In this document: piece by piece, positions 1-64,000 of the stretch
Numbering within the stretch: position 1 is the stretch's first letter
Layout: each line of letters begins with the position of its first letter
DNA from: an uncultured Gammaproteobacteria bacterium
GTDB lineage: Bacteria; Patescibacteriota; Patescibacteriia; UBA9570; CAZNEH01
Direction of reading: 5' to 3'
Length of the DNA: 64,000 bases
Assembly (NCBI GenBank): GCA_964572175.1
Contig: CAZNEH010000001.1
Span: 9,788-73,787 of the forward strand
Program-made: the position numbers and the translations under genes
The notes under the pieces: generated by a model
Database searches by the model: none
What the model saw: the letters and a program-made list of their open reading frames with translations, nothing else
What the model was told of the DNA's origin: nothing

Positions 1-28
1 CGTGCAGTTGCGTAAGCAAATGCCTCGG

Positions 29-68
29 GCCGTTGTAGCTCAGTCGGTAGAGCATTCCCATGGTAAGG
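29..68 (+). tRNA. 5' fragment of a disrupted tRNA-Thr(GGU) (acceptor, D-arm, 5' anticodon stem and loop up to CCATGGTAAGG); tRNA identity breaks after position 68
   Basis: GCCGTTG-TA-GCTCAGTCGGTAGAGC-A-TTCCC-ATGGTAA-GG folds as a canonical tRNA 5' half. Its exact 3' complement (GGGAA-AGGTC-CGCGGTTCGAATCCGCG-CAACGGC-T-CCA) lies at 7219..7254, sharing the 11-bp core CCATGGTAAGG. Confidence 0.7.
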
Positions 69-180
69 AAGTGGTCTATCCAAATAAGTAATATTTTCGC
101 TAAACTTAGATAAGAAATTGCAATTTAACAAGTGAGACCGACCACTTCTATGGTGGAAGGGGTCGTTAAAACAGTCATTT

Positions 181-256
181 GCCGTTGTAGCTCAGTTGGT
201 AGAGCACACGCATGGTAAGCGTGAGGTCTGCGGTTCAATCCCGCACAACGGCTCCA
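181..256 (+). tRNA. tRNA-Thr (anticodon GGU), intact, element-borne
   Basis: Cloverleaf: acceptor GCCGTTG/CAACGGC, D-arm GCTCAGTTGGTAGAGC, anticodon stem CACGC/GCGTG with loop ATGGTAA (anticodon GGT), T-arm TCTGCGGTTCAATCCCGCA, then discriminator T and encoded CCA. Confidence 0.85.
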
Positions 257-293
257 ACTAACCAGAGCATTCATACTTCCACATAAAACAAGT

Positions 294-1196
294 ATGAATA
301 TGAAAATTAAACAAGTCCATGAGCAATTTTGTGAATATCAAATTGCTTTTAAGGGTTTTAGCCCTAAAACTATATTAGGTTATCAGATTGCCCTGGGAAT
401 ATTTCTTAAACATTTTCCTGAGATCAATTCTTTTGAACAGATTACCGAAACAAAAGTACAAAAGTTTTTTTACTGGGGGAGAACTGAAAGAAATTGGTTG
501 CCAGCAACATTTATCACATACCACAAACGCCTTAAGGTGTTTTTTGATTACTTAGTTAAAAATAGCTTTATAGCCAAGAATCCATTTGAGAATATTGATA
601 AGCCTAGTTTGGGCAGAAGACTCCCAAAAGCTTTGACAAAACAACAAGCACAACAAATATTAGACAAAGCCTTACATGAGAGTGCAGTAAAAGAATTCAC
701 CCGTATTCGTAATCATGCAATGTATACCGTGTTTCTACATGCTGGTTTGCGTAAGGGTGAAGTTTTAAAGTTAACTATGCAAGATGTTGACCTAACTAAC
801 AATAGATTGAGCATTCGTGAAGCTAAGGGCGATAAAGACCGCTTTGTGCCAATATCAAGTAAGCTTCATTCAGTTTTAACTCGTTATGTTAATCTCAGAG
901 TAAAAGAGGGGAAATATGCAGAACAGTTTTTTGTATCTTCAAACCGAGATGTTGGGCTTACTGATAATGGCTTGAAGCATGTACAAGATACCATGGAAGC
1001 CTTGGTAGACTTTAAATTTCATCTTCACAAGCTCCGCCATACTTTTGCTACGCTAATGCTTGACGGAGGCTGTAATATCTATACATTATCCAAGATTATG
1101 GGGCATAGTGATATAAAAACGACTACGATATATCTTTCAACATCTACGGAGTTACTTCAGAGCGAGATACATAAACATCCACTTAATTTAATTTGA
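294..1196 (+). CDS. tyrosine site-specific recombinase / integrase (phage integrase family)
   Basis: C-terminal catalytic region has HKLRHTFAT...GHSDIKTTTIYL (R..H..R..Y signature). It lies immediately 3' of the tRNA and is a paralogue of the 4838..5743 product. Confidence 0.85.
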   Translation: MNMKIKQVHEQFCEYQIAFKGFSPKTILGYQIALGIFLKHFPEINSFEQITETKVQKFFYWGRTERNWLPATFITYHKRLKVFFDYLVKNSFIAKNPFENIDKPSLGRRLPKALTKQQAQQILDKALHESAVKEFTRIRNHAMYTVFLHAGLRKGEVLKLTMQDVDLTNNRLSIREAKGDKDRFVPISSKLHSVLTRYVNLRVKEGKYAEQFFVSSNRDVGLTDNGLKHVQDTMEALVDFKFHLHKLRHTFATLMLDGGCNIYTLSKIMGHSDIKTTTIYLSTSTELLQSEIHKHPLNLI

Positions 1197-1235
1197 TATT
1201 GCCAATTTAGTTATATAAGGATATATTATCTTTAT

Positions 1236-2384
1236 ATGCAACAAGAAAAGTATGATGAAAGTGTAGTTAAAAACCAACATTATATACCAGTTGGTTTATT
1301 AAAAAATTTTATTAATTCAGATAATAAAATATTTGAAGCATTATTAAGTGTTCCTAAAATTTATCCCTCAACACCAGAGAAATCAATGTCTGCAAGATTC
1401 ATTTATGAGGATGATCATCTTGATTTAAATGCAGTAGAAAAATATTTTTCGAATATCGATTCAGAAATTGCACCTAAGGTTAAAGATGTTATAGAAGCTA
1501 TAGAAAAGTATAAAAAAAATCAGGTAGAATTTTCATATATACAAGAATTATTTGAAAAACTATTATCTATTTTTGTCGTGTTTTATTATCGTAGCGGAGC
1601 GTTACTAACTGAATTTTCAAGCATAGATTCAAAACATAAAATACCTTTATTAACAAAAAAAATTCATAATCAAAGATACATAAGTTTATTGTCGCAAACT
1701 ATAAAAGAATGTTATAAATTTGCTATTATTGAAAGTGATGAAAACTTCTTAATTAGCGATCAGTTTATTTCTACGGCTGCCTTAAAAATAAAAACTCAAT
1801 TCGCCAATATTTCTAATCGTCATATAGGAATAAAAGAAACTTTAATTTTGATACCAATATCCTCAAAGTATTATGCTGCGTATTGGCATTCTGATAGCTC
1901 ATCACTTTTATCCGAATCGGGCATAAATAAATTAGATGAATCACAAATTCATGAATTTAATGCTGTAATTATTAATAACTCTTATTTAAAATGTGTTGGT
2001 CAAAATGAAAATGATTTAAAAAAAGTTATAGATCGATACAAAATGGAGTTTCCTTCACAAGTATTTATTGGACATAGAGGTGGGGGCAGCTCAGGTTATA
2101 TTAGAAAAAAAGAAATATTTTTTTCAGAAAAAGAGAAAGAAGCATACGAATTTTTAATTCACCCCTCACAAAACATTAACGAATTTTTAAAGGCGAAATC
2201 TAATGATAAATGCCCATGTGGTAAAGAGATAAAATTTAAAAAATGTCATAGAGATATTGTTTCAAGAATAAAAATTCCTATACAAAGTTTTAAGCAGGGC
2301 GTTGATCCAACAGCATATAGAATGCCAAATGTTTCTGCTGTAGAGTTGCCAATAGATGAGTGGGGTCCTTATGCTGGAAATTAA
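1236..2384 (+). CDS. DUF4238-like protein with C-terminal SEC-C-type zinc-binding motif
   Basis: N-terminal HYIPVGLLKNF resembles the DUF4238 HY[IV]PQ..L.NF signature. C-terminus CPCGKEIKFKKCH resembles the SEC-C CPCGSGKK(Y/F)KKCC motif. Confidence 0.5.
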   Translation: MQQEKYDESVVKNQHYIPVGLLKNFINSDNKIFEALLSVPKIYPSTPEKSMSARFIYEDDHLDLNAVEKYFSNIDSEIAPKVKDVIEAIEKYKKNQVEFSYIQELFEKLLSIFVVFYYRSGALLTEFSSIDSKHKIPLLTKKIHNQRYISLLSQTIKECYKFAIIESDENFLISDQFISTAALKIKTQFANISNRHIGIKETLILIPISSKYYAAYWHSDSSSLLSESGINKLDESQIHEFNAVIINNSYLKCVGQNENDLKKVIDRYKMEFPSQVFIGHRGGGSSGYIRKKEIFFSEKEKEAYEFLIHPSQNINEFLKAKSNDKCPCGKEIKFKKCHRDIVSRIKIPIQSFKQGVDPTAYRMPNVSAVELPIDEWGPYAGN

Positions 2385-2393
2385 TATAAATAT

Positions 2394-3101
2394 ATGAATA
2401 TATTAACATTACATGAGAAACGTGAAACACTAAAGGGAACTAAAATTATTAGACTTCTAAAGCACTTAGCTGTAACTCACTATTCTTTTAGGGTTAATTA
2501 TAATGAATTATCAAAACTAATAAATATATTTGAGAAAGATGATGAAATAATATATTTAAAAAATAGAGAAAAAATAGATCGATTACTATATGAATTTTCT
2601 CGTTTATTATTAAATTATATAAGTTCAGTATCGACTTTTGTTGATCACGTTAGACGAGTTAGACATAAATTAAATAATGATAAAATTGATAGGCAGTTTA
2701 AAAAAGAATTAGATAATATATCAAAAGACGAGAATATAATTTTTTTAAAGGATTTACGTAATTACACAATACATGAAAAGTTGCCAGAAGTGGCAGCTAA
2801 TTTTACTCTTAAAAATCAAGTAAATGGTCAAAATAATAATCAGGAATTAGGCATAGTTAAGGAGGCTATACTTGAGTCGACTTATTGGACAAGAGGGTCT
2901 AAAGATTTTTTGTCAAAACAAGCAAAAATGATTCCAATAAAAAAAATATTAAATAGTCATTATCAAGTATTTAATGATTTTCAAGAAAAATTTTATAAAT
3001 TAGTTACAGAAGAATATAAAAATGAAATACAGGATTTAATCGAAGTTGAAAGACAGATGAATAAATGGATGAATAAAAAACAACCAAAAGAGGATAATTA
3101 A
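2394..3101 (+). CDS. hypothetical protein (island cargo)
   Basis: Long ORF in AT-rich coding context with no recognisable motif. Confidence 0.45.
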   Translation: MNILTLHEKRETLKGTKIIRLLKHLAVTHYSFRVNYNELSKLINIFEKDDEIIYLKNREKIDRLLYEFSRLLLNYISSVSTFVDHVRRVRHKLNNDKIDRQFKKELDNISKDENIIFLKDLRNYTIHEKLPEVAANFTLKNQVNGQNNNQELGIVKEAILESTYWTRGSKDFLSKQAKMIPIKKILNSHYQVFNDFQEKFYKLVTEEYKNEIQDLIEVERQMNKWMNKKQPKEDN

Positions 3102-3127
3102 TTCTATTTACCTCATTAGTTTAATTT

Positions 3128-3685
3128 TTAATTTTGAAAAGTTAAGATTAATTTGTTGAGAATAGTTATTAATTCTTCTTTTGCTGGCTCACCATTTAAG
3201 TTTGATATCTCTCCACTATAATACTTATCTTCGTATTTAAAATCAAAAGCAAGTGAAGAATGAGCATTTGTAAGCATAGTTCCATTTAGTTCGTAGTCTT
3301 CTTCGTAGCCAATTTGAACTTCAATGTTATTAATAGTTTTAGTAGATTTTTCCAATGGATAAGTTTCAGCATGTATATCAAGATTTTCATTGCTACTAGT
3401 TAACGCTACAGAGAAATCACTATTACCGGCTGGGCTATAAGTATAAATTCCCGCTTGAGAACTTTTTAAAGTAAAACCAGATAATTTATTTAAATTAACA
3501 CCTTGCTCTACTTCTTCATGGTTTACATTTGAAGTTTGCGAACTAGTTTTATTAGTATTTCCATCTTTTTCATCATCCTTAGGAGTTAACATTAAAATTA
3601 CAACTCCCAAGATAATAATTAGTAAAATAGCGATACCAATTTTTTCAGAAGCAATTAATTTTGGCTTCTTTTTTTCTTCTTTCAT
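3128..3685 (-). CDS. hypothetical membrane-anchored/secreted protein
   Basis: N-terminal hydrophobic helix IGIAILLIIILGVVILML follows a basic N-terminus. Ser/Thr/Asn-rich ectodomain. Confidence 0.5.
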   Translation of the reverse strand: MKEEKKKPKLIASEKIGIAILLIIILGVVILMLTPKDDEKDGNTNKTSSQTSNVNHEEVEQGVNLNKLSGFTLKSSQAGIYTYSPAGNSDFSVALTSSNENLDIHAETYPLEKSTKTINNIEVQIGYEEDYELNGTMLTNAHSSLAFDFKYEDKYYSGEISNLNGEPAKEELITILNKLILTFQN

Positions 3686-3730
3686 TTTGATTGTTCATTA
3701 ATTATTATTTTCTGCCAACCAAAAAAGGCG

Positions 3731-3854
3731 ACAGGATTAGTTGGCACTACGTAATAGTTCCCAAAGGAATTCTTACGCTCCTGCCGCCATCTCTATTCGT
3801 AAGAATAAGAGATAACGACTATGAGTCGTCCTTTGGGTTTAATTACGTAGTGCC
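3731..3854. repeat. long imperfect inverted repeat / branched stem-loop (~125 nt)
   Basis: Arms TGGCACTACGTAAT...ATTACGTAGTGCCA, CCCAAAGGA...TCCTTTGGG and CTTACG...CGTAAG are nested. An internal ACGAC-tatga-GTCGT side hairpin is also present. Confidence 0.6.
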
Positions 3855-3991
3855 ATTTACTATTATAGCAGAAAAGTAAGTAAAGTTAAGTATTTTATCT
3901 ATCTGGCATTATTAGAAGTAAATTTTTCAATTGAATATTATATAATTAATATAGAGGGAAAAAGCATTTTTTTACATATTTTTACACTTTT

Positions 3992-4387
3992 ATGAACGAT
4001 ATTGAGCAAAAAGCCTGTGAATTAAAATACTCGGGCATAAAATATAAGAAAATGTCTGAATTATTGGATGTTAATTACGATACTTTAGTTAGCTGGTTTA
4101 GAAAAGATGGGAAGATATATCAAGATTATCAGGAATATGCCATAGAAACGAATAGGCAAGCTAAATTAAGGGCTATTAATTTACTGACTAATAATGTCGA
4201 AAGAGCAATTGAAGTGCTAGTTAATGAAATGCATAATAGCGATTCTTCACAGGCAAAAATCAAAGCAGCGTGCGAGATACTAAATAGAGTTATTAAAAAT
4301 AATGAAACGCAGGAAAATGAAGAAACTATGACATGGGAGGATTATGTAACATTAAGGGAAAAAGAGATGGGGAATAACGGTAAGTAA
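3992..4387 (+). CDS. small HTH-type DNA-binding protein (putative regulator / terminase-small-like)
   Basis: KYSGIKYKKMSELLDVNYDTLVSWFRK has a helix-turn-helix character. Located within the island. Confidence 0.4.
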   Translation: MNDIEQKACELKYSGIKYKKMSELLDVNYDTLVSWFRKDGKIYQDYQEYAIETNRQAKLRAINLLTNNVERAIEVLVNEMHNSDSSQAKIKAACEILNRVIKNNETQENEETMTWEDYVTLREKEMGNNGK

Positions 4388-4672
4388 ATTTTTAAAGCTT
4401 AAATGCTACCATTATAGTAGAGGGGAAAACGCTAAAATATTAGCAAAAAAATACACTTATAGCGGCAGTGTTTAAACAACCGCTCCGAATACTGGTCTAA
4501 TGGAGAAAAAATAAAAGACCAACTATATAGATGAGGTAGCCCAGCAAGACTTGAGCACAGAGGCCTCTAGAATAAACAATCTGCTGTACCCCAAGGCGAC
4601 AAATAATTCTTTTTTAAGAGTTGTTAGTCTATTTGTCCGGGGGGAGTAATAATACATTATAATATATAATTT

Positions 4673-4834
4673 ATGTCTAAAAGAAAGAATCAATTTAGAA
4701 AACCTAAATTAATACAATATAGATCAGTTTGGTTAACTCAAAAGGGGTATGAATTATTAAGGTTAGCAAAAAAGGAAGAGAAAAAATCTATGATGGCAAT
4801 TGTTAATGAATTAATTAAGGAAAAATATAAATAG
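4673..4834 (+). CDS. ribbon-helix-helix (CopG/Arc-like) small protein, candidate excisionase/regulator (53 aa, not in ORF track)
   Basis: ATG at 4673 after a TATAAT at 4660. Translation MSKRKNQFRKPKLIQYRSVWLTQKGYELLRLAKKEEKKSMMAIVNELIKEKYK has a beta-strand then two helices. It ends 3 nt before the second integrase. Confidence 0.55.
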   Translation: MSKRKNQFRKPKLIQYRSVWLTQKGYELLRLAKKEEKKSMMAIVNELIKEKYK

Positions 4835-4837
4835 TAG

Positions 4838-5743
4838 ATGGAATTAAGAGAAGCTTTTAAACAATTTATTGTTGAAAGTCAAAATGGACGCTTTGCTTAT
4901 AATTCTGATAAAACTATTTTGAAACATAAAAATGTTTTTGAGCTTTTTGTAAAATGGATTCCGACAGAAAGAGTTCAAGATTTAAATGAAGAGCTGTTAT
5001 GGAGATATTTTAATAAAGGAGAAACTACTCGAGACTGGAAACCATCAACCGTGATAACTAATCGTACTAGTCTTTCAAGATTTTTAGATTGGTGCGTGAT
5101 TAATAAATTATTAAAAGAAAATCCTATAAAAAAAATTCCACGACCAAGATTAATTAAAAACACTCCCGACTATTATAGCGAGGAGGAAATTGACAAGATT
5201 TTGTATACTGTCAACAAATTATTTAAACGACAATTAACTAGAGCGAGAAACATGGCAATGATAGGGATTATGTTATTGGCAGGCCTTAGAAAGGGTGAAT
5301 TATTAAAACTAAAAATAACTGATGTTGATTTCAGTAATAAAGTTATAAGAATTAGAGCAGAAAATGCAAAAAATAGGAAGCCTAGGTCTCTGAATATAAG
5401 TCATAAATTAGAAGAACTACTAAAGGTTTATATTTCGTTGAGAGAGAAAAAAGGGATCAAAGCTTATAGCTTATGGGTATCATCAAATAATCATGCTCCA
5501 CTAACTGAAAATGGTTATAATCATATATTAGAAACGTTATCAGAGGGGGTTGGATTTAAGGTTAAATCTCATAAGTGTAGGCATACCTTTGCAACTTACG
5601 CATATAAAGGATGTAAAGATATTATGGCAGTAAAAGATGCCTTAGGACATGCTGATTTAAAAACCACGCTAGTTTATGCTACTCCCTTAGCTGAATCTAC
5701 TAAGTTAACTATAGAAGTTAATCCGATAAATGATTTGTTTTAA
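4838..5743 (+). CDS. tyrosine site-specific recombinase / integrase (second copy)
   Basis: HKCRHTFATYAY...GHADLKTTLVYA catalytic signature. Shares N-terminal blocks with the 294..1196 product. Confidence 0.85.
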   Translation: MELREAFKQFIVESQNGRFAYNSDKTILKHKNVFELFVKWIPTERVQDLNEELLWRYFNKGETTRDWKPSTVITNRTSLSRFLDWCVINKLLKENPIKKIPRPRLIKNTPDYYSEEEIDKILYTVNKLFKRQLTRARNMAMIGIMLLAGLRKGELLKLKITDVDFSNKVIRIRAENAKNRKPRSLNISHKLEELLKVYISLREKKGIKAYSLWVSSNNHAPLTENGYNHILETLSEGVGFKVKSHKCRHTFATYAYKGCKDIMAVKDALGHADLKTTLVYATPLAESTKLTIEVNPINDLF

Positions 5744-5789
5744 TTAAGTTTTTTTAGTATTATATTATTATTAACTAATAATAATATAA

Positions 5790-7055
5790 ATGAAAATATT
5801 TAATAAACACTTACATGACATTACTTATGATGAAATAATATCTTTTTGCAATGAAGGGCATATAGAAAGTTTATATTTAGATTACAAAGAAGATGTGAGT
5901 AGATCAAATTCAGTTGCTAAAACTTCAGCGGCAATGGCAAATTCTTTTGGCGGAATAATAATAATAGGTGTTGCTGATGACAATAATTATCCTAAATTAC
6001 CTGTAAAGGGTCTAGATAAATTAACAGAGGAGCAAATTACTCAAATAATTTCAGATAACACATTTCCACTAATTACACCAGAAATAAAAGTATATAAAAA
6101 AGCTAATCGATATTTAGGTATAGTTAGAGTTAAGCCATCGCAATCTACTCCAATTTTTTTTACTAAAGATAATACTATTCCTGTTAGAGTTAATAATATT
6201 ACAAAAAAATTTGAAGATAATGCAGATTTAAAACAGTTAGATTGGTTATGGAATAATAGAAAAAAATCTATAGAACTTTATGAAAATTGTTTATCATTTG
6301 CCAGGGATACTTTCGAAAAACAACGAAGTAATTTACATGGATTGGAATCTTTAATTGAAGCAAAAAAAGATCCATATTCTCCCCGCATGGTTAACTCTAA
6401 ACGCTTGTTAAGAGATCCGCATTATTTTCCAAATAGAATCGAAATATTTTCTCGACCTATTTATCCTGATATTACCCCCTTGAAAAATCCGAAAGAATTA
6501 AATGATATTTTTCCGAAAATTAATGTAAATGTAGATGAAAATTGCGGAGAGTTTCCAAGAAATATTCACAAAAGACGACGTATTTCCGGTGGTAGTATTA
6601 TTCAAGAATTAAAATCTAGAGGTTTAATTTATACCGAAATTAATCAATATGGATTATATTATCATAATGAAAAAATAATTATGCAAGATTATGATTTAAT
6701 GATTGATGAACATTATAACATTGACCATTTAACAAGCGAAGCTATAGCAGTATTAAAATGGCCAGTATTAAAAGGAGTGTTTATTTCCTTTTTAGAGTCT
6801 TTAAAACTATTTTATAAAGAAATTGAATATTATGGATATATTGAAATTGGTATAAAGCTTTTCTCTGTAAATACTATGCAATTAATTAAGGAGCAAATAG
6901 AAACTGAATTATATGATTCTCCTTTAGGCGCTTACTCAGTTGATGATTATATAAATTGGGATAGTGGAATTATCAATGTTTCAGAAATTGATAATAATTT
7001 AATAAATGATCTCGAAGAATACATTGATGATTTATTCGATTATAAAAAAAGATAA
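5790..7055 (+). CDS. AlbA_2 (Schlafen-like / divergent AAA_4) DNA-binding domain protein
   Basis: ESLYLDYKED...AAMANSFGGIIIIGVADD matches the AlbA_2 E..lEfK...AfaNt.GG.iiiGv.d signature. Confidence 0.6.
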   Translation: MKIFNKHLHDITYDEIISFCNEGHIESLYLDYKEDVSRSNSVAKTSAAMANSFGGIIIIGVADDNNYPKLPVKGLDKLTEEQITQIISDNTFPLITPEIKVYKKANRYLGIVRVKPSQSTPIFFTKDNTIPVRVNNITKKFEDNADLKQLDWLWNNRKKSIELYENCLSFARDTFEKQRSNLHGLESLIEAKKDPYSPRMVNSKRLLRDPHYFPNRIEIFSRPIYPDITPLKNPKELNDIFPKINVNVDENCGEFPRNIHKRRRISGGSIIQELKSRGLIYTEINQYGLYYHNEKIIMQDYDLMIDEHYNIDHLTSEAIAVLKWPVLKGVFISFLESLKLFYKEIEYYGYIEIGIKLFSVNTMQLIKEQIETELYDSPLGAYSVDDYINWDSGIINVSEIDNNLINDLEEYIDDLFDYKKR

Positions 7056-7207
7056 TTATTACTTTCTTTTTATAATATTATTTGTTATTATTTAAGTATT
7101 AATTATTAAGTGGAAGTACCCAGCGGTTAATACTGTTTATACTCACTGAAACAAGTAGTTTAAATCTAACCTTAGCCGAAAAACAAGGATTTTAAAACCT
7201 CGACCTA

Positions 7208-7254
7208 CCATGGTAAGGGAAAGGTCCGCGGTTCGAATCCGCGCAACGGCTCCA
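7208..7254 (+). tRNA. 3' fragment of the disrupted tRNA-Thr(GGU) (anticodon loop, 3' anticodon stem, variable loop, T-arm, acceptor 3' strand, CCA)
   Basis: CCATGGTAAGG-GAA-AGGTC-CGCGGTTCGAATCCGCG-CAACGGC-T-CCA. Perfectly complementary to the 29..68 5' half. Confidence 0.7.
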
Positions 7255-7326
7255 ATAAGCTACCCGAAAGGGTGGTTTTTTTTAACATTGACAAAAGCCA
7301 TAAAAATAGGGTATATTAATAGTACA

Positions 7327-9345
7327 ATGAAACATTTCAAAATATTATTTATCATCACTTGTTTGGCCAGTATTGCGTTTTTTAGCCAGGCAGCCTTAGC
7401 TCAGAATAGAGTTAAGAATTTTCGGGTTACAAATGAAACTTCAGAAACTATTACCCTTAAATGGAAGGCAAATCCTAGAGCTGTAAAATATAAGATTATA
7501 GTAAAAGAACAGGGAGGAGAGTTAGTTAAAAAAGTTTATACTACTAAAAATAGAAAAAAGATAAAGAATTTAAAACCAGATACAGTTTATAAATTTAAAA
7601 TTCGGGCTAAATTCAAAAGAAGATATAGTAAGCATTATAAAATTATTAGAGTTCGAACTGATTCTGCTACGCCAGCTCCGCAGGAACCAGAACCAATTCC
7701 TGAGCCAGAACCTGTTCCAACTCCCGAACCTGAGCCAGAGCCTACTCCCGAGCCTGAACCAACACCAGAGCCAGTTGATAACGACGGCGATGGTTACACT
7801 GAAGAAGAGGACTGTAATGACAATGATGCCACTGTTTATATAAATCAAACATATTACCAAGACTTAGATAGTGATGGGCTAGGTTCAGATACATCTACAT
7901 CAATATGTTCTTCTGTTACTCCAGAAGGTTATGTAACTAATAGTAATGATTCAAACGATAACGACTACGACAACGATGGCGTAGAAACTGGCATTGATTG
8001 TAATGATACCAATTCCGAATTAACCGTACATAATACTTATTATTTAGATAGCGACAACGACAGTTACGGTACTTCTGAAGGAGTTCAATTCTGTGCTAAT
8101 GAACCACCGGCTGGATATGTAACTAATAACACTGATTGTGATGATAGTGATTTAAATGTAAATACAGGCCAAGCATATTACCAAGATTTAGATGGTGATG
8201 GACTAGGTTCAGATATATTTACTTCTGTTTGCTCAAGTACTCCACCGACTGGTTATGTAACAAATAGTAATGATGTAAATGATAACGATTACGACAACGA
8301 CGGCGTAGAAACTGGCACTGATTGTAATGACACAGATGTCGATTTAGCTTACACAAATATTTATTATTTAGACACAGATAGTGATAGTTATGGCGTATCA
8401 ACTGGTACAGAATTATGTGCCACTGAAACACCAGCGGGTTATGTTACTAATGGTGATGACTTAGATGATTATGATCCTGAGATTGGTGATACTGAGCCAG
8501 AACCTGGATTGGATATACCATTTGGTTTTTGGGGCTTGAATGGATACACAGATTCTGATGGACTTGCTTATGTGCAAGATAATTTTGGGGTAAATGTTTA
8601 CCAAGTTTTATCTGATGGGCCAAATTATAATTTAAACACTTTGTTACCTAGGGTTGAAGCCGCGGGAATGAAGGTTAACTTGAATATCACTGGTAATTAT
8701 TATGACTTTAGAGATAGAGATAATAATTTTGATATAAATTTATGGAAACAGTCTTTAGATGATTATTTTAGTGATTCAGATACGGCTGTAGAGACTCAAG
8801 AGTATATTGATAACGGAACGATTGTTGGAATTATGATTTTAGATGATATTTATAATTATAGTTATTCTTATGGAGGAGTTAATCCTACTTCAGCAGAATT
8901 AGAAGAAATGGCTTGTGATTTAAAAGGATATGTTGATGTAACAACTTGGATTAGGGAAGATGTTAGTTATTTAGATCCTTATCAATTTAGCTGTTTAGAT
9001 GCCGCTGGTTTACAATATTCAGCTGTTAAAGGATCAGTGGAAGATTATATTTCAGTACAAGGGCAATTAGCAAGTGATTTAAATCTTGATGTGGTGGCTG
9101 GTTTAAATATTTGTGATGGCGGTGATGGTTCTAGCGGGCAAATTGGTTGGAGAAGTGGTAAGTATACGATGACTCCAGAAGAAATTACTACTTATGGTGA
9201 AGCGATGCTGGGAATGGACAATGTGATTATGTTTTTAATGTGGGAGTATGATGCTAATGAAGTGTGGGCAGATGGGGTAACAGTTGGAGCTGATTATTTT
9301 AATCAAGACGAGTATAAAGAAGCAATATATAATTTAGGTCAATAA
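7327..9345 (+). CDS. large secreted surface protein: signal peptide, Lys-rich FN3-like domain, Pro-Glu-Pro linker, four MopE-like Cys/Asp metal-binding repeats, C-terminal domain
   Basis: The true start is the in-frame ATG at 7327, not 7210 which overlaps the tRNA fragment. A TTGACA-N18-TATATT promoter lies upstream. Signal peptide MKHFKILFIITCLASIAFFSQAALA. Linker PEPEPVPTPEPEPEPTPEPEPTPEP. Repeats of type CNDND..TYYQDLD.DGLGSD. Confidence 0.75.
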   Translation: MKHFKILFIITCLASIAFFSQAALAQNRVKNFRVTNETSETITLKWKANPRAVKYKIIVKEQGGELVKKVYTTKNRKKIKNLKPDTVYKFKIRAKFKRRYSKHYKIIRVRTDSATPAPQEPEPIPEPEPVPTPEPEPEPTPEPEPTPEPVDNDGDGYTEEEDCNDNDATVYINQTYYQDLDSDGLGSDTSTSICSSVTPEGYVTNSNDSNDNDYDNDGVETGIDCNDTNSELTVHNTYYLDSDNDSYGTSEGVQFCANEPPAGYVTNNTDCDDSDLNVNTGQAYYQDLDGDGLGSDIFTSVCSSTPPTGYVTNSNDVNDNDYDNDGVETGTDCNDTDVDLAYTNIYYLDTDSDSYGVSTGTELCATETPAGYVTNGDDLDDYDPEIGDTEPEPGLDIPFGFWGLNGYTDSDGLAYVQDNFGVNVYQVLSDGPNYNLNTLLPRVEAAGMKVNLNITGNYYDFRDRDNNFDINLWKQSLDDYFSDSDTAVETQEYIDNGTIVGIMILDDIYNYSYSYGGVNPTSAELEEMACDLKGYVDVTTWIREDVSYLDPYQFSCLDAAGLQYSAVKGSVEDYISVQGQLASDLNLDVVAGLNICDGGDGSSGQIGWRSGKYTMTPEEITTYGEAMLGMDNVIMFLMWEYDANEVWADGVTVGADYFNQDEYKEAIYNLGQ

Positions 9346-9351
9346 AAAAAA

Positions 9352-9381
9352 CTGCTTTGATAATATCAAGGCAGTTTTTTT
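9352..9381. terminator. bidirectional rho-independent terminator
   Basis: A-run, then hairpin CTGCTTTGATA/TATCAAGGCAG, then T7. Lies between convergent genes. Confidence 0.7.
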
Positions 9382-9396
9382 GTACTTGGAAAAAGG

Positions 9397-9594
9397 TTAG
9401 ACCTTTTGAACGTTTACAGCTCGAGGGCCTTTATCAGAATCCTCAGTTTCGAACTCAACAGTATCACCAGATTTTAGCTCTTCATAAGAAATGCCAACTA
9501 GTGAGTTTGAGTGGAAGAAAAGATCTTTTTCTTCTCCTTCGATAGTGATGAAACCAAATCCCTTGTCTGTAAGGGTTTTAATAACTCCTGTCAT
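9397..9594 (-). CDS. cspA: cold-shock protein (CspA family)
   Basis: KGFGFI RNP1 motif in a 65-aa OB-fold-sized protein. Confidence 0.9.
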   Translation of the reverse strand: MTGVIKTLTDKGFGFITIEGEEKDLFFHSNSLVGISYEELKSGDTVEFETEDSDKGPRAVNVQKV

Positions 9595-9721
9595 AGGTGT
9601 GATTATTTGTTTAATTTTTTTAATTTAGAATTTATATAAGTTCGACGACACTTTTTTGCTCTATGGTTAGGAGTATACCAAATATGCTAAAAAAAGCAAG
9701 TTTTGTGCTATAATTAATAAG

Positions 9722-10789
9722 ATGAGAATTAAATATTACAAAAATATGGAAGGAAGTAGATCAAGAAGGGTGGGGTTAAGAGATGCGGTTAAGAAAACAG
9801 CCGAGGTCGGAGTTAGGTCTATTGTGGCTAAGTTAGAGGGTAAAAGTACTTTTGGGGTGGGCTCTAATTCTATTTTAGCGGCCTGTGCCATGGCTTATCC
9901 AGAAAGATGTGATATTAAACAAGAGGTAGAGCGAGATGCTTTGCCGGTTTTAATGAGATATGTGATGGGTTATAACGATTGGGTAGATGTGGGGGAGGAT
10001 CTTCCAGAAGGAAATGAGTTTAGAGATTATTTTGAAAGTGAATTAGAAAAACATAAAGCAGCTTGGTATGCATATTTGGATCAAATGCCAAATAGAGAAG
10101 AGGCTGATGCCTTAAGACTTCGAACAGACCAGATTATGGGTGATTTAGCGACCATTGAAGGAGCAGCTAAGTGTGTAGAAGGGGCGGATAATCCTTATCG
10201 AGAGGAATTAGACTTAAAAGAATTGGCTAATGGAGTGGACGCTATTTTAGGAATTATTGCTTGTGTGGATCATAATATGTTTGCCGATAGGATGGATACT
10301 GATCATGATACTTCGACTATAGAAGGGGTGAAAGCAAAATATGCCTGGTTAGTTGATTTGGATTATGAAGAGGTGGAAGGCAATGAGTTAACAGAGGATG
10401 AAAAAAGAGCTAGAATGCTTTACTTGGCTTCTATGGCTGCGCAAATGCAAAATGATATTAGTATTTATGATTATGACAAGGCTTTAGGAGTTGTGAAGCC
10501 AATAAACGTGTTAACTGACGTAGTTGGTCTTTCTAAAGAGGACGCAATTGAGAGAACAGAAAGAGAAGAGGCAAGGTATATTAGATTAGCGAAGAAATAT
10601 GGGTTCAAAAGAAGAGTGATTAAAATAGGGGATATTGGTTATAGGGCTGGTAATGATTGGTTGCATGGAATAGTAGACTTGGCTCGGAGCCAAGACCCAG
10701 ATAGTGTTATGAGAAAGTTGATTGCGGCTGGTTTTAAGAAAACTGGTTGTGTGAGGCAGGAGATGATGGTGAATAGAGATGATGAATAA
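9722..10789 (+). CDS. hypothetical protein
   Basis: An extended -10 (TGCTATAAT) lies directly upstream of the ATG at 9722. No recognisable domain. Confidence 0.5.
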   Translation: MRIKYYKNMEGSRSRRVGLRDAVKKTAEVGVRSIVAKLEGKSTFGVGSNSILAACAMAYPERCDIKQEVERDALPVLMRYVMGYNDWVDVGEDLPEGNEFRDYFESELEKHKAAWYAYLDQMPNREEADALRLRTDQIMGDLATIEGAAKCVEGADNPYREELDLKELANGVDAILGIIACVDHNMFADRMDTDHDTSTIEGVKAKYAWLVDLDYEEVEGNELTEDEKRARMLYLASMAAQMQNDISIYDYDKALGVVKPINVLTDVVGLSKEDAIERTEREEARYIRLAKKYGFKRRVIKIGDIGYRAGNDWLHGIVDLARSQDPDSVMRKLIAAGFKKTGCVRQEMMVNRDDE

Positions 10790-10869
10790 TATTTCTTAAT
10801 ATAAAAAAACTCACCGCGCGACTCGCTTGATGACGAATCGCTTGGTGAGGGGTCCCGGGGCTTGGATCC

Positions 10870-11076
10870 CTAGGCGGTCATGGGGAGGTCAGAGTTCAGG
10901 AAGGCCTGGGAGGTCGCCATGAAGGCTTCCATTTCCCCGGAGGCGGCGATGGCACCTAGGTCGACCTGGTGAAGCAGGGCGCTGCCCTCTTGTTTGTTGT
11001 AGACCAGGTTCGGTTGTCCGTCGAGGGTGAGGATGCCCACAGTTCCTTGCATTTCGAACTTCCACTTGTCGTTCAT
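10870..11076 (-). CDS. GC-rich small protein (68 aa) in a solitary cassette
   Basis: Minus-strand promoter TTGACA (11148..11143) - N17 - TAAGGT (11125..11120). The ORF has high GC (~60%, by eye) in a ~35% GC genome. Downstream minus-strand terminator hairpin CTCACC...GGTGAG plus T7 at ~10800..10850. Confidence 0.5.
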   Translation of the reverse strand: MNDKWKFEMQGTVGILTLDGQPNLVYNKQEGSALLHQVDLGAIAASGEMEAFMATSQAFLNSDLPMTA

Positions 11077-11389
11077 GTCGGCTCACTTTCAGGGCTTTGC
11101 CCTTTTGAGATTCACCCCAACCTTACCCATTTATAATGAAATTGTCAACCTATCTACGGTAGACAGGCTTTGTTTGGGGGTATGGAGGGTTTTGGAGGTG
11201 GGGGAGGGGGATTTGGAAGTGGCTCAACAAAAAAGCCGACAGTTTTTGTCGGTGTTTGTGGAGTTGTTGAGGAGTGAAATTGTTTGATATTTGCTAAGCT
11301 TGATTTAAAGTCTTATTAAGTGTTATAATATATTTACTTGTGGATAAACATAGATATTTAATAAATTCATTATTATTTAAATAAATACA

Positions 11390-11411
11390 GCCCTCACTGT
11401 AAAGTGAGGGC
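11390..11411 (-). terminator. rho-independent terminator
   Basis: GCCCTCACT-gtaa-AGTGAGGGC 9-bp stem, followed on the minus strand by TGTATTTATTT. Confidence 0.7.
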
Positions 11412-11431
11412 CATAAATAAGTTCGATAGGA

Positions 11432-11599
11432 TTATTCTGTTAAAGAGTCGGTGATTTCAGGCACTGGCTCTTTTTTTACTTTCTTTTTCTTTGCGTAGAC
11501 TTTGTCTACATAGAAACAAAAAGCATCTTTTCCATAATCTTTAGCGAAAATTCGCTTCCCATTACGGAGAGTAATCCACTTGCGACAAATTTTTGTCAT
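11432..11599 (-). CDS. small basic protein (55 aa, not in ORF track): MTKICRKWITLRNGKRIFAKDYGKDAFCFYVDKVYAKKKKVKKEPVPEITDSLTE
   Basis: Clean ORF followed on the minus strand by a perfect terminator hairpin (11390..11411) and a T-rich tail. Confidence 0.4.
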   Translation of the reverse strand: MTKICRKWITLRNGKRIFAKDYGKDAFCFYVDKVYAKKKKVKKEPVPEITDSLTE

Positions 11600-11913
11600 A
11601 AGTTTTTTGCTTATCCGGTTCTTAGAATTGTCCGGCTAAATGGTAAATACCTTGAATTCTGAGAATTCTGAAAGGATAAAGCAAAAACCACCGAGCGCAG
11701 ACGCCTCACCGTAATCTGTTTACACAGTTTGCGATGAGTGTTCGTAGCACTCAGCAAACCCTAGGGTTGGCAAAGCGACTACGCTCGATGGTTAATCTCT
11801 TTGTAGTAATTTGAGATTAATTTCTGCGCCCCGTCTACGAAACGGGAAAATTGTAATGAACTCTTCTATATTTTATAATTATAGCTCTTTTTTGTCAAGA
11901 GGTAAATTACTAA

Positions 11914-12861
11914 TTAAGCAACTATTCTTGCACCTATAGCATCTGTTAAAATAGTTTCAAGCTCTTGAATTGTTTTGTATTCATGGCATTGATAATGTTT
12001 GACATAGAATTCTAGTCTACTTTTCTCTTCTGTGCTCAGGCTATCATCTTTGTTATAAACGTAGATTATATCTTTTCCTAAGGCATAGGCGAACCCAACT
12101 TCAAAAAATACAGAATGTCTCATGCCTGTTAAATCAGCTATTATGAATTTACTTTTTCGAATTTCACTCAAAGCTTTTAAATATATAGGTTCTGAAAAGT
12201 GTTCTCCTTTTAAACATCGTGCTTCATGACCACTGTCTTTAACAATTTTTTTAATAGCATTTATTTTTTGATTTGTAGAACCCTCAAACCATACAGCAAT
12301 AAAAGCTTGTTTTTTATTATCTTCTTTTAAAGACATTTTAACTGAGTCCCATCCATCAATGGAAAGTTTTATAGACCACGGTCCTGTGGTTTTAGAGGGT
12401 AGCTCAATATAATTAGATGCTTCTAATAATTTTATTAATTCGATAAATTCAATACTATTTTTTGCATAAGCGATAGGATAGTCTCTATCAAGCTCAATTT
12501 GTATATTGTCGCCAAAATGTTCTGTTTTATTTCCTATAAAATTTAGTATTTTTTGAGATTGTTCACGTATGTTATTTTTTTCTGGTAGTAGATAGTGTTT
12601 TTCAATATAATCATCAATATTTGAATTATAAAATTCAGGTGGTTCCTTATCATTTTCATATAGTTCACGAGTAATACCAGAAAGCAAGTGTTTTGATTGA
12701 TTAACTTTGGCTACAATATCTCGATCGCTTACTGTTTTCTTGCTGATTAAATAATTTTTACAGCGAGGGCACTCGACATGATAAATACCTTTTTGAATAT
12801 TAAATCTAGAGATGATGGCGGCAAAATCACAGAGAGGACATTTTTCTAATTCTTTACTCAT
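11914..12861 (-). CDS. zinc-ribbon + nucleoside 2-deoxyribosyltransferase-like domain protein
   Basis: N-terminal CPLC...CPRC zinc ribbon. C-terminal FFEVGFAYALGKDIIYV resembles the NDT-family/TIR-like fold signature (D/E-x-G-x-a-a-G-K-P-v). Confidence 0.45.
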   Translation of the reverse strand: MSKELEKCPLCDFAAIISRFNIQKGIYHVECPRCKNYLISKKTVSDRDIVAKVNQSKHLLSGITRELYENDKEPPEFYNSNIDDYIEKHYLLPEKNNIREQSQKILNFIGNKTEHFGDNIQIELDRDYPIAYAKNSIEFIELIKLLEASNYIELPSKTTGPWSIKLSIDGWDSVKMSLKEDNKKQAFIAVWFEGSTNQKINAIKKIVKDSGHEARCLKGEHFSEPIYLKALSEIRKSKFIIADLTGMRHSVFFEVGFAYALGKDIIYVYNKDDSLSTEEKSRLEFYVKHYQCHEYKTIQELETILTDAIGARIVA

Positions 12862-12872
12862 AATTTTATAAC

Positions 12873-13637
12873 CTAATCAATCTTTTTATATTGTCTCACC
12901 GCGATGGGGAAGGCGAAGGTGAGGATGCCAGCGATCCAGAGGAGGATGTACCAGATAGAGTTTTCGTAGCTGCCGGTGATCATGAGTCCGCGGATGGAGT
13001 CGATGGCATAAGTGACAGGGCTGTGTTCGGCGAACCATTTTAAAGCAGTGGGCATGGAAGCGGTAGGGACAAAGGCAGAGCTAGCAAAGGTCATAGGAAA
13101 CATAAAAACCATTCCAGCCATTTGAGCAGTTTCGGTGTTTTTTACAGATAAGCCAATAATAGTCATGACCCACATAATAGCAAATCCAAAAAGGACGGCT
13201 AAAGCAATGCCAGCGATAGCTTCTAAAGGGCTTTGTTCTATTCGAAAGCCAATAGCATAGCCAACGCCGATCATGATACCAACGGTAAAAAGATTACGTA
13301 AAGAGTCAGCCAAAGTACGGCCAGCAATAACTGCGGATCGAGTCATAGGTAAAGAACGGAAACGATCCATAAGACCCCTAGTCATATCTTGAGACAATCC
13401 CACCGCCGTGTTGACTGCCCCAAAGAGAACAGTCTGGATAATAATAGCTGGAATAAGATAGTTGATGTAAGAGTTACCAGGAACATCAATAGCGCCACCA
13501 AAAACATAAGCAAAGAGAAGAACAAAGATAACAGGCTGGACCGCAGAGAAAAAGATTAAGCGAGGAGAGCGTTTATAGTGAATCAAGTTTCGTTTGGTGA
13601 TTTGCCAAGTGTCTGAAAAAAAGTTTTGTATATTCAT
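12873..13637 (-). CDS. ABC-2 type transporter permease
   Basis: Six predicted TM helices. Translationally coupled to the upstream ABC ATPase. Confidence 0.75.
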   Translation of the reverse strand: MNIQNFFSDTWQITKRNLIHYKRSPRLIFFSAVQPVIFVLLFAYVFGGAIDVPGNSYINYLIPAIIIQTVLFGAVNTAVGLSQDMTRGLMDRFRSLPMTRSAVIAGRTLADSLRNLFTVGIMIGVGYAIGFRIEQSPLEAIAGIALAVLFGFAIMWVMTIIGLSVKNTETAQMAGMVFMFPMTFASSAFVPTASMPTALKWFAEHSPVTYAIDSIRGLMITGSYENSIWYILLWIAGILTFAFPIAVRQYKKID

Positions 13638-13641
13638 ATGT

Positions 13642-14574
13642 TTATTCGGTGGCTTTACCAGTTAAGGATATAAAAACATCGTCTAAAGTAGGGCGGCGCA
13701 GCTGGATATCTAAAATATTAATACCGGCTTGGTCCATTTGGCGGACAACATCGATCAAGACATCAGCTTTACCATCAACTGGAACGCTAAAGCTAAGGCG
13801 GTCTTTGTCAAAGCTAATTGGTTTAGAGCTAGTAGCTTCTAAAATTTTTATAGCCTCAGCAGTATTATTTTTTTCTTTAATAACCACCTCTAAGACATTG
13901 CCTCCAGATTTAGTTTTAAGTTCATCAGCGGTTCCTTCAGCAATAATTTTACCTTCATTAATCACCGTGATAGAATCAGCTAAGTAATCAGCTTCTTCTA
14001 AATATTGAGTAGTTAGTAAAACAGTAGTGCCCTTAGCTTTTAATTCTTCGATCACTTTCCAAAGATCTTTACGGCTAGCAGGGTCTAAGCCAGAAGTAGG
14101 TTCGTCTAAAAATAGAATAGGAGGGTTTACAATTAAACTAGCCCCAAGGTCAAGACGTCGGCGCATTCCGCCAGAGTAATTCTTGGCTTGGCGATGAGCA
14201 GCGTCGGTTAGGCTGAACTGAGCTAATAGATCATCAGTTCGTTTAATGGCGTCTTTTTTACTTAAATGATAAAGACGAGAAAACATTAGTAGGTTTTCAT
14301 ATCCAGTAAGCTCTTCGTCAATAGCCGCATATTGTCCACTTAGGCCGATCTTAGTTCTAAGCTGCTTCTTGTTTTTTAAGGCGTCAGATCCATCAATAGT
14401 CACAGAGCCAGAAGTAGGAGATAAAAGAGTAGCTATAATACGGACTAGAGTGGTCTTACCAGCTCCATTTGGGCCTAGGAGAGCCTTGATAGAGCCCTTG
14501 GGGACGTGAAGGTCAACCCCTTTTAAAGCCTTGACGTTTTTAAAGGTTTTAACAACGTTTTTTACTTGAATCAT
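13642..14574 (-). CDS. ABC transporter ATP-binding protein
   Basis: Walker A GPNGAGKTT, ABC signature SGGMRRR, Walker B ILFLDEPTSGLD. Confidence 0.9.
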   Translation of the reverse strand: MIQVKNVVKTFKNVKALKGVDLHVPKGSIKALLGPNGAGKTTLVRIIATLLSPTSGSVTIDGSDALKNKKQLRTKIGLSGQYAAIDEELTGYENLLMFSRLYHLSKKDAIKRTDDLLAQFSLTDAAHRQAKNYSGGMRRRLDLGASLIVNPPILFLDEPTSGLDPASRKDLWKVIEELKAKGTTVLLTTQYLEEADYLADSITVINEGKIIAEGTADELKTKSGGNVLEVVIKEKNNTAEAIKILEATSSKPISFDKDRLSFSVPVDGKADVLIDVVRQMDQAGINILDIQLRRPTLDDVFISLTGKATE

Positions 14575-14652
14575 ATTGTGTTTTTAGTAGTAAATCTACC
14601 TTAGATTAACATTTATTGAGGGGCGGGTCAATTATGTGGTATAATAAGTGAT

Positions 14653-17600
14653 ATGATATCTCTTAAGGAGTTGATAAATAAAAATGATTTAACCATAGCA
14701 GATAAACTTAAGCTTTCTGCTAATTTAGCCGAGGCTTTAGGAAAAATTCATCAAAATAATATTATTTACAAGGCTTTATCTCCAGAGAATATTTTAGTTG
14801 ATGAAGAGATAAAAAAAGTAAAGATAGCTGATTCTGAGATGTCTTCAGAGTTGCTAATAGGTCAGCGAGAGGCCCCAGAGTCGGATATTCCTAAAGGTGA
14901 TTTAACGTATATTTCTCCAGAGCAAACTGGGAGAATGAACAGAGATATTGATTATCGGACTGATTATTATTCTTTGGGAATAGTTTTATACGAGTTATTT
15001 ACCCAGCAGATTCCGTTCGAGTCTATAGATCCTTTAGAAGTTATTCATGGCCATTTAGCCAAGAAGCCGATTCCGCCGCAACAGATAAATAAAGAAATTC
15101 CAGAGATGGTGGGGGAAATTATTTTAAAGTGTTTAGAGAAAAATCCAGAAGACAGATACCAGAATGCTTATGGACTTAAAGCTGATTTAGAGAATTGTTT
15201 TGAGCAGATAGTGAAAACGAAAAAAATTAAAAAGTTTGAACTAGGTAAAAAAGATGCGCCTTTGGCTTTTTCAGTTTCAGAAAAAGTTTATGGCCGAGAA
15301 GAAGAAATAAAAGAATTAAAAGAAGCATATCAAAGAGTGAGGACAGGTAAGACAGGGTTGGCTTTGGTTACAGGATATGCTGGAATAGGTAAGTCTGTTT
15401 TAGTGAGAGAATTTCAAAAAGAAATTATTGGTAAAGATAATTATTTTTTAACTGGTAAGTTTGATCAATATAAACGTAATGTTTACTACCATGCCTTTAT
15501 TGAGACTTTTAAAGATTTAGTTAATCAGATTTTAGCTGAAAATGAAAAACAAATTACTGAATGGAAAGAGAAAATTTTAAAAGCTTTAGGAGAAAATAGT
15601 CAATTAATGATTGATGTGATTCCAGAGTTAGAGTTAATAATCGGCAAACAGCCGCCAGTTATAGAGTTGACTTCTACAGAAGCGCAAAATCGTTTTCATT
15701 TAGTTATTCAAAAGTTTACTCAGGTTTTTGCTACAGAGGAAAGGCAATTGATTTTCTTTTTTGATGATCTACAGTGGGCTGATTTAGAATCTTTGAAATT
15801 ATTTGAATTATTAACCACTAATATTAATAGTAAGTATTTACTTTTTGTTGGAGCTTATAGAGATAATGAGGTGGATGAGACTCATCCAGTGTCGCTGATG
15901 TTAAAAAATATCCAAAAAGAGAATGTAGAAATAAATACAATTAAGGTTGAGCCGTTAGTTTTTGAGGATATTAACCAGCTTATTGCTGATTCCATAAAAG
16001 GCGATTTAGAATCAGTAAAGCCATTGACTGAGGTGGCTATTAAAAAAACTAATGGAAATCCCTTTTTCTTGATTCAGTTTTTAAATATTCTTTACCAAGA
16101 AGGACTTTTTGAATTTAATGAAGAGACTTATGTTTGGGAATGGGATATTGAAAAAATTAAAGAAAAAGACATTGCTGATAATGTAGTTGATTTAATGACT
16201 AAAAAGTTCAAGGATTTTTCTTTGGAAACTCAAGAAGTTTTAAAATTAGCCTCTTGCATAGGAAATAAATTTAAATTAGAAACTTTAGCCATTATATATC
16301 AGAAAAATAAAGAAGAAACATTTAATGATTTAAGCCAAGCGATTAAAGAGAGTTTAATTCGTCGGTCAGGAGATGATTATATTTTTGCCCATGATAGAGT
16401 TCAGCAAGTGGCTTATTCTTTAATTCCAAAAGAGCGGAAGCAAGAGATTCATTTTAATATCGGAGAATTATTACTTAAGAATACCAAAGAGGAAGATTTA
16501 TCAGAAAATATTTTTGAGGTTATTGATCAATTTAATTTTAATGTTGATCAAATTAAAGATCAGAAGATGAGAGATAGGTTGGCTAATTTAAATTTATTAG
16601 CTGGTAAAAAAGCTAAGGCTTCAGTAGCCCATGATGCGGCCCTAGGTTATTTTAAAATGGGAATAAAGCTTTTATCAAAAGATAGCTGGGAAAAGCAATA
16701 TAAGTTGTCTTTAGATTTGTATATAGAAGCAGCAGAAGGTTCTTTTTTAACATCTAAGTTTAAAGAAGTAGATAAATTTTGTGCCATTGCTTCAAAAAAT
16801 GCCAAAGAATTACTAGCTAAGGCAAAAATTTCAGAAATTAAAGGCCGCAGCTATTATGCTCAAAATAAAATGGTCGAGTCTTTTAAAGAAACATTAGAGG
16901 CTCTTAATTTTTTAGGATGCAAGTTTCCTAAAAAGGCCACCACAGTACATGCTTTAATAAGTGTTTTGAAAATAAAATGGGCTTTATTAGGAAAGTCAAA
17001 CAAAAAGATAGAGCAGATAAAAGACATGACAGATCCTAAGTCTTTGATAATTATGAGTTTGTTGAAATTTTCTTCTCATTCAGTATATCGAGCTAGTCCT
17101 AATTATTTTCCAATTGTAATATCTAAGGCAATTATTCTTTCATTGAAAAGGGGAATAGCTCCATCTACAGGTTTTTTCTTTAGCGCTTACTCAGTAGTTT
17201 TGATTTCTACTTTAGGAGATATTAACGGAGGTTATAAGTATGGCCAATTAGCTACAGCTTTATCTGATCGATCAGTGGCTAAAAAAATGAAATATCGAAC
17301 TTCTGTTATTGTTCATGGTTTTATTAATCATTGGAAAAAACATCTTAAAGAAAGTGTGGATAATCTTTTAGTGTCATATCAAAAACAATTAGAATTTGGA
17401 GATAATGAATTTGCAGCTAGTTCTTTAGTGATGTATTGTTCGTACTTTGGTTTTTCCGGAAAGTCTTTAAACGAAATTAATAAAGAGTTTGAAACATATG
17501 GCCGAGCTTTATGGCAATTAAAGCAAATGGTGGATTTTCAAGATAATAGTATTCATCATCAATTTTCATATAATTTTGTAGAATATGAAGAAAGCCCAGA

Positions 17601-19740
17601 TAAATTAAATGGTAAATATTTTAATGAAGATAAAATGATTCCGGTGTTTGAAAAGTCTGAGAATAGATCAGAGTTGGCAATGATTTATGCTGATAAAACA
17701 ATAGTGGCTAGTATTTTTAATCAGCATTTAGAAGCTATAAAAAGCGGGGATAAGTTTGAAGAATACTCAGATGCTGCTTTGGGATTGTTTCATGTGGTGC
17801 AGCATTATTTTTATGATTCTTTATCTAGGTTGGCAATAATTTCTGAGGTTAGTAAAAAGGATAGAAAGATTTATTTAAAGAAAATATTAAAAGCTAAGAA
17901 GAAATTAAAGAAATGGTCCAAGTATGCCCCGATGAATCATTTGCATAAATTAAAGTTAATAGAAGCGGAATTAGCTAGAGTAAATGGACAAGATAGGCTG
18001 GCTAAGGATTACTATGAGGAGGCAATAAGACTAGCTAAGAAAAATGATTATATTAGGGAAGAGGCTTTGGCTAATGAAGTGGCTGGTAAGTTTTATTTAT
18101 CTCGATCAGACAATAAGTCTAAAGATTATATTAAAGAGGCTTATCAAAAATACTTACAATGGGGAGCTAAAGCCAAGGCAAAACAATTAGAAGAGAAATA
18201 TCCAGAGTTGTTAGGGTTAAAAAAAGAAGATAAGAGTATAGATTTAAATACGGTTATTAAGGCTTCGCAAGCAATTTCAGAAGAAGTAGACTTAGATAAA
18301 CTAAAGCAAAAAATTGTTCAATTGGCTATAGAAAGCGCAGGGGCAGAAAAAGGAAATTTAATATTACTTATAGACAATAAAGTTCAAGATGTTCCAGTGG
18401 CCATAGTTAATTATGTGGCTAGAACTAAAAAAGAATTAGTTTTAAATGATGCTGTTAATGAAGGGCAGTTTACTAAGGATCCCTATGTGATTAAAAATAA
18501 CGTTAGGTCAATTTTATGTATTCCAGTAATGCATCAGGCAGAATTAATCGGGGTTATGTATTTAGAAAATAATATAACTACCCAGGCTTTTACTTCTGAT
18601 CGAGTAGAGTTGTTGGAAATTATTGCTGCCCAAGCTGGGATTTCTTTGGAAAATAGTTTAGACAGAGAGCTGCTTAAAGAAGAAAGAGACAAGGTTAAAA
18701 AGATTTTTGAGTTACTTCCTTTTGGAGTAGTGATTATTGGAAAAGATAAAAAAGTGCAATATGTTAATAGTGAAATTGTAGAACTACTAGGTTATAAATC
18801 AGATAGCGAGCTTTTAAATAAGAATTGCTACGAGGTTTTATGTGGATTCAAGAAAGAAGAATGTCCGGATTGTGATTTTAAACAAGAAGTAAATGAAATG
18901 GAAGGAGTTTTACTTACTAAAGATAAAAAAGAGGTGCCAGTTTTAAAAAGTATTGTTCCTATGGAACTAGAGGGAAAAGAGGTATTATTAGAATCTTTTG
19001 TAGATATTACTGAGCGAAAGAAAGCCAGGAAGCATGTGGAAGAAATGAATGCGTTGCGGAACAAGTTTGTGATGTTGCTTTCTCATCAATTGAGAACACC
19101 TTTAACTTCTATTCGATGGAATTTGGAAACTTTAATTAATGAGAGGTTGGGCAAGATTGGAGATTCGCAAAAAGAATTTTTAAAGTCTGCTTATCAGGCA
19201 GATTTAGAAATTATTCGACGTTTAGATGATATGTTGACAATTATTAATATTAGGGAGGGGCGTAGCGCCTTGGAAAAGGAAGATTCTTCTCTAGAAGTTA
19301 TTTGGAAGTCGTTGTTAGTGGAATTAAAGAAAGAAGCTCAGTTAAAAAATATAGATTTTATTTATGAACCTTCTCCAGAGCCTTTGCCGAATTCATTGCT
19401 TGATCCTAGAGTAATGAGAAAGGTTTTATTTAATTTGGCTACTAATGCCATTATTTACAATAAAGAAGGTGGTAAAGTTTTTGTAAAATTAGAAAAGAAA
19501 GAGAATGTTATTAGATTTGAAGTTAAAGATAATGGAATTGGGATTCCAGCTGCGGAACAGAAAAATATTTTTAAAGAGTTTTTTAGGGCGACTAATGCCT
19601 ATGTTATGATGACTGATGCTACTGGAATTGGGCTGGCTATTTCGAAATACTATGTAGAAGAACATGGGGGAAATATTGGATTTACTAGTAAAGAGGGAGT
19701 GGGTAGTACCTTTTGGTTTGAAATACCTGTTAATAACTAA
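14653..19740 (+). CDS. 1695-aa multi-sensor signalling protein: degenerate Ser/Thr kinase-like C-lobe, STAND/AAA NTPase, TPR-like, GAF, PAS, histidine kinase (HisKA + HATPase_c)
   Basis: The kinase catalytic loop reads YKALSPENIL (Asp lost) and a DLTYISPEQ APE-like motif is present. Walker A GYAGIGKS. H-box LSHQLRTPL. G-boxes DNGIGIP / GIGLAISK. Extended -10 TGGTATAAT upstream. Confidence 0.8.
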   Translation: MISLKELINKNDLTIADKLKLSANLAEALGKIHQNNIIYKALSPENILVDEEIKKVKIADSEMSSELLIGQREAPESDIPKGDLTYISPEQTGRMNRDIDYRTDYYSLGIVLYELFTQQIPFESIDPLEVIHGHLAKKPIPPQQINKEIPEMVGEIILKCLEKNPEDRYQNAYGLKADLENCFEQIVKTKKIKKFELGKKDAPLAFSVSEKVYGREEEIKELKEAYQRVRTGKTGLALVTGYAGIGKSVLVREFQKEIIGKDNYFLTGKFDQYKRNVYYHAFIETFKDLVNQILAENEKQITEWKEKILKALGENSQLMIDVIPELELIIGKQPPVIELTSTEAQNRFHLVIQKFTQVFATEERQLIFFFDDLQWADLESLKLFELLTTNINSKYLLFVGAYRDNEVDETHPVSLMLKNIQKENVEINTIKVEPLVFEDINQLIADSIKGDLESVKPLTEVAIKKTNGNPFFLIQFLNILYQEGLFEFNEETYVWEWDIEKIKEKDIADNVVDLMTKKFKDFSLETQEVLKLASCIGNKFKLETLAIIYQKNKEETFNDLSQAIKESLIRRSGDDYIFAHDRVQQVAYSLIPKERKQEIHFNIGELLLKNTKEEDLSENIFEVIDQFNFNVDQIKDQKMRDRLANLNLLAGKKAKASVAHDAALGYFKMGIKLLSKDSWEKQYKLSLDLYIEAAEGSFLTSKFKEVDKFCAIASKNAKELLAKAKISEIKGRSYYAQNKMVESFKETLEALNFLGCKFPKKATTVHALISVLKIKWALLGKSNKKIEQIKDMTDPKSLIIMSLLKFSSHSVYRASPNYFPIVISKAIILSLKRGIAPSTGFFFSAYSVVLISTLGDINGGYKYGQLATALSDRSVAKKMKYRTSVIVHGFINHWKKHLKESVDNLLVSYQKQLEFGDNEFAASSLVMYCSYFGFSGKSLNEINKEFETYGRALWQLKQMVDFQDNSIHHQFSYNFVEYEESPDKLNGKYFNEDKMIPVFEKSENRSELAMIYADKTIVASIFNQHLEAIKSGDKFEEYSDAALGLFHVVQHYFYDSLSRLAIISEVSKKDRKIYLKKILKAKKKLKKWSKYAPMNHLHKLKLIEAELARVNGQDRLAKDYYEEAIRLAKKNDYIREEALANEVAGKFYLSRSDNKSKDYIKEAYQKYLQWGAKAKAKQLEEKYPELLGLKKEDKSIDLNTVIKASQAISEEVDLDKLKQKIVQLAIESAGAEKGNLILLIDNKVQDVPVAIVNYVARTKKELVLNDAVNEGQFTKDPYVIKNNVRSILCIPVMHQAELIGVMYLENNITTQAFTSDRVELLEIIAAQAGISLENSLDRELLKEERDKVKKIFELLPFGVVIIGKDKKVQYVNSEIVELLGYKSDSELLNKNCYEVLCGFKKEECPDCDFKQEVNEMEGVLLTKDKKEVPVLKSIVPMELEGKEVLLESFVDITERKKARKHVEEMNALRNKFVMLLSHQLRTPLTSIRWNLETLINERLGKIGDSQKEFLKSAYQADLEIIRRLDDMLTIINIREGRSALEKEDSSLEVIWKSLLVELKKEAQLKNIDFIYEPSPEPLPNSLLDPRVMRKVLFNLATNAIIYNKEGGKVFVKLEKKENVIRFEVKDNGIGIPAAEQKNIFKEFFRATNAYVMMTDATGIGLAISKYYVEEHGGNIGFTSKEGVGSTFWFEIPVNN

Positions 19741-19824
19741 TCATAGTTGACTAATTTTTATAAATGTTATATATTATAGGGGCATTAAATGTATGTAAAA
19801 AGTACATTTTTTGGTTAAAAATAG

Positions 19825-19909
19825 GGGTCGGTACCAAAGCGGTCAAATGGGGCAGACTGTAAATCTGCTGGCATCGCCTTCGCTGGTTCGAATCCAGCCC
19901 GGCCCACCA
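19825..19909 (+). tRNA. tRNA-Tyr (anticodon GUA), class II with long variable arm, CCA encoded
   Basis: Acceptor GGGTCGG/CCGGCCC. Anticodon stem-loop GCAGA-CTGTAAA-TCTGC. T-arm GCTGGTTCGAATCCAGC. TTGACT-N17-TATATT promoter upstream. Confidence 0.85.
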
Positions 19910-19949
19910 GTGGCGTTTGCTACGCAACCGCACTGGCACGCCTCCCCGC

Positions 19950-20023
19950 GCCACCCTAGCTCAGCTGGTCAGAGCAACTGTTTTGTAAACAGTAGGTCGT
20001 CGGTTCGACTCCGACGGGTGGCT
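19950..20023 (+). tRNA. tRNA-Thr (anticodon UGU)
   Basis: GCCACCC-TA-GCTCAGCTGGTCAGAGC-A-ACTGT-TTTGTAA-ACAGT-AGGTC-GTCGGTTCGACTCCGAC-GGGTGGC-T. No encoded CCA. Confidence 0.85.
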
Positions 20024-20123
20024 CAGAAATATAATTAAGTAGATCTGGACAAGCCAGATCATAACAGCACTGTTAAGATGGGCTGTTGTGACCGAGCTTG
20101 CCTAGGTCATAAAAAAGTAAAAT

Positions 20124-20279
20124 ATGTCTCAAGATCGATTGATCAAACTGGAATGCACTGAATGCAAACGAGTAACTCATCATTCTTTTAAGAACAAAAA
20201 GATTCATAAGGAAAGATTAGAGTTAAGTAAGTTCTGTAAATTCTGTAAAAAGCATACCCCTCACAAAGAAACTAAATAA
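20124..20279 (+). CDS. rpmG: 50S ribosomal protein L33 (51 aa, not in ORF track)
   Basis: [51 protein letters not shown]: CxxC...CxxC zinc ribbon with the KN.K..PEKLELKK(Y/F)C..C.KHT.HKE L33 signature. Confidence 0.9.
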
Positions 20280-20285
20280 TTTTAT

Positions 20286-20723
20286 ATGGAGGATAAAAAT
20301 TGTGTCTTTTGTAACGAGGAACAAATAGCGGCTCATCAGATTTATGAGACCAAGCTTTTTAGGATTTTAATTGATAAGAAGCCGATTGCGGCCGGACATT
20401 GTTTAATTGTTACTAAGCGACATACTCCATCTTTTAGCTATTTGAATCAAGACGAAGTAGAAGAATTTGCCTATCTAATTAAAAAGTTGGGCTTAGCGTT
20501 GATGCGGGCAGTTCGTGCTGAAGGATACAATGTGTTGTTTAATGAAGGAACTGCGGCCGGACAAACAGTAAATCATTTTCATATTCACGTAATTCCTCGC
20601 CAGCAAGAAACAGCGGATATTAATCCTAAAGATGTTTTAGCTAAAGCCTTAAAAGCAAGAAAAGAATTAAGTATAGAAGAAGTAAAAGAAGCTCGAGAAA
20701 ATCTTTCCAAAGAGATTTATTAA
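20286..20723 (+). CDS. HIT family hydrolase
   Basis: Histidine triad VNHFHIHVIP. Confidence 0.85.
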   Translation: MEDKNCVFCNEEQIAAHQIYETKLFRILIDKKPIAAGHCLIVTKRHTPSFSYLNQDEVEEFAYLIKKLGLALMRAVRAEGYNVLFNEGTAAGQTVNHFHIHVIPRQQETADINPKDVLAKALKARKELSIEEVKEARENLSKEIY

Positions 20724-20728
20724 AATAT

Positions 20729-20803
20729 GGGGGCGTAGCTCCAATTGGCTAGAGCACTGGTCTCCAAAACCAGGTGTTGCAGGTTCGAATCCTGCCGCCC
20801 CCG
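20729..20803 (+). tRNA. tRNA-Trp (anticodon CCA)
   Basis: Acceptor GGGGGCG/CGCCCCC. Anticodon stem-loop CTGGT-CTCCAAA-ACCAG. T-arm GCAGGTTCGAATCCTGC. Confidence 0.85.
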
Positions 20804-20807
20804 CAGT

Positions 20808-21416
20808 ATGAATATAGTGCACAGAAAATTATTCCACATCGGAACTATCTTGCCTTTTGCTATTTTAATCTTTTTTATTGATGACCAAATTCCGCGGTCA
20901 TTTTTTATTTGGATAGGAGCAGCCTTGTTTATAATTTTTGCTTTATTTGAATATTATAGATTTAAAGAAAGGAAAATTCAAGAGATGTTAATGAAGAATT
21001 TTTCTAGCTTGTTTAAGGAAAAGGAAAAGGAAAATATTACGGCTTTGATATTTGGGCCAGTGGCTTTGATTATTTTGGTTTTGTTTTTTAGTAAGTTTGC
21101 CGTGGTGTCTGCGGTATGGGTGGGATGCATTAGTGATTCTGTGGCGGCGATTGTGGGGACTAAATATGGGACTAAGAAAAATCATTTAGGAAAAACTTGG
21201 GAAGGAACTGCTGGTTATTTTGTGTCTGCGTTTATTTTGTTGATTTTGCTTAATATTTTATTAAGCAGCCCAATTAGTTGGTTTTTCTTGTTGGGAGTGG
21301 CCCTGCTGGCGGCGTTAGTAGAGCGGGTAACTAGTATTTTAGATGATAATTTGGTAGTGCCAGTTGTAGTAGCAATAGCTATTGAATTGTTGTATAATAT
21401 AAGTGTAATATTTTAA
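20808..21416 (+). CDS. CTP_transf_1-family membrane protein (phosphatidate cytidylyltransferase / dolichol-kinase-like)
   Basis: Start trimmed to the ATG after the tRNA (track start 20745 overlaps tRNA-Trp). Multi-TM protein. SDSVAAIVGTKYGTKKNHLGKTWEGTAGYF resembles the CdsA-family SD..A...G...GK.K..P.KTWEG block. Confidence 0.5.
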   Translation: MNIVHRKLFHIGTILPFAILIFFIDDQIPRSFFIWIGAALFIIFALFEYYRFKERKIQEMLMKNFSSLFKEKEKENITALIFGPVALIILVLFFSKFAVVSAVWVGCISDSVAAIVGTKYGTKKNHLGKTWEGTAGYFVSAFILLILLNILLSSPISWFFLLGVALLAALVERVTSILDDNLVVPVVVAIAIELLYNISVIF

Positions 21417-21426
21417 CTTAAAATAT

Positions 21427-22707
21427 ATGGCTAGAAGACATGGGGCGAAAAGAAATTTACCAGGAGGTGCTTTCCCAACTGGTTATGGACGAGAAGCTCA
21501 CTTAAGAGGTGGGGATTTTGATGCAGACGGAGCTGTTAAAAAAGGAAAGAAAGACTCTTTAGAAGAAGCAGGGGGGAGAACTGGTAGAGTTAGAGAATTA
21601 GATAGAAGAGGTTCTAAAGAAAAACAAGAGTTAACTCCAGATCAAGAATTGGTAGCAATGTGGAGGACTGTTGATAATGCGGCTCATATGGGAGGGTATA
21701 ATATTAGTTCGTTAAAGGATAGAATAAAAGCAGAGTTGCAGAGAAGGTATGAAGAAGATGGTTTAAGATCTGCTGATTTTGGAATTAAAGAAGCATTGGA
21801 GTTAATAAAAAATCCTCCAGAGCAACCAGTAACTGAAGAAAGTGTATTTGGTCATGAGCCCAGCGATGAAGCTAGGGACAGGTTTTGGCAGAGATTAAAA
21901 GAATTAAATGATGCTGGAGATTATGAAATACTTGGTAGAAAAGGGGGCCTTGAGCAAATAGCTAGAGAAGTAGAAAGAAAGATTGAGGGTGAGAAAATAG
22001 CCCTTGAACAGTTTAGGGGTTTTTATGAAAGAGTAGTTGGTGATCCAGAAGAGAATCCAGAGGTCGTAAAAGAGGGGGCTAAGTTATTAGCGAAATGGTT
22101 ATCAGAAGGAAATGATGTAAACGATATAACTACAGAGCTTTTAAGCGGAATGGCTATGAATGCAGAGGCTGAGGTTCAGTATAGGGAGTATGAGGAGGGC
22201 TTAGATAAGGTAGAAATAGATCCAAAATTTAAAATAACTACCATTGAAAATCTTACCCCGATTAATCTTTGGGCAGATTTACGAGGAATTGAAGAAAGAG
22301 ATGATGATTTTATTAGAGAATTAGCCAGAGACATAGAGGTAATTCACGCTAGTCCAGAAGCAGTTTCTTTATTGAATGATCATATAGTAGAAATTAGGAG
22401 TTTTTTAGAAAAGTATAAAGATGAATTAGATGAGGATGTTCCGAGATTGGATGGAGAAGATGAGGTAGATTCTTTTTTAAGATCTTATTTGCGGGCAGCC
22501 TTTGGGCAGTTTAATGTTGAGACCCCAGGAATAAGACTATCTGATCTTTCTTTAATATTAAAAGGCTCTTTTAGTGATTATGCTCGTCAGATCTTAGCTG
22601 TTTTTTTTGGAAATAGAGGCTTATTAAGAAATGAGATAAAAGAAGAGTTGGATAGAATTTATAATAGCTTTGACGCTAGACTTGATCAAGATTTTAAAGA
22701 TAGATAA
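21427..22707 (+). CDS. hypothetical acidic protein
   Basis: Long ORF, Glu/Asp-rich, no recognisable motif. Confidence 0.5.
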   Translation: MARRHGAKRNLPGGAFPTGYGREAHLRGGDFDADGAVKKGKKDSLEEAGGRTGRVRELDRRGSKEKQELTPDQELVAMWRTVDNAAHMGGYNISSLKDRIKAELQRRYEEDGLRSADFGIKEALELIKNPPEQPVTEESVFGHEPSDEARDRFWQRLKELNDAGDYEILGRKGGLEQIAREVERKIEGEKIALEQFRGFYERVVGDPEENPEVVKEGAKLLAKWLSEGNDVNDITTELLSGMAMNAEAEVQYREYEEGLDKVEIDPKFKITTIENLTPINLWADLRGIEERDDDFIRELARDIEVIHASPEAVSLLNDHIVEIRSFLEKYKDELDEDVPRLDGEDEVDSFLRSYLRAAFGQFNVETPGIRLSDLSLILKGSFSDYARQILAVFFGNRGLLRNEIKEELDRIYNSFDARLDQDFKDR

Positions 22708-22712
22708 AATAT

Positions 22713-24164
22713 ATGGCTAGAAGAACAAGGGCTCAACAAAGAGCAAGAAAAGCAAGAATTAGAAAAGAGGTTGCCGGAACTAGGGCGGCTTTGCCGACTT
22801 TGGATAGTTCTGTTGAGCCAGAAAAAAAACCGGTTAAACTCACTAAACCAGTTCATGTCTCAGAATCAGCTTCCTACACTAAAGACACACAAGAAGAATA
22901 TAATTCAGATGAAGGAATAGAGGGTTCTTTTTTAGTCTCTGATGATTCTGAAGCAGAGCCTAAATTTGTTGGCATTCCTCAGCGAACTGAATCTAGATAT
23001 GGAGCAAGAAAAGGTTCTAAAACCAGGGTTAAGTCTAGTACAGCTATGACTAGAGGTATAACTGATCATGGAATTGGTAAAAGAGTATGGCCAGCACAAG
23101 GAAGAGTTAGAGATGAGGCGCAGACTAGTAAGTATCAAAAACAAGTTAATGAAGAACGTTATGGTTTAAAAGAAGACAATGATGAGTTAATGGAGCAATA
23201 TCATCAATGGAAAATTCAGGGTCATCAAGAAGATGATTTTCCAAAGTTTAAACAAGAATTAAATCCCGAGCCAGTTCGAGAAGAATTTTTACCGCCTCAG
23301 CCAAGAGACATAAGCGAGTCTCCTTATGAGATTAGAATAAGTCGAGAAGAAATGGAGGAGATGAAAAAGAATCTAGCTGAGGCTCAGTTTTTATTGCGGC
23401 GAAAACCAGATCAAGGAATTACAGGTAGCGGATTAAAAGAGAGTATGGCGGTGAGTCAAGATAGTAAAAAGAAGTTGAGAGGCGAGAAGCTTAGGGGTAT
23501 TAGAAGAAAGTTGCGTGAATCTTCAGAAAGAGACAGGCAATCATCAGAAGAGCATCAACGAGTAGAAGAAGTTAAAAATATTATTAGAGAATTAAAAGAT
23601 ATTCAGGCAGGAATAGATCTTAAAGCTTTAATAAGTGATTCAGTTGAAGATGCTATTGAAGATTTAATAAGAAGGGCTAAGCTTGTTTTTAGAGACCTAG
23701 AAAATATAAAAGAAATTGATCGTTTAAGTGGACTAATGGAAAATTATAGATATGGAGATGCTCCAAAATTGGATCTTAGTATAATTAAGTATTTAAAATT
23801 TAAAGACGAGTTTTTAGATGTCACAAAAGTTCCTGTTTCGGAAAGAACAGGTAATTTAGAAGTTGAGTATACTGATGTATCATCAAAATATGAGTTGCAA
23901 GATGTTCGCCCTTCTTATGAAGAAAGAAAGGGTAAAAGAGATGAAAAAAAGGCTGATTCAGGAAGACAAAGAGCGCGTCGAGAAAGAGAAATGATGAAAG
24001 AGCCTTCAATGATGGCAATGAAAATTGCTGAAGAAAGAGATTTAAGTTTAGAGGAGGAAAGAAAATTAGAAAGTATATTAACTGGCTTAAATAGAAAAGG
24101 TCTTTCTTTAGAAGATCTAGGAAGAAGAGATATTGATCAGATTTTAGAATTAGCTGCGAAATAA
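22713..24164 (+). CDS. hypothetical highly charged (K/E/R-rich) protein
   Basis: Long ORF 6 nt after the previous gene. No recognisable motif. Confidence 0.5.
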   Translation: MARRTRAQQRARKARIRKEVAGTRAALPTLDSSVEPEKKPVKLTKPVHVSESASYTKDTQEEYNSDEGIEGSFLVSDDSEAEPKFVGIPQRTESRYGARKGSKTRVKSSTAMTRGITDHGIGKRVWPAQGRVRDEAQTSKYQKQVNEERYGLKEDNDELMEQYHQWKIQGHQEDDFPKFKQELNPEPVREEFLPPQPRDISESPYEIRISREEMEEMKKNLAEAQFLLRRKPDQGITGSGLKESMAVSQDSKKKLRGEKLRGIRRKLRESSERDRQSSEEHQRVEEVKNIIRELKDIQAGIDLKALISDSVEDAIEDLIRRAKLVFRDLENIKEIDRLSGLMENYRYGDAPKLDLSIIKYLKFKDEFLDVTKVPVSERTGNLEVEYTDVSSKYELQDVRPSYEERKGKRDEKKADSGRQRARREREMMKEPSMMAMKIAEERDLSLEEERKLESILTGLNRKGLSLEDLGRRDIDQILELAAK

Positions 24165-24179
24165 ACTTTAAATAAAATT

Positions 24180-24205
24180 CCCCCTCTCCAGACGTGGAGA
24201 GGGGG
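24180..24205. terminator. terminator hairpin between convergent genes
   Basis: Perfect 11-bp stem CCCCCTCTCCA-gacg-TGGAGAGGGGG. T-rich on the minus-strand side. Confidence 0.65.
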
Positions 24206-24222
24206 CTAGGGGGAGAGGAAGT

Positions 24223-25860
24223 CTAGTCTATCCTAAGTTTGTGGATATATCGAGAATTTTTAATTTTATTGCCATCTTGCCAAAGTTGGAAGGTTAGGGT
24301 GTTTTTCTTTTTCTTTAAACCAGAAATGTCTTGAAGATTGAAAGTAAAATGTCCGCGAGAAGGGTTGTCGACTTTAGCGTCGTCGAGGTAAGTTAAGAAT
24401 TCTCCATTAACATATAAGGCAGTGTCATCAGCGCGCCAAGTAGAGGTGCCTTTGTTTTTATAGTTTAAAGTTACTTCTGGGTTCCAGCCTTCTTGAATAG
24501 CGGTGGGTAAATTTTGGTTTTTTAAGACCGCGTGGTAAGGACTGTCGACACGATAGGTGATGTAGGTGCGGGACTTGGAAATATACTGATCCTCGTCGCG
24601 GAAAAGACGTAAGGAAATAGTGTGTTCGCCGCGAGTATCAAAATCCCATTTAAAATTAAAAGTATATTCTTCTCCTACAGCGACTTTTTCTTTAATGTAG
24701 ATTTTTTTCTTTTGTAAAGTTTCAGGGTCGCGGACTTTTAAGTAGACTTTGTTTTTTGGAAAGTTTCGTTCTCCAGTATTTTTATATTTAACAGTAATAG
24801 TTTCTTGGGTGTCGATTAAGTAAGCAGTATCGAAAGAGTGTTCTTTTAGCTTGGCCTTACGGGCTTTAGCCACTTGTAAAGAAGAATATTTGTTTTTAGA
24901 TTTACTTATAATAGTATCTAGTTGGTCGTAGATTAGATTGCCCGGACAAGCAGTGTAATCAATATCTTTGTGGCCAATAACCGCATCAACCATAGAGCCT
25001 TGTAAGTTTCGTTGACCGTTTAAAGAAATACTTAGGTCAGAGGCTTTGTTAGAAATTAGATTAGTTAAAGCACTTTGGATTTGAGAAGTGTATTCATCAG
25101 GTTCTGAACAAGCAGTTTCGTCGTAGCAGCCCATAACAGAGATGCCAATGGTGTACTGGTTGTAATCTATATTAGTGTAATCATTATAAGCATGAGCTCC
25201 GATAACTTTGTCGCCTCCGTAGCGGCCTTCGTAGATGTTTCCGCTTTTGTCGATAAGGTAATTATAACCAATGTCGCCCCAGCCTAGGATTTGAGCGTGA
25301 TAATAGTAAATACCACGAACTGTGGCCATTGGGTCGTCTCCGCCATCAGAGCCGGCAGTGTGGTGAATAACAAAAGTTGTAGGCTCGGTATAGCTTGGTT
25401 CCCAAAAACGATAGCTATCATCAGCGCCCCATTCGTCGCGAGTAACTACGTCGATGCTGTATTTGGTTTGGAGTAATTCTAATTCTGTGGAAACAGAGTT
25501 GGTTAGAGATGGCTCTGGAGCTGGACGAGAATCGAAATAAGAAATTTCTAAAGGAACGTTAGTTGAGATATTTAGCTGAGTGCTTATTTCAAAGATAGGA
25601 TCAGAGAAATAATGACCAGGATTACCAGGATAAGCTCCTTCCATTGCCTCTATTAAAGTATTATTTATTGTTATTTTAGGATTTGAGTATTCTTTAGACC
25701 ATTTTACGCCAAAGCCGTTGAATTCAAAGTCTGTAGTGATTTGATAGTCACCTGGGTCTATATTTATTGTGTTAGAAGTAGTTTCGGCTAAAACTGTGGA
25801 AGAAAATAAAAAACTTGCTAAAAGCAAGAATGAAATTATTAAGAAAGTATTTTTTTTCAT
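24223..25860 (-). CDS. secreted N-acetylmuramoyl-L-alanine amidase (Amidase_2/PGRP domain) with C-terminal beta-rich domains
   Basis: Signal peptide. Motifs VIHHTAG, GWGDIGYNYLIDKSGNIYEGR and ACPGN are typical of Amidase_2. Confidence 0.75.
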   Translation of the reverse strand: MKKNTFLIISFLLLASFLFSSTVLAETTSNTINIDPGDYQITTDFEFNGFGVKWSKEYSNPKITINNTLIEAMEGAYPGNPGHYFSDPIFEISTQLNISTNVPLEISYFDSRPAPEPSLTNSVSTELELLQTKYSIDVVTRDEWGADDSYRFWEPSYTEPTTFVIHHTAGSDGGDDPMATVRGIYYYHAQILGWGDIGYNYLIDKSGNIYEGRYGGDKVIGAHAYNDYTNIDYNQYTIGISVMGCYDETACSEPDEYTSQIQSALTNLISNKASDLSISLNGQRNLQGSMVDAVIGHKDIDYTACPGNLIYDQLDTIISKSKNKYSSLQVAKARKAKLKEHSFDTAYLIDTQETITVKYKNTGERNFPKNKVYLKVRDPETLQKKKIYIKEKVAVGEEYTFNFKWDFDTRGEHTISLRLFRDEDQYISKSRTYITYRVDSPYHAVLKNQNLPTAIQEGWNPEVTLNYKNKGTSTWRADDTALYVNGEFLTYLDDAKVDNPSRGHFTFNLQDISGLKKKKNTLTFQLWQDGNKIKNSRYIHKLRID

Positions 25861-25909
25861 GTTTTTATTTTAGGGCGTTATTCTATTATAGCAAAAAAAA
25901 GAGCCCTCG

Positions 25910-26166
25910 TCAAGATGAATCGAGGAGGGCGAGAGGATCGTCCTGGCGGACGTGTTGTGATCGCTTGAGGGTCGGCAGCCAGTTGGGTACCTCGCGAAGC
26001 TGGGTGATGGTTCGTTGCCCAGAGATGCCGTGGTAGCCTTGGAGTGGTCCAGAGCGAATCTTGGTCCACCGGGGATGGTTGGTGAAGACCCACCAGCCAC
26101 GTTCGTTTTTGACTCGCAAGAAGATGATGGTGTGTCCGTCTTTGCGAGAGACGTAGGATTCGAACA
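25910..26166 (-). CDS. GC-rich small protein (85 aa) in a solitary cassette
   Basis: Minus-strand promoter TTGACT (26223..26218) - N17 - TATAAG (26200..26195), GGAG ribosome-binding site, ATG at 26166 (MFESYVSRKDGHTIIFLRVKNERGWWVF...). High local GC. The 123-aa track ORF is trimmed to this start. Confidence 0.5.
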
Positions 26167-26241
26167 TGAGTTTCTCCGGGTTGAGGTGTAGTTTTCTTAT
26201 ATCATTGATTTTAACTTGAGTCAAGGGTATAATAAAGACAT

Positions 26242-26934
26242 ATGAAAATAAAACAAGATTTAAAAAAATTAGCTGATCCAAAAAGAGCGAAAAGCTCTCA
26301 AGGGTTTTTTAAGACTGGGCCAGGGGAATATGGAGAAGGTGACAAGTTTTGGGGAATTAGAGTTCCTCAACAAAGAGAAGTGGCTAAGAAGTATAAGGAT
26401 TTACCACTAAAGCAAGTAGAAAAATTATTACAAGATAAAGTGCATGAAGTTAGATTAACAGCCTTGTTTATTTTACGGCACCAGTTTAAGAATAACCCAG
26501 ATGAGGCTTATAAGGTTTACATGAAAAATGCTAAGTATTGTAATAACTGGGATTTAGTGGACTCATCTGCGCCGTATATTTCTGGGCCGTATTTATTAGA
26601 TAAAGATCGTAAGGTTTTGTATAAATTTGCTAAGTCGAAGAATTTATGGGAAAAGAGAATTGCCATTATTTCTACTTTTGCTTTTATTAGAGAAAATGAT
26701 TATAAGGATGCCTTGAAATTGGCAGAGATCTTATTAAAAGACGAGCATGATTTAATGCATAAGGCCATTGGATGGATGTTGCGGGAAGTGGGGAATCGAG
26801 ATTTAGCAGTTGAAGAAAAATTTTTGAAAAAACATTATCAAAAAATGCCGCGAACCATGTTGCGGTATGCCATTGAGAAGTTTTCCCCAGCTAAGCGTAA
26901 ATTTTACATGAAAAAGACCCTTGCTAAGAAGTAG
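26242..26934 (+). CDS. DNA alkylation repair protein (AlkD/AlkC-like HEAT-repeat glycosylase family)
   Basis: Overall similarity to the DNA_alkylation family (KRAKSSQGFFKTGPGEYGEGDKFWGIRVP...). TTGATT-N17-TATAAT promoter. Confidence 0.7.
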   Translation: MKIKQDLKKLADPKRAKSSQGFFKTGPGEYGEGDKFWGIRVPQQREVAKKYKDLPLKQVEKLLQDKVHEVRLTALFILRHQFKNNPDEAYKVYMKNAKYCNNWDLVDSSAPYISGPYLLDKDRKVLYKFAKSKNLWEKRIAIISTFAFIRENDYKDALKLAEILLKDEHDLMHKAIGWMLREVGNRDLAVEEKFLKKHYQKMPRTMLRYAIEKFSPAKRKFYMKKTLAKK

Positions 26935-26971
26935 GGACTCTGTTATACTTGGCTAAATTAAATGTAAAAAA

Positions 26972-27298
26972 ATGGAATTAGAAGTAAAAATTTTAGAAAA
27001 TGGGAGCGGGGAAAAAGAATCTAAGAATGGTGATCTATTAACAGTTCATTATACTGGAACTTTAAAGGATGGAACTAAATTTGATTCAAGTTTAGATCGT
27101 AAACAGCCGTTTTCTTTTAAAGTTGGTGAAGGTCAAGTTATCGAAGGATGGGACCAAGGATTATTAAGAATGAAGATAGGAGAAAAAAGAAAATTAACTA
27201 TTCCTTCAGAACTTGGTTATGGGCAATCCGGAGCTGGAGATGTGATTCCTCCGGGAGCAGTTTTAATTTTTGAAGTAGAGTTAATCTCTATTAACTAG
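26972..27298 (+). CDS. FKBP-type peptidyl-prolyl cis-trans isomerase
   Basis: GDLLTVHYTGTLKDGTKFDSS...GWDQGLLRMKIGEKRKLTIP..YG canonical FKBP fold motifs. Confidence 0.9.
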   Translation: MELEVKILENGSGEKESKNGDLLTVHYTGTLKDGTKFDSSLDRKQPFSFKVGEGQVIEGWDQGLLRMKIGEKRKLTIPSELGYGQSGAGDVIPPGAVLIFEVELISIN

Positions 27299-27843
27299 AA
27301 AAAAGATACGCCGTAAGTAATTAAAGTAATAAAAATAATATTACCCAGAATAAGAGGAATAATAATTAGACGAAAAGGAACTTTGATAGCGGCTAAAAAG
27401 GCAGTAACTACGTCATTAGGCAGGGGGGTAAAGGCAGAGTAGAAAAATAAAAATATAGGAACAGTCCAAAGATGTTTTTGATGGACCCACTTATCAATCG
27501 GGTCTATTTTTTTATCTAAATATTCAGGCAAGGCATGGCGGCCTTTTTTACCCAAAAAGAAAAAGATTATATCACCAGAGCCGATGCCCAAACCTCCAAG
27601 AATACCTAAGGCCAGGGGATTAAGGCCTCCAGCGCCTAAAGTGGCGATAGTGGCGTAAAAAAAGCTAGTGGTTAAGAGCGAGCTACCGCCGATTACTGCT
27701 GAGACAAAAGCTAGAATATATCCGTTTTGAACACCAATTAAGTTAACAAAGTTTTCCGGGCCATAATAAAAAACAAATAAGCTCCAGATAATTAAAGCTA
27801 TTAAAATTATAAAAAAGGCTAGATATTTTATATTTTTTTTCAT
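27295..27843 (-). CDS. integral membrane protein (possible DedA/TVP38-like)
   Basis: Four or five TM helices. Family assignment is weak. Confidence 0.5.
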   Translation of the reverse strand: MKKNIKYLAFFIILIALIIWSLFVFYYGPENFVNLIGVQNGYILAFVSAVIGGSSLLTTSFFYATIATLGAGGLNPLALGILGGLGIGSGDIIFFFLGKKGRHALPEYLDKKIDPIDKWVHQKHLWTVPIFLFFYSAFTPLPNDVVTAFLAAIKVPFRLIIIPLILGNIIFITLITYGVSFF

Positions 27844-27889
27844 TGTTATAAGTATAGCCTAATTCTTGAATAAAAAAAAGCAGCCCCCA

Positions 27890-28111
27890 CTAGTGGCAGA
27901 TCTCGGAGATCGTTTCGCCACAGCGAGGGCAGTAGAAGGGATAGATGCCAGACGGACGCCAGGCCTTGGTGACACTTCCACGAAGAGCAGTGATGCATTG
28001 GCGGCATCCACGAACCTTGACTTGAAGGACTTGCTTGTCATGGAGCTTGGTTCCGCAGCCGATGCAGAACTTGTTGTCGTTCTGAGAGCTGAATTGGCAG
28101 CATGGCTTCAT
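27890..28111 (-). CDS. GC-rich Cys-rich zinc-ribbon small protein (73 aa) in a solitary cassette
   Basis: Minus-strand TTGACT (28171..28166) - N16 - TAAACT. Ribosome-binding site GGGGGA, then ATG at 28111. MKPCCQFSSQNDNKFCIGCGTKLHDKQ...CRQC...CPRCGETISEICH has multiple CxxC pairs. Confidence 0.5.
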   Translation of the reverse strand: MKPCCQFSSQNDNKFCIGCGTKLHDKQVLQVKVRGCRQCITALRGSVTKAWRPSGIYPFYCPRCGETISEICH

Positions 28112-28242
28112 GAGTTCCCCCTGAAAGAGCTTGAGTTGTACCAAGTTTACTAGAAATAGAGATAAAGTCAAATTGTGGATAAGATTTTGGGGATATGGTA
28201 TACTAAAAGAGTATTAATTTAAAATAATTAACTTAAAAAATT

Positions 28243-30378
28243 ATGTGGAGGAAAGCATTGTTTTTAGGCGCTATTCTTAGCGTTGTTTTTGTATTTCCCT
28301 TTGCCATGCAAGCAGCGGTAAGCACATCTGTTGATTTGTATGGAGGGTATGTAGAAGACGTAGTAATTGGGCCTAGTGGGGAGTTTATGGTCTTAACTAT
28401 GTCTCCTAATGGAGCGTGGCTTAGCACAGATGGATCTTCTTATACAGGTCCAGACAGTTCGACTCATGATATGGGTAATTGTACAGCTGGAGGAGCAGAT
28501 GCAAATTATTTTTATGCTGATTGCGGAATCGAGCTTTGGCAAAGTGGTGACGGTCTTATTTGGACAGATACAGGTCTAAGTAATGTTGGGCAATATGTCT
28601 ATGTTGATGACAATAGAATTATTCAGGTAATGAGAGGTAGTGACGAATATATGACTTTGGCGATTTCTGAAGATCAAGGAGCAACCTGGACAGAAGCAAC
28701 TGTTACTGGAGTAGAAAATATAGTAGACATGTCTTTTGCTGGAGATGTTGGCTATATGGTGGCTACTTTAAGTAGTGAATATGAAATTTATAAGACTACT
28801 GACGGAGGAGCTACTTGGTCTGGAACTGGCTATACTATTAGCAGTGGAACAAATTTTAGTATTGCCACTAAAGCATCTGATGATAGCTATGTAGGTTTAA
28901 GAGTTGATGATAGCGGTTATCTTTCTACTGATGGAGGTAGTAGTTTTACTGATTTAGGATTATCTATGGCTGGAGAGATGCAGTTTGTAGGAGATACTTT
29001 ATGGTCTGGTTTAGATTCTACAGATGATGATGGAGCTACTTGGACCCAAAGAGACGGAGGAGATGTGGCTGTAGGTGTAAATGATGTGGCGATTAGCGGA
29101 AGCACAATTTTAGCAGGAACAGGCTTAGGAACAGCCATTTCTACAGATGATGGAACTACTTGGACTGAGGCAACCGATGGTATTGAGGCTTTGGAAGTTG
29201 AGCAAATTGCTCAAAAAACAGGAGATAGAGACAAGGTTATTTTAGCAATTTATGGAGGAGTAGCTAGAACAGAGAATTTTACAGATAGCAATCCAACTTG
29301 GGTCTTAGATACTGAAGTTGGTTCTTCCACAGCTGTATTTTATGGAACAGATATAGCCTTAGTCGGAGCTTCAGAAAATATTTATTATTCTACTGATGAT
29401 GGAGTTACCTGGACTTCTGCAGGGCCAGCCGGAGGAACAGTTACTGACTTTATTAGAAGCGACAGTGTTTATTATGCGGCTTATAATGGAGGGGTTCTTT
29501 CTAGCGCAGATGGAATTACTTGGACAGATTTTGGGTTAAATGGTTATGCAGTTAATGCCATAGCTAAGACTAGTAATGAAAGATTTTATGCTGTAATTGG
29601 AGGAGAGGCAAATACTACTGGAGCTAATTCAGGGATTTATAAATACAATGGTAGTAGCTGGAGTCAAGTATATAGCGGAGGTTTTTATACTGATATAGAA
29701 GTAGTTGATAATATCAAAGGAAGTAATGTGGTTTATGCTGTATCTGCAGTTTCTGGAGATAGTGAATTCGGAGAAGTAATTATGTCTACTGATTATGGAA
29801 CAAGCTGGGATGATATAACAGCTAATGGCTTGGCTACAGATGGATGGTTTCATCAAGTAGTGGCCCAAGGAAACAATAAAGATGTTTTATATGTTTCTAC
29901 AGCTCGACCAGCGGGAACAGGAACTATTTATAAAACTTTAGATGGTGGTGATACTTGGAGTTTATTTCTTACTGGTTTAAGAGATGAAACTTTCCAAGCT
30001 ATGTATTGGGATGATCTAATGGTTGGGTCTAACGCTGGATTAATGAATGTTAATTCTGAAGCAAAGATTGCAGTAACTAGAACTAAGAAAAAAGTTAAAT
30101 CTGGAAATAAGTCTAGATTAAAAGTAACTTTGACTGATAAAGACACTGGAGATGCTTTAGCTAATAAGCCAGTTAAGCTTTATAGAAGATATAAAACTAC
30201 TGGAACTTGGAAATTATTAAAAACAAAGAAAACTGGAGCTAAAGGAAAAACTAATTTTTACAGAAAGATAACTAAGAAGACTTACTTTAAAGTAAGTTGG
30301 AAACCAGTTAAGGCAGCGGTTAAGAGAGCTTATGGCTCTAGTGCTTATAAAAAGTTGACTAATGTGAAGATTAAATAA
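28243..30378 (+). CDS. secreted BNR/Asp-box repeat beta-propeller protein with Lys-rich FN3-like C-terminal domain
   Basis: Signal peptide. Repeated S/T-x-D-x-G-x-T-W motifs (TTDGGATWS, STDDGTTWT, STDDGVTWT, TLDGGDTWS). Basic C-terminal tail. Confidence 0.75.
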   Translation: MWRKALFLGAILSVVFVFPFAMQAAVSTSVDLYGGYVEDVVIGPSGEFMVLTMSPNGAWLSTDGSSYTGPDSSTHDMGNCTAGGADANYFYADCGIELWQSGDGLIWTDTGLSNVGQYVYVDDNRIIQVMRGSDEYMTLAISEDQGATWTEATVTGVENIVDMSFAGDVGYMVATLSSEYEIYKTTDGGATWSGTGYTISSGTNFSIATKASDDSYVGLRVDDSGYLSTDGGSSFTDLGLSMAGEMQFVGDTLWSGLDSTDDDGATWTQRDGGDVAVGVNDVAISGSTILAGTGLGTAISTDDGTTWTEATDGIEALEVEQIAQKTGDRDKVILAIYGGVARTENFTDSNPTWVLDTEVGSSTAVFYGTDIALVGASENIYYSTDDGVTWTSAGPAGGTVTDFIRSDSVYYAAYNGGVLSSADGITWTDFGLNGYAVNAIAKTSNERFYAVIGGEANTTGANSGIYKYNGSSWSQVYSGGFYTDIEVVDNIKGSNVVYAVSAVSGDSEFGEVIMSTDYGTSWDDITANGLATDGWFHQVVAQGNNKDVLYVSTARPAGTGTIYKTLDGGDTWSLFLTGLRDETFQAMYWDDLMVGSNAGLMNVNSEAKIAVTRTKKKVKSGNKSRLKVTLTDKDTGDALANKPVKLYRRYKTTGTWKLLKTKKTGAKGKTNFYRKITKKTYFKVSWKPVKAAVKRAYGSSAYKKLTNVKIK

Positions 30379-32302
30379 TCTTTTTCACAATATCTTCCGG
30401 AGTAAATCCGGCTAGCTGGAAAACATCATCTGGTTGGCCGGATTTTAAGTATGTGTTAATACCTAAGGTTCTTTTCTGGTAATTATTTGGAAGAATAAAT
30501 GGATTTAAGAAGTCTTTCCAGCCGTTATGAAGAGTGATTAAGGTTTTTCTTTCTTGGTCAGTAATGATTTTTGGTTTGTGTTCTAAGTAAAGCTCAGGAG
30601 AGGTGACGGCAATAATTTTAATGTTTTTCTTTTTTTCTATAGCTGGTAAAGCTTTTAAAAGATTATCCATCATTTTACCTCCGCAGACAGCAATTACTTG
30701 TTTAGGTTTATTATTTTTTTTGTAATTTTTAAGAATATAAGCTCCTTGAGTGGCAAGTTTAGCGTTGTGTTTGAAAACAGGAGTATCGACGCGGCTAAGA
30801 GATAGGATCACTGGCTCTTGTTTGGCGATAGCGTGAAACATCATGGTCACTAGATCATTAGCGTCTAAAGGTTTGTAAACTTTAATGCCTGGATAAGCTT
30901 GAAATAGAGACATCCAATACATTCCTTGGTGAGTAGGGCCGTCTTCACCTGTTTCAGGGCCGTCATGAGAGGCTAGGGCCACGAAAAAGCCTTTATTTTC
31001 AATTAAGCTCATGCGAATAGAGTTAGCCATCATGGGAGTAAAGACAGCAAAAGTGCCGAACACGCTCATTGGTTTAAAACCGCCTGGTAAAGTGTCTTGA
31101 GTTAGAGCAGAGGAGAACATGGCCATGTTTTGTTCGGCAATGCCAAATCTAATACCTCGGCCATATTTATTTTTTTTGTTGATTAGGCCGTAAACTTCTT
31201 CGGCGGCAGTAGTGTAAGTAGACTTAGCTACGTCTCCAGAACCAGTGTATAAAAATCCAGTTTGTTCCATTAACCATTTGAAAAATATTTTACTGGCTTT
31301 ACGAGTAGCAGTTGGCTCGGTAAAAATTAATTCTTTTGGTAATTTTTTAGGACGCTTAATGTCTTGAGGATTTACTAAGGGCTTATTTTTTAGTTTAATT
31401 TTTTGTTTTGGAAGTTTTTTATTAATTAAATTAATAAAGTAATCTGTATCGTCTGATGATGTTTTTAATTTTTTTATAATTTTTTTGTATTCTTTGGTGT
31501 CGATGGCTTTGCCATGAGAGTCAGCGGTGTTAGCTAGGCTGCCGTAATGCTTTCCTTTGATGGTGTGACATATAACAACGCAGGGGCCTTTTATTTTTAC
31601 AGCTTGTTTGTAAGCGTGGATAAGTTGGAGGATGTTATGGCCGTCGACTTCAATAACATTCCAGCCCAAGCCAAGCCAATGCTCGACATAATCAGAGCTA
31701 ATAACTTCGTTGATGTTTCCGTCAATGCCATAGTGATTATAATCTAAAGAAACAAATAAATTTTTTAAGTCTAAAGACTTGGCCAAGTTGCGAGCTTCGT
31801 AAGTGATTCCTTCTTCTGATTCAGCGTCGCCCATCATAACGAAAACTTTAGTATCAAGGCCGCAAGATTGATGAGTTGTGGCTAGGCCGCAAGCTCCGGC
31901 AAAACCATGGCCAGAAGAGCCAGTGGATAAATCTGATAAAGGGTATTGTGATTCAGCGTGTCCGGGTAATCCATCGACAGTGCGAAAACTTTTTAAATCA
32001 ATATTTTTATCCCATAAAGCCAGGGTGCTATATAAAAGAGGAGTGCAATGGCCGGCAGACCAAACTAAGCGGTCGCGGTTAGGGTTTTTAGGATCCTTAG
32101 GATCGAATTTAATAACACCGCTAGCTAGTAAGGCGATTAGTTGTTCGGTTTTAGATGAAGACCCGCCTGGATGGCCAGACTTAGCTGCTTCTACGGCCAT
32201 AAAAGAGTTTTGACGAATAAGCTTGGCAATGTTTTTTAGCTTATTAATGTCTATTCCCTTAATAGGCTTTAGTTTTTGTTTTTTGAGGTTAATATGTTTC
32301 AT
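30371..32302 (-). CDS. tkt: transketolase
   Basis: TPP-binding GHPGGSSS motif. Length and overall similarity. Confidence 0.85.
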   Translation of the reverse strand: MKHINLKKQKLKPIKGIDINKLKNIAKLIRQNSFMAVEAAKSGHPGGSSSKTEQLIALLASGVIKFDPKDPKNPNRDRLVWSAGHCTPLLYSTLALWDKNIDLKSFRTVDGLPGHAESQYPLSDLSTGSSGHGFAGACGLATTHQSCGLDTKVFVMMGDAESEEGITYEARNLAKSLDLKNLFVSLDYNHYGIDGNINEVISSDYVEHWLGLGWNVIEVDGHNILQLIHAYKQAVKIKGPCVVICHTIKGKHYGSLANTADSHGKAIDTKEYKKIIKKLKTSSDDTDYFINLINKKLPKQKIKLKNKPLVNPQDIKRPKKLPKELIFTEPTATRKASKIFFKWLMEQTGFLYTGSGDVAKSTYTTAAEEVYGLINKKNKYGRGIRFGIAEQNMAMFSSALTQDTLPGGFKPMSVFGTFAVFTPMMANSIRMSLIENKGFFVALASHDGPETGEDGPTHQGMYWMSLFQAYPGIKVYKPLDANDLVTMMFHAIAKQEPVILSLSRVDTPVFKHNAKLATQGAYILKNYKKNNKPKQVIAVCGGKMMDNLLKALPAIEKKKNIKIIAVTSPELYLEHKPKIITDQERKTLITLHNGWKDFLNPFILPNNYQKRTLGINTYLKSGQPDDVFQLAGFTPEDIVKKII

Positions 32303-32347
32303 AGTTTTATTATAGCATAAGTAATCATTTTATGTTATAATATTTTT

Positions 32348-33247
32348 ATGTGGATTATTATTGTTATCATTGCGCATTTTTTAAATGCCATTAACTATGT
32401 TATAGACAAGCTTTTGTTAAATAAGTTTGTCCGCAGTCCGATTGTGTATGCTTTTATGATCGGAGTGCTGGGAATGTTAGCTATGGGGGCTTTGCCTTGG
32501 GCTTGGTACTTGCCGACTTTAAGTCAGTTTATCGTTGATGCTTTAGCTGGGGTGGCTTTGATTTTGGCCTTGTTGTTTTTCTTTAAATCTTTACAAATCG
32601 GAGAGACTTCTAGAGTAGTGCCTTTGATTGGTGGGCTTATTCCTGTTTTTACTTTTATATTGTCTTATATATTTTTAGCTGAAAGACTAGCTACTAAAGA
32701 ATTAATTGCTTTTGGATTATTATTAGTCGGGAGTATTTTAATTAGCTTAATGGAAGGTGGTAGTAAGAAAAAACGTGAGATGATTCGACTAGGTTATATT
32801 TATGGAGTGGCTGCGGCGTTGTTATTTGCGGCTTCTTTTGTGCTAACAAAATATGCTTATATAGAACAAGAGTTTTTAAGCGCCTTTATTTGGATTAGAG
32901 TAGGGTCGTTTATGGTGGTGCTGGCTTTTTTAGTGTCTAAGAAGAAAAGAAAAATGATTTTAAGCAGTTTTAAGGGGGTAAGTAATAAAGTGCGTTTAGT
33001 TTTTGTTGGTAATCAGGCTATCGGAGCGGCAGCTTATGTGTTGCTGAATTATGCTATTTCTTTGGCTAGTGTGTCGTTGATTAATGCTTTACAAGGAATT
33101 CAGTATGTTTTCTTAGTAGTGGCCATGGCTATTTTAGTAAAAGTTTTTCCAAAATATTTCAAAGAAAAAATAACTGCCGGAATTGTGATTCAGAAAGTAA
33201 TCGCTATAATATTAATTGGCGGTGGTTTATTTTTCTTAGCTTATTAA
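32348..33247 (+). CDS. DMT/EamA-like 10-TM transporter
   Basis: Ten hydrophobic helices arranged as two 5-TM repeats. Confidence 0.55.
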   Translation: MWIIIVIIAHFLNAINYVIDKLLLNKFVRSPIVYAFMIGVLGMLAMGALPWAWYLPTLSQFIVDALAGVALILALLFFFKSLQIGETSRVVPLIGGLIPVFTFILSYIFLAERLATKELIAFGLLLVGSILISLMEGGSKKKREMIRLGYIYGVAAALLFAASFVLTKYAYIEQEFLSAFIWIRVGSFMVVLAFLVSKKKRKMILSSFKGVSNKVRLVFVGNQAIGAAAYVLLNYAISLASVSLINALQGIQYVFLVVAMAILVKVFPKYFKEKITAGIVIQKVIAIILIGGGLFFLAY

Positions 33248-33250
33248 AAT

Positions 33251-34264
33251 ATGAAACATCATTTTAAAGTTCGGAGGAGATTTTTGTTGATAGTTATGGT
33301 TTCTTTTTGTTCTATAATTATTTTAGGCTGTTTTTTCTTAACTGGTTTTAAATTAGAAGAAAAAGACAATGAGCCGATTTACGGAGCTAATTTAAGTCGG
33401 ATTCAAGCTCAAGAGTATGGTTTAGATTATGGAGAGCTTTATTTAGCAGTGCTAGATGATTTAAAGGTTAAGAAGTTAAGATTGCCAAGCTATTGGTCTC
33501 AGATCGCGGCTACAGAAGGAGAGTATCATTGGGGAGATTTGGACTGGGAACTGCAAGAAGCAAGTAAGCGAGGAGTGGAAGTAATTTTAGTAGTTGGTAA
33601 ACGTCAGCCGCGGTGGCCAGAGTGTCATCTTCCAGGGTGGGCAGAAGAATTAAGTGAAGAAGAATTAAATAGCGAGACTTTAAAATTTGTTGAGGCAACT
33701 GTAGAAAGATATAAATATCATGATGCCATTAAAATTTGGCAAGTAGAAAATGAGCCATTGTTAAACATATTTGGAGAATGTCCCTATCGAGGAACCACGG
33801 AAGTTTTAGAAGAAGAAGTAGAATTGGTTAAGCGCTTAGATCCAAGTCGGCCAGTGCTGGTGACGGAGAGTGGGGAGCTTAGTAGTTGGCAAAGATCAAC
33901 TAAACATAGTGATATTTTAGGAATTAGTGTTTATCGATTGGTTTGGAATAAATATTTAGGATTTTTACGTTGGCCGATTACTCCTGGGCATTACGGCAGA
34001 AAATACGATTTAGTGAGTTGGAAGTCTGATGATTTTATTGTTACAGAGTTGCAAACAGAGCCTTGGGCGCCGGAAAGCGTGTTAAATTTAAGTATATATG
34101 ATCAATTAGGGCAGATTGATGCTCAAGAATTATCAGAAAGGGCTGAGTTTACCAGATTAACTGGAGCTAGTGAGATATATTTTTGGGGAATAGAATGGTT
34201 TTATTGGTTAAAGACAACCCATGATAATGATTCTTTATGGGAAGAAGCTAGACAATATTTTTAA
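33251..34264 (+). CDS. glycoside hydrolase, clan GH-A TIM-barrel-like (GH5/GH113-like), membrane-anchored
   Basis: N-terminal TM. IWQVENEPL contains the GH-A NEP acid/base motif. Confidence 0.4.
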   Translation: MKHHFKVRRRFLLIVMVSFCSIIILGCFFLTGFKLEEKDNEPIYGANLSRIQAQEYGLDYGELYLAVLDDLKVKKLRLPSYWSQIAATEGEYHWGDLDWELQEASKRGVEVILVVGKRQPRWPECHLPGWAEELSEEELNSETLKFVEATVERYKYHDAIKIWQVENEPLLNIFGECPYRGTTEVLEEEVELVKRLDPSRPVLVTESGELSSWQRSTKHSDILGISVYRLVWNKYLGFLRWPITPGHYGRKYDLVSWKSDDFIVTELQTEPWAPESVLNLSIYDQLGQIDAQELSERAEFTRLTGASEIYFWGIEWFYWLKTTHDNDSLWEEARQYF

Positions 34265-34287
34265 ATTCTTGTATAATTGCTTAAAAT

Positions 34288-36777
34288 ATGGATGAAGGAA
34301 TGTTATTTTTTGGCCTAGTTTTAGTGGCTTTTACTTGCTACGCTGGGTTTAAGTTTAAATCTCGAGCCATGCGTTATATTGGCTTGTTTTTTAGTATTGT
34401 TATCGCTTTATTTTTTCTTTTGAATAATATTGCCTTTGCTCAAACTGATTTTGATTTAAGTGAATTAAATCAGTTTACAGGAGAGGATTTAGCTGATTTT
34501 GCAGGAAAAAGCGTTAGTTATGCTGGGGACGTAGATGGTGATGGATATAATGATTTTATAGTTGGGGCTGATCAGAATGATGATGGCGGAAATCAAGCCG
34601 GAGCAGCTTATTTAATTTATGGGCAGTCTGAAGAATATTCTTCATTAACTGATTTATCAACGGTAGCTAAATTTATTGGAGAAGCAGGTGGTGATTATGC
34701 TGGAAAAAGCGTTAGTTATGCTGGGGACGTAGATGGTGATGGATATGATGATTTTTTAATTGGAGCTTATTTAAATGATGATGCCGGAAGTCAGGCCGGA
34801 GCAGCTTACTTAATTTATGGGCAAAGCGATAAGTATACAGGAGATATTGATTTGTCTACTAAGGCACAATTTACCGGAGAGGCAATTGATGATTATGCGG
34901 GGGTAAATGTATCCTCGGCTGGTGATGTAGATGGTGATGGATATGATGACTTTTTAGTTGGGTCTAGTAGAAATGGAGATGGAGCAAGTAAAGCTGGTGC
35001 AGCTTATTTAATTTATGGACAAAGCGCTGATTATACTGGAACAATTAGCTTGTCTACTAGGGCACAATTTACTGGAGAGGCAATTGATGATTATGCTAGT
35101 AAGGTTTCAGCAGCTGGAGACGTAGACAATGATGGGTATGATGATTTTTTAGTTGGATCTAAAGATAATGATGACGGAGGAAGCGGTGCTGGTGCAGCTT
35201 ATTTAATTTATGGACAAAGCGCTGATTATACTGGAACAATTAGCTTGTCTACTAGGGCACAATTTACCGGAGAGGCAGCTGGTGATTCTTCGGGAGTATC
35301 TGTTGCTGCGGCCGGTGATGTTGATAATGACGGATACGATGATATTTTAATTGGAGCATTTTTAAATGACGATGGTGGAAGTCAAGCTGGAGCAGTTTAT
35401 TTAATATATGGCCAAAGCGCCGATTATACTGGAACGTCTAACTTGTCTACTAAAGCACAATTTACCGGAGAGGCAGCTGGTGATGACGCAGGGGTAAGTG
35501 TAGCTTCGGCTGGAGATGTTGATAATGATGGGTACGATGATTTTTTAGTAGGAGCTTATTTAAATGATGCTGGTGGAGATATTGCCGGAGCAGCTTATTT
35601 AATTTATGGGCAAAGCGCGGATTATACAGGAACAGCTAGTTTGTCTACTAAGGATAAGTTTATTGGAGAAGAATCATTGGATTATGCAGGAATAAGCGTA
35701 TCGACAGCTGGTGATATTAATAATGATGGTTATAGTGATATTTTAATAGGGGCTTATCAAAATAGTGAGGGTGGAAGTCTGGCTGGAGCAGCTTATGTGG
35801 GTTATTTGCATATTGATTTAGATGGAGACGGGGTAACAGCTACTACTAGCTTAATTGCCGGAACTGATTGTAATGATAATGACGCAGCAATTTCTGCTAA
35901 TCAAACTTATTATCAGGATTCAGATGGCGATGGTTATGGCTCAGACACTACTACTTCGGTTTGTTCTTTAACAGCGCCGACAGGCTATGTGGCTAACTCA
36001 GATGATGCTAATGACAATGATTATGATAATGATGGCTCAGAAACCGGAACTGATTGCGATGATACTGATGATACTATTAGTGAGAATCAAACTTATTATC
36101 TAGATTCAGATGGAAATGGGTATGGTGATCCAGCAGAGACCACAGAGGTTTGTTCTTATACTGTGCCAGATGGTTATGCGTCTGAGGCTCGACTAGATGT
36201 GCCAGAAAATTTAGTTAATACAGACAGAGGAATTTATAAGGCTACTTTAGGTTGGGATGAAGTTAGTGATGTAGAAAGTTATAATATTAGATATAGAAAG
36301 TCTTCTGAATCAAGCTATACGACTACTACTAGTTCTATAAATAGTGTGGAGTTGGAAGATTTAGAAAATGCGGGAAAATATTATTGGCAAGTACAGGGGG
36401 TATCTGGTAGTTATACTTCAGAATGGACAGATGGAAAAAGATTAGTAACTTATCCAAGAAAGATAACTAAGTCTGAATTTACTTTTCCTAAGTCTGATAG
36501 AAAAGCAAAGAAGCTTAGAATAAAAATAGAGACTATGGCTAAAAGAGTGACTGGTTTTAATATTTTAGTTTATAAAAAGAAGAGTGGAAAGTGGAGTAAA
36601 ATAGAAACAGTTAAAAGATCTAATGATAGTTCTAAGAATTATGTTTATAAATATATTACTGGGTTAAAGCCAGATACTAAATATAAGTTTGAAGTAAAAG
36701 CTAGGAGAACTATTGGTTCAACTAAATACTTAAGTCAGAACGTAGCCACCAGATATATTACGACTAAATCGCTATGA
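34288..36777 (+). CDS. secreted FG-GAP (integrin-alpha-like) repeat beta-propeller protein with MopE-like Cys repeats and Lys-rich FN3-like C-terminal domain
   Basis: Seven or more repeats of AGDVDGDGYDDFL(I/V)GA...AGAAYLIYGQS. CNDND/CDDTD Cys motifs. Basic C-terminus. Confidence 0.8.
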   Translation: MDEGMLFFGLVLVAFTCYAGFKFKSRAMRYIGLFFSIVIALFFLLNNIAFAQTDFDLSELNQFTGEDLADFAGKSVSYAGDVDGDGYNDFIVGADQNDDGGNQAGAAYLIYGQSEEYSSLTDLSTVAKFIGEAGGDYAGKSVSYAGDVDGDGYDDFLIGAYLNDDAGSQAGAAYLIYGQSDKYTGDIDLSTKAQFTGEAIDDYAGVNVSSAGDVDGDGYDDFLVGSSRNGDGASKAGAAYLIYGQSADYTGTISLSTRAQFTGEAIDDYASKVSAAGDVDNDGYDDFLVGSKDNDDGGSGAGAAYLIYGQSADYTGTISLSTRAQFTGEAAGDSSGVSVAAAGDVDNDGYDDILIGAFLNDDGGSQAGAVYLIYGQSADYTGTSNLSTKAQFTGEAAGDDAGVSVASAGDVDNDGYDDFLVGAYLNDAGGDIAGAAYLIYGQSADYTGTASLSTKDKFIGEESLDYAGISVSTAGDINNDGYSDILIGAYQNSEGGSLAGAAYVGYLHIDLDGDGVTATTSLIAGTDCNDNDAAISANQTYYQDSDGDGYGSDTTTSVCSLTAPTGYVANSDDANDNDYDNDGSETGTDCDDTDDTISENQTYYLDSDGNGYGDPAETTEVCSYTVPDGYASEARLDVPENLVNTDRGIYKATLGWDEVSDVESYNIRYRKSSESSYTTTTSSINSVELEDLENAGKYYWQVQGVSGSYTSEWTDGKRLVTYPRKITKSEFTFPKSDRKAKKLRIKIETMAKRVTGFNILVYKKKSGKWSKIETVKRSNDSSKNYVYKYITGLKPDTKYKFEVKARRTIGSTKYLSQNVATRYITTKSL

Positions 36778-39512
36778 AGTTTAGATATTTATTAATTTTA
36801 TGTGTAGTTTTTTTCCCGCTGGCCGGGCAAGCGTTGACTTTGGATTATGATGGGTGTTGGGAAAAAGAAAGTAGTGCCTCGGCGATAGTCTTGAACATGC
36901 AGGGTTTTGAATGTGAGATTACGGTAGCTGGAAATGTGAATGAACAAATTTCTTTTACAGTAGAGCATGTGGATCCGGATTATTTTTTAGTAGATAATTA
37001 TGATTCTATAACTCGGGATGGAAATGAACTAAGCTTTACTAAAGTTTTAACAGCTAATGAAGAGGTGATAAATATTTCACCTTGGGAAGAGTTGGATGAT
37101 TTTTATTTTGTGGGAATGAGTGATCCGCAGCCAGACTCTGATCAATTATATGATCCGACTCATAAAGGAATTTTACAGCAAGTAGATATTATTAATCCTT
37201 ATTTTACTCTAATAGCCGGAGACCTTACTTTTGGTAGTAACACTGAAGCAGAAGTTCAAATTGATGCTGAGGGTTTTTTGACTGTGATGGAAGAAAATTT
37301 AAATACTTCTTGGTTTACAGCAGTGGGTAATCATGATGTAGAAGTAAGTATGGATTTATATACAGATTATTTTGGGTCAACTTATTATTCTTTTGATTTT
37401 GGAGGGGCGCATTTTATGAGTCTTTCTACAGAAGAAGATGGAGAAGAAAATAGCATAGAAGGAACGCAGTACACTTGGTTGCAGTCTGATTTGGCTAATT
37501 CTAGTGCAGACAAGAAAATTGCTTATTATCATCGGCCGTTAGTACCTCCATCTTGGGCTAGTTACACAGGCTGGGATGACCCTGACCAAGCCACTACTGT
37601 AGCGGGTTTATTTGACCAAAACGGGGTAGATTTGGTGTTAAATGGGCATTCTCATGGTTATGATTACGAGTTAATAGATAGTAGTGATTTTTCTAGTGTC
37701 AGTAACGGATTTTATCAGTTGGTTTCTGCGGGAGCTGGAGGGACTTTAGTTAGCGGAGAGAATCATTATGTATTAGTTCATGTTTCCGATGATGGGGTAG
37801 AGTATGAGAAAATTGATTATGATAGTTTTTATATTACTAAAAGCACAGAAGATTTAAATGACGGTACCGAAGATGAGGTGACAATTACAGTAACTAACTC
37901 TGGAGAAATAGATTGGGACTGGGCTAGAACTAAATTTTTATTAAGTGGATCTTATGTTCATGCTGAGGATCAAGATGGAAATTATTTAGACCATAGTGAT
38001 TATCAATTTGATGATTATCATGTAGTTTACGTAACCAGTGATATTCCAGCGGGAACATCTAAGGAAATTACAGTTAAGAAAAATCATAAAGCTCATACTG
38101 GAGTGACTAATACTTATAATAATGAAGGAAATGTTTCTTATTCAGAAAACCCAGAGAGCAGCGAGACTCAGATAGACTTAGAAGCTCAGACTTCTAAGGG
38201 AACAGCAGCTGTAACTGTTACAGATTGGGAGGGTAAAAGTTGGCAAGAAGTGGCGAGTAAAAAAAGTGTTCAAACAACTTATACAGTCGGTGATTTAACG
38301 GCTGATTATTGCTATGTGGTAAAAGTTAATGATTCTAATTTTGGTCGGTATTGCGCAGATGATGACGGGGCGATTAGTTTTACTTATGATAAAGAAGTTA
38401 AAAACAGAACTTATGAGATTACGGCTGAAACTGATTGGTACCCTGGAAAAGTGGCGGTAGCGCCTTATTCTGATGGTGGGGCACAGGTGAGAATGTTTAA
38501 TTCTAACGGAAAAACATTAGATCAATTTAGAATTTATAAAAATACTTGGGAAGGCGGGTTTAATTTAGCTTGGGGAGACTTAGATGGAGATAGAGAGGGC
38601 GAGTTGATTACTTTACCTAAAGAAGGAAATAGAGCCTTACTGCAAGCGTTTACAGATAGCGGAAGCTTATTAGCTAAGAAGCGAGTTTTTTCTAAAGATT
38701 TTAAAAGTGGAGCGCGGATAGCCGTGGGTGATATTGATGGAAATGGAAAAGACGAGATAGTAGTAGCTGGACCTAAAAGAATTAAAGTTTATAGGTATCG
38801 ATCTAAAAAAGATGATTTTAAATTAATTACTTCAAAAAGTGTTTATGGAGATGATTTTGAAGGAGACTTGCAGGTAGTTTTAGGGCAAGTTAATGATAAT
38901 GATAAGCTAGAAATTTTAGTGGGACCAAATACTGGGCAAGGTAATTTAAAGATTTATAAATTTACTAGCAGTAAATTAAGTTTAATTGGTCAAGAAGAGA
39001 CTCATGTAAATGAATTTGATGGCTTGAGCATAGCCGTAGGTGATATTAATAATAAGGGTAGAGCAGAAATAGCCGTAGCCGCCAATGGGTTAATTAAGTT
39101 TTATAGATTTACTAGTAGTAAAGAGGTAAAGTTTGTTAAGAAAAAAAGACCATATAAAAATTATTACGGAGATTTAGATATAGCTTTGGGAGATTTAAAT
39201 GGTAAGCCAAAAACAGAATTAGTAGTAGCTCCACAAGGAGGTCAAGATTTATTAAAAGTTTATAAGTTTAAGAGTAATAACACTTTTGAGCTACTAGATA
39301 AAAAAGAGCCTTATGGAGAGGGTTATAATTATGGAATGCAGGTGGAATTAGTGGATACTGATGATGATTGTGACATGGAAATAGTTTTAACTCCTTTACA
39401 AGGAAGCCCTAATACTAGGTTATATGATTTTGGGACAGACCTGGATTTAGAGGACTGGTGGTGGGCTTATGACACCGACTTTACAGGTGGGGTAAATGCT
39501 GCTACATTGTAG
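36774..39512 (+). CDS. secreted calcineurin-like metallophosphoesterase fused to FG-GAP-like repeats
   Basis: GDLTFGS and VGNHD phosphoesterase motifs, LNGHSHGY. Later GDLDGD/VGDIDGNGKDEIVVAG repeats. 4-nt overlap with the upstream gene. Confidence 0.7.
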   Translation: MKFRYLLILCVVFFPLAGQALTLDYDGCWEKESSASAIVLNMQGFECEITVAGNVNEQISFTVEHVDPDYFLVDNYDSITRDGNELSFTKVLTANEEVINISPWEELDDFYFVGMSDPQPDSDQLYDPTHKGILQQVDIINPYFTLIAGDLTFGSNTEAEVQIDAEGFLTVMEENLNTSWFTAVGNHDVEVSMDLYTDYFGSTYYSFDFGGAHFMSLSTEEDGEENSIEGTQYTWLQSDLANSSADKKIAYYHRPLVPPSWASYTGWDDPDQATTVAGLFDQNGVDLVLNGHSHGYDYELIDSSDFSSVSNGFYQLVSAGAGGTLVSGENHYVLVHVSDDGVEYEKIDYDSFYITKSTEDLNDGTEDEVTITVTNSGEIDWDWARTKFLLSGSYVHAEDQDGNYLDHSDYQFDDYHVVYVTSDIPAGTSKEITVKKNHKAHTGVTNTYNNEGNVSYSENPESSETQIDLEAQTSKGTAAVTVTDWEGKSWQEVASKKSVQTTYTVGDLTADYCYVVKVNDSNFGRYCADDDGAISFTYDKEVKNRTYEITAETDWYPGKVAVAPYSDGGAQVRMFNSNGKTLDQFRIYKNTWEGGFNLAWGDLDGDREGELITLPKEGNRALLQAFTDSGSLLAKKRVFSKDFKSGARIAVGDIDGNGKDEIVVAGPKRIKVYRYRSKKDDFKLITSKSVYGDDFEGDLQVVLGQVNDNDKLEILVGPNTGQGNLKIYKFTSSKLSLIGQEETHVNEFDGLSIAVGDINNKGRAEIAVAANGLIKFYRFTSSKEVKFVKKKRPYKNYYGDLDIALGDLNGKPKTELVVAPQGGQDLLKVYKFKSNNTFELLDKKEPYGEGYNYGMQVELVDTDDDCDMEIVLTPLQGSPNTRLYDFGTDLDLEDWWWAYDTDFTGGVNAATL

Positions 39513-39551
39513 CCTGAAATAAATAATAAATACGTGCGTATTATATAGTAT

Positions 39552-40100
39552 ATGGACCAAAAATTGGTGTTAGCTGCTTTGAAAAACCCTGATGATTATA
39601 CCCAAATAGTTCAAAAGTACGAAAAGCCTATTTTAAGCTATATTATGCGGATTTCGGGTGTTAGCTACCAAGAGGCCGAAGACATTGGGCAGGAAATATT
39701 TTTAAAAGCATATACTAATTTAAATGATTACGACCAGCGGAGGAAGTTTTCGACTTGGCTTTTTTCGATTGCTCATAACGAGACTATTTCTCATTGGCGA
39801 AAGAATAAAAAGCGTTTAAAAGACTTGGACATAGAAGATGATGTGCTGCAGAATATTTTGCCAGATGAATTTGACATGGTTAAAAATATTGATGATAAAG
39901 TTTTAAAACAAGAAATAAAAGAAGCTATTAAAAAGTTGGATATTAAATATCGGGAAGTTTTGCAGTTGAAGTATTATGATGATTTATCTTATGAAGAGAT
40001 TTCTGATATTATTAAAAAGCCAGTTAATACTGTAGGGACGTTGTTGAATCGAGCCAAGAAGAAGTTAGAAAAGTTATTAGCCAATAAAAAATATGACTAA
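39552..40100 (+). CDS. ECF-type RNA polymerase sigma factor (sigma-70 regions 2 and 4)
   Basis: Region 2 blocks (FLKAYTNLNDYD...FSTWLFSIAHNETISHWR) and region 4 HTH (SYEEISDIIKKPVNTVGTLLNRAKKKL). Confidence 0.85.
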   Translation: MDQKLVLAALKNPDDYTQIVQKYEKPILSYIMRISGVSYQEAEDIGQEIFLKAYTNLNDYDQRRKFSTWLFSIAHNETISHWRKNKKRLKDLDIEDDVLQNILPDEFDMVKNIDDKVLKQEIKEAIKKLDIKYREVLQLKYYDDLSYEEISDIIKKPVNTVGTLLNRAKKKLEKLLANKKYD

Positions 40101-40764
40101 CATAGCCGAAGAGATTAAGAAAAAAATAGAAGAAAAAAAGCTCAAGCCAAAGCCAAGAGTGTGGTTTGTAATTAAGCATGTTTTGTTATTGGCTGGAGCA
40201 GTTGTTTCTCTAATATTTATTAGTTTAGCTTTAAGTTTAAGCTGGGAGATTTTAGAGGATCAAGAAATTTGGGCTTTACGTCGAAAGATATTTTTAATGG
40301 TTGAAGCGATTCCTTATTTTTGGATTGGAATAGCTGTGATTGTGGGAGTCCTTGGTTATTTGGATTTAAAAAAGACTAAGCGAGGGTATAAAGTGCGGCT
40401 ATGGAAGGTTTTAGGAGGAATGGCTTTAGTTTGTTTATTTTTAGCGAGTATATTTTATTTTGTGGGAGTAGCTGAAAAAGCAGAAGAAAGATTAGAAAAG
40501 AGAATGAAGGGGTATCATAAAGTAGTGCCATTTTCCGAACATCATTGGATGCAGCCAGAACGTGGTTTATTAATGGGAGATGTTTTAGATATTTCAGAGG
40601 AAGAAATAGAATTAGAAGATTTAGAAGAAAATTATTGGATAGTAATAATTGAAGAGGATACTAGATTTGGGAAAAAAGGAAAACCAGAAAAAGGCCATAG
40701 AATTAAAGTTTTAGGTGAAGAAGAGGAGGAAGAGTTTAGATTTAAGGCTGAGTTTGTGAAATAA
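40093..40764 (+). CDS. membrane protein, candidate anti-sigma factor
   Basis: Overlaps the sigma factor gene by 8 nt. Three TM helices. Confidence 0.45.
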   Translation: MTNIAEEIKKKIEEKKLKPKPRVWFVIKHVLLLAGAVVSLIFISLALSLSWEILEDQEIWALRRKIFLMVEAIPYFWIGIAVIVGVLGYLDLKKTKRGYKVRLWKVLGGMALVCLFLASIFYFVGVAEKAEERLEKRMKGYHKVVPFSEHHWMQPERGLLMGDVLDISEEEIELEDLEENYWIVIIEEDTRFGKKGKPEKGHRIKVLGEEEEEEFRFKAEFVK

Positions 40765-40820
40765 TATTTTTTAATTGTCGTATTACTTAGTGTCTAGACA
40801 AGATTATTAAAAAAATTATT

Positions 40821-41186
40821 ATGACTAAAAAAAGTAAAGTAATTAGTATTTCATCATTATTAGCAGTAGTTGGGATCGTTGGAGCCCTAGGCTTTGCCGG
40901 AGTCAGCTATGCTCATGAAAGAAATGATGTTGATCATCAAGAGCATCGAGCAGAAATGGATCAAATTTTTGCTGATCGTGACTACGAAGCTTGGAAAGAA
41001 GTAATTGAATCTAAGCCAAAGATCACTGATTATGTAAATGAAGAAAACTTTGATCGTTTTGCAGAGATGCATGAGTTAATGCAAAGCGGCGATAAAGAAG
41101 CAGCTGATGAGATTCGTAAAGAACTAGGCTTGCCTGAGAAAATGGGAAAGAAAGGAAAGGGCATGCACGGAAAAAGATTTCAATAA
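40821..41186 (+). CDS. small secreted hypothetical protein
   Basis: Signal peptide. Followed by the terminator ATCCCC-N14-GGGGAT plus T-run. Confidence 0.5.
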   Translation: MTKKSKVISISSLLAVVGIVGALGFAGVSYAHERNDVDHQEHRAEMDQIFADRDYEAWKEVIESKPKITDYVNEENFDRFAEMHELMQSGDKEAADEIRKELGLPEKMGKKGKGMHGKRFQ

Positions 41187-41195
41187 CATATAAAA

Positions 41196-41228
41196 ATCCC
41201 CCGACTCCTCCGCCAGGGGATTTTTTAT
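41196..41228. terminator. bidirectional rho-independent terminator
   Basis: A5-ATCCCCC...GGGGAT-T7, between convergent genes. Confidence 0.65.
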
Positions 41229-41238
41229 TTACAGATAA

Positions 41239-42129
41239 TTATCTAATGAATTCGCTTTGATATTCAGGGTTTATTTTTTTAGTGAAGCAAATTTCACCAG
41301 TGTCGTGCTCCCAGGTGTTTGCGGGAATGGTCATGTCGTACTTATTACTGAATTCGTAGCCATAGCTAGGGAAGTTGAACTCGGTACAGATTTGATAATG
41401 GGTTTCGTCAGTAATAGTGTATTGATAAGCTTCTTTGTAATCGTCGAAATCAGTAATATTTTCTGGGAGAGCTTTTTGATTATTATAGTAAGAGCTAATA
41501 CTGTAGTCTAGAGATTCTAGGTCATTAATTTTATCTTGGTCGATGTTGCGAAGTCTTTGATTAGCTGGAGAGCCAACAAAGAAGAATCCGGCGATTATAG
41601 CAGCTAGAACAACTATAGAGGTAAAGATAAATAAAAAGCGAAGTTGTTTGTCGTATTTATTTTTTAAGTCAACAATATAGTAACCGAAAACAATTCCGGC
41701 GACAAAGAAGACGGTTAAAACTTTTAAGGCAAAAGCCATGGTTAGGCCGCCGTATAAGAAGCCGATTAATAAGGCAATTAAGTTTCCGATAATTAATAGG
41801 GCAGTAACAAATAAAGTGAAGTAAACTAACCACTTACGTAAAAACATTTCTTTTTTCCAAGCATCTTTGGCATAGCTTTTTTTAATTAGCCAGGTGCTGA
41901 TTACATAAACAGGGTAGGTGATAATTAAAAAGGCCAGTCCACTGCGAATGAGGTCGTAAGCTCCTTCGATTTGATAGGAGTGGATGTAGTCCTCGGCTAA
42001 TAGGTCTGGCATTAATAGGTTGATAATTTGGAAGATAACCACCATAAAGCTGATAGCACTGGCATACAGCATAATGACGGAAAGGAGGTGCATAAACACG
42101 TCCTTGGCGGAGATTGGTTTTTGTTGCAT
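41239..42129 (-). CDS. integral membrane hypothetical protein
   Basis: Multiple TM helices. Confidence 0.55.
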   Translation of the reverse strand: MQQKPISAKDVFMHLLSVIMLYASAISFMVVIFQIINLLMPDLLAEDYIHSYQIEGAYDLIRSGLAFLIITYPVYVISTWLIKKSYAKDAWKKEMFLRKWLVYFTLFVTALLIIGNLIALLIGFLYGGLTMAFALKVLTVFFVAGIVFGYYIVDLKNKYDKQLRFLFIFTSIVVLAAIIAGFFFVGSPANQRLRNIDQDKINDLESLDYSISSYYNNQKALPENITDFDDYKEAYQYTITDETHYQICTEFNFPSYGYEFSNKYDMTIPANTWEHDTGEICFTKKINPEYQSEFIR

Positions 42130-42191
42130 ATTTTTTTATTTTAATGATTCTTTAATTATAACACAATATCTATAAAATAAATAAATTTTAG

Positions 42192-42220
42192 TTGACAGGG
42201 GTAGTTTATTTAGGTAAGAT
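42192..42220 (+). promoter_or_regulatory. sigma-70-type promoter TTGACA-N17-TAAGAT (first cassette)
   Basis: TTGACA 42192..42197, GGGG-containing spacer, TAAGAT 42215..42220. AGGAGG ribosome-binding site at 42241. Confidence 0.6.
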
Positions 42221-42252
42221 ATTTACGAATCCACAAGCAAGAGGAGGAAATC

Positions 42253-42507
42253 TTGCAAGGACAGACACAGAGAGACAAGCATCCGGCCAAGCATGGCTGG
42301 GTCAAGGTCAAGAAGCTGGTGAACAACTCTCGTGGCCGACGGCGCCCGAAGCGCGTCTGGGTCCAGAGCGGCGATGCTCCTGGTAAGAAGGAGGAGCGCA
42401 TCAGGGCCAAGAAGAAGCGCGAGGCTCAGCAGAGAGCGGCAGCTCAAGAGGCCCGGAGGAAAAGGGATGAAGAGGAGCGCCGAGCAGCACGCCGCCGCTG
42501 GTGGTAG
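42253..42507 (+). CDS. highly basic Lys/Arg-rich small protein (84 aa), TTG start
   Basis: AGGAGG lies 6 nt upstream of the TTG start. KRK/RRR-rich sequence. GC-rich codons. Confidence 0.45.
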   Translation: MQGQTQRDKHPAKHGWVKVKKLVNNSRGRRRPKRVWVQSGDAPGKKEERIRAKKKREAQQRAAAQEARRKRDEEERRAARRRWW

Positions 42508-42533
42508 CTGGTTTTCAGCGACGAGTGTGAATA

Positions 42534-42578
42534 CCCCCCCCTGCAGCTCTACGGAGTTGACAGGGGTTATTTTTTTAT
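42534..42578 (+). terminator. terminator hairpin CCCCTG-N17-CAGGGG plus T-run, with the next promoter's -35 (TTGACA) embedded in the 3' arm
   Basis: CCCCCCCTG cagctctacggagttga CAGGGG TTATTTTTTT, followed by TATACT 18 nt after TTGACA. Confidence 0.55.
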
Positions 42579-42624
42579 TCTATACTTACATTACAATTTT
42601 TCAAACCGACGAAGGAAGATTCCC

Positions 42625-42834
42625 ATGAAGATGCTCAAGTGCGAGAACTGTGGATACCCTATGCCAGTATCTGGCAAAATCAACGAAGATGATGGCCTGC
42701 GGTGCCCGATCTGCAACGGGCTGATGAAGAAGCCTGGGGCCGGGGAGCCGACGACCGAGGTGGACATCACCGAACGTCCCTTCATTCCGCCGCGGCCACT
42801 GCCGCCGCCGACCGAGATCCCGGCCTACGCTTAG
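42625..42834 (+). CDS. zinc-ribbon small protein (69 aa)
   Basis: CENC...CPIC pairs. Ribosome-binding site GAAGGAAG. Pro-rich C-terminus. Confidence 0.5.
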   Translation: MKMLKCENCGYPMPVSGKINEDDGLRCPICNGLMKKPGAGEPTTEVDITERPFIPPRPLPPPTEIPAYA

Positions 42835-42961
42835 GCCAAGGACAACTTCGCGGGCATTAGCCCCACGACCCTAGGATGAGATTCATCTGATGGGTCGCTT
42901 TTTTTGACTAAAACAGGGTGGGGTGGTAGGCTAAAGTTAGCGTAAACCAAGGGAGGTACGC

Positions 42962-43348
42962 ATGTGTGAGAAAAGGTATTTCTTCGATGATCGTCAGTCC
43001 ACCCAGTTCAAGTGCGTCTGCGGGGGATCGGTCGTGGTTCTGGAGCATGATGCTCAGGCCGAGAAGATCGGGTGTCAGTCCTGCGGCAAGACGGCTCGGG
43101 TTCGTCCGAGTGCTTCTCCAGACACTCTGATCGAGTGCCAGCCGGAGAAGTGGTCGGGGACGAACTTCTACCTCGAGAACCATGGGCCCGACAAGGGCTG
43201 GACTCACTGCGGCCAGCCCATGGTGATCATCGGTCGTCTGGATGCTCACCTGTGGCCAGTTGGCTGCCAGGTCTGTGGAGCCATGGGCCATGTCGGACAC
43301 AACTCCACGCCCGAGGACTGGCCGCCCGACGGCAGCTGCTCTGGCTAG
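42962..43348 (+). CDS. Cys-rich small protein, family A member 1 (128 aa)
   Basis: Ribosome-binding site AAGGGAGG. Shares HCG(Q/R)(P/T)MVIIG...GCQVCG...H.G.N...W.P with the 45593..45934 product. Confidence 0.55.
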   Translation: MCEKRYFFDDRQSTQFKCVCGGSVVVLEHDAQAEKIGCQSCGKTARVRPSASPDTLIECQPEKWSGTNFYLENHGPDKGWTHCGQPMVIIGRLDAHLWPVGCQVCGAMGHVGHNSTPEDWPPDGSCSG

Positions 43349-43370
43349 AGCACACAACGACTTGTTCGAT

Positions 43371-43404
43371 GACCTATATTGGGGGATATAGGTCATATTT
43401 TTTT
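43371..43404 (+). terminator. rho-independent terminator (GACCTATAT family)
   Basis: GACCTATAT-tggggg-ATATAGGTC plus T-run. Confidence 0.7.
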
Positions 43405-43486
43405 CCGCCTTCGCAGACTGCGGCGGACAAGTTTGACTCTAATGGGGTGGGATGGTAGGGTTAAATTAACAAGGGAGGATTTAGAA

Positions 43487-43882
43487 ATGTCTAAGAGAAG
43501 TGAACCTTTTGACGCTTGCTTGGCTGGCTGGATGGAGTTGGAAGAGATGATGCTTCGGGATCGGCCCCCAGTTCGAGCGAGGAAGCTCAAGAAAGGGATG
43601 CTGAAGCGCTGGTCCTGGGTGACCAATTCCCGCGGGAAAAAGGTTCGGCGTAAGACCTGGGGTAAGCCTGGTCCGCCGCCGAAGCCTCGTTCGGGTAATC
43701 TAGTGGCCTTCAACGCTTCGGATCAGTGGCGGCTGCACCGGGCGGCTGGAGTTAAGAGCCGGAGGGACTGGGATAGGCTGACCACTTGCCAACAGGACGA
43801 GGTTTTTATGAAGGCCCTGGAAGATGGTTTGGAGCCCTTTAGCCTGGTCGATGGCTATCGGCACTTCTGCCGTGGCGACTAA
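43487..43882 (+). CDS. basic small protein (131 aa), start trimmed to the ATG with a ribosome-binding site
   Basis: AGGGAGG lies 7 nt upstream of the ATG at 43487. Promoter TTGACT-N17-TAGGGT at 43433..43461. Confidence 0.5.
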   Translation: MSKRSEPFDACLAGWMELEEMMLRDRPPVRARKLKKGMLKRWSWVTNSRGKKVRRKTWGKPGPPPKPRSGNLVAFNASDQWRLHRAAGVKSRRDWDRLTTCQQDEVFMKALEDGLEPFSLVDGYRHFCRGD

Positions 43883-43991
43883 CCCCTGTTCAACCCGAGT
43901 GGTTGACAGGGGGTATTTTTATTTGGGTTGACCCGGGGAGGGTTTTGTGCTAAGGTTAGGGCGCCTAATTCACAAAGGGAGGGCACACAAA

Positions 43992-44462
43992 ATGCTCGGT
44001 TTGATTTCCAGAGGCTGGCATATGTTCATGGGTCTGTGGGTGGAAGATATCGAGACGGTTCGCGGTGTTCCGCTGAAGCCTGGAGTGGTTCACGACCTCT
44101 TCATCTGCGGTGGCTGGCCGTTCAAGGCCGAGATCGTGCCGGAGTACGTGGCGATCAGGCCCAGGGGCGAGACCTGGCCGCTGGACTACGGTATGATGTC
44201 CAAGAGCTTCCGGCACCGTGACTCCAAGGCGCTGCAGGCCTACAACTGGTCCATGGTGCGTCGGACCGATGGCGGTCCCATGTTCGAGTGCGACCACAAC
44301 ATCTTCGTCCTCCGCGTCCACAAGGGTGAACTTCCTCGACATGATCACTTCATCGCACGCGAGGGGCGTGATTTCTCTGAGGCCCAGGTCTTAGAGGTCA
44401 TCGACGACGAGAAGGATCTGATCATGTGCGTCTGGATCCGCGAGGCCGGGCTCGTCGAGTAG
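43992..44462 (+). CDS. small protein, family B member 1 (156 aa)
   Basis: AGGGAGG ribosome-binding site. N-terminus MLGLISRGWHMFMGLWV is paralogous to MLSWLARPWNSFIGLWV of the 45252..45554 product. The ~70-bp promoter/5'UTR is near-identical to the one at 45182..45251. Confidence 0.55.
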   Translation: MLGLISRGWHMFMGLWVEDIETVRGVPLKPGVVHDLFICGGWPFKAEIVPEYVAIRPRGETWPLDYGMMSKSFRHRDSKALQAYNWSMVRRTDGGPMFECDHNIFVLRVHKGELPRHDHFIAREGRDFSEAQVLEVIDDEKDLIMCVWIREAGLVE

Positions 44463-44484
44463 CGGCGAAGACAACTAGTTCGAT

Positions 44485-44518
44485 GACCTATATCGGGGGG
44501 ATATAGGTCGTTTTTTTA
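44485..44518 (+). terminator. rho-independent terminator (GACCTATAT family)
   Basis: GACCTATAT-cgggggg-ATATAGGTC-G-T7. Confidence 0.7.
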
Positions 44519-44586
44519 TTGACTTAGAGTGGGGGAGATGTTAGGGTAAAAATAGTGTTCAACTTCAACCCCGAGCTCGAGGTGAG

Positions 44587-44799
44587 ATGATGAAAGGTGC
44601 TGCTCTCAGCTGTGTTCCCTGTGACTGGACGGCGACTGATGTGTCCAATGCAAGGTTCTGTCCGTTCTGTGGAGATGATCTGGAGAAGAAGGGAGTCCTG
44701 GGCAAGAAGGTTCCCTTCCGGGTGAAGCTCTTGGCCCGCGTGCCCGTGACCGCGAGGCTCAGGCGCCTGGCTTCTATCTTCGGGGAAGACAAGCGCTAG
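44587..44799 (+). CDS. zinc-ribbon small protein (70 aa)
   Basis: CVPC...CPFC pairs. Promoter TTGACT-N17-TAGGGT at 44519..44547. Confidence 0.5.
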   Translation: MMKGAALSCVPCDWTATDVSNARFCPFCGDDLEKKGVLGKKVPFRVKLLARVPVTARLRRLASIFGEDKR

Positions 44800-44927
44800 A
44801 CAGCGACGACGAGGTAAGTGTGGGCCGTGCCCGCCATAGTCCTGATTCATATCGGGACGACGGCGGGTCTATTTTTTTGACTAAAAAAACAGGGGATGTT
44901 AGAGTATTATTATCAAGGGGGAAAGAC

Positions 44928-45143
44928 ATGGATTTTAGTATTTTTCTAGTGGCAATGATCGTGGCTTCACTGGGCCTGGGTAAACACTTCGTTTTCAGGG
45001 GCGCAGAAAAAATGGATCGCTTCAAAAAGAATACGGGGCGCACCGTTACAGAGCGAGAAGAGGTACACGAGGCAGAGGGCCTTCTTCTGGCAGGGGGCAT
45101 CCTGATTTTCTTGGCGTTCAATGCCGCGATGTTCATTCTTTAG
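44928..45143 (+). CDS. small two-TM membrane protein (71 aa)
   Basis: Ribosome-binding site AAGGGGGA, ATG at 44928. Two hydrophobic helices. Promoter TTGACT-N17-TAGAGT at 44877..44905. Confidence 0.45.
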   Translation: MDFSIFLVAMIVASLGLGKHFVFRGAEKMDRFKKNTGRTVTEREEVHEAEGLLLAGGILIFLAFNAAMFIL

Positions 45144-45251
45144 CCCGCTACAGTCTTCGGACCACGGCGGGTTCTTTTTTTATTTGGGTTGACTCGGGAG
45201 GGTTTTGGTGCTAAGGTAAGGGCGCCTAATTCACAAGGGAGGGCATGTAAG

Positions 45252-45554
45252 ATGTTGTCATGGTTGGCTAGACCGTGGAATTCATTCATTGGTCTGTGGG
45301 TTCATGGTGCCCCTCAGATCGAGGATCAGCAGGTTTCCGAGCCGCTGCAGGTCGACGAGGTCGAGCTGGTGGTCGGGGAGACCTTCTTTTTCCAGAGGGA
45401 CAAGTTCTTCATCGTGATCACCTGGAGTGCTCGCAGCGCGCGGCGTCCGGTGGTCGGCGATCGGATCAAGGGATCGTCTGGGCAGGACGCGATCGTGCTG
45501 TCGACCATTCCTGGAGAGAAGAACAAGTACCTCTGCCGGATCATGATCGACTAG
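45252..45554 (+). CDS. small protein, family B member 2 (100 aa)
   Basis: AGGGAGG ribosome-binding site. Paralogue of the 43992..44462 product. Co-transcribed with the downstream family A gene, with no intervening terminator. Confidence 0.55.
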   Translation: MLSWLARPWNSFIGLWVHGAPQIEDQQVSEPLQVDEVELVVGETFFFQRDKFFIVITWSARSARRPVVGDRIKGSSGQDAIVLSTIPGEKNKYLCRIMID

Positions 45555-45592
45555 GCAGAGCAGAACTACACGAATCACACGAGGAGGTGTGC

Positions 45593-45934
45593 ATGTCGGA
45601 AGCGAGGTACCACAAGAACCACTTCGGTCTGAAGGAGGGCTTCGAGCACTGCGGCCGGACCATGGTGATCATCGGATGTGGCGATCGTCTGGAGACGCTC
45701 GGCTGCCAGGTCTGCGGTCACACGCAGCACTCTGGCATGAACACGGAAAACTGGACGCCCACGTCGACGGATGACGAGGACGACGATCCGGAGGAGGAGT
45801 CAGCGCCTCGGCCCTGGCTTCGAGATTCGGGTCCCAGCTCCTGCGAAGGGTGTACTCGTTACGGGGAGACCTGTTCCGGGTCTACCTTCGGAGAATCGTG
45901 CACCGACGCAGATGATGGACACCGTAGCTGGTGA
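45593..45934 (+). CDS. Cys-rich small protein, family A member 2 (113 aa)
   Basis: AGGAGG ribosome-binding site, ATG at 45593. Motif EHCGRTMVIIGCGDRLETLGCQVCGHTQHSGMN is paralogous to the 42962..43348 product. Confidence 0.55.
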   Translation: MSEARYHKNHFGLKEGFEHCGRTMVIIGCGDRLETLGCQVCGHTQHSGMNTENWTPTSTDDEDDDPEEESAPRPWLRDSGPSSCEGCTRYGETCSGSTFGESCTDADDGHRSW

Positions 45935-45940
45935 TTCCAT

Positions 45941-45976
45941 GACCTACACCGGGGGGATGTAGGTCGTATTTTTTTA
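45941..45976 (+). terminator. rho-independent terminator (GACCTA family)
   Basis: GACCTACA-ccgggggga-TGTAGGTC plus T-run. Confidence 0.7.
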
Positions 45977-46036
45977 TTTTGACTAATTTGGGGTGGGGTG
46001 TTAAGGTTAAATTGAAAATAGTAACTTAGAACACTT

Positions 46037-46714
46037 ATGAAAAAATTATCCCTCGCGATCTTGGTATTAGCGTTTTTTGCGTTGACTATGCCAAGTAGCT
46101 CGTCCGCAGCTGTTAGAACTGTGACGACAATTAAAAAAGCTTCAGGTTTAAAAGCTGATATCTCCGCAGACTCTGATTCCAAACTTAGATGGACCAAGGT
46201 TTCCAAGACCAAGTATTATAAAGTTCAGCTTAAAAAGAAAAACGGTAAAAAAGTTAAGACTTGGACAAAGCGGAAAAAGAATTGGGTAAAGATTACGGAT
46301 AATGTAAAAGAGGGGAAGAAGTATAAGTATAGAGTGAGGGGTTGTAAAAAGAATAAATGTGGGAAGTGGTCGAAATATAAATATTTTAATACTAATGATT
46401 TAGTTGAAGAAACTGAAGAAGAGGTAGTTGTTAGTGAAGAGAGTAATGAACAATCAGAAGAGGTGGTTACTACGCCAGTAGTTGAGCCTACTCCAGATCC
46501 GACTCCTGATCCTGAGCCAACGCCTGAGCCGGAACCCACTCCTGAGCCAGAGCCAGTTAGCTATGAGTGTAGCGCAAATATTTATAATTGTAGTGACTTT
46601 AATTATCAGTCAGAGGCACAAGATGCTTATGAGCAGTGTTTAGCTGAAGTGGGGGATGATATTCATGATTTGGATAGGGATGGGAATGGGTTGGCTTGCG
46701 AGAGTTTAAAATAG
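46037..46714 (+). CDS. secreted protein: signal peptide, Lys-rich FN3-like domain, PEPTPEP linker, C-terminal Excalibur calcium-binding domain
   Basis: Driven by a promoter TTGACT-aatttggggtggggtgt-TAAGGT identical in style to the GC-rich cassettes, but the gene itself is low-GC. C-terminal CSDF...DRDGNGLACE matches the Excalibur motif. Confidence 0.7.
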   Translation: MKKLSLAILVLAFFALTMPSSSSAAVRTVTTIKKASGLKADISADSDSKLRWTKVSKTKYYKVQLKKKNGKKVKTWTKRKKNWVKITDNVKEGKKYKYRVRGCKKNKCGKWSKYKYFNTNDLVEETEEEVVVSEESNEQSEEVVTTPVVEPTPDPTPDPEPTPEPEPTPEPEPVSYECSANIYNCSDFNYQSEAQDAYEQCLAEVGDDIHDLDRDGNGLACESLK

Positions 46715-46719
46715 AAGAT

Positions 46720-47448
46720 ATGAAAAAAAATAAATTTGAAGATAATTTATTTTATAAAAATTTTTATGGTAAAAATGGTTTTTTAACCCCTATAATGATT
46801 AAAATGGTTAAGGAGGGGCGTGGAAAAGATTCTGTTAATTTAGAAAAAGATGAACAGTCTACAGTAGATTGTTTTAAATTAGTAAAAGAAATTGATTTAA
46901 AAATAAGAGATTTAAATTATTGTATATACTTGATTAAATATTATCCTAGTAATAAAAAATTACGAGATAATATAACTAGGCACGATTACATAATTTATCA
47001 TTTAGAATATTTTTATATAAATGTAGTAGCGTTATTTGATAGGATTTTAAAATTATCAAATTTTGTACATGACATTGGCTTGTCTGATAAATATGTTAAA
47101 TTAGATATTCTTATTACAAATAAGAAGATAAGTAAGCAGCACGTTAGTGCATTAAAAAAGTTCAATAAGTCGATAGAAGAAATAAGAGGTATACAAAATA
47201 ATATAAAGCACAAAGAAAAATTGAAAGACCCAGGAATAAAGAACGCACAGTTACTAGAGTCTCTTTATAGGGTTAATAATTTAGACAAAAAAAGTGCAGC
47301 ATACTTGGGTTCTAAAAAAGAGTATAATAAATATATAAAAGATAAAGTGCAAAAAATAAAAGAATTTAACGATACTATAGAAGTAGTAGTTTTTGATTTA
47401 GTCGATTCTTTTTACAGCACGTATGAATCTAATTTTATTAATAAGTAA
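46720..47448 (+). CDS. hypothetical protein
   Basis: ATG at 46720 preferred over the upstream TTG. No recognisable domain. Confidence 0.45.
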   Translation: MKKNKFEDNLFYKNFYGKNGFLTPIMIKMVKEGRGKDSVNLEKDEQSTVDCFKLVKEIDLKIRDLNYCIYLIKYYPSNKKLRDNITRHDYIIYHLEYFYINVVALFDRILKLSNFVHDIGLSDKYVKLDILITNKKISKQHVSALKKFNKSIEEIRGIQNNIKHKEKLKDPGIKNAQLLESLYRVNNLDKKSAAYLGSKKEYNKYIKDKVQKIKEFNDTIEVVVFDLVDSFYSTYESNFINK

Positions 47449-47454
47449 TTTTTC

Positions 47455-47709
47455 ATGCCCACATTCCGAGAAAAAGTACTAAAAGTAGTGTCTCAGATTA
47501 CGAAAGGGAAGGTTTTGACGTATAAGGAAGTAGCTAAGAAGGCGGGGAGTGCGGGAGCGTCGCGGGCAGTGGGGAATATCCTGAATAAAAATTACGATAA
47601 AAAAATACCCTGTCATAGGGTGGTTCGATCTGATGGGAAGATAGGTGGCTATAATCGAGGAGAGGCTAAGAAGAGAAATCTGTTAAAAGAAGAGGGAGTT
47701 ATCCTTTAG
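47455..47709 (+). CDS. ogt: methylated-DNA-protein-cysteine methyltransferase, DNA-binding/catalytic domain only (MGMT/Ogt C-terminal domain)
   Basis: Active-site PCHRVV motif with Cys retained. 84 aa. Helix-turn-helix-like region. Confidence 0.8.
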   Translation: MPTFREKVLKVVSQITKGKVLTYKEVAKKAGSAGASRAVGNILNKNYDKKIPCHRVVRSDGKIGGYNRGEAKKRNLLKEEGVIL

Positions 47710-47781
47710 TGTTTTAAATTTGACTAGGGATAGCGGAAAATGTTATCCTTTAAAAAAGGAAGTATATTAATTTAAAAAAAT

Positions 47782-47940
47782 ATGCCAACAGAAAAAACAA
47801 AAAAAGCCAAAAAGAGGCATCGTAGCTGCATTAGCGGCAAGTATGTTTCAAAAAGCTCAGTTAAGCGCCATCCTAAAAGAAGCGTATCTGAGGTTGCAAA
47901 GAAACGTAAAACTGCGACTAAGAAAAAAGCAAAAAAGTAA
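47782..47940 (+). CDS. small Lys-rich basic protein (52 aa, not in ORF track)
   Basis: MPTEKTKKAKKRHRSCISGKYVSKSSVKRHPKRSVSEVAKKRKTATKKKAKK. Followed by terminator hairpins. Confidence 0.4.
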   Translation: MPTEKTKKAKKRHRSCISGKYVSKSSVKRHPKRSVSEVAKKRKTATKKKAKK

Positions 47941-48012
47941 AACTACTAGAAAAAGAAAGAATTAAATAAGTGTTTAGTATACGGAGGGGAGGGCCGTCGG
48001 TGAGTTTTTTAT

Positions 48013-48039
48013 ACACAGGCTTTAAAGCCTGTTTTTTTA
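48013..48039 (+). terminator. rho-independent terminator
   Basis: ACAGGCTTTAAAGCCTGT plus T7. Confidence 0.75.
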
Positions 48040-48155
48040 TTATTTTATAGGGTGTTGAGCTTGTTTGTCGGTAGATGAGCCGTCGCGTTTTTTGTATTAA
48101 CAAAATTGAGAGGTAGTTTATAGTTAAAAGTGAATATAAAAATTTAATAAAAATT

Positions 48156-48965
48156 ATGAAAAAAGAAAAAATGAAAAGAAATAATAAGATAGTATTATTT
48201 CAAAGTAAAAAAATAAGGCGGGTTTGGCATAAAGAAGAATGGTATTATTCGGTTATTGATATCATTGATATTTTAACTGATAGCGCAAACTCAAGGGATT
48301 ATTGGTATCAAATGAAGAAAAGAGTTGGTGATGAAGAAAAAATTGAACTATCGACAATTTGTCGACAGTTGAAATTAAAGGCACTAGATGGAAAGATGAG
48401 ACTTACAGATTGTGCTAGCACAGAAGGAATTTTTAGGATTATTCAGTCAATTCCATCTCCTAAGGTCGAGCCATTTAAGAGATGGTTAGCTAAAGTTGGA
48501 AAAGAAAGATTAGACGAGATAGAGAATCCAGAACTAGCTCAAGAAAGAATGAAGAGAATATATGAACAAAAAGGATATTCTAAAGAATGGATTGATAAAC
48601 GATTAAGGGGAATTGCTATTAGACAGAATTTAACAGATGAGTGGAGAGAAAGAGGGGTTAAGAGACCTAATAATTACGCTATTTTAACAGCTGAGATTTC
48701 TAAGGCGACTTTTGGATTAACTCCAAGTGAATATAGAAGCGTAAAAGGATTAGATAAAAAGAATTTACGTGATTACATGACAGATCTTGAGTTAATATTT
48801 ACTATGTTAGGAGAAAGAGTGACGACGGAAATTTCTAGCCAAGAAAAACCAAAAAATATGCCGTCGCATAAAAAAGTTGCTAAGCGCGGAGGTGGCGTAG
48901 CTGGTAAGGCAAGAAAAGATACGGAAAAAGAATTAGGGCGAAGTGTTATTTCTGGAAATTTATAA
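48156..48965 (+). CDS. dinD: DinD-like DNA-damage-inducible protein (Bro-N/DinD family)
   Basis: N-terminal block KIRRVWHKEEWYYSVIDIIDILTDS and C-terminal block LTAEISKATFGLTPSEYRSVKGLDKKNLRDYMTDLELIFTMLGE align with E. coli DinD blocks recalled from memory. Confidence 0.55.
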   Translation: MKKEKMKRNNKIVLFQSKKIRRVWHKEEWYYSVIDIIDILTDSANSRDYWYQMKKRVGDEEKIELSTICRQLKLKALDGKMRLTDCASTEGIFRIIQSIPSPKVEPFKRWLAKVGKERLDEIENPELAQERMKRIYEQKGYSKEWIDKRLRGIAIRQNLTDEWRERGVKRPNNYAILTAEISKATFGLTPSEYRSVKGLDKKNLRDYMTDLELIFTMLGERVTTEISSQEKPKNMPSHKKVAKRGGGVAGKARKDTEKELGRSVISGNL

Positions 48966-49955
48966 TTCCAACTCATCATCCTGAAGCCTGTCATAAGCAC
49001 AACCAGCAGCAACGGTCATAGAATCTTCATCATAAATAGAGTTATCACCCTTGTAATCTTCCCAGTCTTCCATGTGCTGGAGGATTTTATCTTCGTATTC
49101 GTCTTTTAAGTCAGGGTCAAAATAGTTAAAGGGACATTCATACCCCTCACTAGAGGCGACCATTAACTCCACACGCCCAAGGCTAGAGGTCCAGGTGCCG
49201 GCGCGGCCGATGAAGTCGCCAGCTTTAACTTCGTCGCCTTCAGAAACTTGAAGACTTTTAACATGGTCTATGTAAACTTGAACATCATTGCCCTCATATT
49301 TATTAATAATCAACTCATAATCATTAGTTGAGTTTTGAAAGACAGCGCTTTGAATAGTTCCGTTTACAGGGGAGTAAACTCTAGCATTGGGGCCGGTGCG
49401 ATATTCAAAAGTAGGCAACATTTTATATCCTCCGCTGCCAGTGGGGACAACAGCGCCGAATTCGTAAAAAAGTTTGTCTTCGTTATAACCAGAGGCAAAG
49501 TCAAAGGCTCCGGCGCGGTCGGTTGTTGAGCTATATCGTTTAAAATTAACAATTAAATTTTTTACTACTGGGGGAGGGGTGTCAGTAGTGGCTCGTAGTT
49601 TTTCACTCCAAGGGCCACAATTAAGCTTAGTCCGGCAGGCGCGGGCTTTAAAATAATAAGTGTATCCAGGAGATAGGTTTTTTAAAGTTTTTTTATAATT
49701 ATTGTCTTTAGTCCGGTTTCTAGTTACCCATTTTAATTTTCCTGACCTTCTTTCACGATAAGTTTTAACTTGATAAAAGTTGACCCCACTGTCTGTTATT
49801 TTTTTCCAGCGAACAGTAATTTTTTTGTTATAAGTTTGTAAAACCCTAAATTGATCAATAGTAGGGATGCTATAATCAGGAACAGCCAGAGCTGGTTTTA
49901 AATTAACACACAAAAAAGACACTATAATTATAAGCGAAGAAATTATAATTTTCAT
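48960..49955 (-). CDS. secreted M23-family peptidase with N-terminal Lys-rich FN3-like domain
   Basis: Signal peptide. VYSPVNGTI...YIDHVKSLQVSEGDEVKAGDFIGRAG matches the LytM/M23 pattern. Confidence 0.7.
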   Translation of the reverse strand: MKIIISSLIIIVSFLCVNLKPALAVPDYSIPTIDQFRVLQTYNKKITVRWKKITDSGVNFYQVKTYRERRSGKLKWVTRNRTKDNNYKKTLKNLSPGYTYYFKARACRTKLNCGPWSEKLRATTDTPPPVVKNLIVNFKRYSSTTDRAGAFDFASGYNEDKLFYEFGAVVPTGSGGYKMLPTFEYRTGPNARVYSPVNGTIQSAVFQNSTNDYELIINKYEGNDVQVYIDHVKSLQVSEGDEVKAGDFIGRAGTWTSSLGRVELMVASSEGYECPFNYFDPDLKDEYEDKILQHMEDWEDYKGDNSIYDEDSMTVAAGCAYDRLQDDELEL

Positions 49956-49956
49956 T

Positions 49957-50457
49957 TTATTTTATGCTAATGATTTTGTATTCGATTTGGCGTCCGTTGA
50001 TGGTAACCTTAACTAAGTCACCTATTTTGTGTCCGAGTAGGGCAGAGCCAAGAGGTGAGGAGTGAGAAATAACGCCCTTGCCAGGATCAGTCTCAGCCGA
50101 GCCAAGGATTTGGAAAGTCGCTTCTTTATCGTTTACAGAAATAGTAACAGTGTGGCCGAGTTGGATAGAGTCAGTGTCAGTAGAGGCTTTGATAATAGTA
50201 ACATCTTTGAGCTGTTCTTCAATATCGTCGATAGCGCGGTTGAGTCCGCGGAGACGGGACTTTGCATTTTGGTATTCGGCGTTTTCGGAAAAGTCTCCGT
50301 TTTCTGCGGCGATTCGCATTTCTTTAATAGTGCGGGGGCGGGAAACCTTAATAATGTGCTCCAGTTTAGACTTGAGCTCGTCGTATTTTTCTTGGGTTAA
50401 ATTTTTGTCGTATTTTTTAACCGCGTATTTACCCGGTTTTCGATATGGTGTTTGCAT
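49957..50457 (-). CDS. greA: transcription elongation factor GreA
   Basis: N-terminal coiled-coil (EYQNAKSRLRGLNRAIDDIEEQL) and C-terminal FKBP-like domain. 166 aa. Confidence 0.85.
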   Translation of the reverse strand: MQTPYRKPGKYAVKKYDKNLTQEKYDELKSKLEHIIKVSRPRTIKEMRIAAENGDFSENAEYQNAKSRLRGLNRAIDDIEEQLKDVTIIKASTDTDSIQLGHTVTISVNDKEATFQILGSAETDPGKGVISHSSPLGSALLGHKIGDLVKVTINGRQIEYKIISIK

Positions 50458-50516
50458 AGGCCTATTATAGCAAATATGCTATAATAAATATATAGTTAAA
50501 AATTAAATATAAAAAT

Positions 50517-51191
50517 ATGAGTATTGGAATTTGGCCTTGGGTAGTCTTAGGACTAGGGTTGTTCGTAGGCTTTGTGGCCTTATTAGTAACTATTATTGTA
50601 GTTATTAAAATTAAAAAGTTTTTAGTGCCGATATTAATTTATCTGCCGTTTTTATTAGTTAGTTTAGTTTTAATTGGACTTTTTGTTTATCAAGTAGTGG
50701 TTTATTATGCCGATGATTACACAGATGATGATTGGTATTACAATTACAATACTAATACTGATTATGATTATAACTATAATACTAACACTAGTTATTATGA
50801 TGAATATGATTATTATGATGGGTTGGTAAAAAATACTGATTATGGATTTATTATCGACGTTGGAGCAGAGAATGAGATTAATTTTTGGGAAACTCCAGAG
50901 TATTATCCTTTAGAAGGGGTAACAGCCACTTATTATTATTGTTATCTGACAGATGACTATGATTATGAGGATTATTATTGTGGAACTGGCTGGGTAAATT
51001 CTTTTTCTATCCAAGTATATACTGAATCACAATGGCAGGTAGTTAGAGATTTGATAACTGGAACTTTAATGGGCCAAGATGGAGGATATTACTTTGTCTT
51101 AACTCATCCCAATGGTTTCTTACCGGATGATGTGCCAAGTACTCAAACATTTTATGATAGCGTAATTTATAGTATTGATTTTGCTGATTAA
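50517..51191 (+). CDS. membrane-anchored Tyr/Asn/Asp-rich low-complexity protein
   Basis: Two TM helices followed by YYADDYTDDDWYYNYNTNTDYDYNYNTNTSYYDEYDYYDG. Confidence 0.5.
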   Translation: MSIGIWPWVVLGLGLFVGFVALLVTIIVVIKIKKFLVPILIYLPFLLVSLVLIGLFVYQVVVYYADDYTDDDWYYNYNTNTDYDYNYNTNTSYYDEYDYYDGLVKNTDYGFIIDVGAENEINFWETPEYYPLEGVTATYYYCYLTDDYDYEDYYCGTGWVNSFSIQVYTESQWQVVRDLITGTLMGQDGGYYFVLTHPNGFLPDDVPSTQTFYDSVIYSIDFAD

Positions 51192-51702
51192 ACATAAAAG
51201 ACACAAAAGAGCTAAGAATTTAACTCTTAGAATAGAAGGCGATGGCCTAGTTGTAGTGACTAGGCCGTGGTTTGTGCCGAAAAAATTAGCTGAGATATTT
51301 TTTCAAGAACAGCGAGAGTGGATACAGAAAAAGATTGAAGACATGAAAAAGAGCCAGCGAGTGGTTTTAGGCGGTAGTAGAGAGCATTATTTAAAACACA
51401 AAGAAGAGGCTAGGCAGTTAATTTGTGAAAGGCTGGAATATTATAATCAATTTTATGGTTTTAAGTATCAGCGAGTGAGTGTGCGTAATCAAAAATCTAG
51501 ATGGGGGAGTTGTTCGCAAGATGGTAATTTAAACTTTAATTATAAGGTTCTATTCTTGACAAAAGAGGCTAGAGACTATATTGTAATCCATGAGCTTTGC
51601 CACTTAAAAGAACTGAATCATTCACATAGATTCTGGGCTTTAGTAGAGCAACAAGTGCCTAATTATAAACAATTAAGAAGAAAAATACGTGGAGTTGAGT
51701 AA
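51175..51702 (+). CDS. YgjP-like (DUF45/WLM) zinc metallohydrolase
   Basis: HELCHLKELNHSHRFW HExxH motif near the C-terminus. Confidence 0.7.
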   Translation: MILLIKHKRHKRAKNLTLRIEGDGLVVVTRPWFVPKKLAEIFFQEQREWIQKKIEDMKKSQRVVLGGSREHYLKHKEEARQLICERLEYYNQFYGFKYQRVSVRNQKSRWGSCSQDGNLNFNYKVLFLTKEARDYIVIHELCHLKELNHSHRFWALVEQQVPNYKQLRRKIRGVE

Positions 51703-52654
51703 ATTAGAAGAAGTATTAAAAGATGAGCCTAAGTTTCGTTTAAAACAAATAGACGAGGCGATTTATGATAAAGCAATTGCTGGCTGGGATGAAGCAACGA
51801 CTCTTAGTAAACCTCTGAGAGAGAAGTTGAAAAAAGAATGTCCTTTAGGAATTAAAGGAAAAATATTTAAATCTGAAGACGGGAAAACAGAAAAAGCATT
51901 AATTGGAAAGGTAGAAGCTGTATTAATGAAGCATAAAGATGGCCGAGCCACGGTTTGCGTTTCTTGCCAAGAAGGATGCCCAATGGGATGTAGTTTTTGT
52001 GCTACTGGTAAGATGGGATTTTGTCGAAATTTAACAGCTGAGGAAATGGTGAGCCAAGTTTTATTTTTTAAACGCCAAGGTGAAGATATTTCTAATGTCG
52101 TGTTTATGGGAATGGGTGAGCCGTTTTTAAATTATGATGAAGTTTTAAAAGCAGTAAGGATTTTAAATAGTAAGATGGGCTTAGGAGCGCGTCGGATTTC
52201 TATTTCTACTTGTGGAATTATTGACGGAATTAAAAAATTAGCTAAAGAGGATTTACAAGTTAATTTAGCTTTAAGTTTGCATGCTCCGAATAATAAATTA
52301 CGGAGTCAATTAATGCCGGTAAATAATCGTTATAGTTTAGACAAAGTTTTGTCTGCGATTAATGATTATATTAAGCGGACAAATCGTCGAGTAATGCTAG
52401 AGTATGTAATGCTTGATAAAGTAAATGATAGCGAAGAACATGCCAAGGAGTTGGCTTGGTTATTGAAAAATAGTTTAAGTGGTTTATACATGGTTAATTT
52501 GATTAATTATAATCAAACTGGAAAGTATAAGCCGTCTGAAAATATTGAAAAATTTAAAGAAGTCTTGGAGCAAGAACATGTTCCAGTGACTCGTAGATAT
52601 AGTTTTGGGCAAGATATTAAAGGGGCTTGCGGGCAACTTGCTACGAAGAAATAA
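51689..52654 (+). CDS. rlmN: 23S rRNA (adenine2503-C2)-methyltransferase RlmN (radical SAM)
   Basis: CVSCQEGCPMGCSFCATG radical-SAM cluster motif. C-terminal GACGQL. Confidence 0.85.
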   Translation: MELSKLEEVLKDEPKFRLKQIDEAIYDKAIAGWDEATTLSKPLREKLKKECPLGIKGKIFKSEDGKTEKALIGKVEAVLMKHKDGRATVCVSCQEGCPMGCSFCATGKMGFCRNLTAEEMVSQVLFFKRQGEDISNVVFMGMGEPFLNYDEVLKAVRILNSKMGLGARRISISTCGIIDGIKKLAKEDLQVNLALSLHAPNNKLRSQLMPVNNRYSLDKVLSAINDYIKRTNRRVMLEYVMLDKVNDSEEHAKELAWLLKNSLSGLYMVNLINYNQTGKYKPSENIEKFKEVLEQEHVPVTRRYSFGQDIKGACGQLATKK

Positions 52655-55037
52655 TTTTAGTAACAGCGTTGATTAAGCTATTGGTGCGGACAATTATAGT
52701 TCCATCTTTAAAGGTTTTATAATCTTTGTCCATTTTTACTTGCTCGCGGACATGATCGGTACGCATATGGCTAGGAACATAAGTTTGTGTTTCTCTCATT
52801 CTTTCGCCTGGGTCAGCGTATTCTATTTCTACATGAAGACCTTCTTCCTCTAGGTCTTTTTTAAATTTAGCAATACTTGCATTTTCTTCAGCTCGGGCTT
52901 CAGTGATGTGGCTGACTTGAGGTAGGCGAAGAGTTATTCCTTCGTCTCTGGCTAAAGCTCGGCCTTCTTTTTCTGCGGCTTCAACAGCCTCTCGGTATTT
53001 TTCTCGATAGGCTTCTAGGTTTACTAAAGATTGCTGGTTAACTTCGTCTAAATCTATTTTTTCTGTGCCAGTATATTTGTTTAAAAGGTCAACGTAAATA
53101 TTATCAATAGTTTGTTGGACTAGTTCAGCAACTTGTTGGCGAATAGTAGGGTCGTCGATTTCACAAAAGCGTTCAACTATTTCTTGAGCAGAAAAACGAT
53201 GAGAGTTTTTAGCAGTGATTAGGGTTTCTATATTTTCTTGTTGCTCCGGAGCTAAAGCTTGCCAAGCTGGTGGAAGATTTTCTTGAATATCTACTAAAGC
53301 GTTTATTCTGGATTCCATTACTAGAGAGGTGGATAGCTCTCTCCAATGAGCTCGAACAAAGCGGACCAACTCTAAGGTTCCTTTTTTGGGGTTTTCAATA
53401 GAGGCTATGCTTTCAGCTGGCTTATCTTTTTTATTTTCTGGATCAATAATAAGATAAGTTTCTAATTGGTGAATTGCGGACTGCTCTTGTCTTTCTACTT
53501 CTTCTCCTTCTTGATTTTCTGGAGAGCGTTCTTTTTGCTTAGAGATACTTAGTTGACGAACAGTTTGACCATGGATTAAAGCTAGGGCATAGGCTTTAAG
53601 AATTAAAGACCTGTCATTATCAGGACTTACTAATAGATTATAATCGAGATCAAAACTTTCGGTTACAATGACATCACTATTTTCATCTAAAGCATAAAAA
53701 CCAGCTTCTCTAGAAGGGTGTTTTTTTGTAGGTGGGACAAGATGAATGGTTAATCCAGGTGAGACTCGATAAGTTCCTTTTTTAATACCTAAAGACGGGT
53801 ATTTTTTAATTTCTTCAGTTAAGCGATCACAGAATTGGGTTAAAGTAGTTTTTTGCTCAGGCGATAATTCTTGATTTTCCATAAATTCTTCTGGGAGAAC
53901 ATTTTTTTCATCAATGTAAACGATTCTAGACGGATCAATTGGGATTGATAATTCTTCAGAATGTATTATTCCTTCCCTTGGCTGTAAATTATTTTTTGTT
54001 TGCCAGTCATCACCAAAGACAAAGTCTGCTTGTTTATTGAGAGAGTCTAGAAGTTTTTTCTTTTTATCAGCGGATTTTTTATGTTTAATAGCGGCGTCTA
54101 AAAAAGAATTAATGTCTTCAGGGGTATTTTCGCTGATAAATAATTTTTTTCTAATTAAGCGTTGAGTTCTGGGTTTATTAGGGTTGTCTTCTATGGGAAA
54201 CATTAACTCATCAGGAGATTTGTCTATTTTTGGTATTTTTTGATCTGTAATTTGATTCATTATGCCGTAAAATTTTTCCTGTGAATCATTCATTATTCTA
54301 TTTTTTCCTAAGCCTAAAGCAATTATTCTAGCTTCATCTTTGTGCCCCATTTTGTATAATTGATAAGCTACTTCAGTAGAGTACTCCTCAATGATTAATT
54401 GGGCTTCAGGAGATTTTTTACCCCCTGGGTTTTCTGAAAAAGCCATTTTCATAGCAGTGGGATAAAATCCATACTTAATAACTTCGTCCATATTTAAATT
54501 TTTTTCAGGATGTTTTTGTATTTCTAATTTGGCGGCCTCTATTAATTCATTAAAAAAATTGGCGCAGTGTTCAGGGGTGTTTTTTCCTTCAGGAAATTCT
54601 CCCATTTTAGAAAGACCCTTAGCCATGGCTTCATGGATTCGTTTGTGCACTAATAATAATTGAGATTCTATACGACTATCTGGTTCTGCTTGGGATATTT
54701 CATAAAAAGATGCTTCTAGTTGAACCCAAAAAGCCAAAAAGGCGCCAGCTTTAGTAGATTTTTTTTTAGAAGTAAAAGCAGGTTCAAAAATAGCTTCAAT
54801 ATCCCGCTTCATTTTCTTATTAGCTAGGGTCAATTTTTTATATCCATCCGGGTCTTGTTGAAGGGTTTCTCTAAGAGCTATTCCGTCTTCGTTTATTTTT
54901 CTAAGTTGTTCAGTGAGGTTATCGGCGACTTCATTAGTAGGTAAGGAGTCTAATTCATTTATTGCGCGTTCTGGTCTAGTAGCAGCCCGTTGTTGTTTTC
55001 TTTTTCTGCGACGACGACTCGGGTTTTTTTTAGCCAT
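52641..55037 (-). CDS. large hypothetical protein (798 aa) with basic N-terminus
   Basis: Long ORF with no recognisable motif. Confidence 0.5.
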   Translation of the reverse strand: MAKKNPSRRRRKRKQQRAATRPERAINELDSLPTNEVADNLTEQLRKINEDGIALRETLQQDPDGYKKLTLANKKMKRDIEAIFEPAFTSKKKSTKAGAFLAFWVQLEASFYEISQAEPDSRIESQLLLVHKRIHEAMAKGLSKMGEFPEGKNTPEHCANFFNELIEAAKLEIQKHPEKNLNMDEVIKYGFYPTAMKMAFSENPGGKKSPEAQLIIEEYSTEVAYQLYKMGHKDEARIIALGLGKNRIMNDSQEKFYGIMNQITDQKIPKIDKSPDELMFPIEDNPNKPRTQRLIRKKLFISENTPEDINSFLDAAIKHKKSADKKKKLLDSLNKQADFVFGDDWQTKNNLQPREGIIHSEELSIPIDPSRIVYIDEKNVLPEEFMENQELSPEQKTTLTQFCDRLTEEIKKYPSLGIKKGTYRVSPGLTIHLVPPTKKHPSREAGFYALDENSDVIVTESFDLDYNLLVSPDNDRSLILKAYALALIHGQTVRQLSISKQKERSPENQEGEEVERQEQSAIHQLETYLIIDPENKKDKPAESIASIENPKKGTLELVRFVRAHWRELSTSLVMESRINALVDIQENLPPAWQALAPEQQENIETLITAKNSHRFSAQEIVERFCEIDDPTIRQQVAELVQQTIDNIYVDLLNKYTGTEKIDLDEVNQQSLVNLEAYREKYREAVEAAEKEGRALARDEGITLRLPQVSHITEARAEENASIAKFKKDLEEEGLHVEIEYADPGERMRETQTYVPSHMRTDHVREQVKMDKDYKTFKDGTIIVRTNSLINAVTKIISS

Positions 55038-55049
55038 ATTTTTATTTAT

Positions 55050-55988
55050 CTAAGCTTGTTCGATAAGATATTTGATAATTGCTTTTTGGGCGTGCATCCT
55101 GTTTTCAGCTTGGTCGAAGATTAAAGCGCTAGGATGGTCAACAGCGTCGCGAGTGATTTCATAACCCAAGTGACAAGGCATACAGTGCATGATCTTAGCT
55201 TGAGGGCAATATTTTTCGATTAATCCAGCGTTTAATTGAAAAGGTTTGAATTTTTCAATCCGAGCGTCGTATTCTGCTTTGAATTCTGGTTTTACTTCAC
55301 CGTCTTCAAAAAATTCCATGTCCATCCAAGTGTCGGTATGAACATAGTTAGTGTCTTTTAAGGCTTCTTCTAAATCAGTAGTGTAGGTAACTAGGCCAGT
55401 GTCGTTAGCTTGTTTGTTTAATTCTTCGTCTACACTAGCTTCGTTTACTTCTGGAGCGCAAATAGCTACTTCAATACCTAGTTTAGCGCAAATAAGTTTT
55501 AAAGTATTAGAAACATTATTTTCGATTCCGAGCCAAGTTACTTTTTGGATGTTTTCAATTCCACCGGCGTCTTCGGCCATGGTTAGAACATCAGCAAAAG
55601 ATTGGCAAGGATGATATTTTTCAGAGCAAGCGTCAATAACTGGGATTTGGTTTTGGGCAGCGGCAGTAACTACATCGTCTGCTTTTACAGCTCTAAACAT
55701 TAAACATTGGCCATATCTCATTACGGCTTTGATTTCGTCTTTAAATTCTGTTAAAGCAAATTGAGTGGTTCGAGAATCTAGGAAGATTCCGTGTCCTCCT
55801 AGCTCGGTCATTCCAGCTTCAAAAGAAAGACGAGTTCTAGTAGAAGTTTTTTGGAAAAGCATTACTAGAGTTTTGTTTTTTAATAACCCGCCATACTTTT
55901 CTTTGTCTGCCTTAATAGCCATGGCTTGGTTAATAACGTCTTTGATTTCCTCCGCGCTCCAGTCTTTTAGTGAAATTAAATGTTTCAT
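55050..55988 (-). CDS. arcB: ornithine carbamoyltransferase (catabolic type likely)
   Basis: STRTR carbamoyl-phosphate binding motif and HCMP(C) (HCLP-like) motif. Adjacent to carbamate kinase. Confidence 0.75.
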   Translation of the reverse strand: MKHLISLKDWSAEEIKDVINQAMAIKADKEKYGGLLKNKTLVMLFQKTSTRTRLSFEAGMTELGGHGIFLDSRTTQFALTEFKDEIKAVMRYGQCLMFRAVKADDVVTAAAQNQIPVIDACSEKYHPCQSFADVLTMAEDAGGIENIQKVTWLGIENNVSNTLKLICAKLGIEVAICAPEVNEASVDEELNKQANDTGLVTYTTDLEEALKDTNYVHTDTWMDMEFFEDGEVKPEFKAEYDARIEKFKPFQLNAGLIEKYCPQAKIMHCMPCHLGYEITRDAVDHPSALIFDQAENRMHAQKAIIKYLIEQA

Positions 55989-56032
55989 GTTTTTATTGAG
56001 ACGCGATGAATCGTGTCTTTACTAATTATTAT

Positions 56033-56923
56033 TTATTTTATTATATGGGTTCCGGTTTGGTTTTGCAAGGCTTCTAAAAGTTTAAATGGGTGAGTGATGA
56101 TTACTTTTTGGCCGCCAGCTTTAATAAAGTTTATAGCGGCTTCTATCTTGGGTAACATACTGCCAGGAGAAAAATGATTTTCTGAAATATATTTTTCTAA
56201 TTGAGTTAGATTTATTTCTCCTAAGCATTCTTGGTCCGGAGTGTTGAAATTTAAGCAAACTTGTTCTATGTCAGTTAAGATTACAAAGATGTCGGAATTG
56301 GTTTCATTAGCCAGTAATTGGCCGGCGCGGTCTTTGTCAATTACGGCGTCAACGCCTTTTAATTTATCATCTTCTTTGATTACGGGAATTCCGCCGCCTC
56401 CGCAAGCAATAGTTAAAATATTTTGGTCAATTAATTTTTTAATGGTCTCTATCTCGATTATTTCTTGAGGCAGGGGAGAGGCAACTATTTTTCGATAGCC
56501 GCGACCAGCATCTTCGATCATGGTTTCCCCTTTTACAGGTTCTTTATAAAAAGGGCCCACTGGTTTAGAAGGTTTTTTAAAAGACGCATCTTCTTTATTA
56601 ACTAAGACTTGAGTAACTATAGTAGCGGCTTTGATGTTTTGGTTGGTTAGAGATTGTTGAATTAAATAACCGATTTGTCCTTGGGTTTGGGCTCCGCACA
56701 TAAACATAGGTAAGGCAGGGACTTGTTTTTTTCCAGCTTCGTGTTGGATAAGTAAGTTTCCAACTTGAGGGCCGTTTCCATGAGCAATGATTATTTGGTG
56801 ATTTTGGTGAAGCTCCGCGATTTGAGCCATAGTTTTATCAATGTTTTCGGCTTGTTCTTGATAAGTGCCCTTTTGTTTAGCGCTAATAATGGCGTTTCCG
56901 CCTAAAGCAATTGTAATCCTCAT
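56033..56923 (-). CDS. arcC: carbamate kinase
   Basis: MRITIALGGNAI N-terminus and amino-acid-kinase fold blocks. Confidence 0.85.
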   Translation of the reverse strand: MRITIALGGNAIISAKQKGTYQEQAENIDKTMAQIAELHQNHQIIIAHGNGPQVGNLLIQHEAGKKQVPALPMFMCGAQTQGQIGYLIQQSLTNQNIKAATIVTQVLVNKEDASFKKPSKPVGPFYKEPVKGETMIEDAGRGYRKIVASPLPQEIIEIETIKKLIDQNILTIACGGGGIPVIKEDDKLKGVDAVIDKDRAGQLLANETNSDIFVILTDIEQVCLNFNTPDQECLGEINLTQLEKYISENHFSPGSMLPKIEAAINFIKAGGQKVIITHPFKLLEALQNQTGTHIIK

Positions 56924-56988
56924 ATAATTTTATTAAAAATAGAAAACACCCTGAATGGGTGTCTTCTATTATATCAAACGATATAGGG

Positions 56989-58119
56989 TTAGTAAACTCT
57001 AAGGCGGACGCGGTTAGAGATTGTTTCTCCACCGCTATTTTTTACTTTAAAGTAGTAAATTCCTTTTTTATTTGGCTTTACTTTACGATAATAATAGCCG
57101 TTATCGTTTAAAGTTTCTAAATCAGCTTTTTGAATTAAGTTATATCCTTTAACACCTAGTTTTTTACGATAAAGCTTTAATTCTTCCCCGGCTTCTTGAT
57201 TTTTATACCATCCGTATAATTTAGCGGTTTGGCCTTTTAGTTGAGCCTTGCGCTTTAGGGCGGCGCTCATCTCAGAAGCTTGTTTAGCAAAAGCAGTTTT
57301 AGAAACAGTGGTTGAGGACATAGTGCTGCTAGATACAGAAGTAGCGGTGCTTCCAGAAAAAGTTACATTAATATCAAAGATTATTCCACCGTCATCTGTA
57401 ATAGTGTTGTTGATATTGGCTTGATAATCATCAATGTAAAGAGCTAGATCTTCAGCAGTGATGGTTTCACCACTCATGGTGCTCATTAGATCAAGCATAG
57501 TAGAAGGCATGTAAATACCGAAGTATCCAGTTTCTCCAGCAGGTCCATTTAAAGTTAGGCCAAATCCCATTTCTTCTGGTCCAGAGGGAGGAAAGATTTC
57601 CCAATCATTAATATCACAGTAGATGTAGCCGCCAGCCATAGATGCTGGAGGACCTACTGTTTCTGGGCTTTCTAGGGTTGGGTCTGCAACTGGGTCTATG
57701 AATACAAAGGCAGATTCGCTGCTTTCAGTGGTTTGTCCAGGAATCATGAATTGATCTGCTTCCCAAACAACAGTGGCTTGGGAGGTTGTAGAATCCCAGG
57801 TGTAAGAACTTATTTTCCCTCCGCTAATTAAAAGCATTGGGGCATAAGTGTAATCAGAAACAGTAAATACGCCGGTCATCACAGTGCCGACTAATGCATC
57901 GGCATAGCTTACTCCAAAGGTGTCTTCGGTAATTCCAGCTTCAGGCGGCATAGATGGGGTGTCAGCCACGGTTAGGGCGTCGGCGACTCCATCAGAGTCT
58001 AGGTCAGCAGAGCCAGTATAGGTGATACTGTCTACACTAACTTCATAGGCATAAGCGCCCATGGGAGCTAATAATAAAACAAAAGCTCCGATAGCCATAA
58101 TAAAGAGAGCTTTTTTCAT
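56989..58119 (-). CDS. secreted surface protein with Lys-rich FN3-like C-terminal domain (paralogue of the 60604..61686 product)
   Basis: Signal peptide. Shared blocks WEIFPPSGPEEMGFGLTLNGPAGETGYFGIYMPS and IFDINVTFSGSTA. Confidence 0.65.
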   Translation of the reverse strand: MKKALFIMAIGAFVLLLAPMGAYAYEVSVDSITYTGSADLDSDGVADALTVADTPSMPPEAGITEDTFGVSYADALVGTVMTGVFTVSDYTYAPMLLISGGKISSYTWDSTTSQATVVWEADQFMIPGQTTESSESAFVFIDPVADPTLESPETVGPPASMAGGYIYCDINDWEIFPPSGPEEMGFGLTLNGPAGETGYFGIYMPSTMLDLMSTMSGETITAEDLALYIDDYQANINNTITDDGGIIFDINVTFSGSTATSVSSSTMSSTTVSKTAFAKQASEMSAALKRKAQLKGQTAKLYGWYKNQEAGEELKLYRKKLGVKGYNLIQKADLETLNDNGYYYRKVKPNKKGIYYFKVKNSGGETISNRVRLRVY

Positions 58120-58183
58120 AGGTTTCTCCTTTAATTTTTAGATGTTTTTATTATATCATATTTTGTGCTATAATATAAACATT

Positions 58184-59230
58184 ATGGAGGAAATCTTAAA
58201 TTATTATTTGTGGCAAGAAGAGGTACTAGGTAATTTAGTGCAAAATTATTTATTTTGTTTTATCACTTTATTTTGTTTGGTTTTATTTTTTGGGGTATTT
58301 AAAAAGTATTTAGTTCATCGTTTAGAGAAGTGGGCTCAAAAAACAGAGACAGAATTTGATGATATTATAGTTGATCTAGCCGGGTCTATTAAGATTTGGT
58401 TTTATTTTTATACAGCTTTATGGCTGAGTTTGTTTTGGCTGGAAATAAACACCACAGCGCAAAGAGTGTTGAATGTTTTATTTATAATTTTAGTTTTTTA
58501 TCAAGGAGTAAAATTTGTGCAGGCGTTGATAGAGTATTTTGCTAGCCAGAAATTTGATCAAGAAAAAGAATATAAGAAAAAAGTTGATTTATTAAGTAAG
58601 TTGGCTCAAGGGGTAATGTGGGCTTTGGGATTGTTGTTAATTTTATCTAACTTAGGAATTGATATTAATGCTTTGATCGCGGGTCTGGGAATTGGAGGGA
58701 TTGCTATAGCTTTAGCTTCACAAAATATTTTAGGAGATTTATTTGCTTCGTTTACAGTTTATTTGGACCAGCCGTTTGAATTAGGAGATTTTATCGTAGT
58801 GGGCAAGGAGTCTGGAACTGTAGAAAAAATAGGAATAAAAACAACTCGTTTAAAAGCAATGACTGGAGAGGAAATTATTATTGCCAACAAAGATGTTACT
58901 AGTGCCCGGATCAAGAATTATCGTAAGATGAAAACTAGGTTTGTGACTTTTGATTTAACTCTAGATTATAAAACTAAAAAAATAGAAAAAATACCTGATT
59001 TAATTACTCAATCTGTAAAAGGGATTAAGGATGTGAAGTTTAATAGGGCTTTATTAAAAGAATTGGGAAGTTCTGGAATTGTTTTTAATATTGCCTATAC
59101 GGTTCAGTCTCGAGATTGGCAAAAATACTTGGAGATAAATCAAGAGGTATTATTTAAAATAAAACAAGCTCTGGATAAAGAAAAGATTAAATTAGCTTAT
59201 CCAACTCAAACTATAAATATTAATAAATAA
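58184..59230 (+). CDS. small-conductance mechanosensitive channel (MscS family)
   Basis: Start moved to the ATG at 58184, downstream of a TATAAT at ~58167. MscS core GIGGIAIALASQNILGDLFASF...GDFIVVG...GTVEKIGIKTTRL. Confidence 0.8.
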   Translation: MEEILNYYLWQEEVLGNLVQNYLFCFITLFCLVLFFGVFKKYLVHRLEKWAQKTETEFDDIIVDLAGSIKIWFYFYTALWLSLFWLEINTTAQRVLNVLFIILVFYQGVKFVQALIEYFASQKFDQEKEYKKKVDLLSKLAQGVMWALGLLLILSNLGIDINALIAGLGIGGIAIALASQNILGDLFASFTVYLDQPFELGDFIVVGKESGTVEKIGIKTTRLKAMTGEEIIIANKDVTSARIKNYRKMKTRFVTFDLTLDYKTKKIEKIPDLITQSVKGIKDVKFNRALLKELGSSGIVFNIAYTVQSRDWQKYLEINQEVLFKIKQALDKEKIKLAYPTQTININK

Positions 59231-59234
59231 AATT

Positions 59235-60560
59235 ATGCGTGGAGGAAAAATTTTAGGCCTAATAATAATTATGGCTTTTGTTTTTTGTTTAGCCCCGACT
59301 GCTATTTACGCGGCAGATTTAGATGGAGATGGTATAAATAACGCTGACGATCTAGACGATGACGGAGATGGGTATCTAGATTCTATAGAAAAGAAAAAAT
59401 ATCGCAAAGATACTGATAATGACGGAATTAAAAATTCTAAAGATAAAGATGATGACGGAGATGGTATTAAAGACACAAAGGAGGATGATGGAGAGGAATT
59501 AGATGGGGACAATGATGGTATTTTAGACGAAAAAGAAAACAGAAAGACTAAATCTAAGAATGATGAGGATGCTGACGGTATTCCAGATTGGATAGAATTG
59601 AAAAAATATCAGAATAATCATGATAATGATAAATACAAGGACAAAAAAGATACAGATGATGATCAAGATGGAATAAAAGATTCAAAAGAATCTAAAAGTA
59701 ATAGGCTTAATCATGATAATAATGGGAAAAAAGATAAATTAGATACCGATGATGATAATGATGGATTTGATGATTATGAAGATACTGCTGGGCATTTTAA
59801 TCATGATAATGATAAAAAAGATGATAAAGCAGACACTGATGATGATAATGATGGAATAAGTGATAAAAACGATGATTATTCTTGGGATCATGATAATGAT
59901 GGATTATCTGACTTAAAAGACACAGACGATGACAATGATGGGATTAGTGATGAGGATGAGCCAGAAGGTTATGCTTGGGATCATGATAATGATGGACTAA
60001 AAGATAAAAAAGACACAGATGATGATAATGATGGTATTTATGATTGGGAAGATGAGTATTTCTGGGACCATGACAATGATGGAATGGATGATTATGATGA
60101 CTGGGATGATGATGGAGATGGAATCCCAGATTGGGAAGATGAGTATTTTTGGGATCATGATAATGATGGGACTGATGACTGGCTAGATGATGACGATGAC
60201 AATGATGGGATTTATGATTGGGAAGATATGTATTCTTGGGATGAGGATAATGATGGAACAGATGATTGGATGGATGAAGATTATGAGGGAAATGATGAAT
60301 GGGAAGACTATGATTATGAAAATTATAATCCAGAAGAAGACGGAATGCCAGATTGGGATGGTGAATGGGAAGAAGATGGAGTAGAAGTTCCCGGAGATGA
60401 TGAAGAGGGTGAGATGCCTGAGGATGATACAGAAGAAGTGCCAGGTGATGACACAGAAGAGGATCCTGGAGACTACCCAGATGATGAAGATCCTGGAGAT
60501 TATCCTGATGAAGATCCTGGAGATTATCCTGAAGATCCAGAAATACCAATAAGTTTATAA
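59235..60560 (+). CDS. secreted Asp-rich calcium-binding protein with thrombospondin type-3-like repeats
   Basis: Signal peptide. More than 15 D-x-D-x-D-G-x-x-D motifs (DTDDDNDGISD, DHDNDGLSD). Confidence 0.7.
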   Translation: MRGGKILGLIIIMAFVFCLAPTAIYAADLDGDGINNADDLDDDGDGYLDSIEKKKYRKDTDNDGIKNSKDKDDDGDGIKDTKEDDGEELDGDNDGILDEKENRKTKSKNDEDADGIPDWIELKKYQNNHDNDKYKDKKDTDDDQDGIKDSKESKSNRLNHDNNGKKDKLDTDDDNDGFDDYEDTAGHFNHDNDKKDDKADTDDDNDGISDKNDDYSWDHDNDGLSDLKDTDDDNDGISDEDEPEGYAWDHDNDGLKDKKDTDDDNDGIYDWEDEYFWDHDNDGMDDYDDWDDDGDGIPDWEDEYFWDHDNDGTDDWLDDDDDNDGIYDWEDMYSWDEDNDGTDDWMDEDYEGNDEWEDYDYENYNPEEDGMPDWDGEWEEDGVEVPGDDEEGEMPEDDTEEVPGDDTEEDPGDYPDDEDPGDYPDEDPGDYPEDPEIPISL

Positions 60561-60565
60561 AACAA

Positions 60566-60597
60566 AAGACCCTGATCTATTCAGGGTCTTTTTTGTT
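60566..60597. terminator. bidirectional rho-independent terminator
   Basis: AAGACCCTG-atctatt-CAGGGTCTT flanked by an A-run and a T-run, between convergent genes. Confidence 0.75.
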
Positions 60598-60603
60598 TGA
60601 GTA

Positions 60604-61686
60604 TTATTTAGTAACTCTAACTTTTTTAACGTTAGTGTACTTCTTTTTCTTTGGCCAATAAACTTTATAAGAAGCAGTTTTCTTTTTCATGGCTGGCCTG
60701 AATTTGAAGTAGCCATTATTGTTTTTTAGAGTAGAAACGTCTTGTTTTACCCATTTTTTCTTACCCAAGGCTTTTCGCCATAAAGACACTTTTTGGTTTT
60801 TCTTACCGTTTTTAATCCATCCAAAACAAGTGAATTTATCACCCTTAGCTTTGCGATAGCTTTTACAAGCAAAGGTACGAGCAGCTTGTTCGCGAACTTT
60901 TACTTGTTTAGTGATTTGTTCTTCTTCTCCGCCAGTACGGCTAGCTAAAGAAGAAATTTTAGTAGTGTTTTCGGAAAAAGTCACTTGGATATCTACTAAA
61001 GCTCCGCCAGTTGTTTCAGTAATAGATAAAGAAGCTTGGTCATCATCTAAGTAAACGGCTAAGTCTGTCCAGTCTAATTCTTCGTCAGCCATTTCACTGA
61101 GCATGTCTTTAGTTCCATCAGACATAAACATTTGAAAAAATCCAGATTCTCCAGTAGTTCCTGAAAGTTGGTATCCGAAGTAAGGAGTGCCTCCATTTTC
61201 ATCAGAGGGAGGAATAAGATTCCAGTTCATTAAATTAGTAGCCATCCAAGAGCCATTCATATCTGTTGGGGGTCCATCTTCTTCTTCAGTTTCAGCAGCC
61301 CAGACAATGGCAATGCCAAAGGGGCTATAAGGGGTAAAATCTCCAGAGCCTTCAATGTACCCAGTATGCTCGGTGCTAACAGTAATAGTTTCGGCAGTAG
61401 AATCGTAAGACCAGTCTTCCATAGTTCCGCCAGTGATTACTACCATGACTGGCTCCTCTGAAACAGAGTAGACTGCAGTGTAGACTTGACCAATGGTGCC
61501 GCTAAATACGTCTAAAGATACTCCTTCAGGAGCATCGTCGTCTTGCCCGGCTAAATCGTTGATGTTAGTAGCATCTGGGGTGATGCTGACTAGCTCTGCG
61601 GTTTCATCTCCAAAAGCTAGGGCTGATCCAGGAAGGATCAAAAAAGCCATCATTAAAACCAATAATGGCAAAATAAACTTTTTCAT
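60604..61686 (-). CDS. secreted surface protein with Lys-rich FN3-like C-terminal domain (paralogue of the 56989..58119 product)
   Basis: Signal peptide. Shared blocks WNLIPPSDENGGTPYFGYQLSGTTGESGFFQMFMS and LVDIQVTFSENTT. Confidence 0.65.
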   Translation of the reverse strand: MKKFILPLLVLMMAFLILPGSALAFGDETAELVSITPDATNINDLAGQDDDAPEGVSLDVFSGTIGQVYTAVYSVSEEPVMVVITGGTMEDWSYDSTAETITVSTEHTGYIEGSGDFTPYSPFGIAIVWAAETEEEDGPPTDMNGSWMATNLMNWNLIPPSDENGGTPYFGYQLSGTTGESGFFQMFMSDGTKDMLSEMADEELDWTDLAVYLDDDQASLSITETTGGALVDIQVTFSENTTKISSLASRTGGEEEQITKQVKVREQAARTFACKSYRKAKGDKFTCFGWIKNGKKNQKVSLWRKALGKKKWVKQDVSTLKNNNGYFKFRPAMKKKTASYKVYWPKKKKYTNVKKVRVTK

Positions 61687-61749
61687 AGTTTTCTCCTTTA
61701 ATTGTTATAAATATTATGTTATTATTAGTATATCATTAAATATAAAAAT

Positions 61750-62589
61750 ATGAAAAAATTGTTACTAATTTTGCCTTTAGTTGTTTTGTTATTAATGGGG
61801 GCAAGTTGTACTGATCAAGATGATCAAACTGGAGATACAAGTGAATTAAAAGCAGAAAAATTTGAATTAGGCCAAGGACAGACTTTATTAAATTTAAGTG
61901 ATGGTTGGGATTCTGTAGTAGATGAATCTGCAGAGCAAGAAGCAGTGGGTCAAGAAGAGACTTTAGACGAAGACGAGTGGAAAGGGGATCCAGCTCAAGT
62001 GTTAAAAGAAATTTATTTTTCTGGGCCAGTTTCTGGGCAAGTAATGAACCAGGCGCATCATTTAGAAAACTTAGGAGCGACTTTAAAAGGAATAATGGTG
62101 GTTTATCAAGACGGGTCTATTGGTGGAACAGGGACTATTACTTATAACGATGCTAATAGAGTTTGTAAGATAGATATGGGAACAGAAGGAGTTATAGAGT
62201 GTAAATATGCTGGAGTTACAGACGGGACCTTTAATTTAACTGGTGAGATAGTAGATTCTGAGCAGGCTTGTGATTATAGTGAAGAGTGGCTAGGCAATGA
62301 GAATTATCGTTTTAAAACATTTTTTAGCTCAGACCAGAATCCTACAGAAAAAATTAGCTATATAAATAATATTTCTGGGTTAATCCAAGATTTAGATAAT
62401 TATGAGCTACATCAGATTTTACATGCGGGATTATTTGGTCGCAGTCATATGATTTGTCCAATTTTATATGATCCACAGACTTTAAATTTATCAAGTAGCC
62501 AGGCTTCTGGAGAGTTTACTATTGAATTTACTGATGATTTTGGGCAGTTTCAGGATTTACGAGAGACAATGGGCTTAACTGTGCAATAA
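61750..62589 (+). CDS. lipoprotein, hypothetical
   Basis: Signal peptide with lipobox LMGASC. Confidence 0.55.
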   Translation: MKKLLLILPLVVLLLMGASCTDQDDQTGDTSELKAEKFELGQGQTLLNLSDGWDSVVDESAEQEAVGQEETLDEDEWKGDPAQVLKEIYFSGPVSGQVMNQAHHLENLGATLKGIMVVYQDGSIGGTGTITYNDANRVCKIDMGTEGVIECKYAGVTDGTFNLTGEIVDSEQACDYSEEWLGNENYRFKTFFSSDQNPTEKISYINNISGLIQDLDNYELHQILHAGLFGRSHMICPILYDPQTLNLSSSQASGEFTIEFTDDFGQFQDLRETMGLTVQ

Positions 62590-62593
62590 TTAT

Positions 62594-63484
62594 ATGAAAA
62601 AAGTATTAATATTAGCTATATTTTTACTGTTGGTTGGAGCTAGTTGTGGAAAAGAGGTGGGGGAAGAGTATAATTGGTCAACCATGGACGAAGGACCTTA
62701 TAAAGATAAGGTTTCTTATGCTACGAGCGCGGATTTGCTGCATTGGACAGATTCTGAAGTAATTTTAGCAGAGCATGCCTCAGTACCAGGAGTTATTTAT
62801 AAAGATGGAGTAATTTATGTTTATTTTACTGATGTATCTACAGATGGGATTGTTGAGCAATTAGGAATGATAAAATCTGAGGATGAGGGTAAGAATTGGA
62901 GTGAGAAAAAGATTATTGATATCCAAGGCATTGAAGATAGGGTCGCTATTGATCCGGCGCCACTAGTAACCGAAGATGGAAAAATTAGATTATATTATTT
63001 TGATGGAGAGGGAGCTAAAACTTCTTCAGAGCATAAAATATATTCGGCTATTTCTGAAGATGGAGAGAATTTTATTCAGGAAGATGGGGTGCGCTTAACA
63101 AATGATTTTGTTTATGATCCAGATGTTCAAAAAGTAGGCGACAAGTATTACATGTATATTGGTGATATTCAAGGAAATGTGGTGGCTTATGCAGAATCTA
63201 GTAATGGACTTGATTTTGAGTTTAAAGGAGTTGTTTACGAAGGAGGAGCAGTGCCAGATGTTTATTTTGATGGTCAAAAATATTATTTATACATTTCTGG
63301 AATTGATATTTTAACCTCAGAAGATGGATTGAATTTTCAAAAAAATGGTTACTTATTCAGGTCTAATATTGGCGAGGTTACATCTGATGCATCAGTGATA
63401 AAATTAAAAGACGGAACCTACATGATGTTGTATAAAACTAAAACAGATCCGATTCCAAGGAAAATGTTTGAGGAAAATAACTAA
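62594..63484 (+). CDS. lipoprotein, beta-propeller-like (GH43/sialidase-like fold suspected)
   Basis: Lipobox LVGASC. Repeated hydrophobic-Y-Y-F-D/G blade-like motifs. Confidence 0.4.
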   Translation: MKKVLILAIFLLLVGASCGKEVGEEYNWSTMDEGPYKDKVSYATSADLLHWTDSEVILAEHASVPGVIYKDGVIYVYFTDVSTDGIVEQLGMIKSEDEGKNWSEKKIIDIQGIEDRVAIDPAPLVTEDGKIRLYYFDGEGAKTSSEHKIYSAISEDGENFIQEDGVRLTNDFVYDPDVQKVGDKYYMYIGDIQGNVVAYAESSNGLDFEFKGVVYEGGAVPDVYFDGQKYYLYISGIDILTSEDGLNFQKNGYLFRSNIGEVTSDASVIKLKDGTYMMLYKTKTDPIPRKMFEENN

Positions 63485-63529
63485 ATATGTTATAATAAAT
63501 TTGATTTTATAATAATAAATTTTTAAGTT

Positions 63530-63892
63530 ATGGCAAAAAAAATACTGATTGCTGAAGATGAGCGGCCGATTGCTAAAGCAATCGAGTTAAAACTTAAAGG
63601 AGCGGGTTATGAGGCGGTGGTGGTGAATGATGGAGAGGCAGCTTTAAGAATATTAGAAGAACAAAAATTTGATTTAATAATGTTAGACTTGGTTATGCCC
63701 AAGAAAACTGGATTTGATGTTTTAGAGGATTTAAAAGAAAAAGGTGATAAAACCCCAGTAATTGTGACATCTAACTTGAGCCAAGAAGAAGATTTGAAAA
63801 AATCTAAAGAATTAGGAGTAGTTGATTATTTTGTAAAATCTGATACACCATTAGTAGAGATTATTCAAAAGGTTTCCAATTACTTAAAATAA
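63530..63892 (+). CDS. stand-alone response regulator receiver (CheY-like)
   Basis: ILIAEDE...DLIMLDLVMP (phospho-acceptor Asp)...VIVTS...K REC signature. Confidence 0.85.
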   Translation: MAKKILIAEDERPIAKAIELKLKGAGYEAVVVNDGEAALRILEEQKFDLIMLDLVMPKKTGFDVLEDLKEKGDKTPVIVTSNLSQEEDLKKSKELGVVDYFVKSDTPLVEIIQKVSNYLK

Positions 63893-63923
63893 AAAATAGT
63901 TCGATAAACTCACTATAAATATA

Positions 63924-64000
63924 TGGAGGAACAACAAATAAGAGAGATTTTAGTTCAAGGAAACTATGTTTCAGCAGAAGATATGAAAGCTGCTGATACC
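63924..64000 (+). CDS. 5' end of an ORF running off the window (MEEQQIREILVQGNYVSAEDMKAADT...)
   Basis: ATG at 63924 with an upstream A-rich leader. Truncated by the window edge. Confidence 0.3.

Follow-up and report, generated by a model that had tools for sequence, protein, structure and literature searches.

A predicted GC-rich promoter–ORF–terminator cassette with a 68-residue ORFan product in a low-GC, probably patescibacterial chromosome

Layout and composition of the solitary cassette

The window analysed here (the whole stretch of 64,000 nucleotides) has an overall GC content of 36.6%. Within this AT-rich chromosome, a GC-rich cassette of about 450 bases is located on the minus strand between 10,803 and 11,252. 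Its GC content is 0.58–0.60 in 200-nt windows across 10800–11099, compared to 0.28–0.40 (about 0.33) in both flanks, and 150-nt windows stay at or above 0.52 across 10768–11131. The first-pass annotation had described a GC-rich patch of about 430 bp at this place. The contrast with the AT-rich flanks holds, but the strongly GC-rich part is only about 360 bp long and corresponds to the ORF and its terminator. The rest, which extends to 11235, is a C-rich non-coding tract (G-rich on the plus strand) with a GC content of 0.45–0.49. In the direction of predicted transcription, the cassette comprises the following features.

11229–11252, minus strand: upstream hairpin CCGACA-AAAAC-TGTCGG (11252–11236) followed by C and T6; terminator scan and direct reading
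11167–11228, minus strand: 62-nt C-rich non-coding tract TTGTTGAGCCACTTCCAAATCCCCCTCCCCCACCTCCAAAACCCTCCATACCCCCAAACAAAGC, seen as G runs on the plus strand; direct reading
11150–11166, minus strand: 7-bp stem-loop CUGUCUA-CCG-UAGAUAG, part of a predicted 113-nt fold
11120–11148, minus strand: predicted sigma-70-type promoter, with TTGACA at 11148–11143, a 17-nt AT-rich spacer and TAAGGT at 11125–11120; exact match
11077–11113, minus strand: putative 5′ leader of about 37 nt, its start placed from the position of the −10 hexamer
10870–11076, minus strand: 68-aa ORF with an ATG start, MNDKWKFEMQGTVGILTLDGQPNLVYNKQEGSALLHQVDLGAIAASGEMEAFMATSQAFLNSDLPMTA; ORF listing
10803–10849, minus strand: predicted two-tier intrinsic terminator, in which CUCACC (10849–10844) and GGUGAG (10815–10810) enclose a 9-bp helix and are followed by U7 (10809–10803)

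The promoter hexamers, the ORF and its start codon, the terminator and the upstream hairpin had all been proposed by the first-pass annotation, and each was recovered at its place with the sequence quoted. The distance between the promoter and the ATG is 43 nt. When one mismatch was allowed, TTGAC-N18-TAAGGT was found at 7 sites in the window against 1.39 ± 1.1 in shuffled sequences, a 5-fold enrichment that no shuffle equalled (0/100 reached 7). The remaining six sites are all inside an array of GC-rich genes at 42.19–46.01 kb, described below. The 7-bp stem-loop ends 2 nt short of the −35 hexamer and is not followed by a T-run. The C-rich tract upstream of it does not pair in the predicted fold, and its sole match elsewhere in the window is the 12-mer GGAGGGTTTTGG in the promoter spacer of array unit a8, which is at chance level (E = 2.5). 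The leader contains a small hairpin (AGGGC-AAA-GCCCU) whose fold is not significant (z = −1.3). A weak Shine-Dalgarno-like GUGAG lies 5 nt ahead of the AUG, where the homologues described below have GGAGG.

Both hairpins that border the unit are more stable than expected from shuffled sequences. The 64-nt segment holding the terminator folds at −29.3 kcal/mol (z = −4.59), and none of 200 shuffles was as stable. The second 9-bp helix in its apical part explains why a simple terminator scan missed this terminator. The upstream hairpin, followed by CTTTTTT, folds at −8.3 kcal/mol (z = −3.85; 0/200 shuffles as stable) and is terminator-like on the minus strand. It would insulate the cassette against read-through from the unit of a 55-aa ORF located upstream. 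Promoter and terminator activities are predicted here from consensus matches and folding. On these grounds the data support the presence of the parts of an autonomous transcription unit, namely a promoter, a leader, an ORF and an intrinsic terminator, together with an insulating hairpin upstream.

A small protein family and its loci in other genomes

The GC and codon analysis called for in the first-pass annotation gave GC1, GC2 and GC3 values of 0.59, 0.36 and 0.80 for the 68-aa ORF. The GC3 of host genes in the window (n = 19) is 0.16–0.45, with a mean of 0.28. The GC3 > GC1 > GC2 periodicity, typical of GC-rich coding sequence, falls in precisely the frame of the ORF. The patch has no Rfam match at gathering thresholds and nothing meaningful at E ≤ 10.

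The homology search, also suggested by the first-pass annotation, was performed by exhaustive HMMER comparison with 1.84 billion (1.84e9) representative proteins. Four full-length homologues of 73–76 aa were identified (P0003, P0005, P0006 and P0007), which align end to end with the 68-aa product at 36–43% identity (alignment A2). Their library-wide E-values range from 3e-6 to 1e-4, and those against the family profile from 1e-27 to 7e-31. The top three HMMER matches (P0001, P0002 and P0004) were set aside as long proteins of repeats or low complexity. A word-indexed protein search with the ORF found no match, and a profile search with the five-member alignment added no further members. Scans of IMG/VR and of JGI metagenomes yielded no family members beyond a contig already in the set. 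In all, the family has 5 members against 1.84e9 representative proteins.

The alignment of the five sequences has 16 invariant columns, which are the initiator Met, W5, F7, M9, G11, G14, G20, V25, K28, H36, L40, E48, S56, S62, L64 and P65. The conserved core reads W-x-F-x-M-x-G ... SK ... H-x-(I/V)-(P/D)-L ... S-x-L-P. AlphaFold2, run on the same alignment, modelled the 68-aa protein with a mean pLDDT of 91.8 and a pTM of 0.75. The predicted fold consists of three strands and three helices, with an extended C-terminal tail carrying the conserved S-x-L-P. Cysteines are absent, no signal peptide or membrane segment is visible when the sequence is read by eye, and we propose that the protein is soluble. 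No match to the protein or the family was found in Pfam, PHROGs, NCBIfam, PADLOC or the sequences of the PDB, and comparison of the fold with those of the PDB and BFVD gave no significant match. Searches of phage sequences (50,697 records), plasmids and IMG/VR with the protein and the cassette, including tblastn and blastn, gave no match either. The ORF and its four homologues thus appear to form a tiny new family of uncharacterised small proteins.

Because GC3 periodicity, full-length homologues, a confidently predicted fold and the negative Rfam result are all in agreement, we regard the 68-aa ORF as most probably a genuine protein gene and not a structured RNA. We would only guess that its product is a small binding or modulator protein, acting on another macromolecule rather than as an enzyme. 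The net charge across the family ranges from −5 to +1. A role as a DNA mimic or "acidic binder" was considered and dropped, since such a role is unlikely when the net charge is not conserved.

All four homologues are encoded in low-GC contigs (0.39–0.44), and each gene is GC-elevated relative to its contig. Where flanks were available (contigs L002, L008 and L009), the genes have their own TTGACA promoters. A hairpin with a T-run follows the gene at these three loci and also in L012. Contigs L009, L010 and L011 come from three different sequencing runs and carry the same 74-aa homologue (GC3 0.77). Ahead of the gene lie TTGACA-N17-TAATGT and AGGAGG, and behind it a hairpin and T-run. Two GC-rich cassettes (GC3 0.81 and 0.77) are inserted between a membrane-protein gene and rpsB, the homologue being the second, and the neighbouring housekeeping genes have GC3 values of 0.29–0.42. 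A third GC-rich small gene is found near these two cassettes. In L008, the homologue sits between two copies of a 32-nt terminator-TTGACA junction (tandem units), and its upstream neighbour encodes an 83-aa protein with a SutA RNA-polymerase-binding domain. In L002, the gene has a TTGACA promoter and GGAGG, and a GC content of 0.50 against 0.386 for the contig. The islet in which it lies, near rpsL and rpsG, also contains a split Doc/Fic toxin gene and genes for an excisionase-like HTH protein and a DUF5680 protein. The L012 contig stops 22 nt upstream of the gene, and its readable part shows GGAGG ahead of the gene and a hairpin and T-run after it. Judged from these loci, a promoter–ORF–terminator build of elevated GC appears to travel with the family, while the regulatory sequences themselves vary from one homologue locus to another. 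Strain variants of the homologue loci are 99.7–100% identical and are uninformative for presence or absence of the cassette.

Other cassettes in the window and comparison with known systems

The window contains at least 12 foreign-looking GC-rich mini-genes at four loci, which cover about 8% of its length by our estimate. Besides the cassette described above, the loci are the following.

25890–26224, minus strand: second solitary cassette, with TTGACT-N17-TATAAG and an 85-aa ORF (25910–26167; GC3 0.67)
27870–28171, minus strand: third solitary cassette, with TTGACT-N16-TAAACT and a 73-aa Cys-rich, zinc-ribbon-like ORF (27890–28111; GC3 0.68)
42192–46007, plus strand: array of 8 transcription units and 9 ORFs (a8 and a9 bicistronic), GC 0.49–0.63

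At the 25.9-kb cassette, the terminator (GCCCUC..GAGGGC then U8; segment −16.7 kcal/mol, z = −2.5) and the promoter of the amidase gene downstream of it (TTGACG-N17-TGCTATAAT) are interleaved. The terminator of the 27.9-kb cassette, a weak hairpin followed by U8, is marginal since the hairpin reaches only −4.5 kcal/mol. In the array, each unit has a promoter of the type TTGAC(N)-N17/18-TA(A/G)(G/A)(G/A/C)T, the −10 hexamer of a2 being TATACT. All eight junction hairpins fold (z = −2.2 to −4.3), each with a U-run, and the terminators abut or overlap the next −35, as in gggtcgcTTTTTTTGACT. At two junctions, TTGACAGGGG is the 3′ arm of the stem. The terminator GACCTATAT..GGGGATATAGGTC-T7 is common to three units (at about 43370, 44485 and 45940), and a promoter-leader module of about 70 nt is common to two. 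Units a5 and a8 share promoter and leader, and their N-termini are visibly similar when the sequences are read, although phmmer did not detect this. The proteins of a3 and a9 are paralogous through a common C-terminal domain, and neither has homologues outside the source organism. Taken together, these repeats suggest that junction modules have been shuffled between units. The last promoter copy of the array (45979–46007) precedes an AT-rich host gene (46037–46714), which it probably drives. In the whole window, 22 sites match TTGACN-N16-18-TAnnnT; 12 of them are at GC-rich cassettes, 11 being located ahead of cassette ORFs.

The first-pass annotation had assigned the solitary cassette and the array the same promoter and had suggested a dispersed family of autonomous cassettes. 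The hexamers are indeed identical, but the spacers of the array promoters are G-rich, and most of these promoters have an extended −10 (TGn), a feature absent from the solitary cassette. Architecture and composition likewise agree, but no DNA or protein similarity to the array or to the other cassettes was detected beyond promoter hexamers and a chance-level 12-mer. A blastn-short comparison of the solitary cassette with the rest of the window returned only 12-13-mers at chance level and no sequence-similar junction copies. What is strengthened is the idea of dispersed autonomous cassettes, by the two further solitary ones (25910–26167 and 27890–28111, both on the minus strand) and by the same build around the homologues.

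Several known systems resemble these cassettes. Phage morons carry their own promoter and terminator and have a deviant GC content (PMC3594210), and in HK97/HK022-type phages a moron composition that deviates from the surrounding genes implies lateral acquisition (Cumby et al. 2012, PMC3594210). The solitary cassette resembles them as a single small gene of deviant GC with consensus matches to a sigma-70-type promoter and a factor-independent terminator. It thus shows three of the four moron features (promoter, terminator and deviant GC) and lacks residence in a phage or prophage genome between genes that adjoin each other in related phages, being outside any recognisable phage or prophage and among chromosomal neighbours. 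Moreover, the contrast is unusually large here (GC3 0.80 against 0.28), and units also form a tandem array of eight.

Promoter-early stem-loops (PeSLs) combine a strong sigma-70 promoter with a stem-loop, lie beside ORFans and mediate shuffling (Arbiol et al. 2010, PMC2839356). They flank ORFans in the hyperplastic regions of T4-type phages, where shuffling is driven by recombination (PMC2839356; Comeau et al. 2014, PMC4122927) and yields indels and mini-circles (PMC2839356; PMC4122927). The array resembles them, with strong sigma-70 consensus promoters and terminator stem-loops between small ORFan genes and with junction modules repeated and shuffled. One of the published PeSL layouts recurs in the array and at 25.9 kb, where the −35 is overlapped by the stem-loop and the U-run is placed within or ahead of the spacer. 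The differences are the cellular setting, instead of a T4-type phage, and the GC-rich cassettes in an AT-rich genome. In addition, the promoter and terminator sequences of the solitary cassette are unique, without a repeated junction partner. Its 7-bp stem-loop lies 2 nt before the −35, the hairpin with T6 is 88 nt upstream, and no promoter follows its own terminator. By this comparison, the solitary cassette may be called moron-like in its working, but not a phage moron or PeSL member in the strict sense.

The array also recalls an integron, with small, mostly ORFan genes of deviant composition arranged head to tail in one orientation. However, integron cassettes are normally promoterless, end in attC and adjoin intI with a common Pc. 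The units found here each carry a promoter of their own and a terminator hairpin with a T-run (attC was judged by eye), and the only integrases seen are linked to tRNA-Thr at least 3.5 kb away. Finally, a survey of groundwater Patescibacteria, probably the same kind of organism as the source here, reported horizontal transfer of up to 13% of genome length, with islands, transferred genes and prophages (PMC12455944). The main text of that survey contains neither the word "promoter" nor any sub-kilobase promoter–ORF–terminator cassettes (PMC12455944).

Genomic setting and origin of the cassette

The neighbouring genes in the window are ordinary chromosomal ones, among them genes for a cold-shock protein, an ABC-2 transporter pair, fn3 surface proteins, an amidase, a DNA-alkylation repair enzyme, an FKBP isomerase and a transketolase. 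The source is probably a low-GC, ultra-small Patescibacteria/CPR bacterium, since the sole relative of the ABC-2 permease among 185,579 GTDB species representatives is found in an "nzgw" Candidatus Doudnabacteria groundwater MAG (54% identity). Gene order around the permease is not conserved in this MAG, and the 355-aa neighbour has no relative among the GTDB representatives. Two Logan contigs (L001 and L015) belong to the same organism and are identical in this region, possibly because they derive from the same reads. Among GTDB representatives and Logan contigs, no close relative was found in which presence or absence of the cassette could be scored.

At the start of the window, an integrative island (about 257 to 7255) carries tRNA-Thr, two tyrosine recombinases and a Schlafen-like gene, and is closed by a 47-nt attR-like repeat of the tRNA fragment (7209–7255). 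The solitary cassette is not in a recognisable prophage, because this island ends 3.5 kb before it. The genes on either side of the cassette have no significant PHROG or Pfam phage matches, and the scanned genes beside the cassette loci include no integrase. No direct repeats flank the solitary cassette, only chance-level matches being seen at its borders.

We consider it reasonably likely that the solitary cassette is an autonomous expression module, acquired horizontally and lodged between genes of a low-GC chromosome that is probably of Patescibacteria/CPR type. With the housekeeping sigma factor, the host RNA polymerase would start at TTGACA-N17-TAAGGT, near 11113, and produce a monocistronic mRNA of about 310 nt ending at the two-tier hairpin and U7 (10849–10803). 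The upstream hairpin with T6 would shield the unit from read-through of its neighbour. The product of this mRNA would be a soluble protein of 68 aa, in which three strands precede three helices and a conserved S-x-L-P tail. The module would be one of a class of GC-rich, ORFan-carrying promoter–ORF–terminator cassettes also present around the homologues in low-GC genomes, a class that in its build may correspond to phage morons and composite terminator/promoter (PeSL) cassettes. The solitary cassette would be of foreign origin, its insertion being suggested by composition alone, and we infer that such units spread by recombination at terminator/promoter junctions. This mechanism is supported for the array only, since the solitary cassette is without sequence-similar junction copies in the window. 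The phage, plasmid and IMG/VR searches gave no match that would point to a donor.

The main rival is a native, vertically inherited small gene whose high GC, especially at third positions, is kept by selection, for example on mRNA stability or expression level. Neither a mobility gene nor a target-site duplication adjoins the cassette. The five members are about 40% identical and long diverged, yet each is GC-elevated relative to its own genome, and simple amelioration after an old transfer would have removed this contrast. High GC maintained by selection, rather than recent transfer, could account for this. Persistent elevation across five diverged members also fits repeated sampling from a GC-rich mobile pool, so the observation is compatible with both. 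However, a family of such extreme patchiness (5 members among 1.84e9 representative proteins) speaks against vertical descent, as do its unrelated contexts, next to rpsB in L009 and in the Doc toxin/excisionase-like islet in L002. Moreover, the same compositional anomaly is seen in unrelated ORFan cassettes, both in the window and in L009, which points to a common foreign pool rather than to gene-specific selection. We therefore regard a native gene as unlikely. It also seems improbable to us that the cassette is a phage moron proper or all that is left of a decayed prophage or integrative element. The architecture is that of a moron, an integrase-bearing tRNA-Thr island is present in the window, and the homologue in L002 lies among excisionase-like and Doc-like genes. 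Against this, the island stops at its attR-like fragment well short of the cassette, the flanking genes are without significant phage matches, and the cassette proteins are unmatched in the 50,697 phage records and in IMG/VR.

Two further explanations concern the nature of the patch itself. In AT-rich genomes, GC-rich islands often turn out to be RNA genes, and the absence of a gene call in the NCBI and Logan annotations would agree with a structured non-coding RNA in which the ORF is fortuitous. The first-pass annotation had itself allowed for conservation of the patch as non-coding RNA. What is conserved, however, is the protein, which has full-length homologues and a fold predicted with high confidence; codon periodicity follows the exact frame of the ORF, and Rfam is silent even at E ≤ 10. 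This explanation is very improbable and effectively refuted already. An assembly chimera, in which GC-rich reads of another organism were joined into an AT-rich contig, could be suspected in view of the metagenomic source and of the abrupt switch in composition. It is contradicted by the identical region in L001 and L015 (possibly the same reads), by cassette terminators that are interleaved base by base with host promoters, and by contigs of three independent runs that show the same contrast around the homologue, and we give it almost no weight.

The horizontally acquired module thus remains our preferred reading of the solitary cassette. In this candidate-phyla genome, a compositional "blip" of a few hundred bases corresponds to a functional-looking gene of an apparently new family, whose confidently predicted fold is without known relatives. 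The window contains a dozen units of this kind, in phage-style regulatory packaging. More tentatively, low-GC ultra-small CPR-type bacteria may keep a chromosomal pool of GC-rich ORFan promoter–ORF–terminator mini-genes, which would move and stack through recombination at composite terminator/promoter junctions and be fed by GC-rich donors; we hold this broader proposal to be possible rather than probable. Host organisms, or an unknown virus or plasmid lineage, are examples of what the donors might be. Such a pool would be to cells what morons and T4 PeSL shuffling are to phages. If general, the pattern would reveal a hidden reservoir of accessory genes in Patescibacteria and suggest a simple way in which genes reach them. 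Patescibacteria depend on host interactions, and small binding proteins are plausible effectors. The cassettes could also provide ready-made, compact promoter and terminator parts, as predicted here, for organisms with few genetic tools.

The pool would be largely invisible in annotations, because gene callers tuned to an AT-rich host miss most such genes. The 68-aa gene was skipped by standard annotation: it is absent from the NCBI and Logan annotations and is uncalled on an identical Logan contig. Exact-sequence look-up of ten further proteins of the window, eight of them encoded by cassette ORFs, found two cassette ORFs on record as given. Over all 11 cassette proteins for which an exact sequence or a gene record was sought, only 2 are on record as given, and two more units appear only as longer calls.

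Further GC-rich cassettes and the array junctions

Apart from the cassette encoding the 68-aa protein, two solitary GC-rich cassettes lie in the window, and the array of GC-rich transcription units follows the gene of a sigma factor:

25890-26224 (-): second solitary cassette, TTGACT-N17-TATAAG promoter and 85-aa ORFan
27870-28171 (-): third solitary cassette, TTGACT-N16-TAAACT promoter and 73-aa ORF
39552-40100 (+): gene of an ECF-type sigma-70 family factor (Sigma70_r2/r4_2), with the array 2 kb downstream
42130-46036 (+): array junctions, built as composite terminator/promoters

The 85-aa ORFan, whose cassette was absent from the first-pass annotation, begins MFESYVSRKDGHTIIF and has a GC3 of 0.67. 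The terminator hairpin and U8 of this cassette are interleaved with the -35 element and spacer of the promoter of the downstream amidase gene (TTGACG-N17-TGCTATAAT). The 73-aa ORF of the third cassette carries 9 cysteines and zinc-ribbon-like motifs (MKPCCQFSSQNDNKFCIGCG...) and shows weak similarity to ORF a6 of the array; only a weak hairpin precedes the U8 of this cassette.

Two layouts are observed at the array junctions: either the U-run passes into TTGAC, or TTGACAGGGG constitutes the 3' stem arm. These junction modules are shuffled among the units. One terminator is common to positions ~43370, 44485 and 45940, and a common promoter-leader precedes a5 and a8, the latter forming a bicistron with a9. 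The AT-rich host gene at 46037-46714 is predicted to be driven by the last promoter copy of the array. The sigma factor gene is followed by two small genes of no known kind.

Regions upstream of the cassette encoding the 68-aa protein

On the + strand, the stretch 11167-11228, which precedes the promoter of the cassette, is a series of consecutive G-runs (GGGGGTATGGAGGGTTTTGGAGGTGGGGGAGGGGG), and a G-quadruplex could therefore form there. Comparable G-rich spacers are found within the promoters of the array, and the promoter of gene 28243 has one as well. Another promoter lies further upstream:

11600-11898 (-): promoter TTGACA-N17-TAAAAT (11898-11870), then an untranslated stretch

The 266-nt untranslated stretch 3' of this promoter has a folding energy of -90.5 kcal/mol, compared to -58.6 kcal/mol in shuffles (z = -6.5). 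A long helix closes the predicted fold; UUUUUGCUUU comes next, near 11683, and then a 55-aa basic ORF. The stretch is a candidate for a structured sRNA or a leader of the attenuator type; no match to it was found in Rfam.

Genomic settings of the homologues and of a tRNA-Thr element

Homologues of the 68-aa protein in other low-GC genomes, and an integrated element of the window, have the following settings:

L008, 228-950: homologue with a 32-nt terminator-TTGACA junction (acgtggtgtttttttgtttttatattgacaaa) repeated on either side of it
L002, 1364-3638: homologue islet adjoining an ABC transporter and rpsL/rpsG
Window 181-7255: integrated element at tRNA-Thr(GGT)

The upstream neighbour of the L008 homologue encodes 83 aa, in which Pfam detects a SutA RNA-polymerase-binding domain (E = 2.9e-12). 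The L002 islet contains a Doc/Fic toxin gene split into ORFs of 70 aa and 69 aa, together with genes for an excisionase-like HTH_17 protein and a DUF5680 protein. Contig L009 (1-3600), and likewise L010 and L011, carries three GC-rich small-gene units, encoding an 80-aa Cys-rich protein, a 141-aa protein and the 74-aa homologue. Both of the units that precede rpsB come with a TTGACA promoter and a terminator of their own; neither the 141-aa nor the 80-aa protein gave a family match.

The tRNA-Thr(GGT) element encodes tyrosine recombinases (294-1196 and 4838-5743), a DUF4238 protein and a Schlafen/AlbA_2 protein. The 3' half of the tRNA is copied at 7209-7255 as an attR-like repeat (47 nt, 83% identical), which gives ORF 7210-9345 a spurious N-terminal extension.

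Follow-up and report, generated by a model that had tools for sequence, protein, structure and literature searches.

A Small GC-Rich Gene With Predicted Expression Signals of Its Own Between an Amidase Gene and alkD in an AT-Rich Bacterial Chromosome

Features of the Locus

The window analyzed here, a stretch of 64,000 nucleotides of bacterial DNA, has a mean GC content of 36.6% (sd 7.4%) and is interrupted by sharp GC-rich islands at 10.8-11.1, 25.9-26.2, and 27.85-28.17 kb and by a 3.7-kb GC-rich block at 42.2-45.95 kb. The island at 25.9-26.2 kb holds a minus-strand open reading frame of 85 amino acids, referred to as ORF85, whose chromosomal neighbors encode Amidase_2, AlkD, FKBP, a VTT/DedA-like protein, a BNR protein, and DXP synthase. 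Both the frame and its immediate flanks had been proposed in an initial annotation of this DNA. The frame is present, its end lying at 26167 instead of 26166, and Pfam assigns the flanks to Amidase_2 (E 7e-16) and DNA_alkylation/AlkD (E 9e-69), the former being an Amidase_2/CARDB protein with a signal-peptide-like N-terminus. The features of the locus are as follows.

25885 to 25913, minus strand: promoter of the amidase gene, TTGACG-17-(TG)TATAAT, found by promoter scan with 11/12 matches and the TG
25893 to 25900, minus strand: T8 tract of the predicted ORF85 intrinsic terminator, read from the sequence, with UC between the hairpin and T8
25900 to 26190, no strand: GC-rich island, ~57% GC, matching the transcribed part of the ORF85 unit
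25903 to 25930, minus strand: predicted ORF85 terminator hairpin GCCCUC-C-UCGA/UUGA-C-GAGGGC, holding the last seven codons including the stop
25910 to 26167, minus strand: ORF85 coding sequence including the stop, 85 amino acids (MFESYVSRKDGHTIIFLRVKNERGWWVFTNHPRWTKIRSG...), with ATG at 26167-26165 and TGA at 25912-25910
26174 to 26177, minus strand: Shine-Dalgarno (SD) motif GGAG, 6 nt 5′ of the ORF85 ATG, read from the sequence
26196 to 26224, minus strand: candidate ORF85 promoter TTGACT-17-(TG-n-)TATAAG, from the sequence and a relaxed scan
26205 to 26233, plus strand: alkD promoter TTGATT-17-TATAAT, found by scan, fully overlapping the ORF85 promoter on the other strand

The GC content of ORF85 is 56.6%, a level reached by just 0.24% of 258-nt windows outside the array at 42-46 kb, and its GC at codon positions 1/2/3 is.57/.45/.67 (GC3 > GC1 > GC2), as in a GC-rich coding region. 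An independent Logan assembly (L001) contains the identical sequence, which is thus not an assembly artefact or chimera; a diverged form is also present in a different sample (L083). No gene call is found at the ORF85 position in either of these two public assemblies, and a collection of 15 billion proteins does not include the exact ORF85 protein.

Predicted Expression Signals of the Unit

The candidate promoter of ORF85 comprises a -35 element TTGACT at 26224-26219 (5/6 matches), a 17-nt spacer, and a -10 element TATAAG at 26201-26196 (5/6 matches), which is extended by TG at 26204-26203. The final T of the -10 element is normally invariant, and the standard promoter scan missed this promoter because its -10 element lacks T at position 6 and ends in G. 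The same promoter had been placed one base off, at 26223..26195, in the initial annotation. Its position is kept in two related strains, L083 and L084, as TTGACA..TATAAA and TGGACA..TATAAA, respectively, although this conservation could stem from the overlapping alkD promoter instead. On these motifs, the ORF85 promoter is plausible as predicted. A leader of ~21 nt is predicted between the promoter and the ATG, and it carries the GGAG ribosome-binding site of the initial annotation, which lies at 26177-26174.

The neighboring promoter on the plus strand, which had been described as back to back with that of ORF85, was found at 26205-26233 and is conserved in L083 and L084. The alkD ATG follows its -10 element by 8 nt, and the predicted alkD mRNA is therefore probably leaderless.

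At the other end of the unit, the hairpin has a folding energy of -14.7 kcal/mol (z = -3.46), and none of 200 shuffled sequences is equally stable. A G/C hairpin followed by T8 had been recorded at ~25870..25905; both elements exist, but that interval spans merely the T-run and the -10 element of the amidase promoter, and the hairpin lies ~25 nt off. The strong amidase promoter itself, which went unmentioned, is interleaved with the stop codon and the terminator of ORF85: its -35 element sits in the 3′ arm of the terminator hairpin and contains the ORF85 stop codon.

Other GC-Rich Mini-Genes and Shine-Dalgarno Usage

SD motifs are rare among the host genes of the window and are found in 3/47 host ORFs of at least 120 amino acids; in many of the host genes, TATAAT stands 6-9 nt ahead of the ATG, a spacing that points to leaderless mRNAs. 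By contrast, 9/12 GC-rich ORFs (three solitary and nine in the array) carry an SD motif under the same rule (GGAG, GAGG, or AAGGA; Fisher p = 3e-6). Eight units in tandem make up the array at 42.2-45.95 kb; each has a predicted promoter of the form TTGAC(A/T/C)-N17/18-TAnnnT, an SD motif, and a GC-rich orphan ORF followed by an intrinsic terminator. The proposal that ORF85 is the same type of module as the array therefore applies to the architecture, namely the same four elements with a promoter of the TTGAC type, but not to the sequence, which is unrelated. No ORF85 paralogs were found among the other islands or the array in the window, and ORF85 has neither the common terminator hairpin of the array, ATGACCTATAT-GGGGG-ATATAGGTC, nor its G-rich promoter spacers. 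Neither viral contigs nor 90% clusters contain a match to the array proteins. In the third island (27.85-28.17 kb), next door to ORF85, the existing call probably places the gene on the wrong strand.

Coding Conservation in Strain L083

GC-rich DNA carries long ORFs by chance, and all three minus-strand frames are open across the ORF85 region. The depletion of minus-strand stops (0 vs 4.1 expected; 4/1000 shuffles) was rejected as a signal of its own, as it is not significant after allowing for the frame having been chosen as open. Relatives were sought via AlkD, whose 90%-identity cluster has two other members, and their contigs (L083 and L084) were compared with the window. Searches of public data with the AlkD and amidase proteins yielded three strains in total; beyond these, the best AlkD reaches 68% identity and the best amidase 45%.

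In L083 (NCBI metagenome assembly GCA_046766155.1), the gene order is the same as in the window (amidase, gap, alkD, FKBP, DedA-like), and the gap holds a homologous GC-rich segment. The ORF85 ortholog occupies the same slot at 717-968 on the minus strand and encodes 83 amino acids. The two proteins share 70% amino-acid identity with no indels across 80 codons, and many of the replacements are K/R or I/V. The differences per codon position are 19/13/29, corresponding to dN 0.21, dS 0.77, and dN/dS 0.27 for this one ortholog and 80 codons. When dN/dS was calculated in all six frames, the ORF85 frame gave the lowest value and was the sole stop-free frame with a low one, whereas most others gave 0.75-1.6. 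The mirror frame reaches 0.31; it has the third positions of ORF85 in common but includes six stop-containing codon pairs. The ATG, the GGAG motif (GGAGaatcaATG), a T7 tract, and the amidase promoter are kept in L083, and a terminator hairpin of different sequence occupies the same place (-16.9 kcal/mol).

The initial annotation would have been undermined by a lack of coding conservation, and a dN/dS of 0.27 was found instead. On this comparison, ORF85 is a real protein-coding gene under purifying selection. Between the window and L083, the flanking genes show dS of 0.69-1.44 and dN/dS of 0.04-0.13; the ORF85 protein evolves faster than the proteins of the flanking genes but is clearly constrained. 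Since the dS of ORF85 (0.77) resembles that of its flanks, the gene predates the split between the window and L083 strains and has diverged in step with its neighbors.

A Proposed Account of the Unit

We consider ORF85 to be best explained, with a probability of roughly 0.7, as a genuine unannotated gene that forms an autonomous, moron-like transcription unit in an AT-rich bacterial chromosome, has a composition of foreign type, is vertically inherited, and is under purifying selection. The best hits of the flanking genes suggest that this chromosome belongs to the Patescibacteria/CPR. The word moron is used here by analogy and would not classify the gene, as its context is chromosomal and not that of a prophage. 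Transcription of the unit would start at a promoter of the sigma-70 type with an extended -10 element, placed back to back with the alkD promoter within the same 39 bp; because the two promoters overlap in these 39 bp, RNA polymerase probably holds just one of them at a time. The ~21-nt leader with its canonical GGAG would serve translation initiation, an arrangement that is unusual compared with the mostly SD-less or leaderless host genes. The intrinsic terminator formed over the last codons would then end the transcript and insulate the downstream amidase gene, whose strong promoter would take the 3′ arm of the same hairpin as its -35 element. The foreign gene would be kept as an accessory gene.

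A Different Occupant of the Slot in Strain L084

The second relative, L084, has an alkD 91% identical to that of the window and a dS of ~0.9 to both other strains. A GC-rich ORF unrelated to ORF85 occupies its slot on the minus strand (MTCKSSQMHFQIFNGSDF...); it is cut by the contig end and shows no BLASTP alignment and no nucleotide similarity to ORF85. This ORF has the same GGAG-N6-ATG arrangement (GGAGattctcATG) and C-rich third positions (C3.56 vs.50). Between L084 and both other strains, nucleotide homology breaks off at ~26197 of the window, at the -10 element and transcription start site (TSS). Because of this position of the break, the differing part comprises the whole transcribed segment, and the promoter is part of the AT-rich alkD promoter region, which is conserved. 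For the ORF85 slot, one replacement is documented, and the unit as read from its sequence is cassette-like in design. The term cassette, which had been applied to the unit from the outset, therefore holds for a self-contained small-protein expression module with an unrelated occupant in the L084 slot, but the unit shows no signs of mobility and the promoter lies outside its variable part.

These observations lend some weight to a second explanation, which we regard as possible at a distinctly lower level than the account above: ORF85 would be an exchangeable cassette in a fixed socket, in which the conserved AT-rich bidirectional promoter is the resident expression site and GC-rich, SD-led, promoterless mini-ORFs are captured or swapped in time and again. 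They would come from a GC-rich gene pool, be it that of a phage, of a plasmid, or of the bacterium on which this epibiont lives, and the logic would be integron-like with no known integrase. The equal GGAG spacing and C-rich third positions of the unrelated L084 ORF, the end of homology at the -10/TSS, the persistence of a GC3 of ~.7 with no visible amelioration, and the several further GC-rich mini-genes in the window are all in line with such exchange. By contrast, the dS of.77 between the window and L083 copies, which is like that of the flanks, fits vertical descent in place, the 3′ end of ORF85 is interwoven with the amidase promoter, and a single replacement event is seen, on an L084 contig that ends inside the ORF before the 3′ junction. 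Furthermore, the locus has no flanking repeats, no visible attC-like site, and no recombinase within 20 kb. Briefly, the search for direct or inverted repeats flanking the island gave only matches of A/T-runs, with neither terminal inverted repeats nor a target-site duplication. The only tyrosine recombinases in the window (294-1196 and 4838-5743) lie inside a tRNA-Thr-flanked AT-rich element more than 20 kb from ORF85, and none is found near 26 kb or near the array at 42-46 kb.

More distant relatives show no counterpart of the slot. Among 80 GTDB loci reached via AlkD, all at most 67% identical, none is syntenic, and the GC islands at these loci are tRNAs or parts of ordinary genes. Two family-level relatives (L085 and L086) likewise have no common synteny and no comparable GC islands.

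Origin and Maintenance of the GC Content

In all three slot occupants, GC3 is.67-.73, compared with.19-.35 in neighboring genes. The GC-rich, SD-led make-up of ORF85 points to a foreign origin, and the donor would be a GC-rich organism or a mobile gene pool. The third-position GC skew on the plus strand is +0.49 in ORF85 and +0.54 and +0.66 in its neighbors, although ORF85 is encoded on the minus strand; this match suggests long exposure to the strand-specific mutation pressure of the genome. The simplest account is that the gene came from a GC-rich source, was acquired prior to the strain split, and was then retained, but foreign origin and long residence sit uneasily with a retained GC3 of ~0.7. 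Amelioration was evaluated with a two-state model of synonymous third positions, whose drift parameters were taken from four flanking genes and which had 55 usable sites. Host-like drift would need a GC3 of ~.99 in the ancestor of the window and L083 copies to leave.75 today, a history that with 55 sites is indistinguishable from a stationary GC-maintaining model.

A broader proposal, to which we give slightly less credence than to the exchangeable cassette, is that the lineage keeps a class of GC-rich, SD-dependent mini-genes under a translation regime unlike that of the host, that the occupants of conserved promoter sockets and of the tandem array are exchanged between strains with no recognizable integrase or attC, and that selection or biased repair actively maintains their GC-richness, which would then be no fading remnant of transfer. 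ORF85 would then be one socket resident.

The Protein Product and Its Possible Functions

ORF85 encodes a soluble protein of 10 kDa with a pI of 10.6 (11.4 in L083) and a net charge of +6 to +9, in which four Trp residues are conserved. The protein is hydrophilic (GRAVY -0.73, max KD19 0.08) and has no hydrophobic segment or signal peptide. At a threshold as loose as E <= 1, Pfam, PHROGs, PADLOC, and NCBIfam gave no family match, no match was found among PDB sequences, and a word-based search of 5.8 billion protein clusters returned no homolog; a match to a known housekeeping protein would have spoken against the initial annotation, and the product matches neither a housekeeping protein nor any other known one. 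At the DNA level, nothing was found in IMG/VR or, including by tblastn, in phage and plasmid collections. The single match in JGI metagenomes (L082) was rejected. It consists of a 9-amino-acid identity (NHPRWTKIR) in a repeated intergenic element on a contig of 62% GC, drops to 43% with the L083 ortholog, shows no extended DNA similarity, and is attributed to chance arising from pattern pre-selection.

The single-sequence AlphaFold model has a mean pLDDT of 47, with four short strands at residues 2-40 and the remainder disordered, so that the N-terminal half is weakly predicted to be β-rich; a Foldseek search of the model against the PDB gave nothing with E < 0.9. Nucleic-acid binding is the commonest suggestion for small, very basic, Trp-rich, β-rich proteins. 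By analogy with many small basic proteins and phage morons, ORF85 may tentatively be assigned nucleic-acid binding or a regulatory or conflict-related role, although we hold this suggestion with less than even confidence.

A toxin, or one half of a type I or type II toxin-antitoxin module inserted between housekeeping genes, could also account for an orphan gene that is small, variable between strains, foreign in composition, and under a predicted promoter of its own. This reading is improbable, as there is no partner ORF, the protein has no hydrophobic segment at the KD19 maximum given above, the promoter scan predicts no antisense promoter inside the ORF85 unit, and no PADLOC, Pfam, or NCBIfam toxin or antitoxin model matches.

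In AT-rich genomes, a GC-rich island often turns out to be an RNA gene, and an island with a promoter and a terminator, a plus-strand fold of z = -2.25, and three stop-free minus-strand frames could accordingly be read as a structured non-coding RNA gene in which the ORF is incidental. This reading is largely refuted, and we give it very little weight: substitutions follow codon periodicity with a low dN/dS in one frame, the ATG and SD motif are conserved, and the fold of the transcribed minus strand is unremarkable (z = -1.6). In Rfam, the window yields four tRNAs only at the gathering threshold, and positions 25800-26300 have no match even at E <= 1. The segment may have a dual role as RNA and protein.

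Equally slight is the probability that ORF85 is a decaying fragment of a larger gene, for instance one encoding a repeat surface protein of the DUF11/CARDB type in a GC-rich organism, a reading which is suggested by the long repeat proteins matched by phmmer but disfavored by the purifying selection and intact expression signals of the unit. The phmmer search of 1.84 billion representatives returned eight matches, all long proteins aligned over 2-7 stretches, and a Pfam scan of six of them gave several unrelated repeat families (DUF11/DUF7507, FG-GAP, MBG, and cadherin-like). We judged these matches spurious, as their E-values sum weak matches over many near-identical, non-independent repeats. 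In the best of them (P0001, E 1.7e-11), the aligned W-V..HP..SGP..TIT pattern is the junction of DUF11/DUF7507 repeats and occurs ~10 times. Kinship with DUF11/DUF7507 was likewise rejected, as ORF85 has no Pfam match to either at E <= 1 and hhalign gave 6% probability against the best repeat.

Comparison With Known Systems and Perspective

Accessory-gene flux in ultra-small symbionts is poorly understood. If unrelated slot occupants in sister strains prove general, they would point to a process by which a lineage of such symbionts exchanges small genes. Small, compositionally foreign accessory genes may be systematically overlooked by gene finders that were trained on AT-rich Patescibacteria genomes, and SD-led GC-rich mini-genes set against SD-less or leaderless host genes provide a testable handle on foreign-gene expression in reduced genomes.

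Transposons or MITEs, type I toxins, and known RNA families were considered as classes for ORF85, and all fail their defining tests. Among the remaining systems, phage morons come closest; they are defined by their own promoter and terminator and by a deviant GC content (PMC3594210). Like morons of the HK97 gp15 type, ORF85 is a single small gene between unrelated genes, with a candidate promoter and a factor-independent terminator; the GC content differs from that of the neighbors, the product is an orphan, and the occupant varies between related genomes. Unlike phage morons, ORF85 lies among chromosomal housekeeping genes, has no match to a PHROG, phage record, or viral contig, is kept at the same site in a strain diverged by a dS of ~0.8, and has a candidate promoter that is common to the host alkD promoter region and was not imported with the gene.

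Integron cassettes are likewise short single-ORF units; the slot occupant varies between strains, the variable part lies 3′ of a resident promoter, as seen in L084, and a tandem array of similar units exists elsewhere in the window. ORF85 differs from these cassettes in having neither attI nor IntI and in ending with an intrinsic terminator that is fused to the promoter of the next gene. Inspection and a repeat search revealed no attC at its 3′ end, where the only inverted repeat is the 10-bp terminator stem, which is not found in the other islands.

Ordinary horizontally acquired orphan genes similarly have deviant GC and codon usage and a lineage-restricted product and are missed by gene callers trained on the host. 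In comparison with these, the ORF85 island is unusually small (a single 258-nt ORF), carries SD signals that are mostly absent from host genes, and retains a GC3 of ~.7 despite a dS of ~.8 since the split, yet shows the strand skew of the host. ORF85 itself is ordinary: it is one more compositionally foreign orphan accessory gene and no new kind of system.

Organization of the GC-Rich Array and Solitary Islands

The GC-rich tandem array comprises eight units, each consisting of a promoter, a Shine-Dalgarno (SD) site, an ORF, and a terminator, and is followed by a last promoter copy:

42190-45975, tandem array
45981-46009, last array promoter copy

Nine GC-rich orphan ORFs are contained in the array, several of which encode zinc-ribbon proteins, and two share an HCG..MVIIG...GCQVCG module. 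Database searches with the array ORF products, including searches of viral contigs and 90% clusters, yielded no matches. The array promoters are almost the same in sequence (TTGACT...ggggtgggg...TA(A/G)GGT), and copies of the terminator hairpin ATGACCTATAT-GGGGG-ATATAGGTC are located at 43369, 44483, and 45939. The last promoter copy appears to drive an AT-rich host gene at 46037.

Apart from the island carrying ORF85, the GC-rich 85-aa minus-strand ORF between the amidase gene and alkD, two solitary GC islands are found in the window:

10800-11145, first solitary GC island
11076-10870, minus strand, acidic orphan ORF of 68 aa (C3.52)
27850-28175, third solitary GC island
28111 (ATG) to 27890 (stop), minus strand, double zinc-ribbon protein of 73 aa (Pfam DZR, E 5e-5)

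The first island has a TTGACA-17-TAAGGT promoter, and its terminator is very stable (-32 kcal/mol, z -5.2); no family match to its 68-aa ORF was found in Pfam or PHROGs. At the third island, the public annotation places a 95-aa ORF on the strand opposite to the zinc-ribbon ORF, and this gene call is probably wrong. The C-terminal half of the zinc-ribbon protein (VRGC..C...YCPRC) is retained at 2700-2818 of L083, the contig of a diverged strain (GCA_046766155.1).

Putative Integrated Segment and Repeats

A tRNA gene flanked by partial copies of itself is located at the start of the window, together with two integrase genes:

181-256, tRNA-Thr(GGT)
294-1196, tyrosine integrase 1
4838-5743, tyrosine integrase 2

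A repeat of the 3′ part of the tRNA (83%) is found at 7209-7255, and the 5′ part is partially copied at 29-77. The intervening segment of approximately 7 kb (257-7255) is very AT-rich (23-33% GC) and contains both integrases, a DUF4238 protein, and a Schlafen/AlbA_2 protein; with its tRNA-Thr repeats, it appears to represent one or two elements that have inserted into the tRNA gene.

Large secreted proteins contain long arrays of Asp-rich repeats at 59300-60540 and 34500-35810, comprising DxDxDGxxD-type units with 87/93-nt periods and a 198-nt period in five copies. In the amidase 5′ leader, L083 (655-675) carries approximately 17 bp more than the window (25862-25880); the insertion forms a small palindrome (GACGTAGTATGCTACGTC) that the window strain lacks. 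The metagenome contig L082 (62% GC), the source of a chance match to ORF85, is unrelated to the window; its intergenic repeat of approximately 150 nt, present at 4900-5070 and 5400-5560 (..GCCAACCATTGTTTGRANCGCGGTCCGTTTCTGACC..ATGACTTACAA..), probably represents a repetitive extragenic element belonging to its own organism.

Host Translation Signals and GC Skew

An SD site precedes only 3 of the 47 host genes in the window (ORFs of at least 120 aa), each with a perfect AAAGGAGAAA. In many host genes, TATAAT is found 6-9 nt before the ATG, suggesting that leaderless mRNAs are widespread in the host.

GC skew of the plus strand is strongly positive across the entire window, reaching +0.5 to +0.66 at third positions, and the cumulative skew rises monotonically with no switch; therefore, the window falls inside a single replichore. 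This skew is shared by the solitary GC islands regardless of gene orientation, and the array ORFs display it more weakly than these islands.

Follow-up and report, generated by a model that had tools for sequence, protein, structure and literature searches.

The GC-rich unit S3 is a cassette of about 300 bases on the minus strand of an AT-rich genome. The window, by which we mean the whole stretch of DNA that was analyzed, is 64,000 nucleotides long and has a mean GC content of 36.6%. Within S3 the GC content was 0.53–0.56 (positions 27880–28125), compared with 0.22–0.26 in the intergenic flanks. The cassette is bordered by a VTT/DedA-like gene on one side and by a gene for a 711-aa BNR-like (BNR-repeat surface-protein) product on the other. 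It lies inside the divergent promoter region of these two genes and has the same orientation as the VTT gene.

A preliminary description of this DNA had listed for S3 a minus-strand ORF of 73 codons, a promoter with hexamers TTGACT and TAAACT, a GGGGGA ribosome-binding site, and an A8 run with a GC-rich hairpin downstream. The letters matched every one of these features, and their positions are given in Table 1. The promoter hexamers were present, but their match to the consensus is not significant by itself: the region contained four promoter-like sites, and 3.2 were expected by chance. Transcription from this promoter is predicted to start near position 28137. The distance from the −10 hexamer to the ATG is 32 nt, close to the 25–29 nt in A4 and A3, two of the related units described below. 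The GGGGGA site gave a duplex of −9.4 kcal/mol, calculated with a generic anti-Shine-Dalgarno sequence. At the other end of the cassette, the 48-nt hairpin (27930..27883) had a folding energy of −29.5 kcal/mol (z = −4.9), and none of 200 shuffled sequences was equally stable. It overlaps the final 13 sense codons and the stop codon of the ORF and is followed by UGC and then by U8 at 27879..27872.

Table 1 Positions of S3, its flanking genes, and the other GC-rich units in the window
Feature	Positions	Strand	Remarks
VTT/DedA-like gene	27295..27843	−	flanks S3
S3 intrinsic terminator	27872..27930	−	hairpin, UGC, and U8, in that order
S3 coding sequence	27890..28111	−	73 aa + TAG; MKPCCQF...SEICH; ATG at 28111, TAG 27892..27890
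S3 Shine-Dalgarno site	28116..28121	−	GGGGGA; 4 nt upstream of ATG
S3 −10 hexamer	28144..28149	−	TAAACT; 16-nt spacer; consensus scan
S3 −35 hexamer	28166..28171	−	TTGACT; consensus scan; −35 common to S2 and most array units
Shadow ORF	27866..28153	+	95 aa; TTG start; called by public pipelines; singleton; −14.9 bits; no Pfam family
BNR-like gene	28243..30378	+	711 aa; flanks S3
S1 solitary cassette	10803..11150	−	TTGACA-17-TAAGGT; ORF 10870..11076 (68 aa); hairpin + T7
S2 solitary cassette	25885..26224	−	TTGACT-17-TATAAG; ORF 25910..26167 (85 aa); hairpin + T8
A1–A9 array	42192..46010	+	nine GC-rich units; repeated terminator + promoter modules

Twelve GC-rich units in the window

A GC scan combined with direct reading of the sequence identified 11 further cassettes. 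The window thus contains 12 GC-rich units, of which three (S1–S3) are solitary and nine form an array at 42.2–46.0 kb. S3 had been called the third solitary GC-rich cassette, and the other two solitary units do share its build. A unit typically consists of a TTGAC −35 sequence, a −10 sequence, a leader of 25–35 nt, an ORF of 68–156 aa, and a hairpin followed by T7 or T8. The same terminator build was found in 10 of the 12 cassettes; the exceptions were A4, which has T5, and A8, which is in an operon with A9. In the array, the −10 sequence is usually of the extended form TGnTAnnnT, a pattern that occurred nine times in the window with 0.35 occurrences expected.

A small number of terminator and promoter modules, repeated and shuffled, make up the junctions of the array. 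One such module is GACCTATAT-N-GGGGGATATAGGTC, and its copy after A9 has a compensatory change in the stem. Another sequence, TTGACAGGGGT, doubles as terminator arm and −35 box at 42192, 42549, and 43903. The last promoter copy of the array (45979–46007) faces a native AT-rich gene at 46037. Some of the ORFs are paralogous. A3 and A9 are paralogues (50% identity over 54 aa; E 6e-12) with a dN/dS of ~0.44; A5 and A8 have the promoter, the leader, and the first 17 codons in common; and A1 and A4 are weakly similar. Public gene calls on Logan contigs left S2 (25885–26224), A2 (42625–42834), and A8 (45252–45554) uncalled and extended A9 upstream over A8.

Two features beside the solitary units were also recorded. 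S2 occupies a position comparable to that of S3. The stop codon, terminator arm, and T8 of S2 (25885–25913, minus strand) sit within the 17-nt spacer of a native promoter, TTGACG-17-TATAAT, which serves an amidase/endolysin-like gene (24223..25860); because S2 ends there, the cassette supplies the −35 box of the amidase gene. Beside S1, positions 11146–11262 contain a G-rich tract, GGGGGTATGGAGGGTTTTGGAGGTGGGGGAGGGGGATTTGG, and then a hairpin, GCCGACAGTTTTTGTCGGT, and the two are flanked by a 9-nt direct repeat, TGAAATTGT, at 11137 and 11275.

The cassettes were compared with 44 native ORFs of the window. GC3 ranged from 0.15 to 0.45 (median 0.26) in the native ORFs and from 0.57 to 0.80 in the cassettes, and the amino-acid composition of the cassettes was shifted in the same direction. 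Translation starts differed as well. A Shine-Dalgarno duplex at least as stable as −6 kcal/mol preceded 11 of the 12 cassette ORFs but only 3 of the 44 native genes (Mann-Whitney p = 2.5e-7 for the contrast between native and cassette starts). When each native gene was given its best start within 40 codons, 2 of 44 reached −9 kcal/mol, compared with 8 of 12 cassettes. Conversely, a near-consensus TATAAT box 4–12 nt before the ATG, in leaderless style, was found in 17 of the 44 native genes and in none of the 12 cassettes. The native (TGn)TATAAT boxes at this distance and the scarcity of Shine-Dalgarno sites suggest a largely leaderless transcriptome. The family is foreign to its host in two independent ways, in composition and in translation initiation.

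The neighbors of the cassettes are chromosomal genes, including those for transketolase, FKBP, GreA, ornithine carbamoyltransferase (OTCase), carbamate kinase, a 1695-aa kinase, MscS, and EamA. The window yielded no gene for a phage structural protein, and a prophage context was rejected, the surroundings being ordinary chromosomal genes. A second set of contigs, the Logan contigs of SRR8146440, matched 6.5 kb around S3 and 10.8 kb around the array at 100% identity. This agreement leaves no credible case for chimerism at 24 junctions, and an assembly artifact was rejected. No convincing terminal inverted repeats or target-site duplications were found around S1, S2, or S3, and a transposable element (IS or MITE) was rejected on this ground. 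We were unable to link S3 to a donor, an insertion scar, a target duplication, or a recombinase. The only tyrosine recombinases in the window, at 294..1196 and 4838..5743, belong to a tRNA-Thr island and are 27–41 kb away.

Several other features of the window were noted. The tRNA-Thr (181–256) adjoins the recombinase genes, and partial tRNA-like direct repeats are present at 29–77/181–229 and 211–257/7209–7255. The segment 1–7260 looks like one or two integrated elements with DUF4238 and Schlafen/AlbA_2 genes. Surface-protein genes at 59300–60540 and 34520–35810 contain in-frame repeat arrays, one composed of Asp-rich DxDxDG-type units with periods of ~87–93 nt and the other of 198-nt FG-GAP units. 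On the minus strand at 55050–56923, the ornithine carbamoyltransferase and carbamate kinase genes are adjacent and form part of an arginine deiminase-type pathway.

Foreign DNA of this kind could persist as a decaying or silent remnant of a past transfer, in which case S3 would be a former gene that is here neither expressed nor selected. That S3 is an orphan, and that the first zinc knuckle of its product is degenerate (see below), would fit such a history. S3 nevertheless has an intact promoter, Shine-Dalgarno site, and ATG, an ORF without interruption, and a strong and intact terminator, and the dN/dS of A3 and A9, paralogues of the same family, also speaks against it. Moreover, S3 retains a GC3 of 0.68 in a genome whose genes stand at 0.26, a difference that points to recent arrival or to maintenance. 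We consider a remnant distinctly unlikely and prefer to regard S3 as an intact, horizontally acquired unit.

Coding strand of S3

It had been pointed out that both strands of S3 give ORFs, and this was the case: in addition to the 73-codon ORF, a plus-strand ORF of 95 aa and two shorter minus-strand ORFs are open. The minus strand had been chosen, and codon usage, GC3, the Shine-Dalgarno site, the order of promoter and terminator, the cysteine motif, and a match to the Pfam family DZR all favored that choice. Because none of the collections searched contained a homologous locus, the decision rests on intrinsic evidence of this kind.

To score codon usage, we used the 11 remaining GC-rich cassettes of the window as the training set. 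The resulting model picked the annotated frame in 10 of 11 leave-one-out trials, with the caveat that the choice of training ORFs had relied in part on the same criteria. It gave +23.9 bits for the minus frame of S3 and −14.9 bits for the plus-strand ORF. In 5000 dinucleotide-preserving shuffles, with the best of six frames taken each time, the maximum was 21.6 bits, so that p < 2e-4 for the observed score. For the minus frame, the cassette codon model outperformed the native model by 67 bits. The GC3 of this frame (0.68) resembles that of the other cassettes (0.57–0.80).

The possibility that neither strand codes for protein was also considered. In AT-rich genomes, genes for non-coding RNA classically stand out as GC-rich islands, and S3 is such an island in AT-rich intergenic DNA, with a promoter and terminator that bracket ~265 nt and with both strands open. 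It might then be a gene for a structured RNA in which the ORF is incidental. Folding of the whole transcript, however, was no better than that of shuffled sequences (z = −0.7 for the minus strand and +0.1 for the plus strand), and Rfam searches were negative both at the gathering threshold and at E <= 1. In addition, the codon, Shine-Dalgarno, and cysteine-motif signals are specific to one frame. An RNA gene is thus very unlikely, and we return to S3 as a protein-coding unit.

Public pipelines call the plus-strand ORF as the gene at this site, on a Logan contig from SRR8146440, and its 95-aa product is listed by NCBI as well. This ORF is the longest of the region, and with GC1 > GC2 it looks as a gene should to a caller trained on an AT-rich genome. 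In this ORF, GC1 (0.64) exceeded GC3 (0.51), and GC peaks at position 1 because position 1 on the plus strand complements position 3 on the minus strand. The public call was probably made because a gene model trained on AT-rich DNA expects GC1 > GC3. Long antisense ORFs in the same complement register also lie opposite A3 and A5, where the sense strand is certain; the 95-aa ORF is therefore a shadow ORF. Its negative codon score and its lack of a Pfam match agree with this. Its TTG start lies within the A8 run and has no Shine-Dalgarno site, the ORF crosses the minus-strand promoter, and its product was a singleton among 5.8 billion clusters. We give almost no credence to the view, implicit in the public annotation, that it is the real gene. 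The combined evidence supports the minus-strand 73-codon ORF as the gene, and S3 is probably a real minus-strand protein gene of foreign origin.

The S3 protein and the search for relatives

The predicted S3 product has 73 residues, a mass of 8.2 kDa, and a pI of 9.1. It contains nine cysteines (positions 4, 5, 16, 19, 36, 39, 61, 64, and 72), which form three CxxC motifs and an N-terminal CC, and two histidines (24 and 73). Open stretches of at least 60 aa with at least nine cysteines and at least three CxxC motifs were rare in shuffled DNA, with 3 found among 32,295 such stretches from 20,000 shuffles (~1e-4). The Pfam family DZR (PF12773, double zinc ribbon) matched S3 with an E value of 1.9e-5; the plus-strand ORF matched no Pfam family in the same search. 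Because the DZR score of 25.2 bits is below the cut-off of 27.3, "zinc ribbon" stays a prediction at the level of sequence.

The stretch KFCIGCGTKL fits a common ribbon repeat, CPxCG-x8-KFCxxCGxxL. Of the two predicted ribbons, the second is canonical (C36xxC39 ... C61PRC64G); the first would use C4/C5 together with C16xxC19G, and its first knuckle is CC, not CxxC. The earlier assignment of S3 to the zinc-ribbon proteins is supported as such a prediction: the cysteine pattern and the DZR match agree with it, but the score is under the Pfam cut-off and the first knuckle departs from the motif. The likeness to zinc-ribbon proteins of the array, also proposed earlier, was borne out, in that at least five units (A2, A3, A6, A9, and S3) carry paired CxxC motifs; the likeness between S3 and A6 is confined to the ribbon motif. 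AlphaFold2 models made from single sequences without an alignment had pLDDT values of 45.9 for S3 and 39.5 for A5, too low to be informative. Judged from its cysteine spacing, the S3 protein would most likely fold around two zinc ions as two ribbons, of which the N-terminal one is degenerate. One alternative to an intracellular zinc protein is that S3 encodes the cysteine-rich precursor of a modified peptide, or else a toxin that is secreted. Such a product would likewise be small, with nine cysteines, and could come from a gene that stands alone; a radical SAM gene is also present in the window (51689..52654). That gene, however, lies 24 kb from S3, neither a maturase nor a transporter or signal peptide was found nearby, and the cysteines are spaced as in zinc-ribbon knuckles (CxxCG, CPxCG), with DZR as the match. 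We consider this alternative scarcely credible.

Searches for relatives of S3 and its family gave the following results. A word-indexed search of 5.8 billion clusters found no homologues of S3, and the S3 antisense ORF and A5 each returned only their own sequence. With HMMER against 1.84 billion representatives, S3 gave just generic zinc-knuckle stretches of 20–40 residues in large repeat proteins, an example being CPNCGFQNIRDAKFCVGCGFKL, which aligned to S3 residues 3–24. GTDB genomes and JGI metagenomes gave motif matches of 21–23 residues only. Scans of IMG/VR with S3, A5, A3, and the conserved terminator hairpin gave zero matches, as did tblastn with all 12 proteins against phage and plasmid collections. 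No significant match was found in PHROGs, NCBIfam, or PADLOC, and a PDB sequence search returned merely matches to C2H2-like "PYxCPxCG" motifs. Exact-protein look-ups of the S3 neighbors, in a search for strains lacking the cassette, led back to the same sample only, the neighbors being singletons as well. A literature search turned up nothing relevant on run SRR8146440 or on comparable GC-rich cassettes in Patescibacteria. The S3 protein thus appears to be an orphan member of the broad zinc-ribbon class.

Interpretation and comparison with known systems

We interpret S3 as a self-contained unit of the moron type that was acquired horizontally, lies among chromosomal genes, and codes for a small, basic protein that binds zinc, and we assign this reading a probability of roughly 0.62. 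The full statement on S3, with binding through the zinc ribbons included, appears about equally probable. The acquired unit would have inserted into the divergent promoter region between the VTT and BNR genes. As judged from the sequence signals, a sigma-70-type promoter would start a monocistronic S3 mRNA of ~265 nt, and the Shine-Dalgarno site would drive translation of the 73-residue protein. The hairpin and U8, located partly inside the last codons, would end the transcript just upstream of the VTT gene; some read-through into that gene is possible because there is no good promoter between S3 and VTT. Because the protein is small and basic and lacks a catalytic motif, it probably acts by binding a nucleic acid or protein partner, and it might serve as a regulator or inhibitor rather than as an enzyme.

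The family as a whole may represent horizontally gained accessory cargo, most plausibly derived from mobile elements of a GC-rich, Shine-Dalgarno-using organism. A more ambitious proposal is that the 12 units are previously undescribed self-expressing mini-gene cassettes (promoter, Shine-Dalgarno site, small ORF, and terminator) that colonize promoter-proximal intergenic DNA of an AT-rich, largely leaderless, and possibly symbiotic bacterium. According to this proposal, a dedicated capture or insertion route would join the units head to tail at a T-run/TTGAC junction; their GC-rich, Shine-Dalgarno-dependent design would reflect an origin in, or action on, a GC-rich partner or its phages; and S3 would be one effector or inhibitor. 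We regard the proposal in this complete form as speculative and rather unlikely.

If S3 is merely another horizontally acquired orphan, it is of local interest only. On its own it is moderately interesting, and it is more so within the 12-unit family. If our interpretation is correct, gene callers trained on the AT-rich host assign the foreign small gene S3 to the wrong strand and miss S2, A2, and A8, and a small, streamlined-looking genome holds ~5 kb of ready-to-express foreign mini-genes in 64 kb. That the cassettes and their host differ in mode of translation initiation would provide an unusual and testable picture of gene gain. The orphan zinc-ribbon micro-proteins would become candidates whose targets could bear on conflict or symbiosis.

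Virulent phages, SPO1 and T4 among them, have host-takeover or early-gene modules in which very small orphan genes follow one another, each preceded by a strong promoter and a strong Shine-Dalgarno site. For the cassettes described here, by contrast, neither a phage context nor a phage homologue was found.

Integron cassettes and CALINs resemble the present units in consisting of small, mostly orphan, compositionally foreign ORFs in an array of uniform orientation, with repeated hairpin modules and solitary copies. Integron cassettes are promoterless and are expressed from Pc, with IntI adjacent. The units in our window carry their own promoters, no integrase is adjacent to them, and their hairpins are ordinary terminators with T-runs. 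A simple consensus test for the attC core pair (R'' RYYYAAC, R' GTTRRRY), which is not the IntegronFinder model, found none in the array or near S1–S3. An integron cassette or CALIN was rejected on the basis of attC, adjacent IntI, and promoterless organization.

With regard to the protein, the closest class is that of the C(P)XCG zinc-finger micro-proteins of the haloarchaeal HVO_2753 type (PMC11241148, PMC10716476), which have ~70 residues and the CxxCG and CPxCG knuckles also present in S3. Zn_Ribbon_1 is another Pfam name in the small zinc-ribbon class with which S3 was compared. The NCBIfam models for HVO_2753 and HVO_2142 matched S3 with E values of ~0.003–0.004 and ~17 bits, below their cut-offs of 80–90. 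S3 differs from these micro-proteins in that it shares just the generic knuckle motif, has CC as its first knuckle, and has no orthologue. Several C(P)XCG zinc-finger micro-proteins do not bind zinc (PMC11241148).

The closest concept is that of the phage morons, which are independent transcription units added to phage genomes, with their own promoter and terminator and a GC content unlike that of their surroundings (Cumby et al. 2012, PMC3594210). S3 is likewise a single small gene with sequence signals for its own promoter and terminator, and it likewise deviates sharply from its neighbors in GC content (0.55; GC3 0.68, against a native median of 0.26), implying horizontal transfer. Because the 12 units share codon usage and expression signals foreign to the host, they behave like phage morons, though in chromosomal DNA. 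They differ from phage morons in several respects: the surroundings of S3 are ordinary chromosomal genes and not a prophage, nine of the cassettes are joined head to tail in an array, the polarity runs from GC-rich into AT-rich DNA, and the cassettes depart from their host in the mode of translation initiation as well. What is new here is that units resembling morons occur without a phage around them, some in an array and others alone, in a genome that is AT-rich and largely leaderless.

Follow-up and report, generated by a model that had tools for sequence, protein, structure and literature searches.

Here we describe a 3.8-kb island in the chromosome of a low-GC Patescibacteria (CPR) bacterium that is best read as DNA from a high-GC donor: probably, it is a horizontally acquired islet, a fragment of a larger small-gene array from a high-GC phage or plasmid. 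Within the 64-kb window, meaning the whole stretch of DNA analysed, GC content is 0.559 at 42190–46010 versus 0.353 for the remainder, which bears out the initial annotation of a strongly GC-rich block in a genome of about 35% GC. Its proposal of a high-GC donor is likewise upheld, as the spacers are GC-shifted (0.475 in the array versus 0.303 in native non-coding DNA) as well as the coding sequence (0.59 versus 0.354). All nine small plus-strand ORFs (69–156 aa) look protein-coding, with GC at third codon positions (GC3) of 0.57–0.80 and GC3 > GC1 > GC2 in every one. Because GC peaks at third codon positions, amino-acid content is ruled out as its driver, and a GC3 reaching 0.80 in this rank order points to long coding evolution under GC pressure.

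Both edges of the island are truncated modules. On the left, the 3′ half of a type-1 terminator (AGTTGACAGGGG followed by a T-run) is present without its 5′ arm; this remnant belongs to repeat family D4 (42190, 42555 and 43901) and matches the terminators after g1 and g4. On the right, a promoter facing the native Excalibur gene matches the g4 and g3 modules up to GGTTAAATT, where similarity is lost before any SD, so we read it as the island's own truncated last module. This promoter had been taken as proof that the block belongs to the genome, an argument that falls because the promoter belongs to the island. The block cannot be put down to a single assembler: the Logan assembly of SRR8146440 contains a separate 11,508-bp contig identical to window positions 35238–46745, spanning both junctions, in agreement with the earlier view that the contig is not chimeric. 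The island-containing contig was found in one sequencing run only. The island is flanked by the native DUF5671 gene and the native Excalibur gene; the distance from greA to DUF5671 is 180 bp in a distant relative (L023) versus 7.8 kb here, where a Bro-N gene and further accessory genes lie in the interval along with the island.

The cassettes and the native genes differ in their expression grammar. The general cassette pattern is TTGACT-N17-TGnTA(A/G)GGT, a leader of 30–40 nt and AGGGAGG. Native genes are leaderless or SD-less, with an SD in 2 of 43 (AAAGGAGAAA in both), and in 18 cases TAnAAT, mostly as TGnTATAAT with no conserved −35, stands 3–12 nt upstream of a long ORF's ATG. Every cassette, in contrast, uses TTGAC-N17/18-TAnnnT with a leader and SD, a leader, SD and −35 usage unlike that of 41 of the 43 native genes; the TGn extended −10 element is present in both groups. 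By these features, the block appears foreign in expression grammar as well as in composition.

The recurring promoter motif reported earlier withstood a pattern count: TTGAC-N18-TARRNT occurs 10 times in the window versus 1.04 ± 0.95 in shuffles (0 of 100 reach 10), and nine of the ten occurrences precede a GC-rich ORF or lie at the right end of the island. Its strong hairpin terminators also hold, with all eight array terminators folding as a hairpin followed by a U-tract (folding z-scores of −3.2 to −4.5 in seven and −1.9 in one) and a compensatory change preserving the type-2 hairpin of the g9 terminator. Terminator–promoter module families D1–D5 are common to unrelated ORFs, and on the strength of these recurrences the array is modular in organization. 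Nine individually promoted and terminated cassettes had been claimed; the nine ORFs are there, but they form eight transcription units, because the 38-nt g8–g9 spacer has neither promoter nor terminator, which leaves g8 and g9 in one unit (Table 1).

Table 1 Features of the GC-rich island, its downstream neighbour and the solitary cassettes (window positions)
Feature	Position	Strand	Description
GC-rich foreign island (putative), whole block	42190..46012	+	GC contrast; edges are truncated modules
Left edge	42190..42212	+	Terminator remnant
g1 promoter	42192-42220	+	TTGACA-N17-TAAGAT; −35 region inside left-edge remnant
g1	42253-42507	+	84 aa, TTG start, pI 11.8, 30 K+R; paralogue of g4
g1 terminator	42538..42577	+	Type 1, CCCCUG...CAGGGG + U-run; 3′ arm carries −35 of g2 promoter
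g2 promoter	42557-42586	+	From promoter scan
g2	42625-42834	+	69 aa, CxxC...CxxC zinc-ribbon-like, Pro-rich tail
g2 terminator + g3 promoter	42866..42932	+	Hairpin + T-run, promoter immediately after
g3 promoter	42904-42932	+	TTGACT-N17-TAGGCT; promoter family D1
g3	42962-43348	+	128 aa, 10 Cys, family A
g3 terminator + g4 promoter	43369..43461	+	Type 2, GACCTATAT..ATATAGGTC + T-run; promoter 43433-43461
g4	43487-43882	+	131 aa, basic, pI 10.3; paralogue of g1
g4 terminator + g5 promoter	43883..43956	+	Type 1; promoter 43928-43956
Promoter/leader module D3, g5 copy	43916-43978	+	Repeat family
g5	43992-44462	+	156 aa; N-terminus and promoter/leader in common with g8
g5 terminator + g6 promoter	44482..44547	+	Type 2; promoter 44519-44547
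g6	44587-44799	+	70 aa (69 aa from second ATG), CxxC...CxxC zinc-ribbon-like, basic
g6 terminator + g7 promoter	44829..44905	+	Type 3, CCCGCC...GGCGGG + T-run (D5); promoter 44877-44905
g7	44928-45143	+	71 aa, two hydrophobic membrane-spanning-length segments; GC 0.49, lowest in array
g7 terminator + g8 promoter/leader	45142..45239	+	Type 3; D3 copy 45177-45239; promoter 45189-45217
g8	45252-45554	+	100 aa; opens bicistronic g8–g9 unit
g9	45593-45934	+	113 aa, 8 Cys, acidic, family A; own GAGGAGG SD, no own promoter
g9 terminator + last promoter/leader	45939..46012	+	Type 2, compensatory stem change; truncated module
Right-edge promoter	45979-46007	+	Truncated promoter/leader module facing Excalibur gene
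fn3/Excalibur secreted protein gene	46037..46714	+	Native composition, GC3 0.36, no SD; downstream of last island promoter
s1	10810..11148	-	Promoter 11120-11148; ORF 10870-11076 (68 aa, GC3 0.80); terminator about 10810-10849
s2	25890..26224	-	Promoter-like site 26196-26224; ORF 25910-26167 (85 aa, GC3 0.67); terminator overlaps stop codon
s3	27870..28171	-	Promoter-like site 28144-28171; ORF 27890-28111 (73 aa, 9 Cys, GC3 0.68); then T-run

Four pairs of array proteins are paralogous or similar, namely g1/g4, g3/g9, g5/g8 and, loosely, g2/g6. The previously noted family A pair is real: the C-terminal half of g3 is paralogous to the N terminus of g9, with 54% identity (27 of 50 aligned residues). 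Different codons encode 8 of the 27 identical residues while GC3 stays near 0.73 in both genes, which suggests that the two diverged in a GC-rich background. The other pair reported earlier, g5 and g8, is supported by a common stretch of 17 N-terminal residues and a promoter/leader that is 89% identical, followed by unrelated ORF bodies. The paralogy of g1 and g4 is newly found (E = 2e-5 in a small local database; NSRG-basic-W motif in both). The two CxxC...CxxC proteins listed earlier are g2, which matches Zn_ribbon_8 below the curated cut-off, and g6, and the 71-aa protein listed as two-TM is g7, whose two hydrophobic segments are long enough to span a membrane. Two structure predictions were too poor to use, with pLDDT values of 39.5 and 49.3.

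That the products lack an assignable family was sustained in the searches run, which differ in scope by gene and returned no homologue of the array ORFs. Searches of several billion proteins covered g5 and the g3/g9 family: neither g5 (word index) nor the g3/g9 profile had a homologue among 5.8 billion proteins, and a full HMMER search of 1.84 billion representative proteins matched g5 solely to itself. The g1/g4 family had no homologue in JGI metagenome contigs, nor did g3, g4 and g5 in IMG/VR, and all twelve proteins of the array and the solitary cassettes had none by tblastn against phage and plasmid records or phmmer against PDB sequences. Nothing resembling the proteins or the promoter module was found in 50,697 phage records and IMG/VR. 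The block and its immediate surroundings are free of hallmark genes of phages or plasmids, and no donor was found. Pfam, PHROGs, NCBIfam and PADLOC, searched with the nine array proteins g1–g9 only, were all negative; the suggested immunity or anti-defence role thus finds no backing in those four libraries, and we saw no evidence for cassette mobility or a coherent 'system'.

Elsewhere in the window, three further GC-rich genes (s1–s3), of 200–260 bp each, sit cleanly within intergenic DNA between native genes. As the initial annotation stated, these genes exist and have the same architecture as the array, but a blastn-short comparison gave no matches and hence no common sequence modules; downstream of s3, no stable hairpin is predicted. 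Three such one-gene cassettes at separate loci speak against a single capture, and repeated capture or a dedicated insertion mechanism fits them better than one accident.

One such mechanism would be a dedicated mobile or shuffling system, in which promoter–ORF–terminator units move whole and give rise to the array as well as to the solitary cassettes, by recombination between composite terminator–promoter modules (PeSL-type mini-circles) or through an undescribed recombinase. We consider this unlikely. It is favoured by the sharing of module families among unrelated ORFs, the better conservation of promoter and leader than of ORFs, the intact type-2 hairpin, the clean insertion of the single-unit cassettes and the density of GC-rich small genes (12 in the 64-kb window, whereas low-GC CPR loci elsewhere have about one every 37 kb). 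Yet the array and solitary cassettes lack a common module, the island's edges cut through modules and not at their boundaries, and no recombinase adjoins the array, the only tyrosine recombinases lying at least 36 kb away in an AT-rich element. The contig, known from one run, comes without a second strain to show gain or loss, and the divergence of g3 and g9 with GC3 retained points to evolution in the donor. More doubtful still is the idea of old, lineage-specific native genes held GC-rich by selection, for instance for stable mRNA, high expression or amino-acid content. Cassettes at four loci and the TGn element of native and cassette promoters alike are consistent with it, and the SD of two native genes makes SD-led initiation available in the organism; against it stand the third-position GC peak, the GC-shifted spacers, the divergent leader, SD and −35 usage, the truncated modules at both edges and the lack of an orthologue in 78 Patescibacteria loci or the protein databases searched.

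A piece of a high-GC organism misjoined into the CPR contig during assembly or binning would explain the abrupt compositional steps in an organism known from a single sequencing run, but is highly improbable: the NCBI 92-kb and Logan 11.5-kb contigs agree base for base over both junctions, chimerism could not repeat itself in three short genes between native genes elsewhere, and where the last island promoter meets the native gene, there is no repeat by which an assembler might be misled. We give the least credence of all to clustered genes for structured non-coding RNAs or to an integron-like array with attC hairpins. GC-rich segments of AT-rich genomes are often RNA genes and the spacers do hold conserved hairpins, but no Rfam family matches the block at gathering thresholds, codon periodicity is strong, SDs and start codons sit where they should, and conservation between paralogues is at the protein level. 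Just past the stop codons, the hairpins form perfect stems with T-runs behind them, each cassette has a promoter of its own whereas integron cassettes are promoterless, and no integrase lies near the array.

Among known systems, the array seems closest to phage morons and to the ORFan regions that PeSLs flank in T4-like phages. PeSLs are repeated σ70-promoter and stem–loop modules that precede ORFans in these phages (Arbiol et al. 2010, PMC2839356; Comeau et al. 2014, PMC4122927). The array resembles them in its short intergenic composites of stop codon, stem–loop with G tracts, strong σ70-type −35/−10, SD and start codon, repeated many times before small homologue-less genes and forming sequence families common to unrelated ORFs. 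Unlike PeSLs, it lies outside a phage genome and is not AT-rich, its stem–loop always precedes the −35 and carries the T-run of a classical intrinsic terminator, its modules have no sequence similarity to PeSLs, and recombination between its modules, or the formation of mini-circles, is hypothetical. Morons, recognized by their own promoter and terminator and deviant GC (PMC2920897), are likewise autonomous accessory units with a GC content unlike that of the surrounding DNA and a usually unassigned function. They occur singly between (pro)phage genes, whereas the array places eight units in tandem in a bacterial chromosome. Genes for phage structure or replication are absent within 10 kb of it, its proteins had no homologue in the phages searched, and its GC deviates upward by more than 20 points. 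With ordinary genomic islets gained by horizontal transfer and with ORFans, the array has in common atypical composition and codon usage, the lack of homologues and a region that varies relative to distant relatives. In bacteria, ORFans and genes of recent acquisition typically have a higher AT content than the genome around them; the array is much GC-richer, and its SD-led initiation is a mode nearly absent from the recipient's own genes. Integron arrays, too, are tandem small ORFs of mostly unassigned function separated by hairpin-forming repeats, but here the cassettes carry their own promoters, the hairpins are terminators and not attC sites, and intI, attI and Pc are lacking.

Under capture from a high-GC replicon, the array would have evolved at roughly 58–62% GC, most likely in a phage or plasmid whose host was a high-GC bacterium, where duplication and recombination between modules would have given rise to the module families and paralogue pairs. 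The fragment would then have entered the 35% GC CPR chromosome between the DUF5671 and Excalibur genes by illegitimate recombination. With it would have come its own expression grammar (hairpin, T-run, TTGACT, a 17-nt G-rich spacer with TGn, and TA(A/G)GGT), each unit bringing a composite terminator–promoter module, a leader of 30–40 nt with AGGGAGG and a small ORF. The eight units would be transcribed independently by the housekeeping sigma factor, because they have a perfect −35 and extended −10 and native promoters likewise depend on TGn; translation would proceed through SD pairing, and the last island promoter may now transcribe into the Excalibur gene. Among the products, one would be a small membrane protein and the others basic or zinc-ribbon proteins of the cytoplasm, of the sort with which phages modulate host nucleic-acid machinery.

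The island looks like a piece captured from a high-GC phage or plasmid, from a region where small genes vary, and is neither native nor demonstrably a new system. Given that scattered GC-rich ORFs are also seen in other genomes of the CPR (17 in 623 kb), a lineage-wide process may underlie them. If whole cassettes did shuffle, the CPR cell would have a quickly renewed set of small proteins to deploy against its host or its phages.

The GC content of the window rises from about 0.36 to 0.55–0.62 within 42190–46010 and drops back inside about 100 bp on either side, so that the GC-rich block in a low-GC genome described by the initial annotation is borne out (mean GC 0.559 versus 0.353 for the remaining window). 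Nine ORFs (g1–g9), all on the plus strand, together fill this island, which lies between the low-GC native genes for a DUF5671 and an Excalibur protein. Their frames have GC3 values of 0.57–0.80 and the order GC3 > GC1 > GC2, as in genes that evolved under GC pressure and not in random GC-rich DNA or RNA genes; an Rfam scan of the block returned zero families. The public gene calls here (window 43442–45934; 8205–10697 in L001, a fetched copy of the region) are apparently mis-started or merged. A 212-aa call in both NCBI and Logan (P0005) is the g9 frame extended across g8, where its GC3 is only 0.40, and the calls of 146, 171 and 107 aa have starts that fall within promoters or leaders, in place of the SD-supported ones that give 131, 156 and 71 aa. 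That gene callers trained on an AT-rich genome mis-start or merge several array genes is a practical warning.

Features of the GC-rich array (g1–g9), its two edges and the solitary GC-rich cassettes (s1–s3), in window coordinates
Feature	Position	Strand	Product	Properties	Terminator type	Promoter family
Left edge	42190–42212				1	
g1	42253–42507	+	84 aa, TTG start	Very basic, pI 11.8	1	
g2	42625–42834	+	69 aa	Four Cys, CxxC...CxxC, zinc-ribbon-like		
g3	42962–43348	+	128 aa	Cys-rich (10 Cys)	2	D1
g4	43487–43882	+	131 aa	Very basic, pI 10.3	1	D1
g5	43992–44462	+	156 aa		2	D3
g6	44587–44799	+	70 aa	Four Cys, CxxC...CxxC, zinc-ribbon-like	3	
g7	44928–45143	+	71 aa	Two hydrophobic segments of transmembrane length (sole protein with such)	3	
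g8	45252–45554	+	100 aa			D3
g9	45593–45934	+	113 aa	Cys-rich (8 Cys), acidic	2	
Right-end promoter	45979–46007					D1
s1	10870–11076	−				
s2	25910–26167	−				
s3	27890–28111	−		Cys-rich (9 Cys)		

A GGAGG/AGGGAGG-type SD stands before each array ORF, and in silico each array unit carries one TTGAC(A/T/C)-N17/18-TAnnnT site, eight in all; TTGAC-N18-TARRNT has 10 matches in the window versus 1.04 ± 0.95 in shuffles. All eight downstream spacers fold as a hairpin with a U-tract (z of −3.2 to −4.5 in seven and −1.9 in one). Because the 38-nt gap between g8 and g9 contains an SD and neither promoter nor terminator, the nine genes form eight transcription units. The proposal of nine individually promoted and terminated cassettes therefore stands for the genes and their signals and falls for the number of units, g8 and g9 sharing one.

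The cassettes follow a grammar that combines a perfect −35 element, G-rich spacing of 17 nt, TGn, TA(A/G)G(G/C/A)T as the −10 box, a leader of 30–40 nt and a strong SD. By contrast, an SD-like motif precedes only 2 of the 43 native ORFs that reach 150 aa, and many native genes carry TGnTATAAT 3–12 nt 5′ of the ATG with no conserved −35 (for example those starting at 9722, 14653, 26242 and 32348, and on the minus strand at 50457 and 32302). Native messages thus look leaderless and transcribed from extended −10 promoters, and the genome appears to rely on such mRNAs. The array spacers are shifted in composition as well (47.5% GC versus 30.3% for native non-coding DNA), so the regulatory DNA arrived together with the genes. 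The block is foreign by expression grammar as well as by composition, and this is our key result. Boxes of the TAnnnT/TAGRRT form at −10 are typical of high-GC Actinobacteria, which is a lead only and not a test of origin.

Two kilobases upstream of the array, an ECF-type sigma factor (39552–40100) overlaps a 223-aa ORF that has no family match and that, from its position alone (39552–40764 region), is a possible anti-sigma factor. ECF-type promoters are AAC/CGT-like. Control of the cassettes by this sigma factor was rejected because their promoters are of the sigma70 type (TTGAC/TAnnnT). The window also encodes a 1,695-aa Ser/Thr-kinase–AAA–GAF–PAS–histidine-kinase protein (14653–19740), and we found no evidence tying either this protein or the sigma factor pair to the array.

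The repeats of the array group into families (D1–D5); its terminators are of three types and its promoters of two families, D1 with five copies and D3 with the copies at g5 and g8. Type-2 terminators, 69–87% identical and with a compensatory T-A to C-G change in the g9 copy, are shared across unrelated protein families (g5 versus g3 and g9). Similarly, the promoter and leader of g5 and g8 are 89% identical over 63 nt and the proteins are alike in their first 17 residues only. Similar modules beside unrelated ORFs would thus have been recombined onto different ORF bodies, an indirect hint of recombination between motifs. Among the proteins, g3 and g9 share 27 of 50 aligned residues, including an HCG...MVIIG...GCQVCG core that keeps all Cys and His, and g1 and g4 have the motif W-V-x-NSRG-basic-W in common; g5 and g8, and loosely the two zinc ribbons g2 and g6, form further pairs. 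Of the 27 identical residues of g3 and g9, 8 are encoded by differing codons, yet GC3 stays near 0.73 in both genes; their divergence therefore took place against a GC-rich background, that is, in the donor.

Both edges of the island cut through modules. Behind g1 and behind g4, D4 (AGTTGACAGGGG plus a T-run) forms the 3′ arm and tail of CCCCTG...CAGGGG terminators, and the island opens with a third D4 copy, to which no 5′ arm belongs. At the other end, the promoter matches the family of the g3 and g4 promoters through ...GGTTAAATT, beyond which the sequence turns AT-rich, with no SD ahead of the Excalibur ATG. The island is therefore an arbitrary cut from an array that contained more such units. 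The initial annotation had taken the promoter before the native Excalibur gene as a sign that the block belongs to this genome; the argument runs the other way, as this promoter reads as the island's own last module, which the Excalibur gene would have captured.

No protein except g7 has a signal-peptide-like segment, and a role as secreted effectors was rejected for this reason. Scans of Pfam, PHROGs, NCBIfam and PADLOC, which among the 12 proteins covered the nine of the array, gave no match above curated thresholds; the only library matches were zinc-ribbon hits under those cut-offs, and no defence or anti-defence model (PADLOC, Pfam, NCBIfam) was matched. With g5 and a g3/g9 profile as queries, a word-index search across 5.8 billion proteins returned self-hits only, and a full HMMER search of 1.84 billion representatives with g5 returned g5 alone. 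With all 12 proteins (g1–g9, s1–s3), tblastn found nothing in 50,697 phage records or in plasmid records. Neither tblastn against 78 Patescibacteria loci nor phmmer against PDB sequences gave a hit, scans of IMG/VR found no relatives of g3, g4 or g5, and JGI metagenomes matched neither the g1/g4 family nor the DNA pattern of the type-2 terminator. The promoter-module pattern had no match in IMG/VR, and among 80 fetched loci occurred only in L001 and L002, the copies of the window region itself. The nine array proteins are thus without a homologue in the searches run. AlphaFold2 models of g5 and g3 (pLDDT 39.5 and 49.3) were too low in confidence for fold searches, and a literature search on GC-rich small genes in CPR genomes yielded nothing relevant.

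The surroundings are those of a Patescibacteria (CPR) chromosome, as judged from gene content. The DUF5671 protein adjoining the array has 78 relatives, nearly all in Patescibacteria MAGs (best full-length match 47%, in a Kerfeldbacteria MAG), and other window genes typical of the group encode GreA, OTCase, transketolase, an ABC transporter, fn3/FG-GAP surface proteins and a giant kinase sensor. The flanks of the block encode DUF5671, the ECF sigma factor, FG-GAP/metallophosphatase, fn3/Excalibur, MGMT-DBD, Bro-N, M23 and GreA proteins, with no capsid, tail, terminase or replication genes among them; at the island edges there is no integrase, transposase or tRNA. In the Parcubacteria locus L023, 180 bp separate the DUF5671 gene from greA on its upstream side, whereas here the distance between the two, which keep the same orientation, is 7.8 kb and takes in the island, the Excalibur gene, a very AT-rich orphan of 242 aa, an MGMT-type DNA-binding protein, a Bro-N protein and an M23 peptidase. 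This comparison, which rests on relatives at the syntenic site of 47% identity or less, suggests that the interval is a variable region, the relatives being too distant for a firm statement. The orphan, an ORF of 242–250 aa (46696–47448), overlaps the end of the Excalibur gene in a region of GC 0.21–0.26 (GC3 0.19); it has a TAAAAT box 7 nt before the ATG at 46720 and no family match, only a sub-threshold one to the 'PQLLE family'. At the start of the window, 181–7055 has a tRNA-Thr followed by two tyrosine recombinases (294–1196 and 4838–5743) and by proteins of the DUF4238 and Schlafen/AlbA_2 types. GC3 is very low there, 0.15–0.22 in most of the long ORFs (0.30 for the first recombinase), and the stretch resembles an integrated AT-rich element with no relation to the GC-rich array.

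The three solitary GC-rich cassettes (GC3 0.67–0.80) of the initial annotation do exist and have the architecture of the array; as a second correction, they share no sequence module with it. Beside s1, non-coding DNA just upstream of its opposite-strand promoter carries a plus-strand G-rich tract (11150–11230; GGGGGTATGGAGGGTTTTGGAGGTGGGGGAGGGGGATTTGG). Farther on, 11610–11898 on the minus strand is a candidate unannotated ncRNA or leader: about 250 nt are strongly structured (MFE −85.9 kcal/mol, z = −6.8) downstream of a TTGACA-N17-TAAAAT promoter (11870–11898) and end near 11672 in a long hairpin and U-run, with a 55-aa ORF (11432–11599) after them and no Rfam family at E ≤ 1.

In 42 other low-GC Patescibacteria loci (GC below 45%, 623 kb in total), 17 ORFs in nine loci had a GC3 of this kind, so imports from high-GC donors seem recurrent in Patescibacteria. 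The window has 12 GC-rich small genes in 64 kb, a count made by eye and so not strictly comparable with the automatic filter, which in its strict form passes only 7. GC-rich imports into CPR genomes are therefore not rare, but within this sample a tandem array of nine genes is exceptional. L023 (Parcubacteria GW2011_GWA2_40_23, 40% GC) contains three small GC-rich genes (15229–16517, minus strand; GC3 0.73–0.82) that form two units with terminators and TTGACA promoters; a conserved leader is common to two of the genes, and a 250-bp AT-rich spacer holds about five TTCGTAA/TTACGAA copies that look operator-like. Larger ORFs with a GC3 of 0.82–0.90, evidently transferred, occur in two Patescibacteria loci of about 40% GC (L040, 6633–7700 and 19330–20040; L067, 13415–15085); they encode a 355-aa protein that is asparaginase-like by eye, a 236-aa Cys-rich membrane protein and a 556-aa secreted protein.

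Morons are recognized by their own promoter and terminator and by a deviant GC content (PMC2920897). The block has both, its transcriptional control as in silico signals only and its GC content at 0.56 against 0.35 in the flanking genome. However, morons are inserted among phage or prophage genes and have homologues in more than one phage, whereas the block has no phage genome around it and its proteins have no homologue in the phage records or, for g3, g4 and g5, in IMG/VR. In the PeSL-flanked ORFan 'hyperplastic regions' of T4-like phages (PMC2839356, PMC4122927), as in the array (D1–D5), an intergenic motif of sigma70-like promoter and stem–loop is repeated directly upstream of small ORFans, here nine ORFs with no homologue found; those regions are at home in a T4-like phage genome, the array in a Patescibacteria chromosomal context. 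In those phages, recombination between the motifs leads to indels, replacements or mini-circles. Their architecture is the closest one described. Because membership in either class fails on context and homology, we claim that the block works and looks like such regions, not that it is one. Of the traits of a genomic island, the block shows deviant composition and codon usage; no donor was found in the collections searched, and its edges have no integrase or tRNA.

Probably, this DNA was acquired recently from a high-GC mobile replicon, phage or plasmid, as a fragment of the region in which that replicon carries its small accessory genes; the block is organised as moron-like units with composite terminator–promoter modules between them. 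No donor was found in the phage, plasmid, IMG/VR and JGI collections searched; we infer the type of donor, and likewise expression in the CPR cell and the roles of the proteins there. A genuine cassette-dissemination system would account for the solitary cassettes and for modules common to unrelated ORFs, but the array and the solitary cassettes have no modules in common, no recombinase adjoins the island and its edges cut through modules, which makes it doubtful. We are slightly more sceptical of its fuller form, in which the array and the solitary genes represent an undescribed Patescibacteria system that captures and shuffles high-GC self-contained units through such modules, its small nucleic-acid-binding or zinc-ribbon proteins being a fast-changing set that serves the episymbiont in conflict with its host or phages. 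Native genes under GC selection are an improbable source of a block that is foreign in its expression signals too.

The same scepticism extends, more strongly, to artefact. A separate Logan contig of SRR8146440 (11,508 bp) is base-for-base identical to window 35238–46745, both junctions included, the same proteins lie on a 92-kb NCBI contig, and mis-joins cannot explain three GC-rich genes of 200–260 bp amid native genes elsewhere. An assembly chimera is thus unlikely, in agreement with the initial annotation, and we give it very little weight. Least credible is an integron or a cluster of ncRNAs: integrons have an adjacent intI with attI/Pc and promoterless cassettes bounded by attC, whereas here the nearest tyrosine recombinases are at least 36 kb from the array, each unit has its own promoter, and the hairpins, perfect stems with T-runs right after stop codons, are by form not attC. 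Chimera, integron and ncRNA cluster were all rejected as readings. All in all, the locus is unusual and is best read as an imported ORFan islet whose modular architecture is phage-like; it is not demonstrably a new system.

Patescibacteria are ultra-small, largely uncultured episymbionts in which gene gain is poorly known. The locus is a clean and dense example of foreign DNA in a recipient that differs from it in base composition and expression grammar, the island being SD-led and −35-dependent and the recipient leaderless with extended −10 promoters, and its organisation resembles the ORFan 'nurseries' of large phages. Expression of the units would mean that a leaderless-type genome can run imported SD-type genes unchanged, and the locus would then be a natural test bed for the flexibility of translation initiation in CPR bacteria. 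If like islands recur, their donors could indicate the unknown hosts of CPR bacteria or the phages of those hosts.
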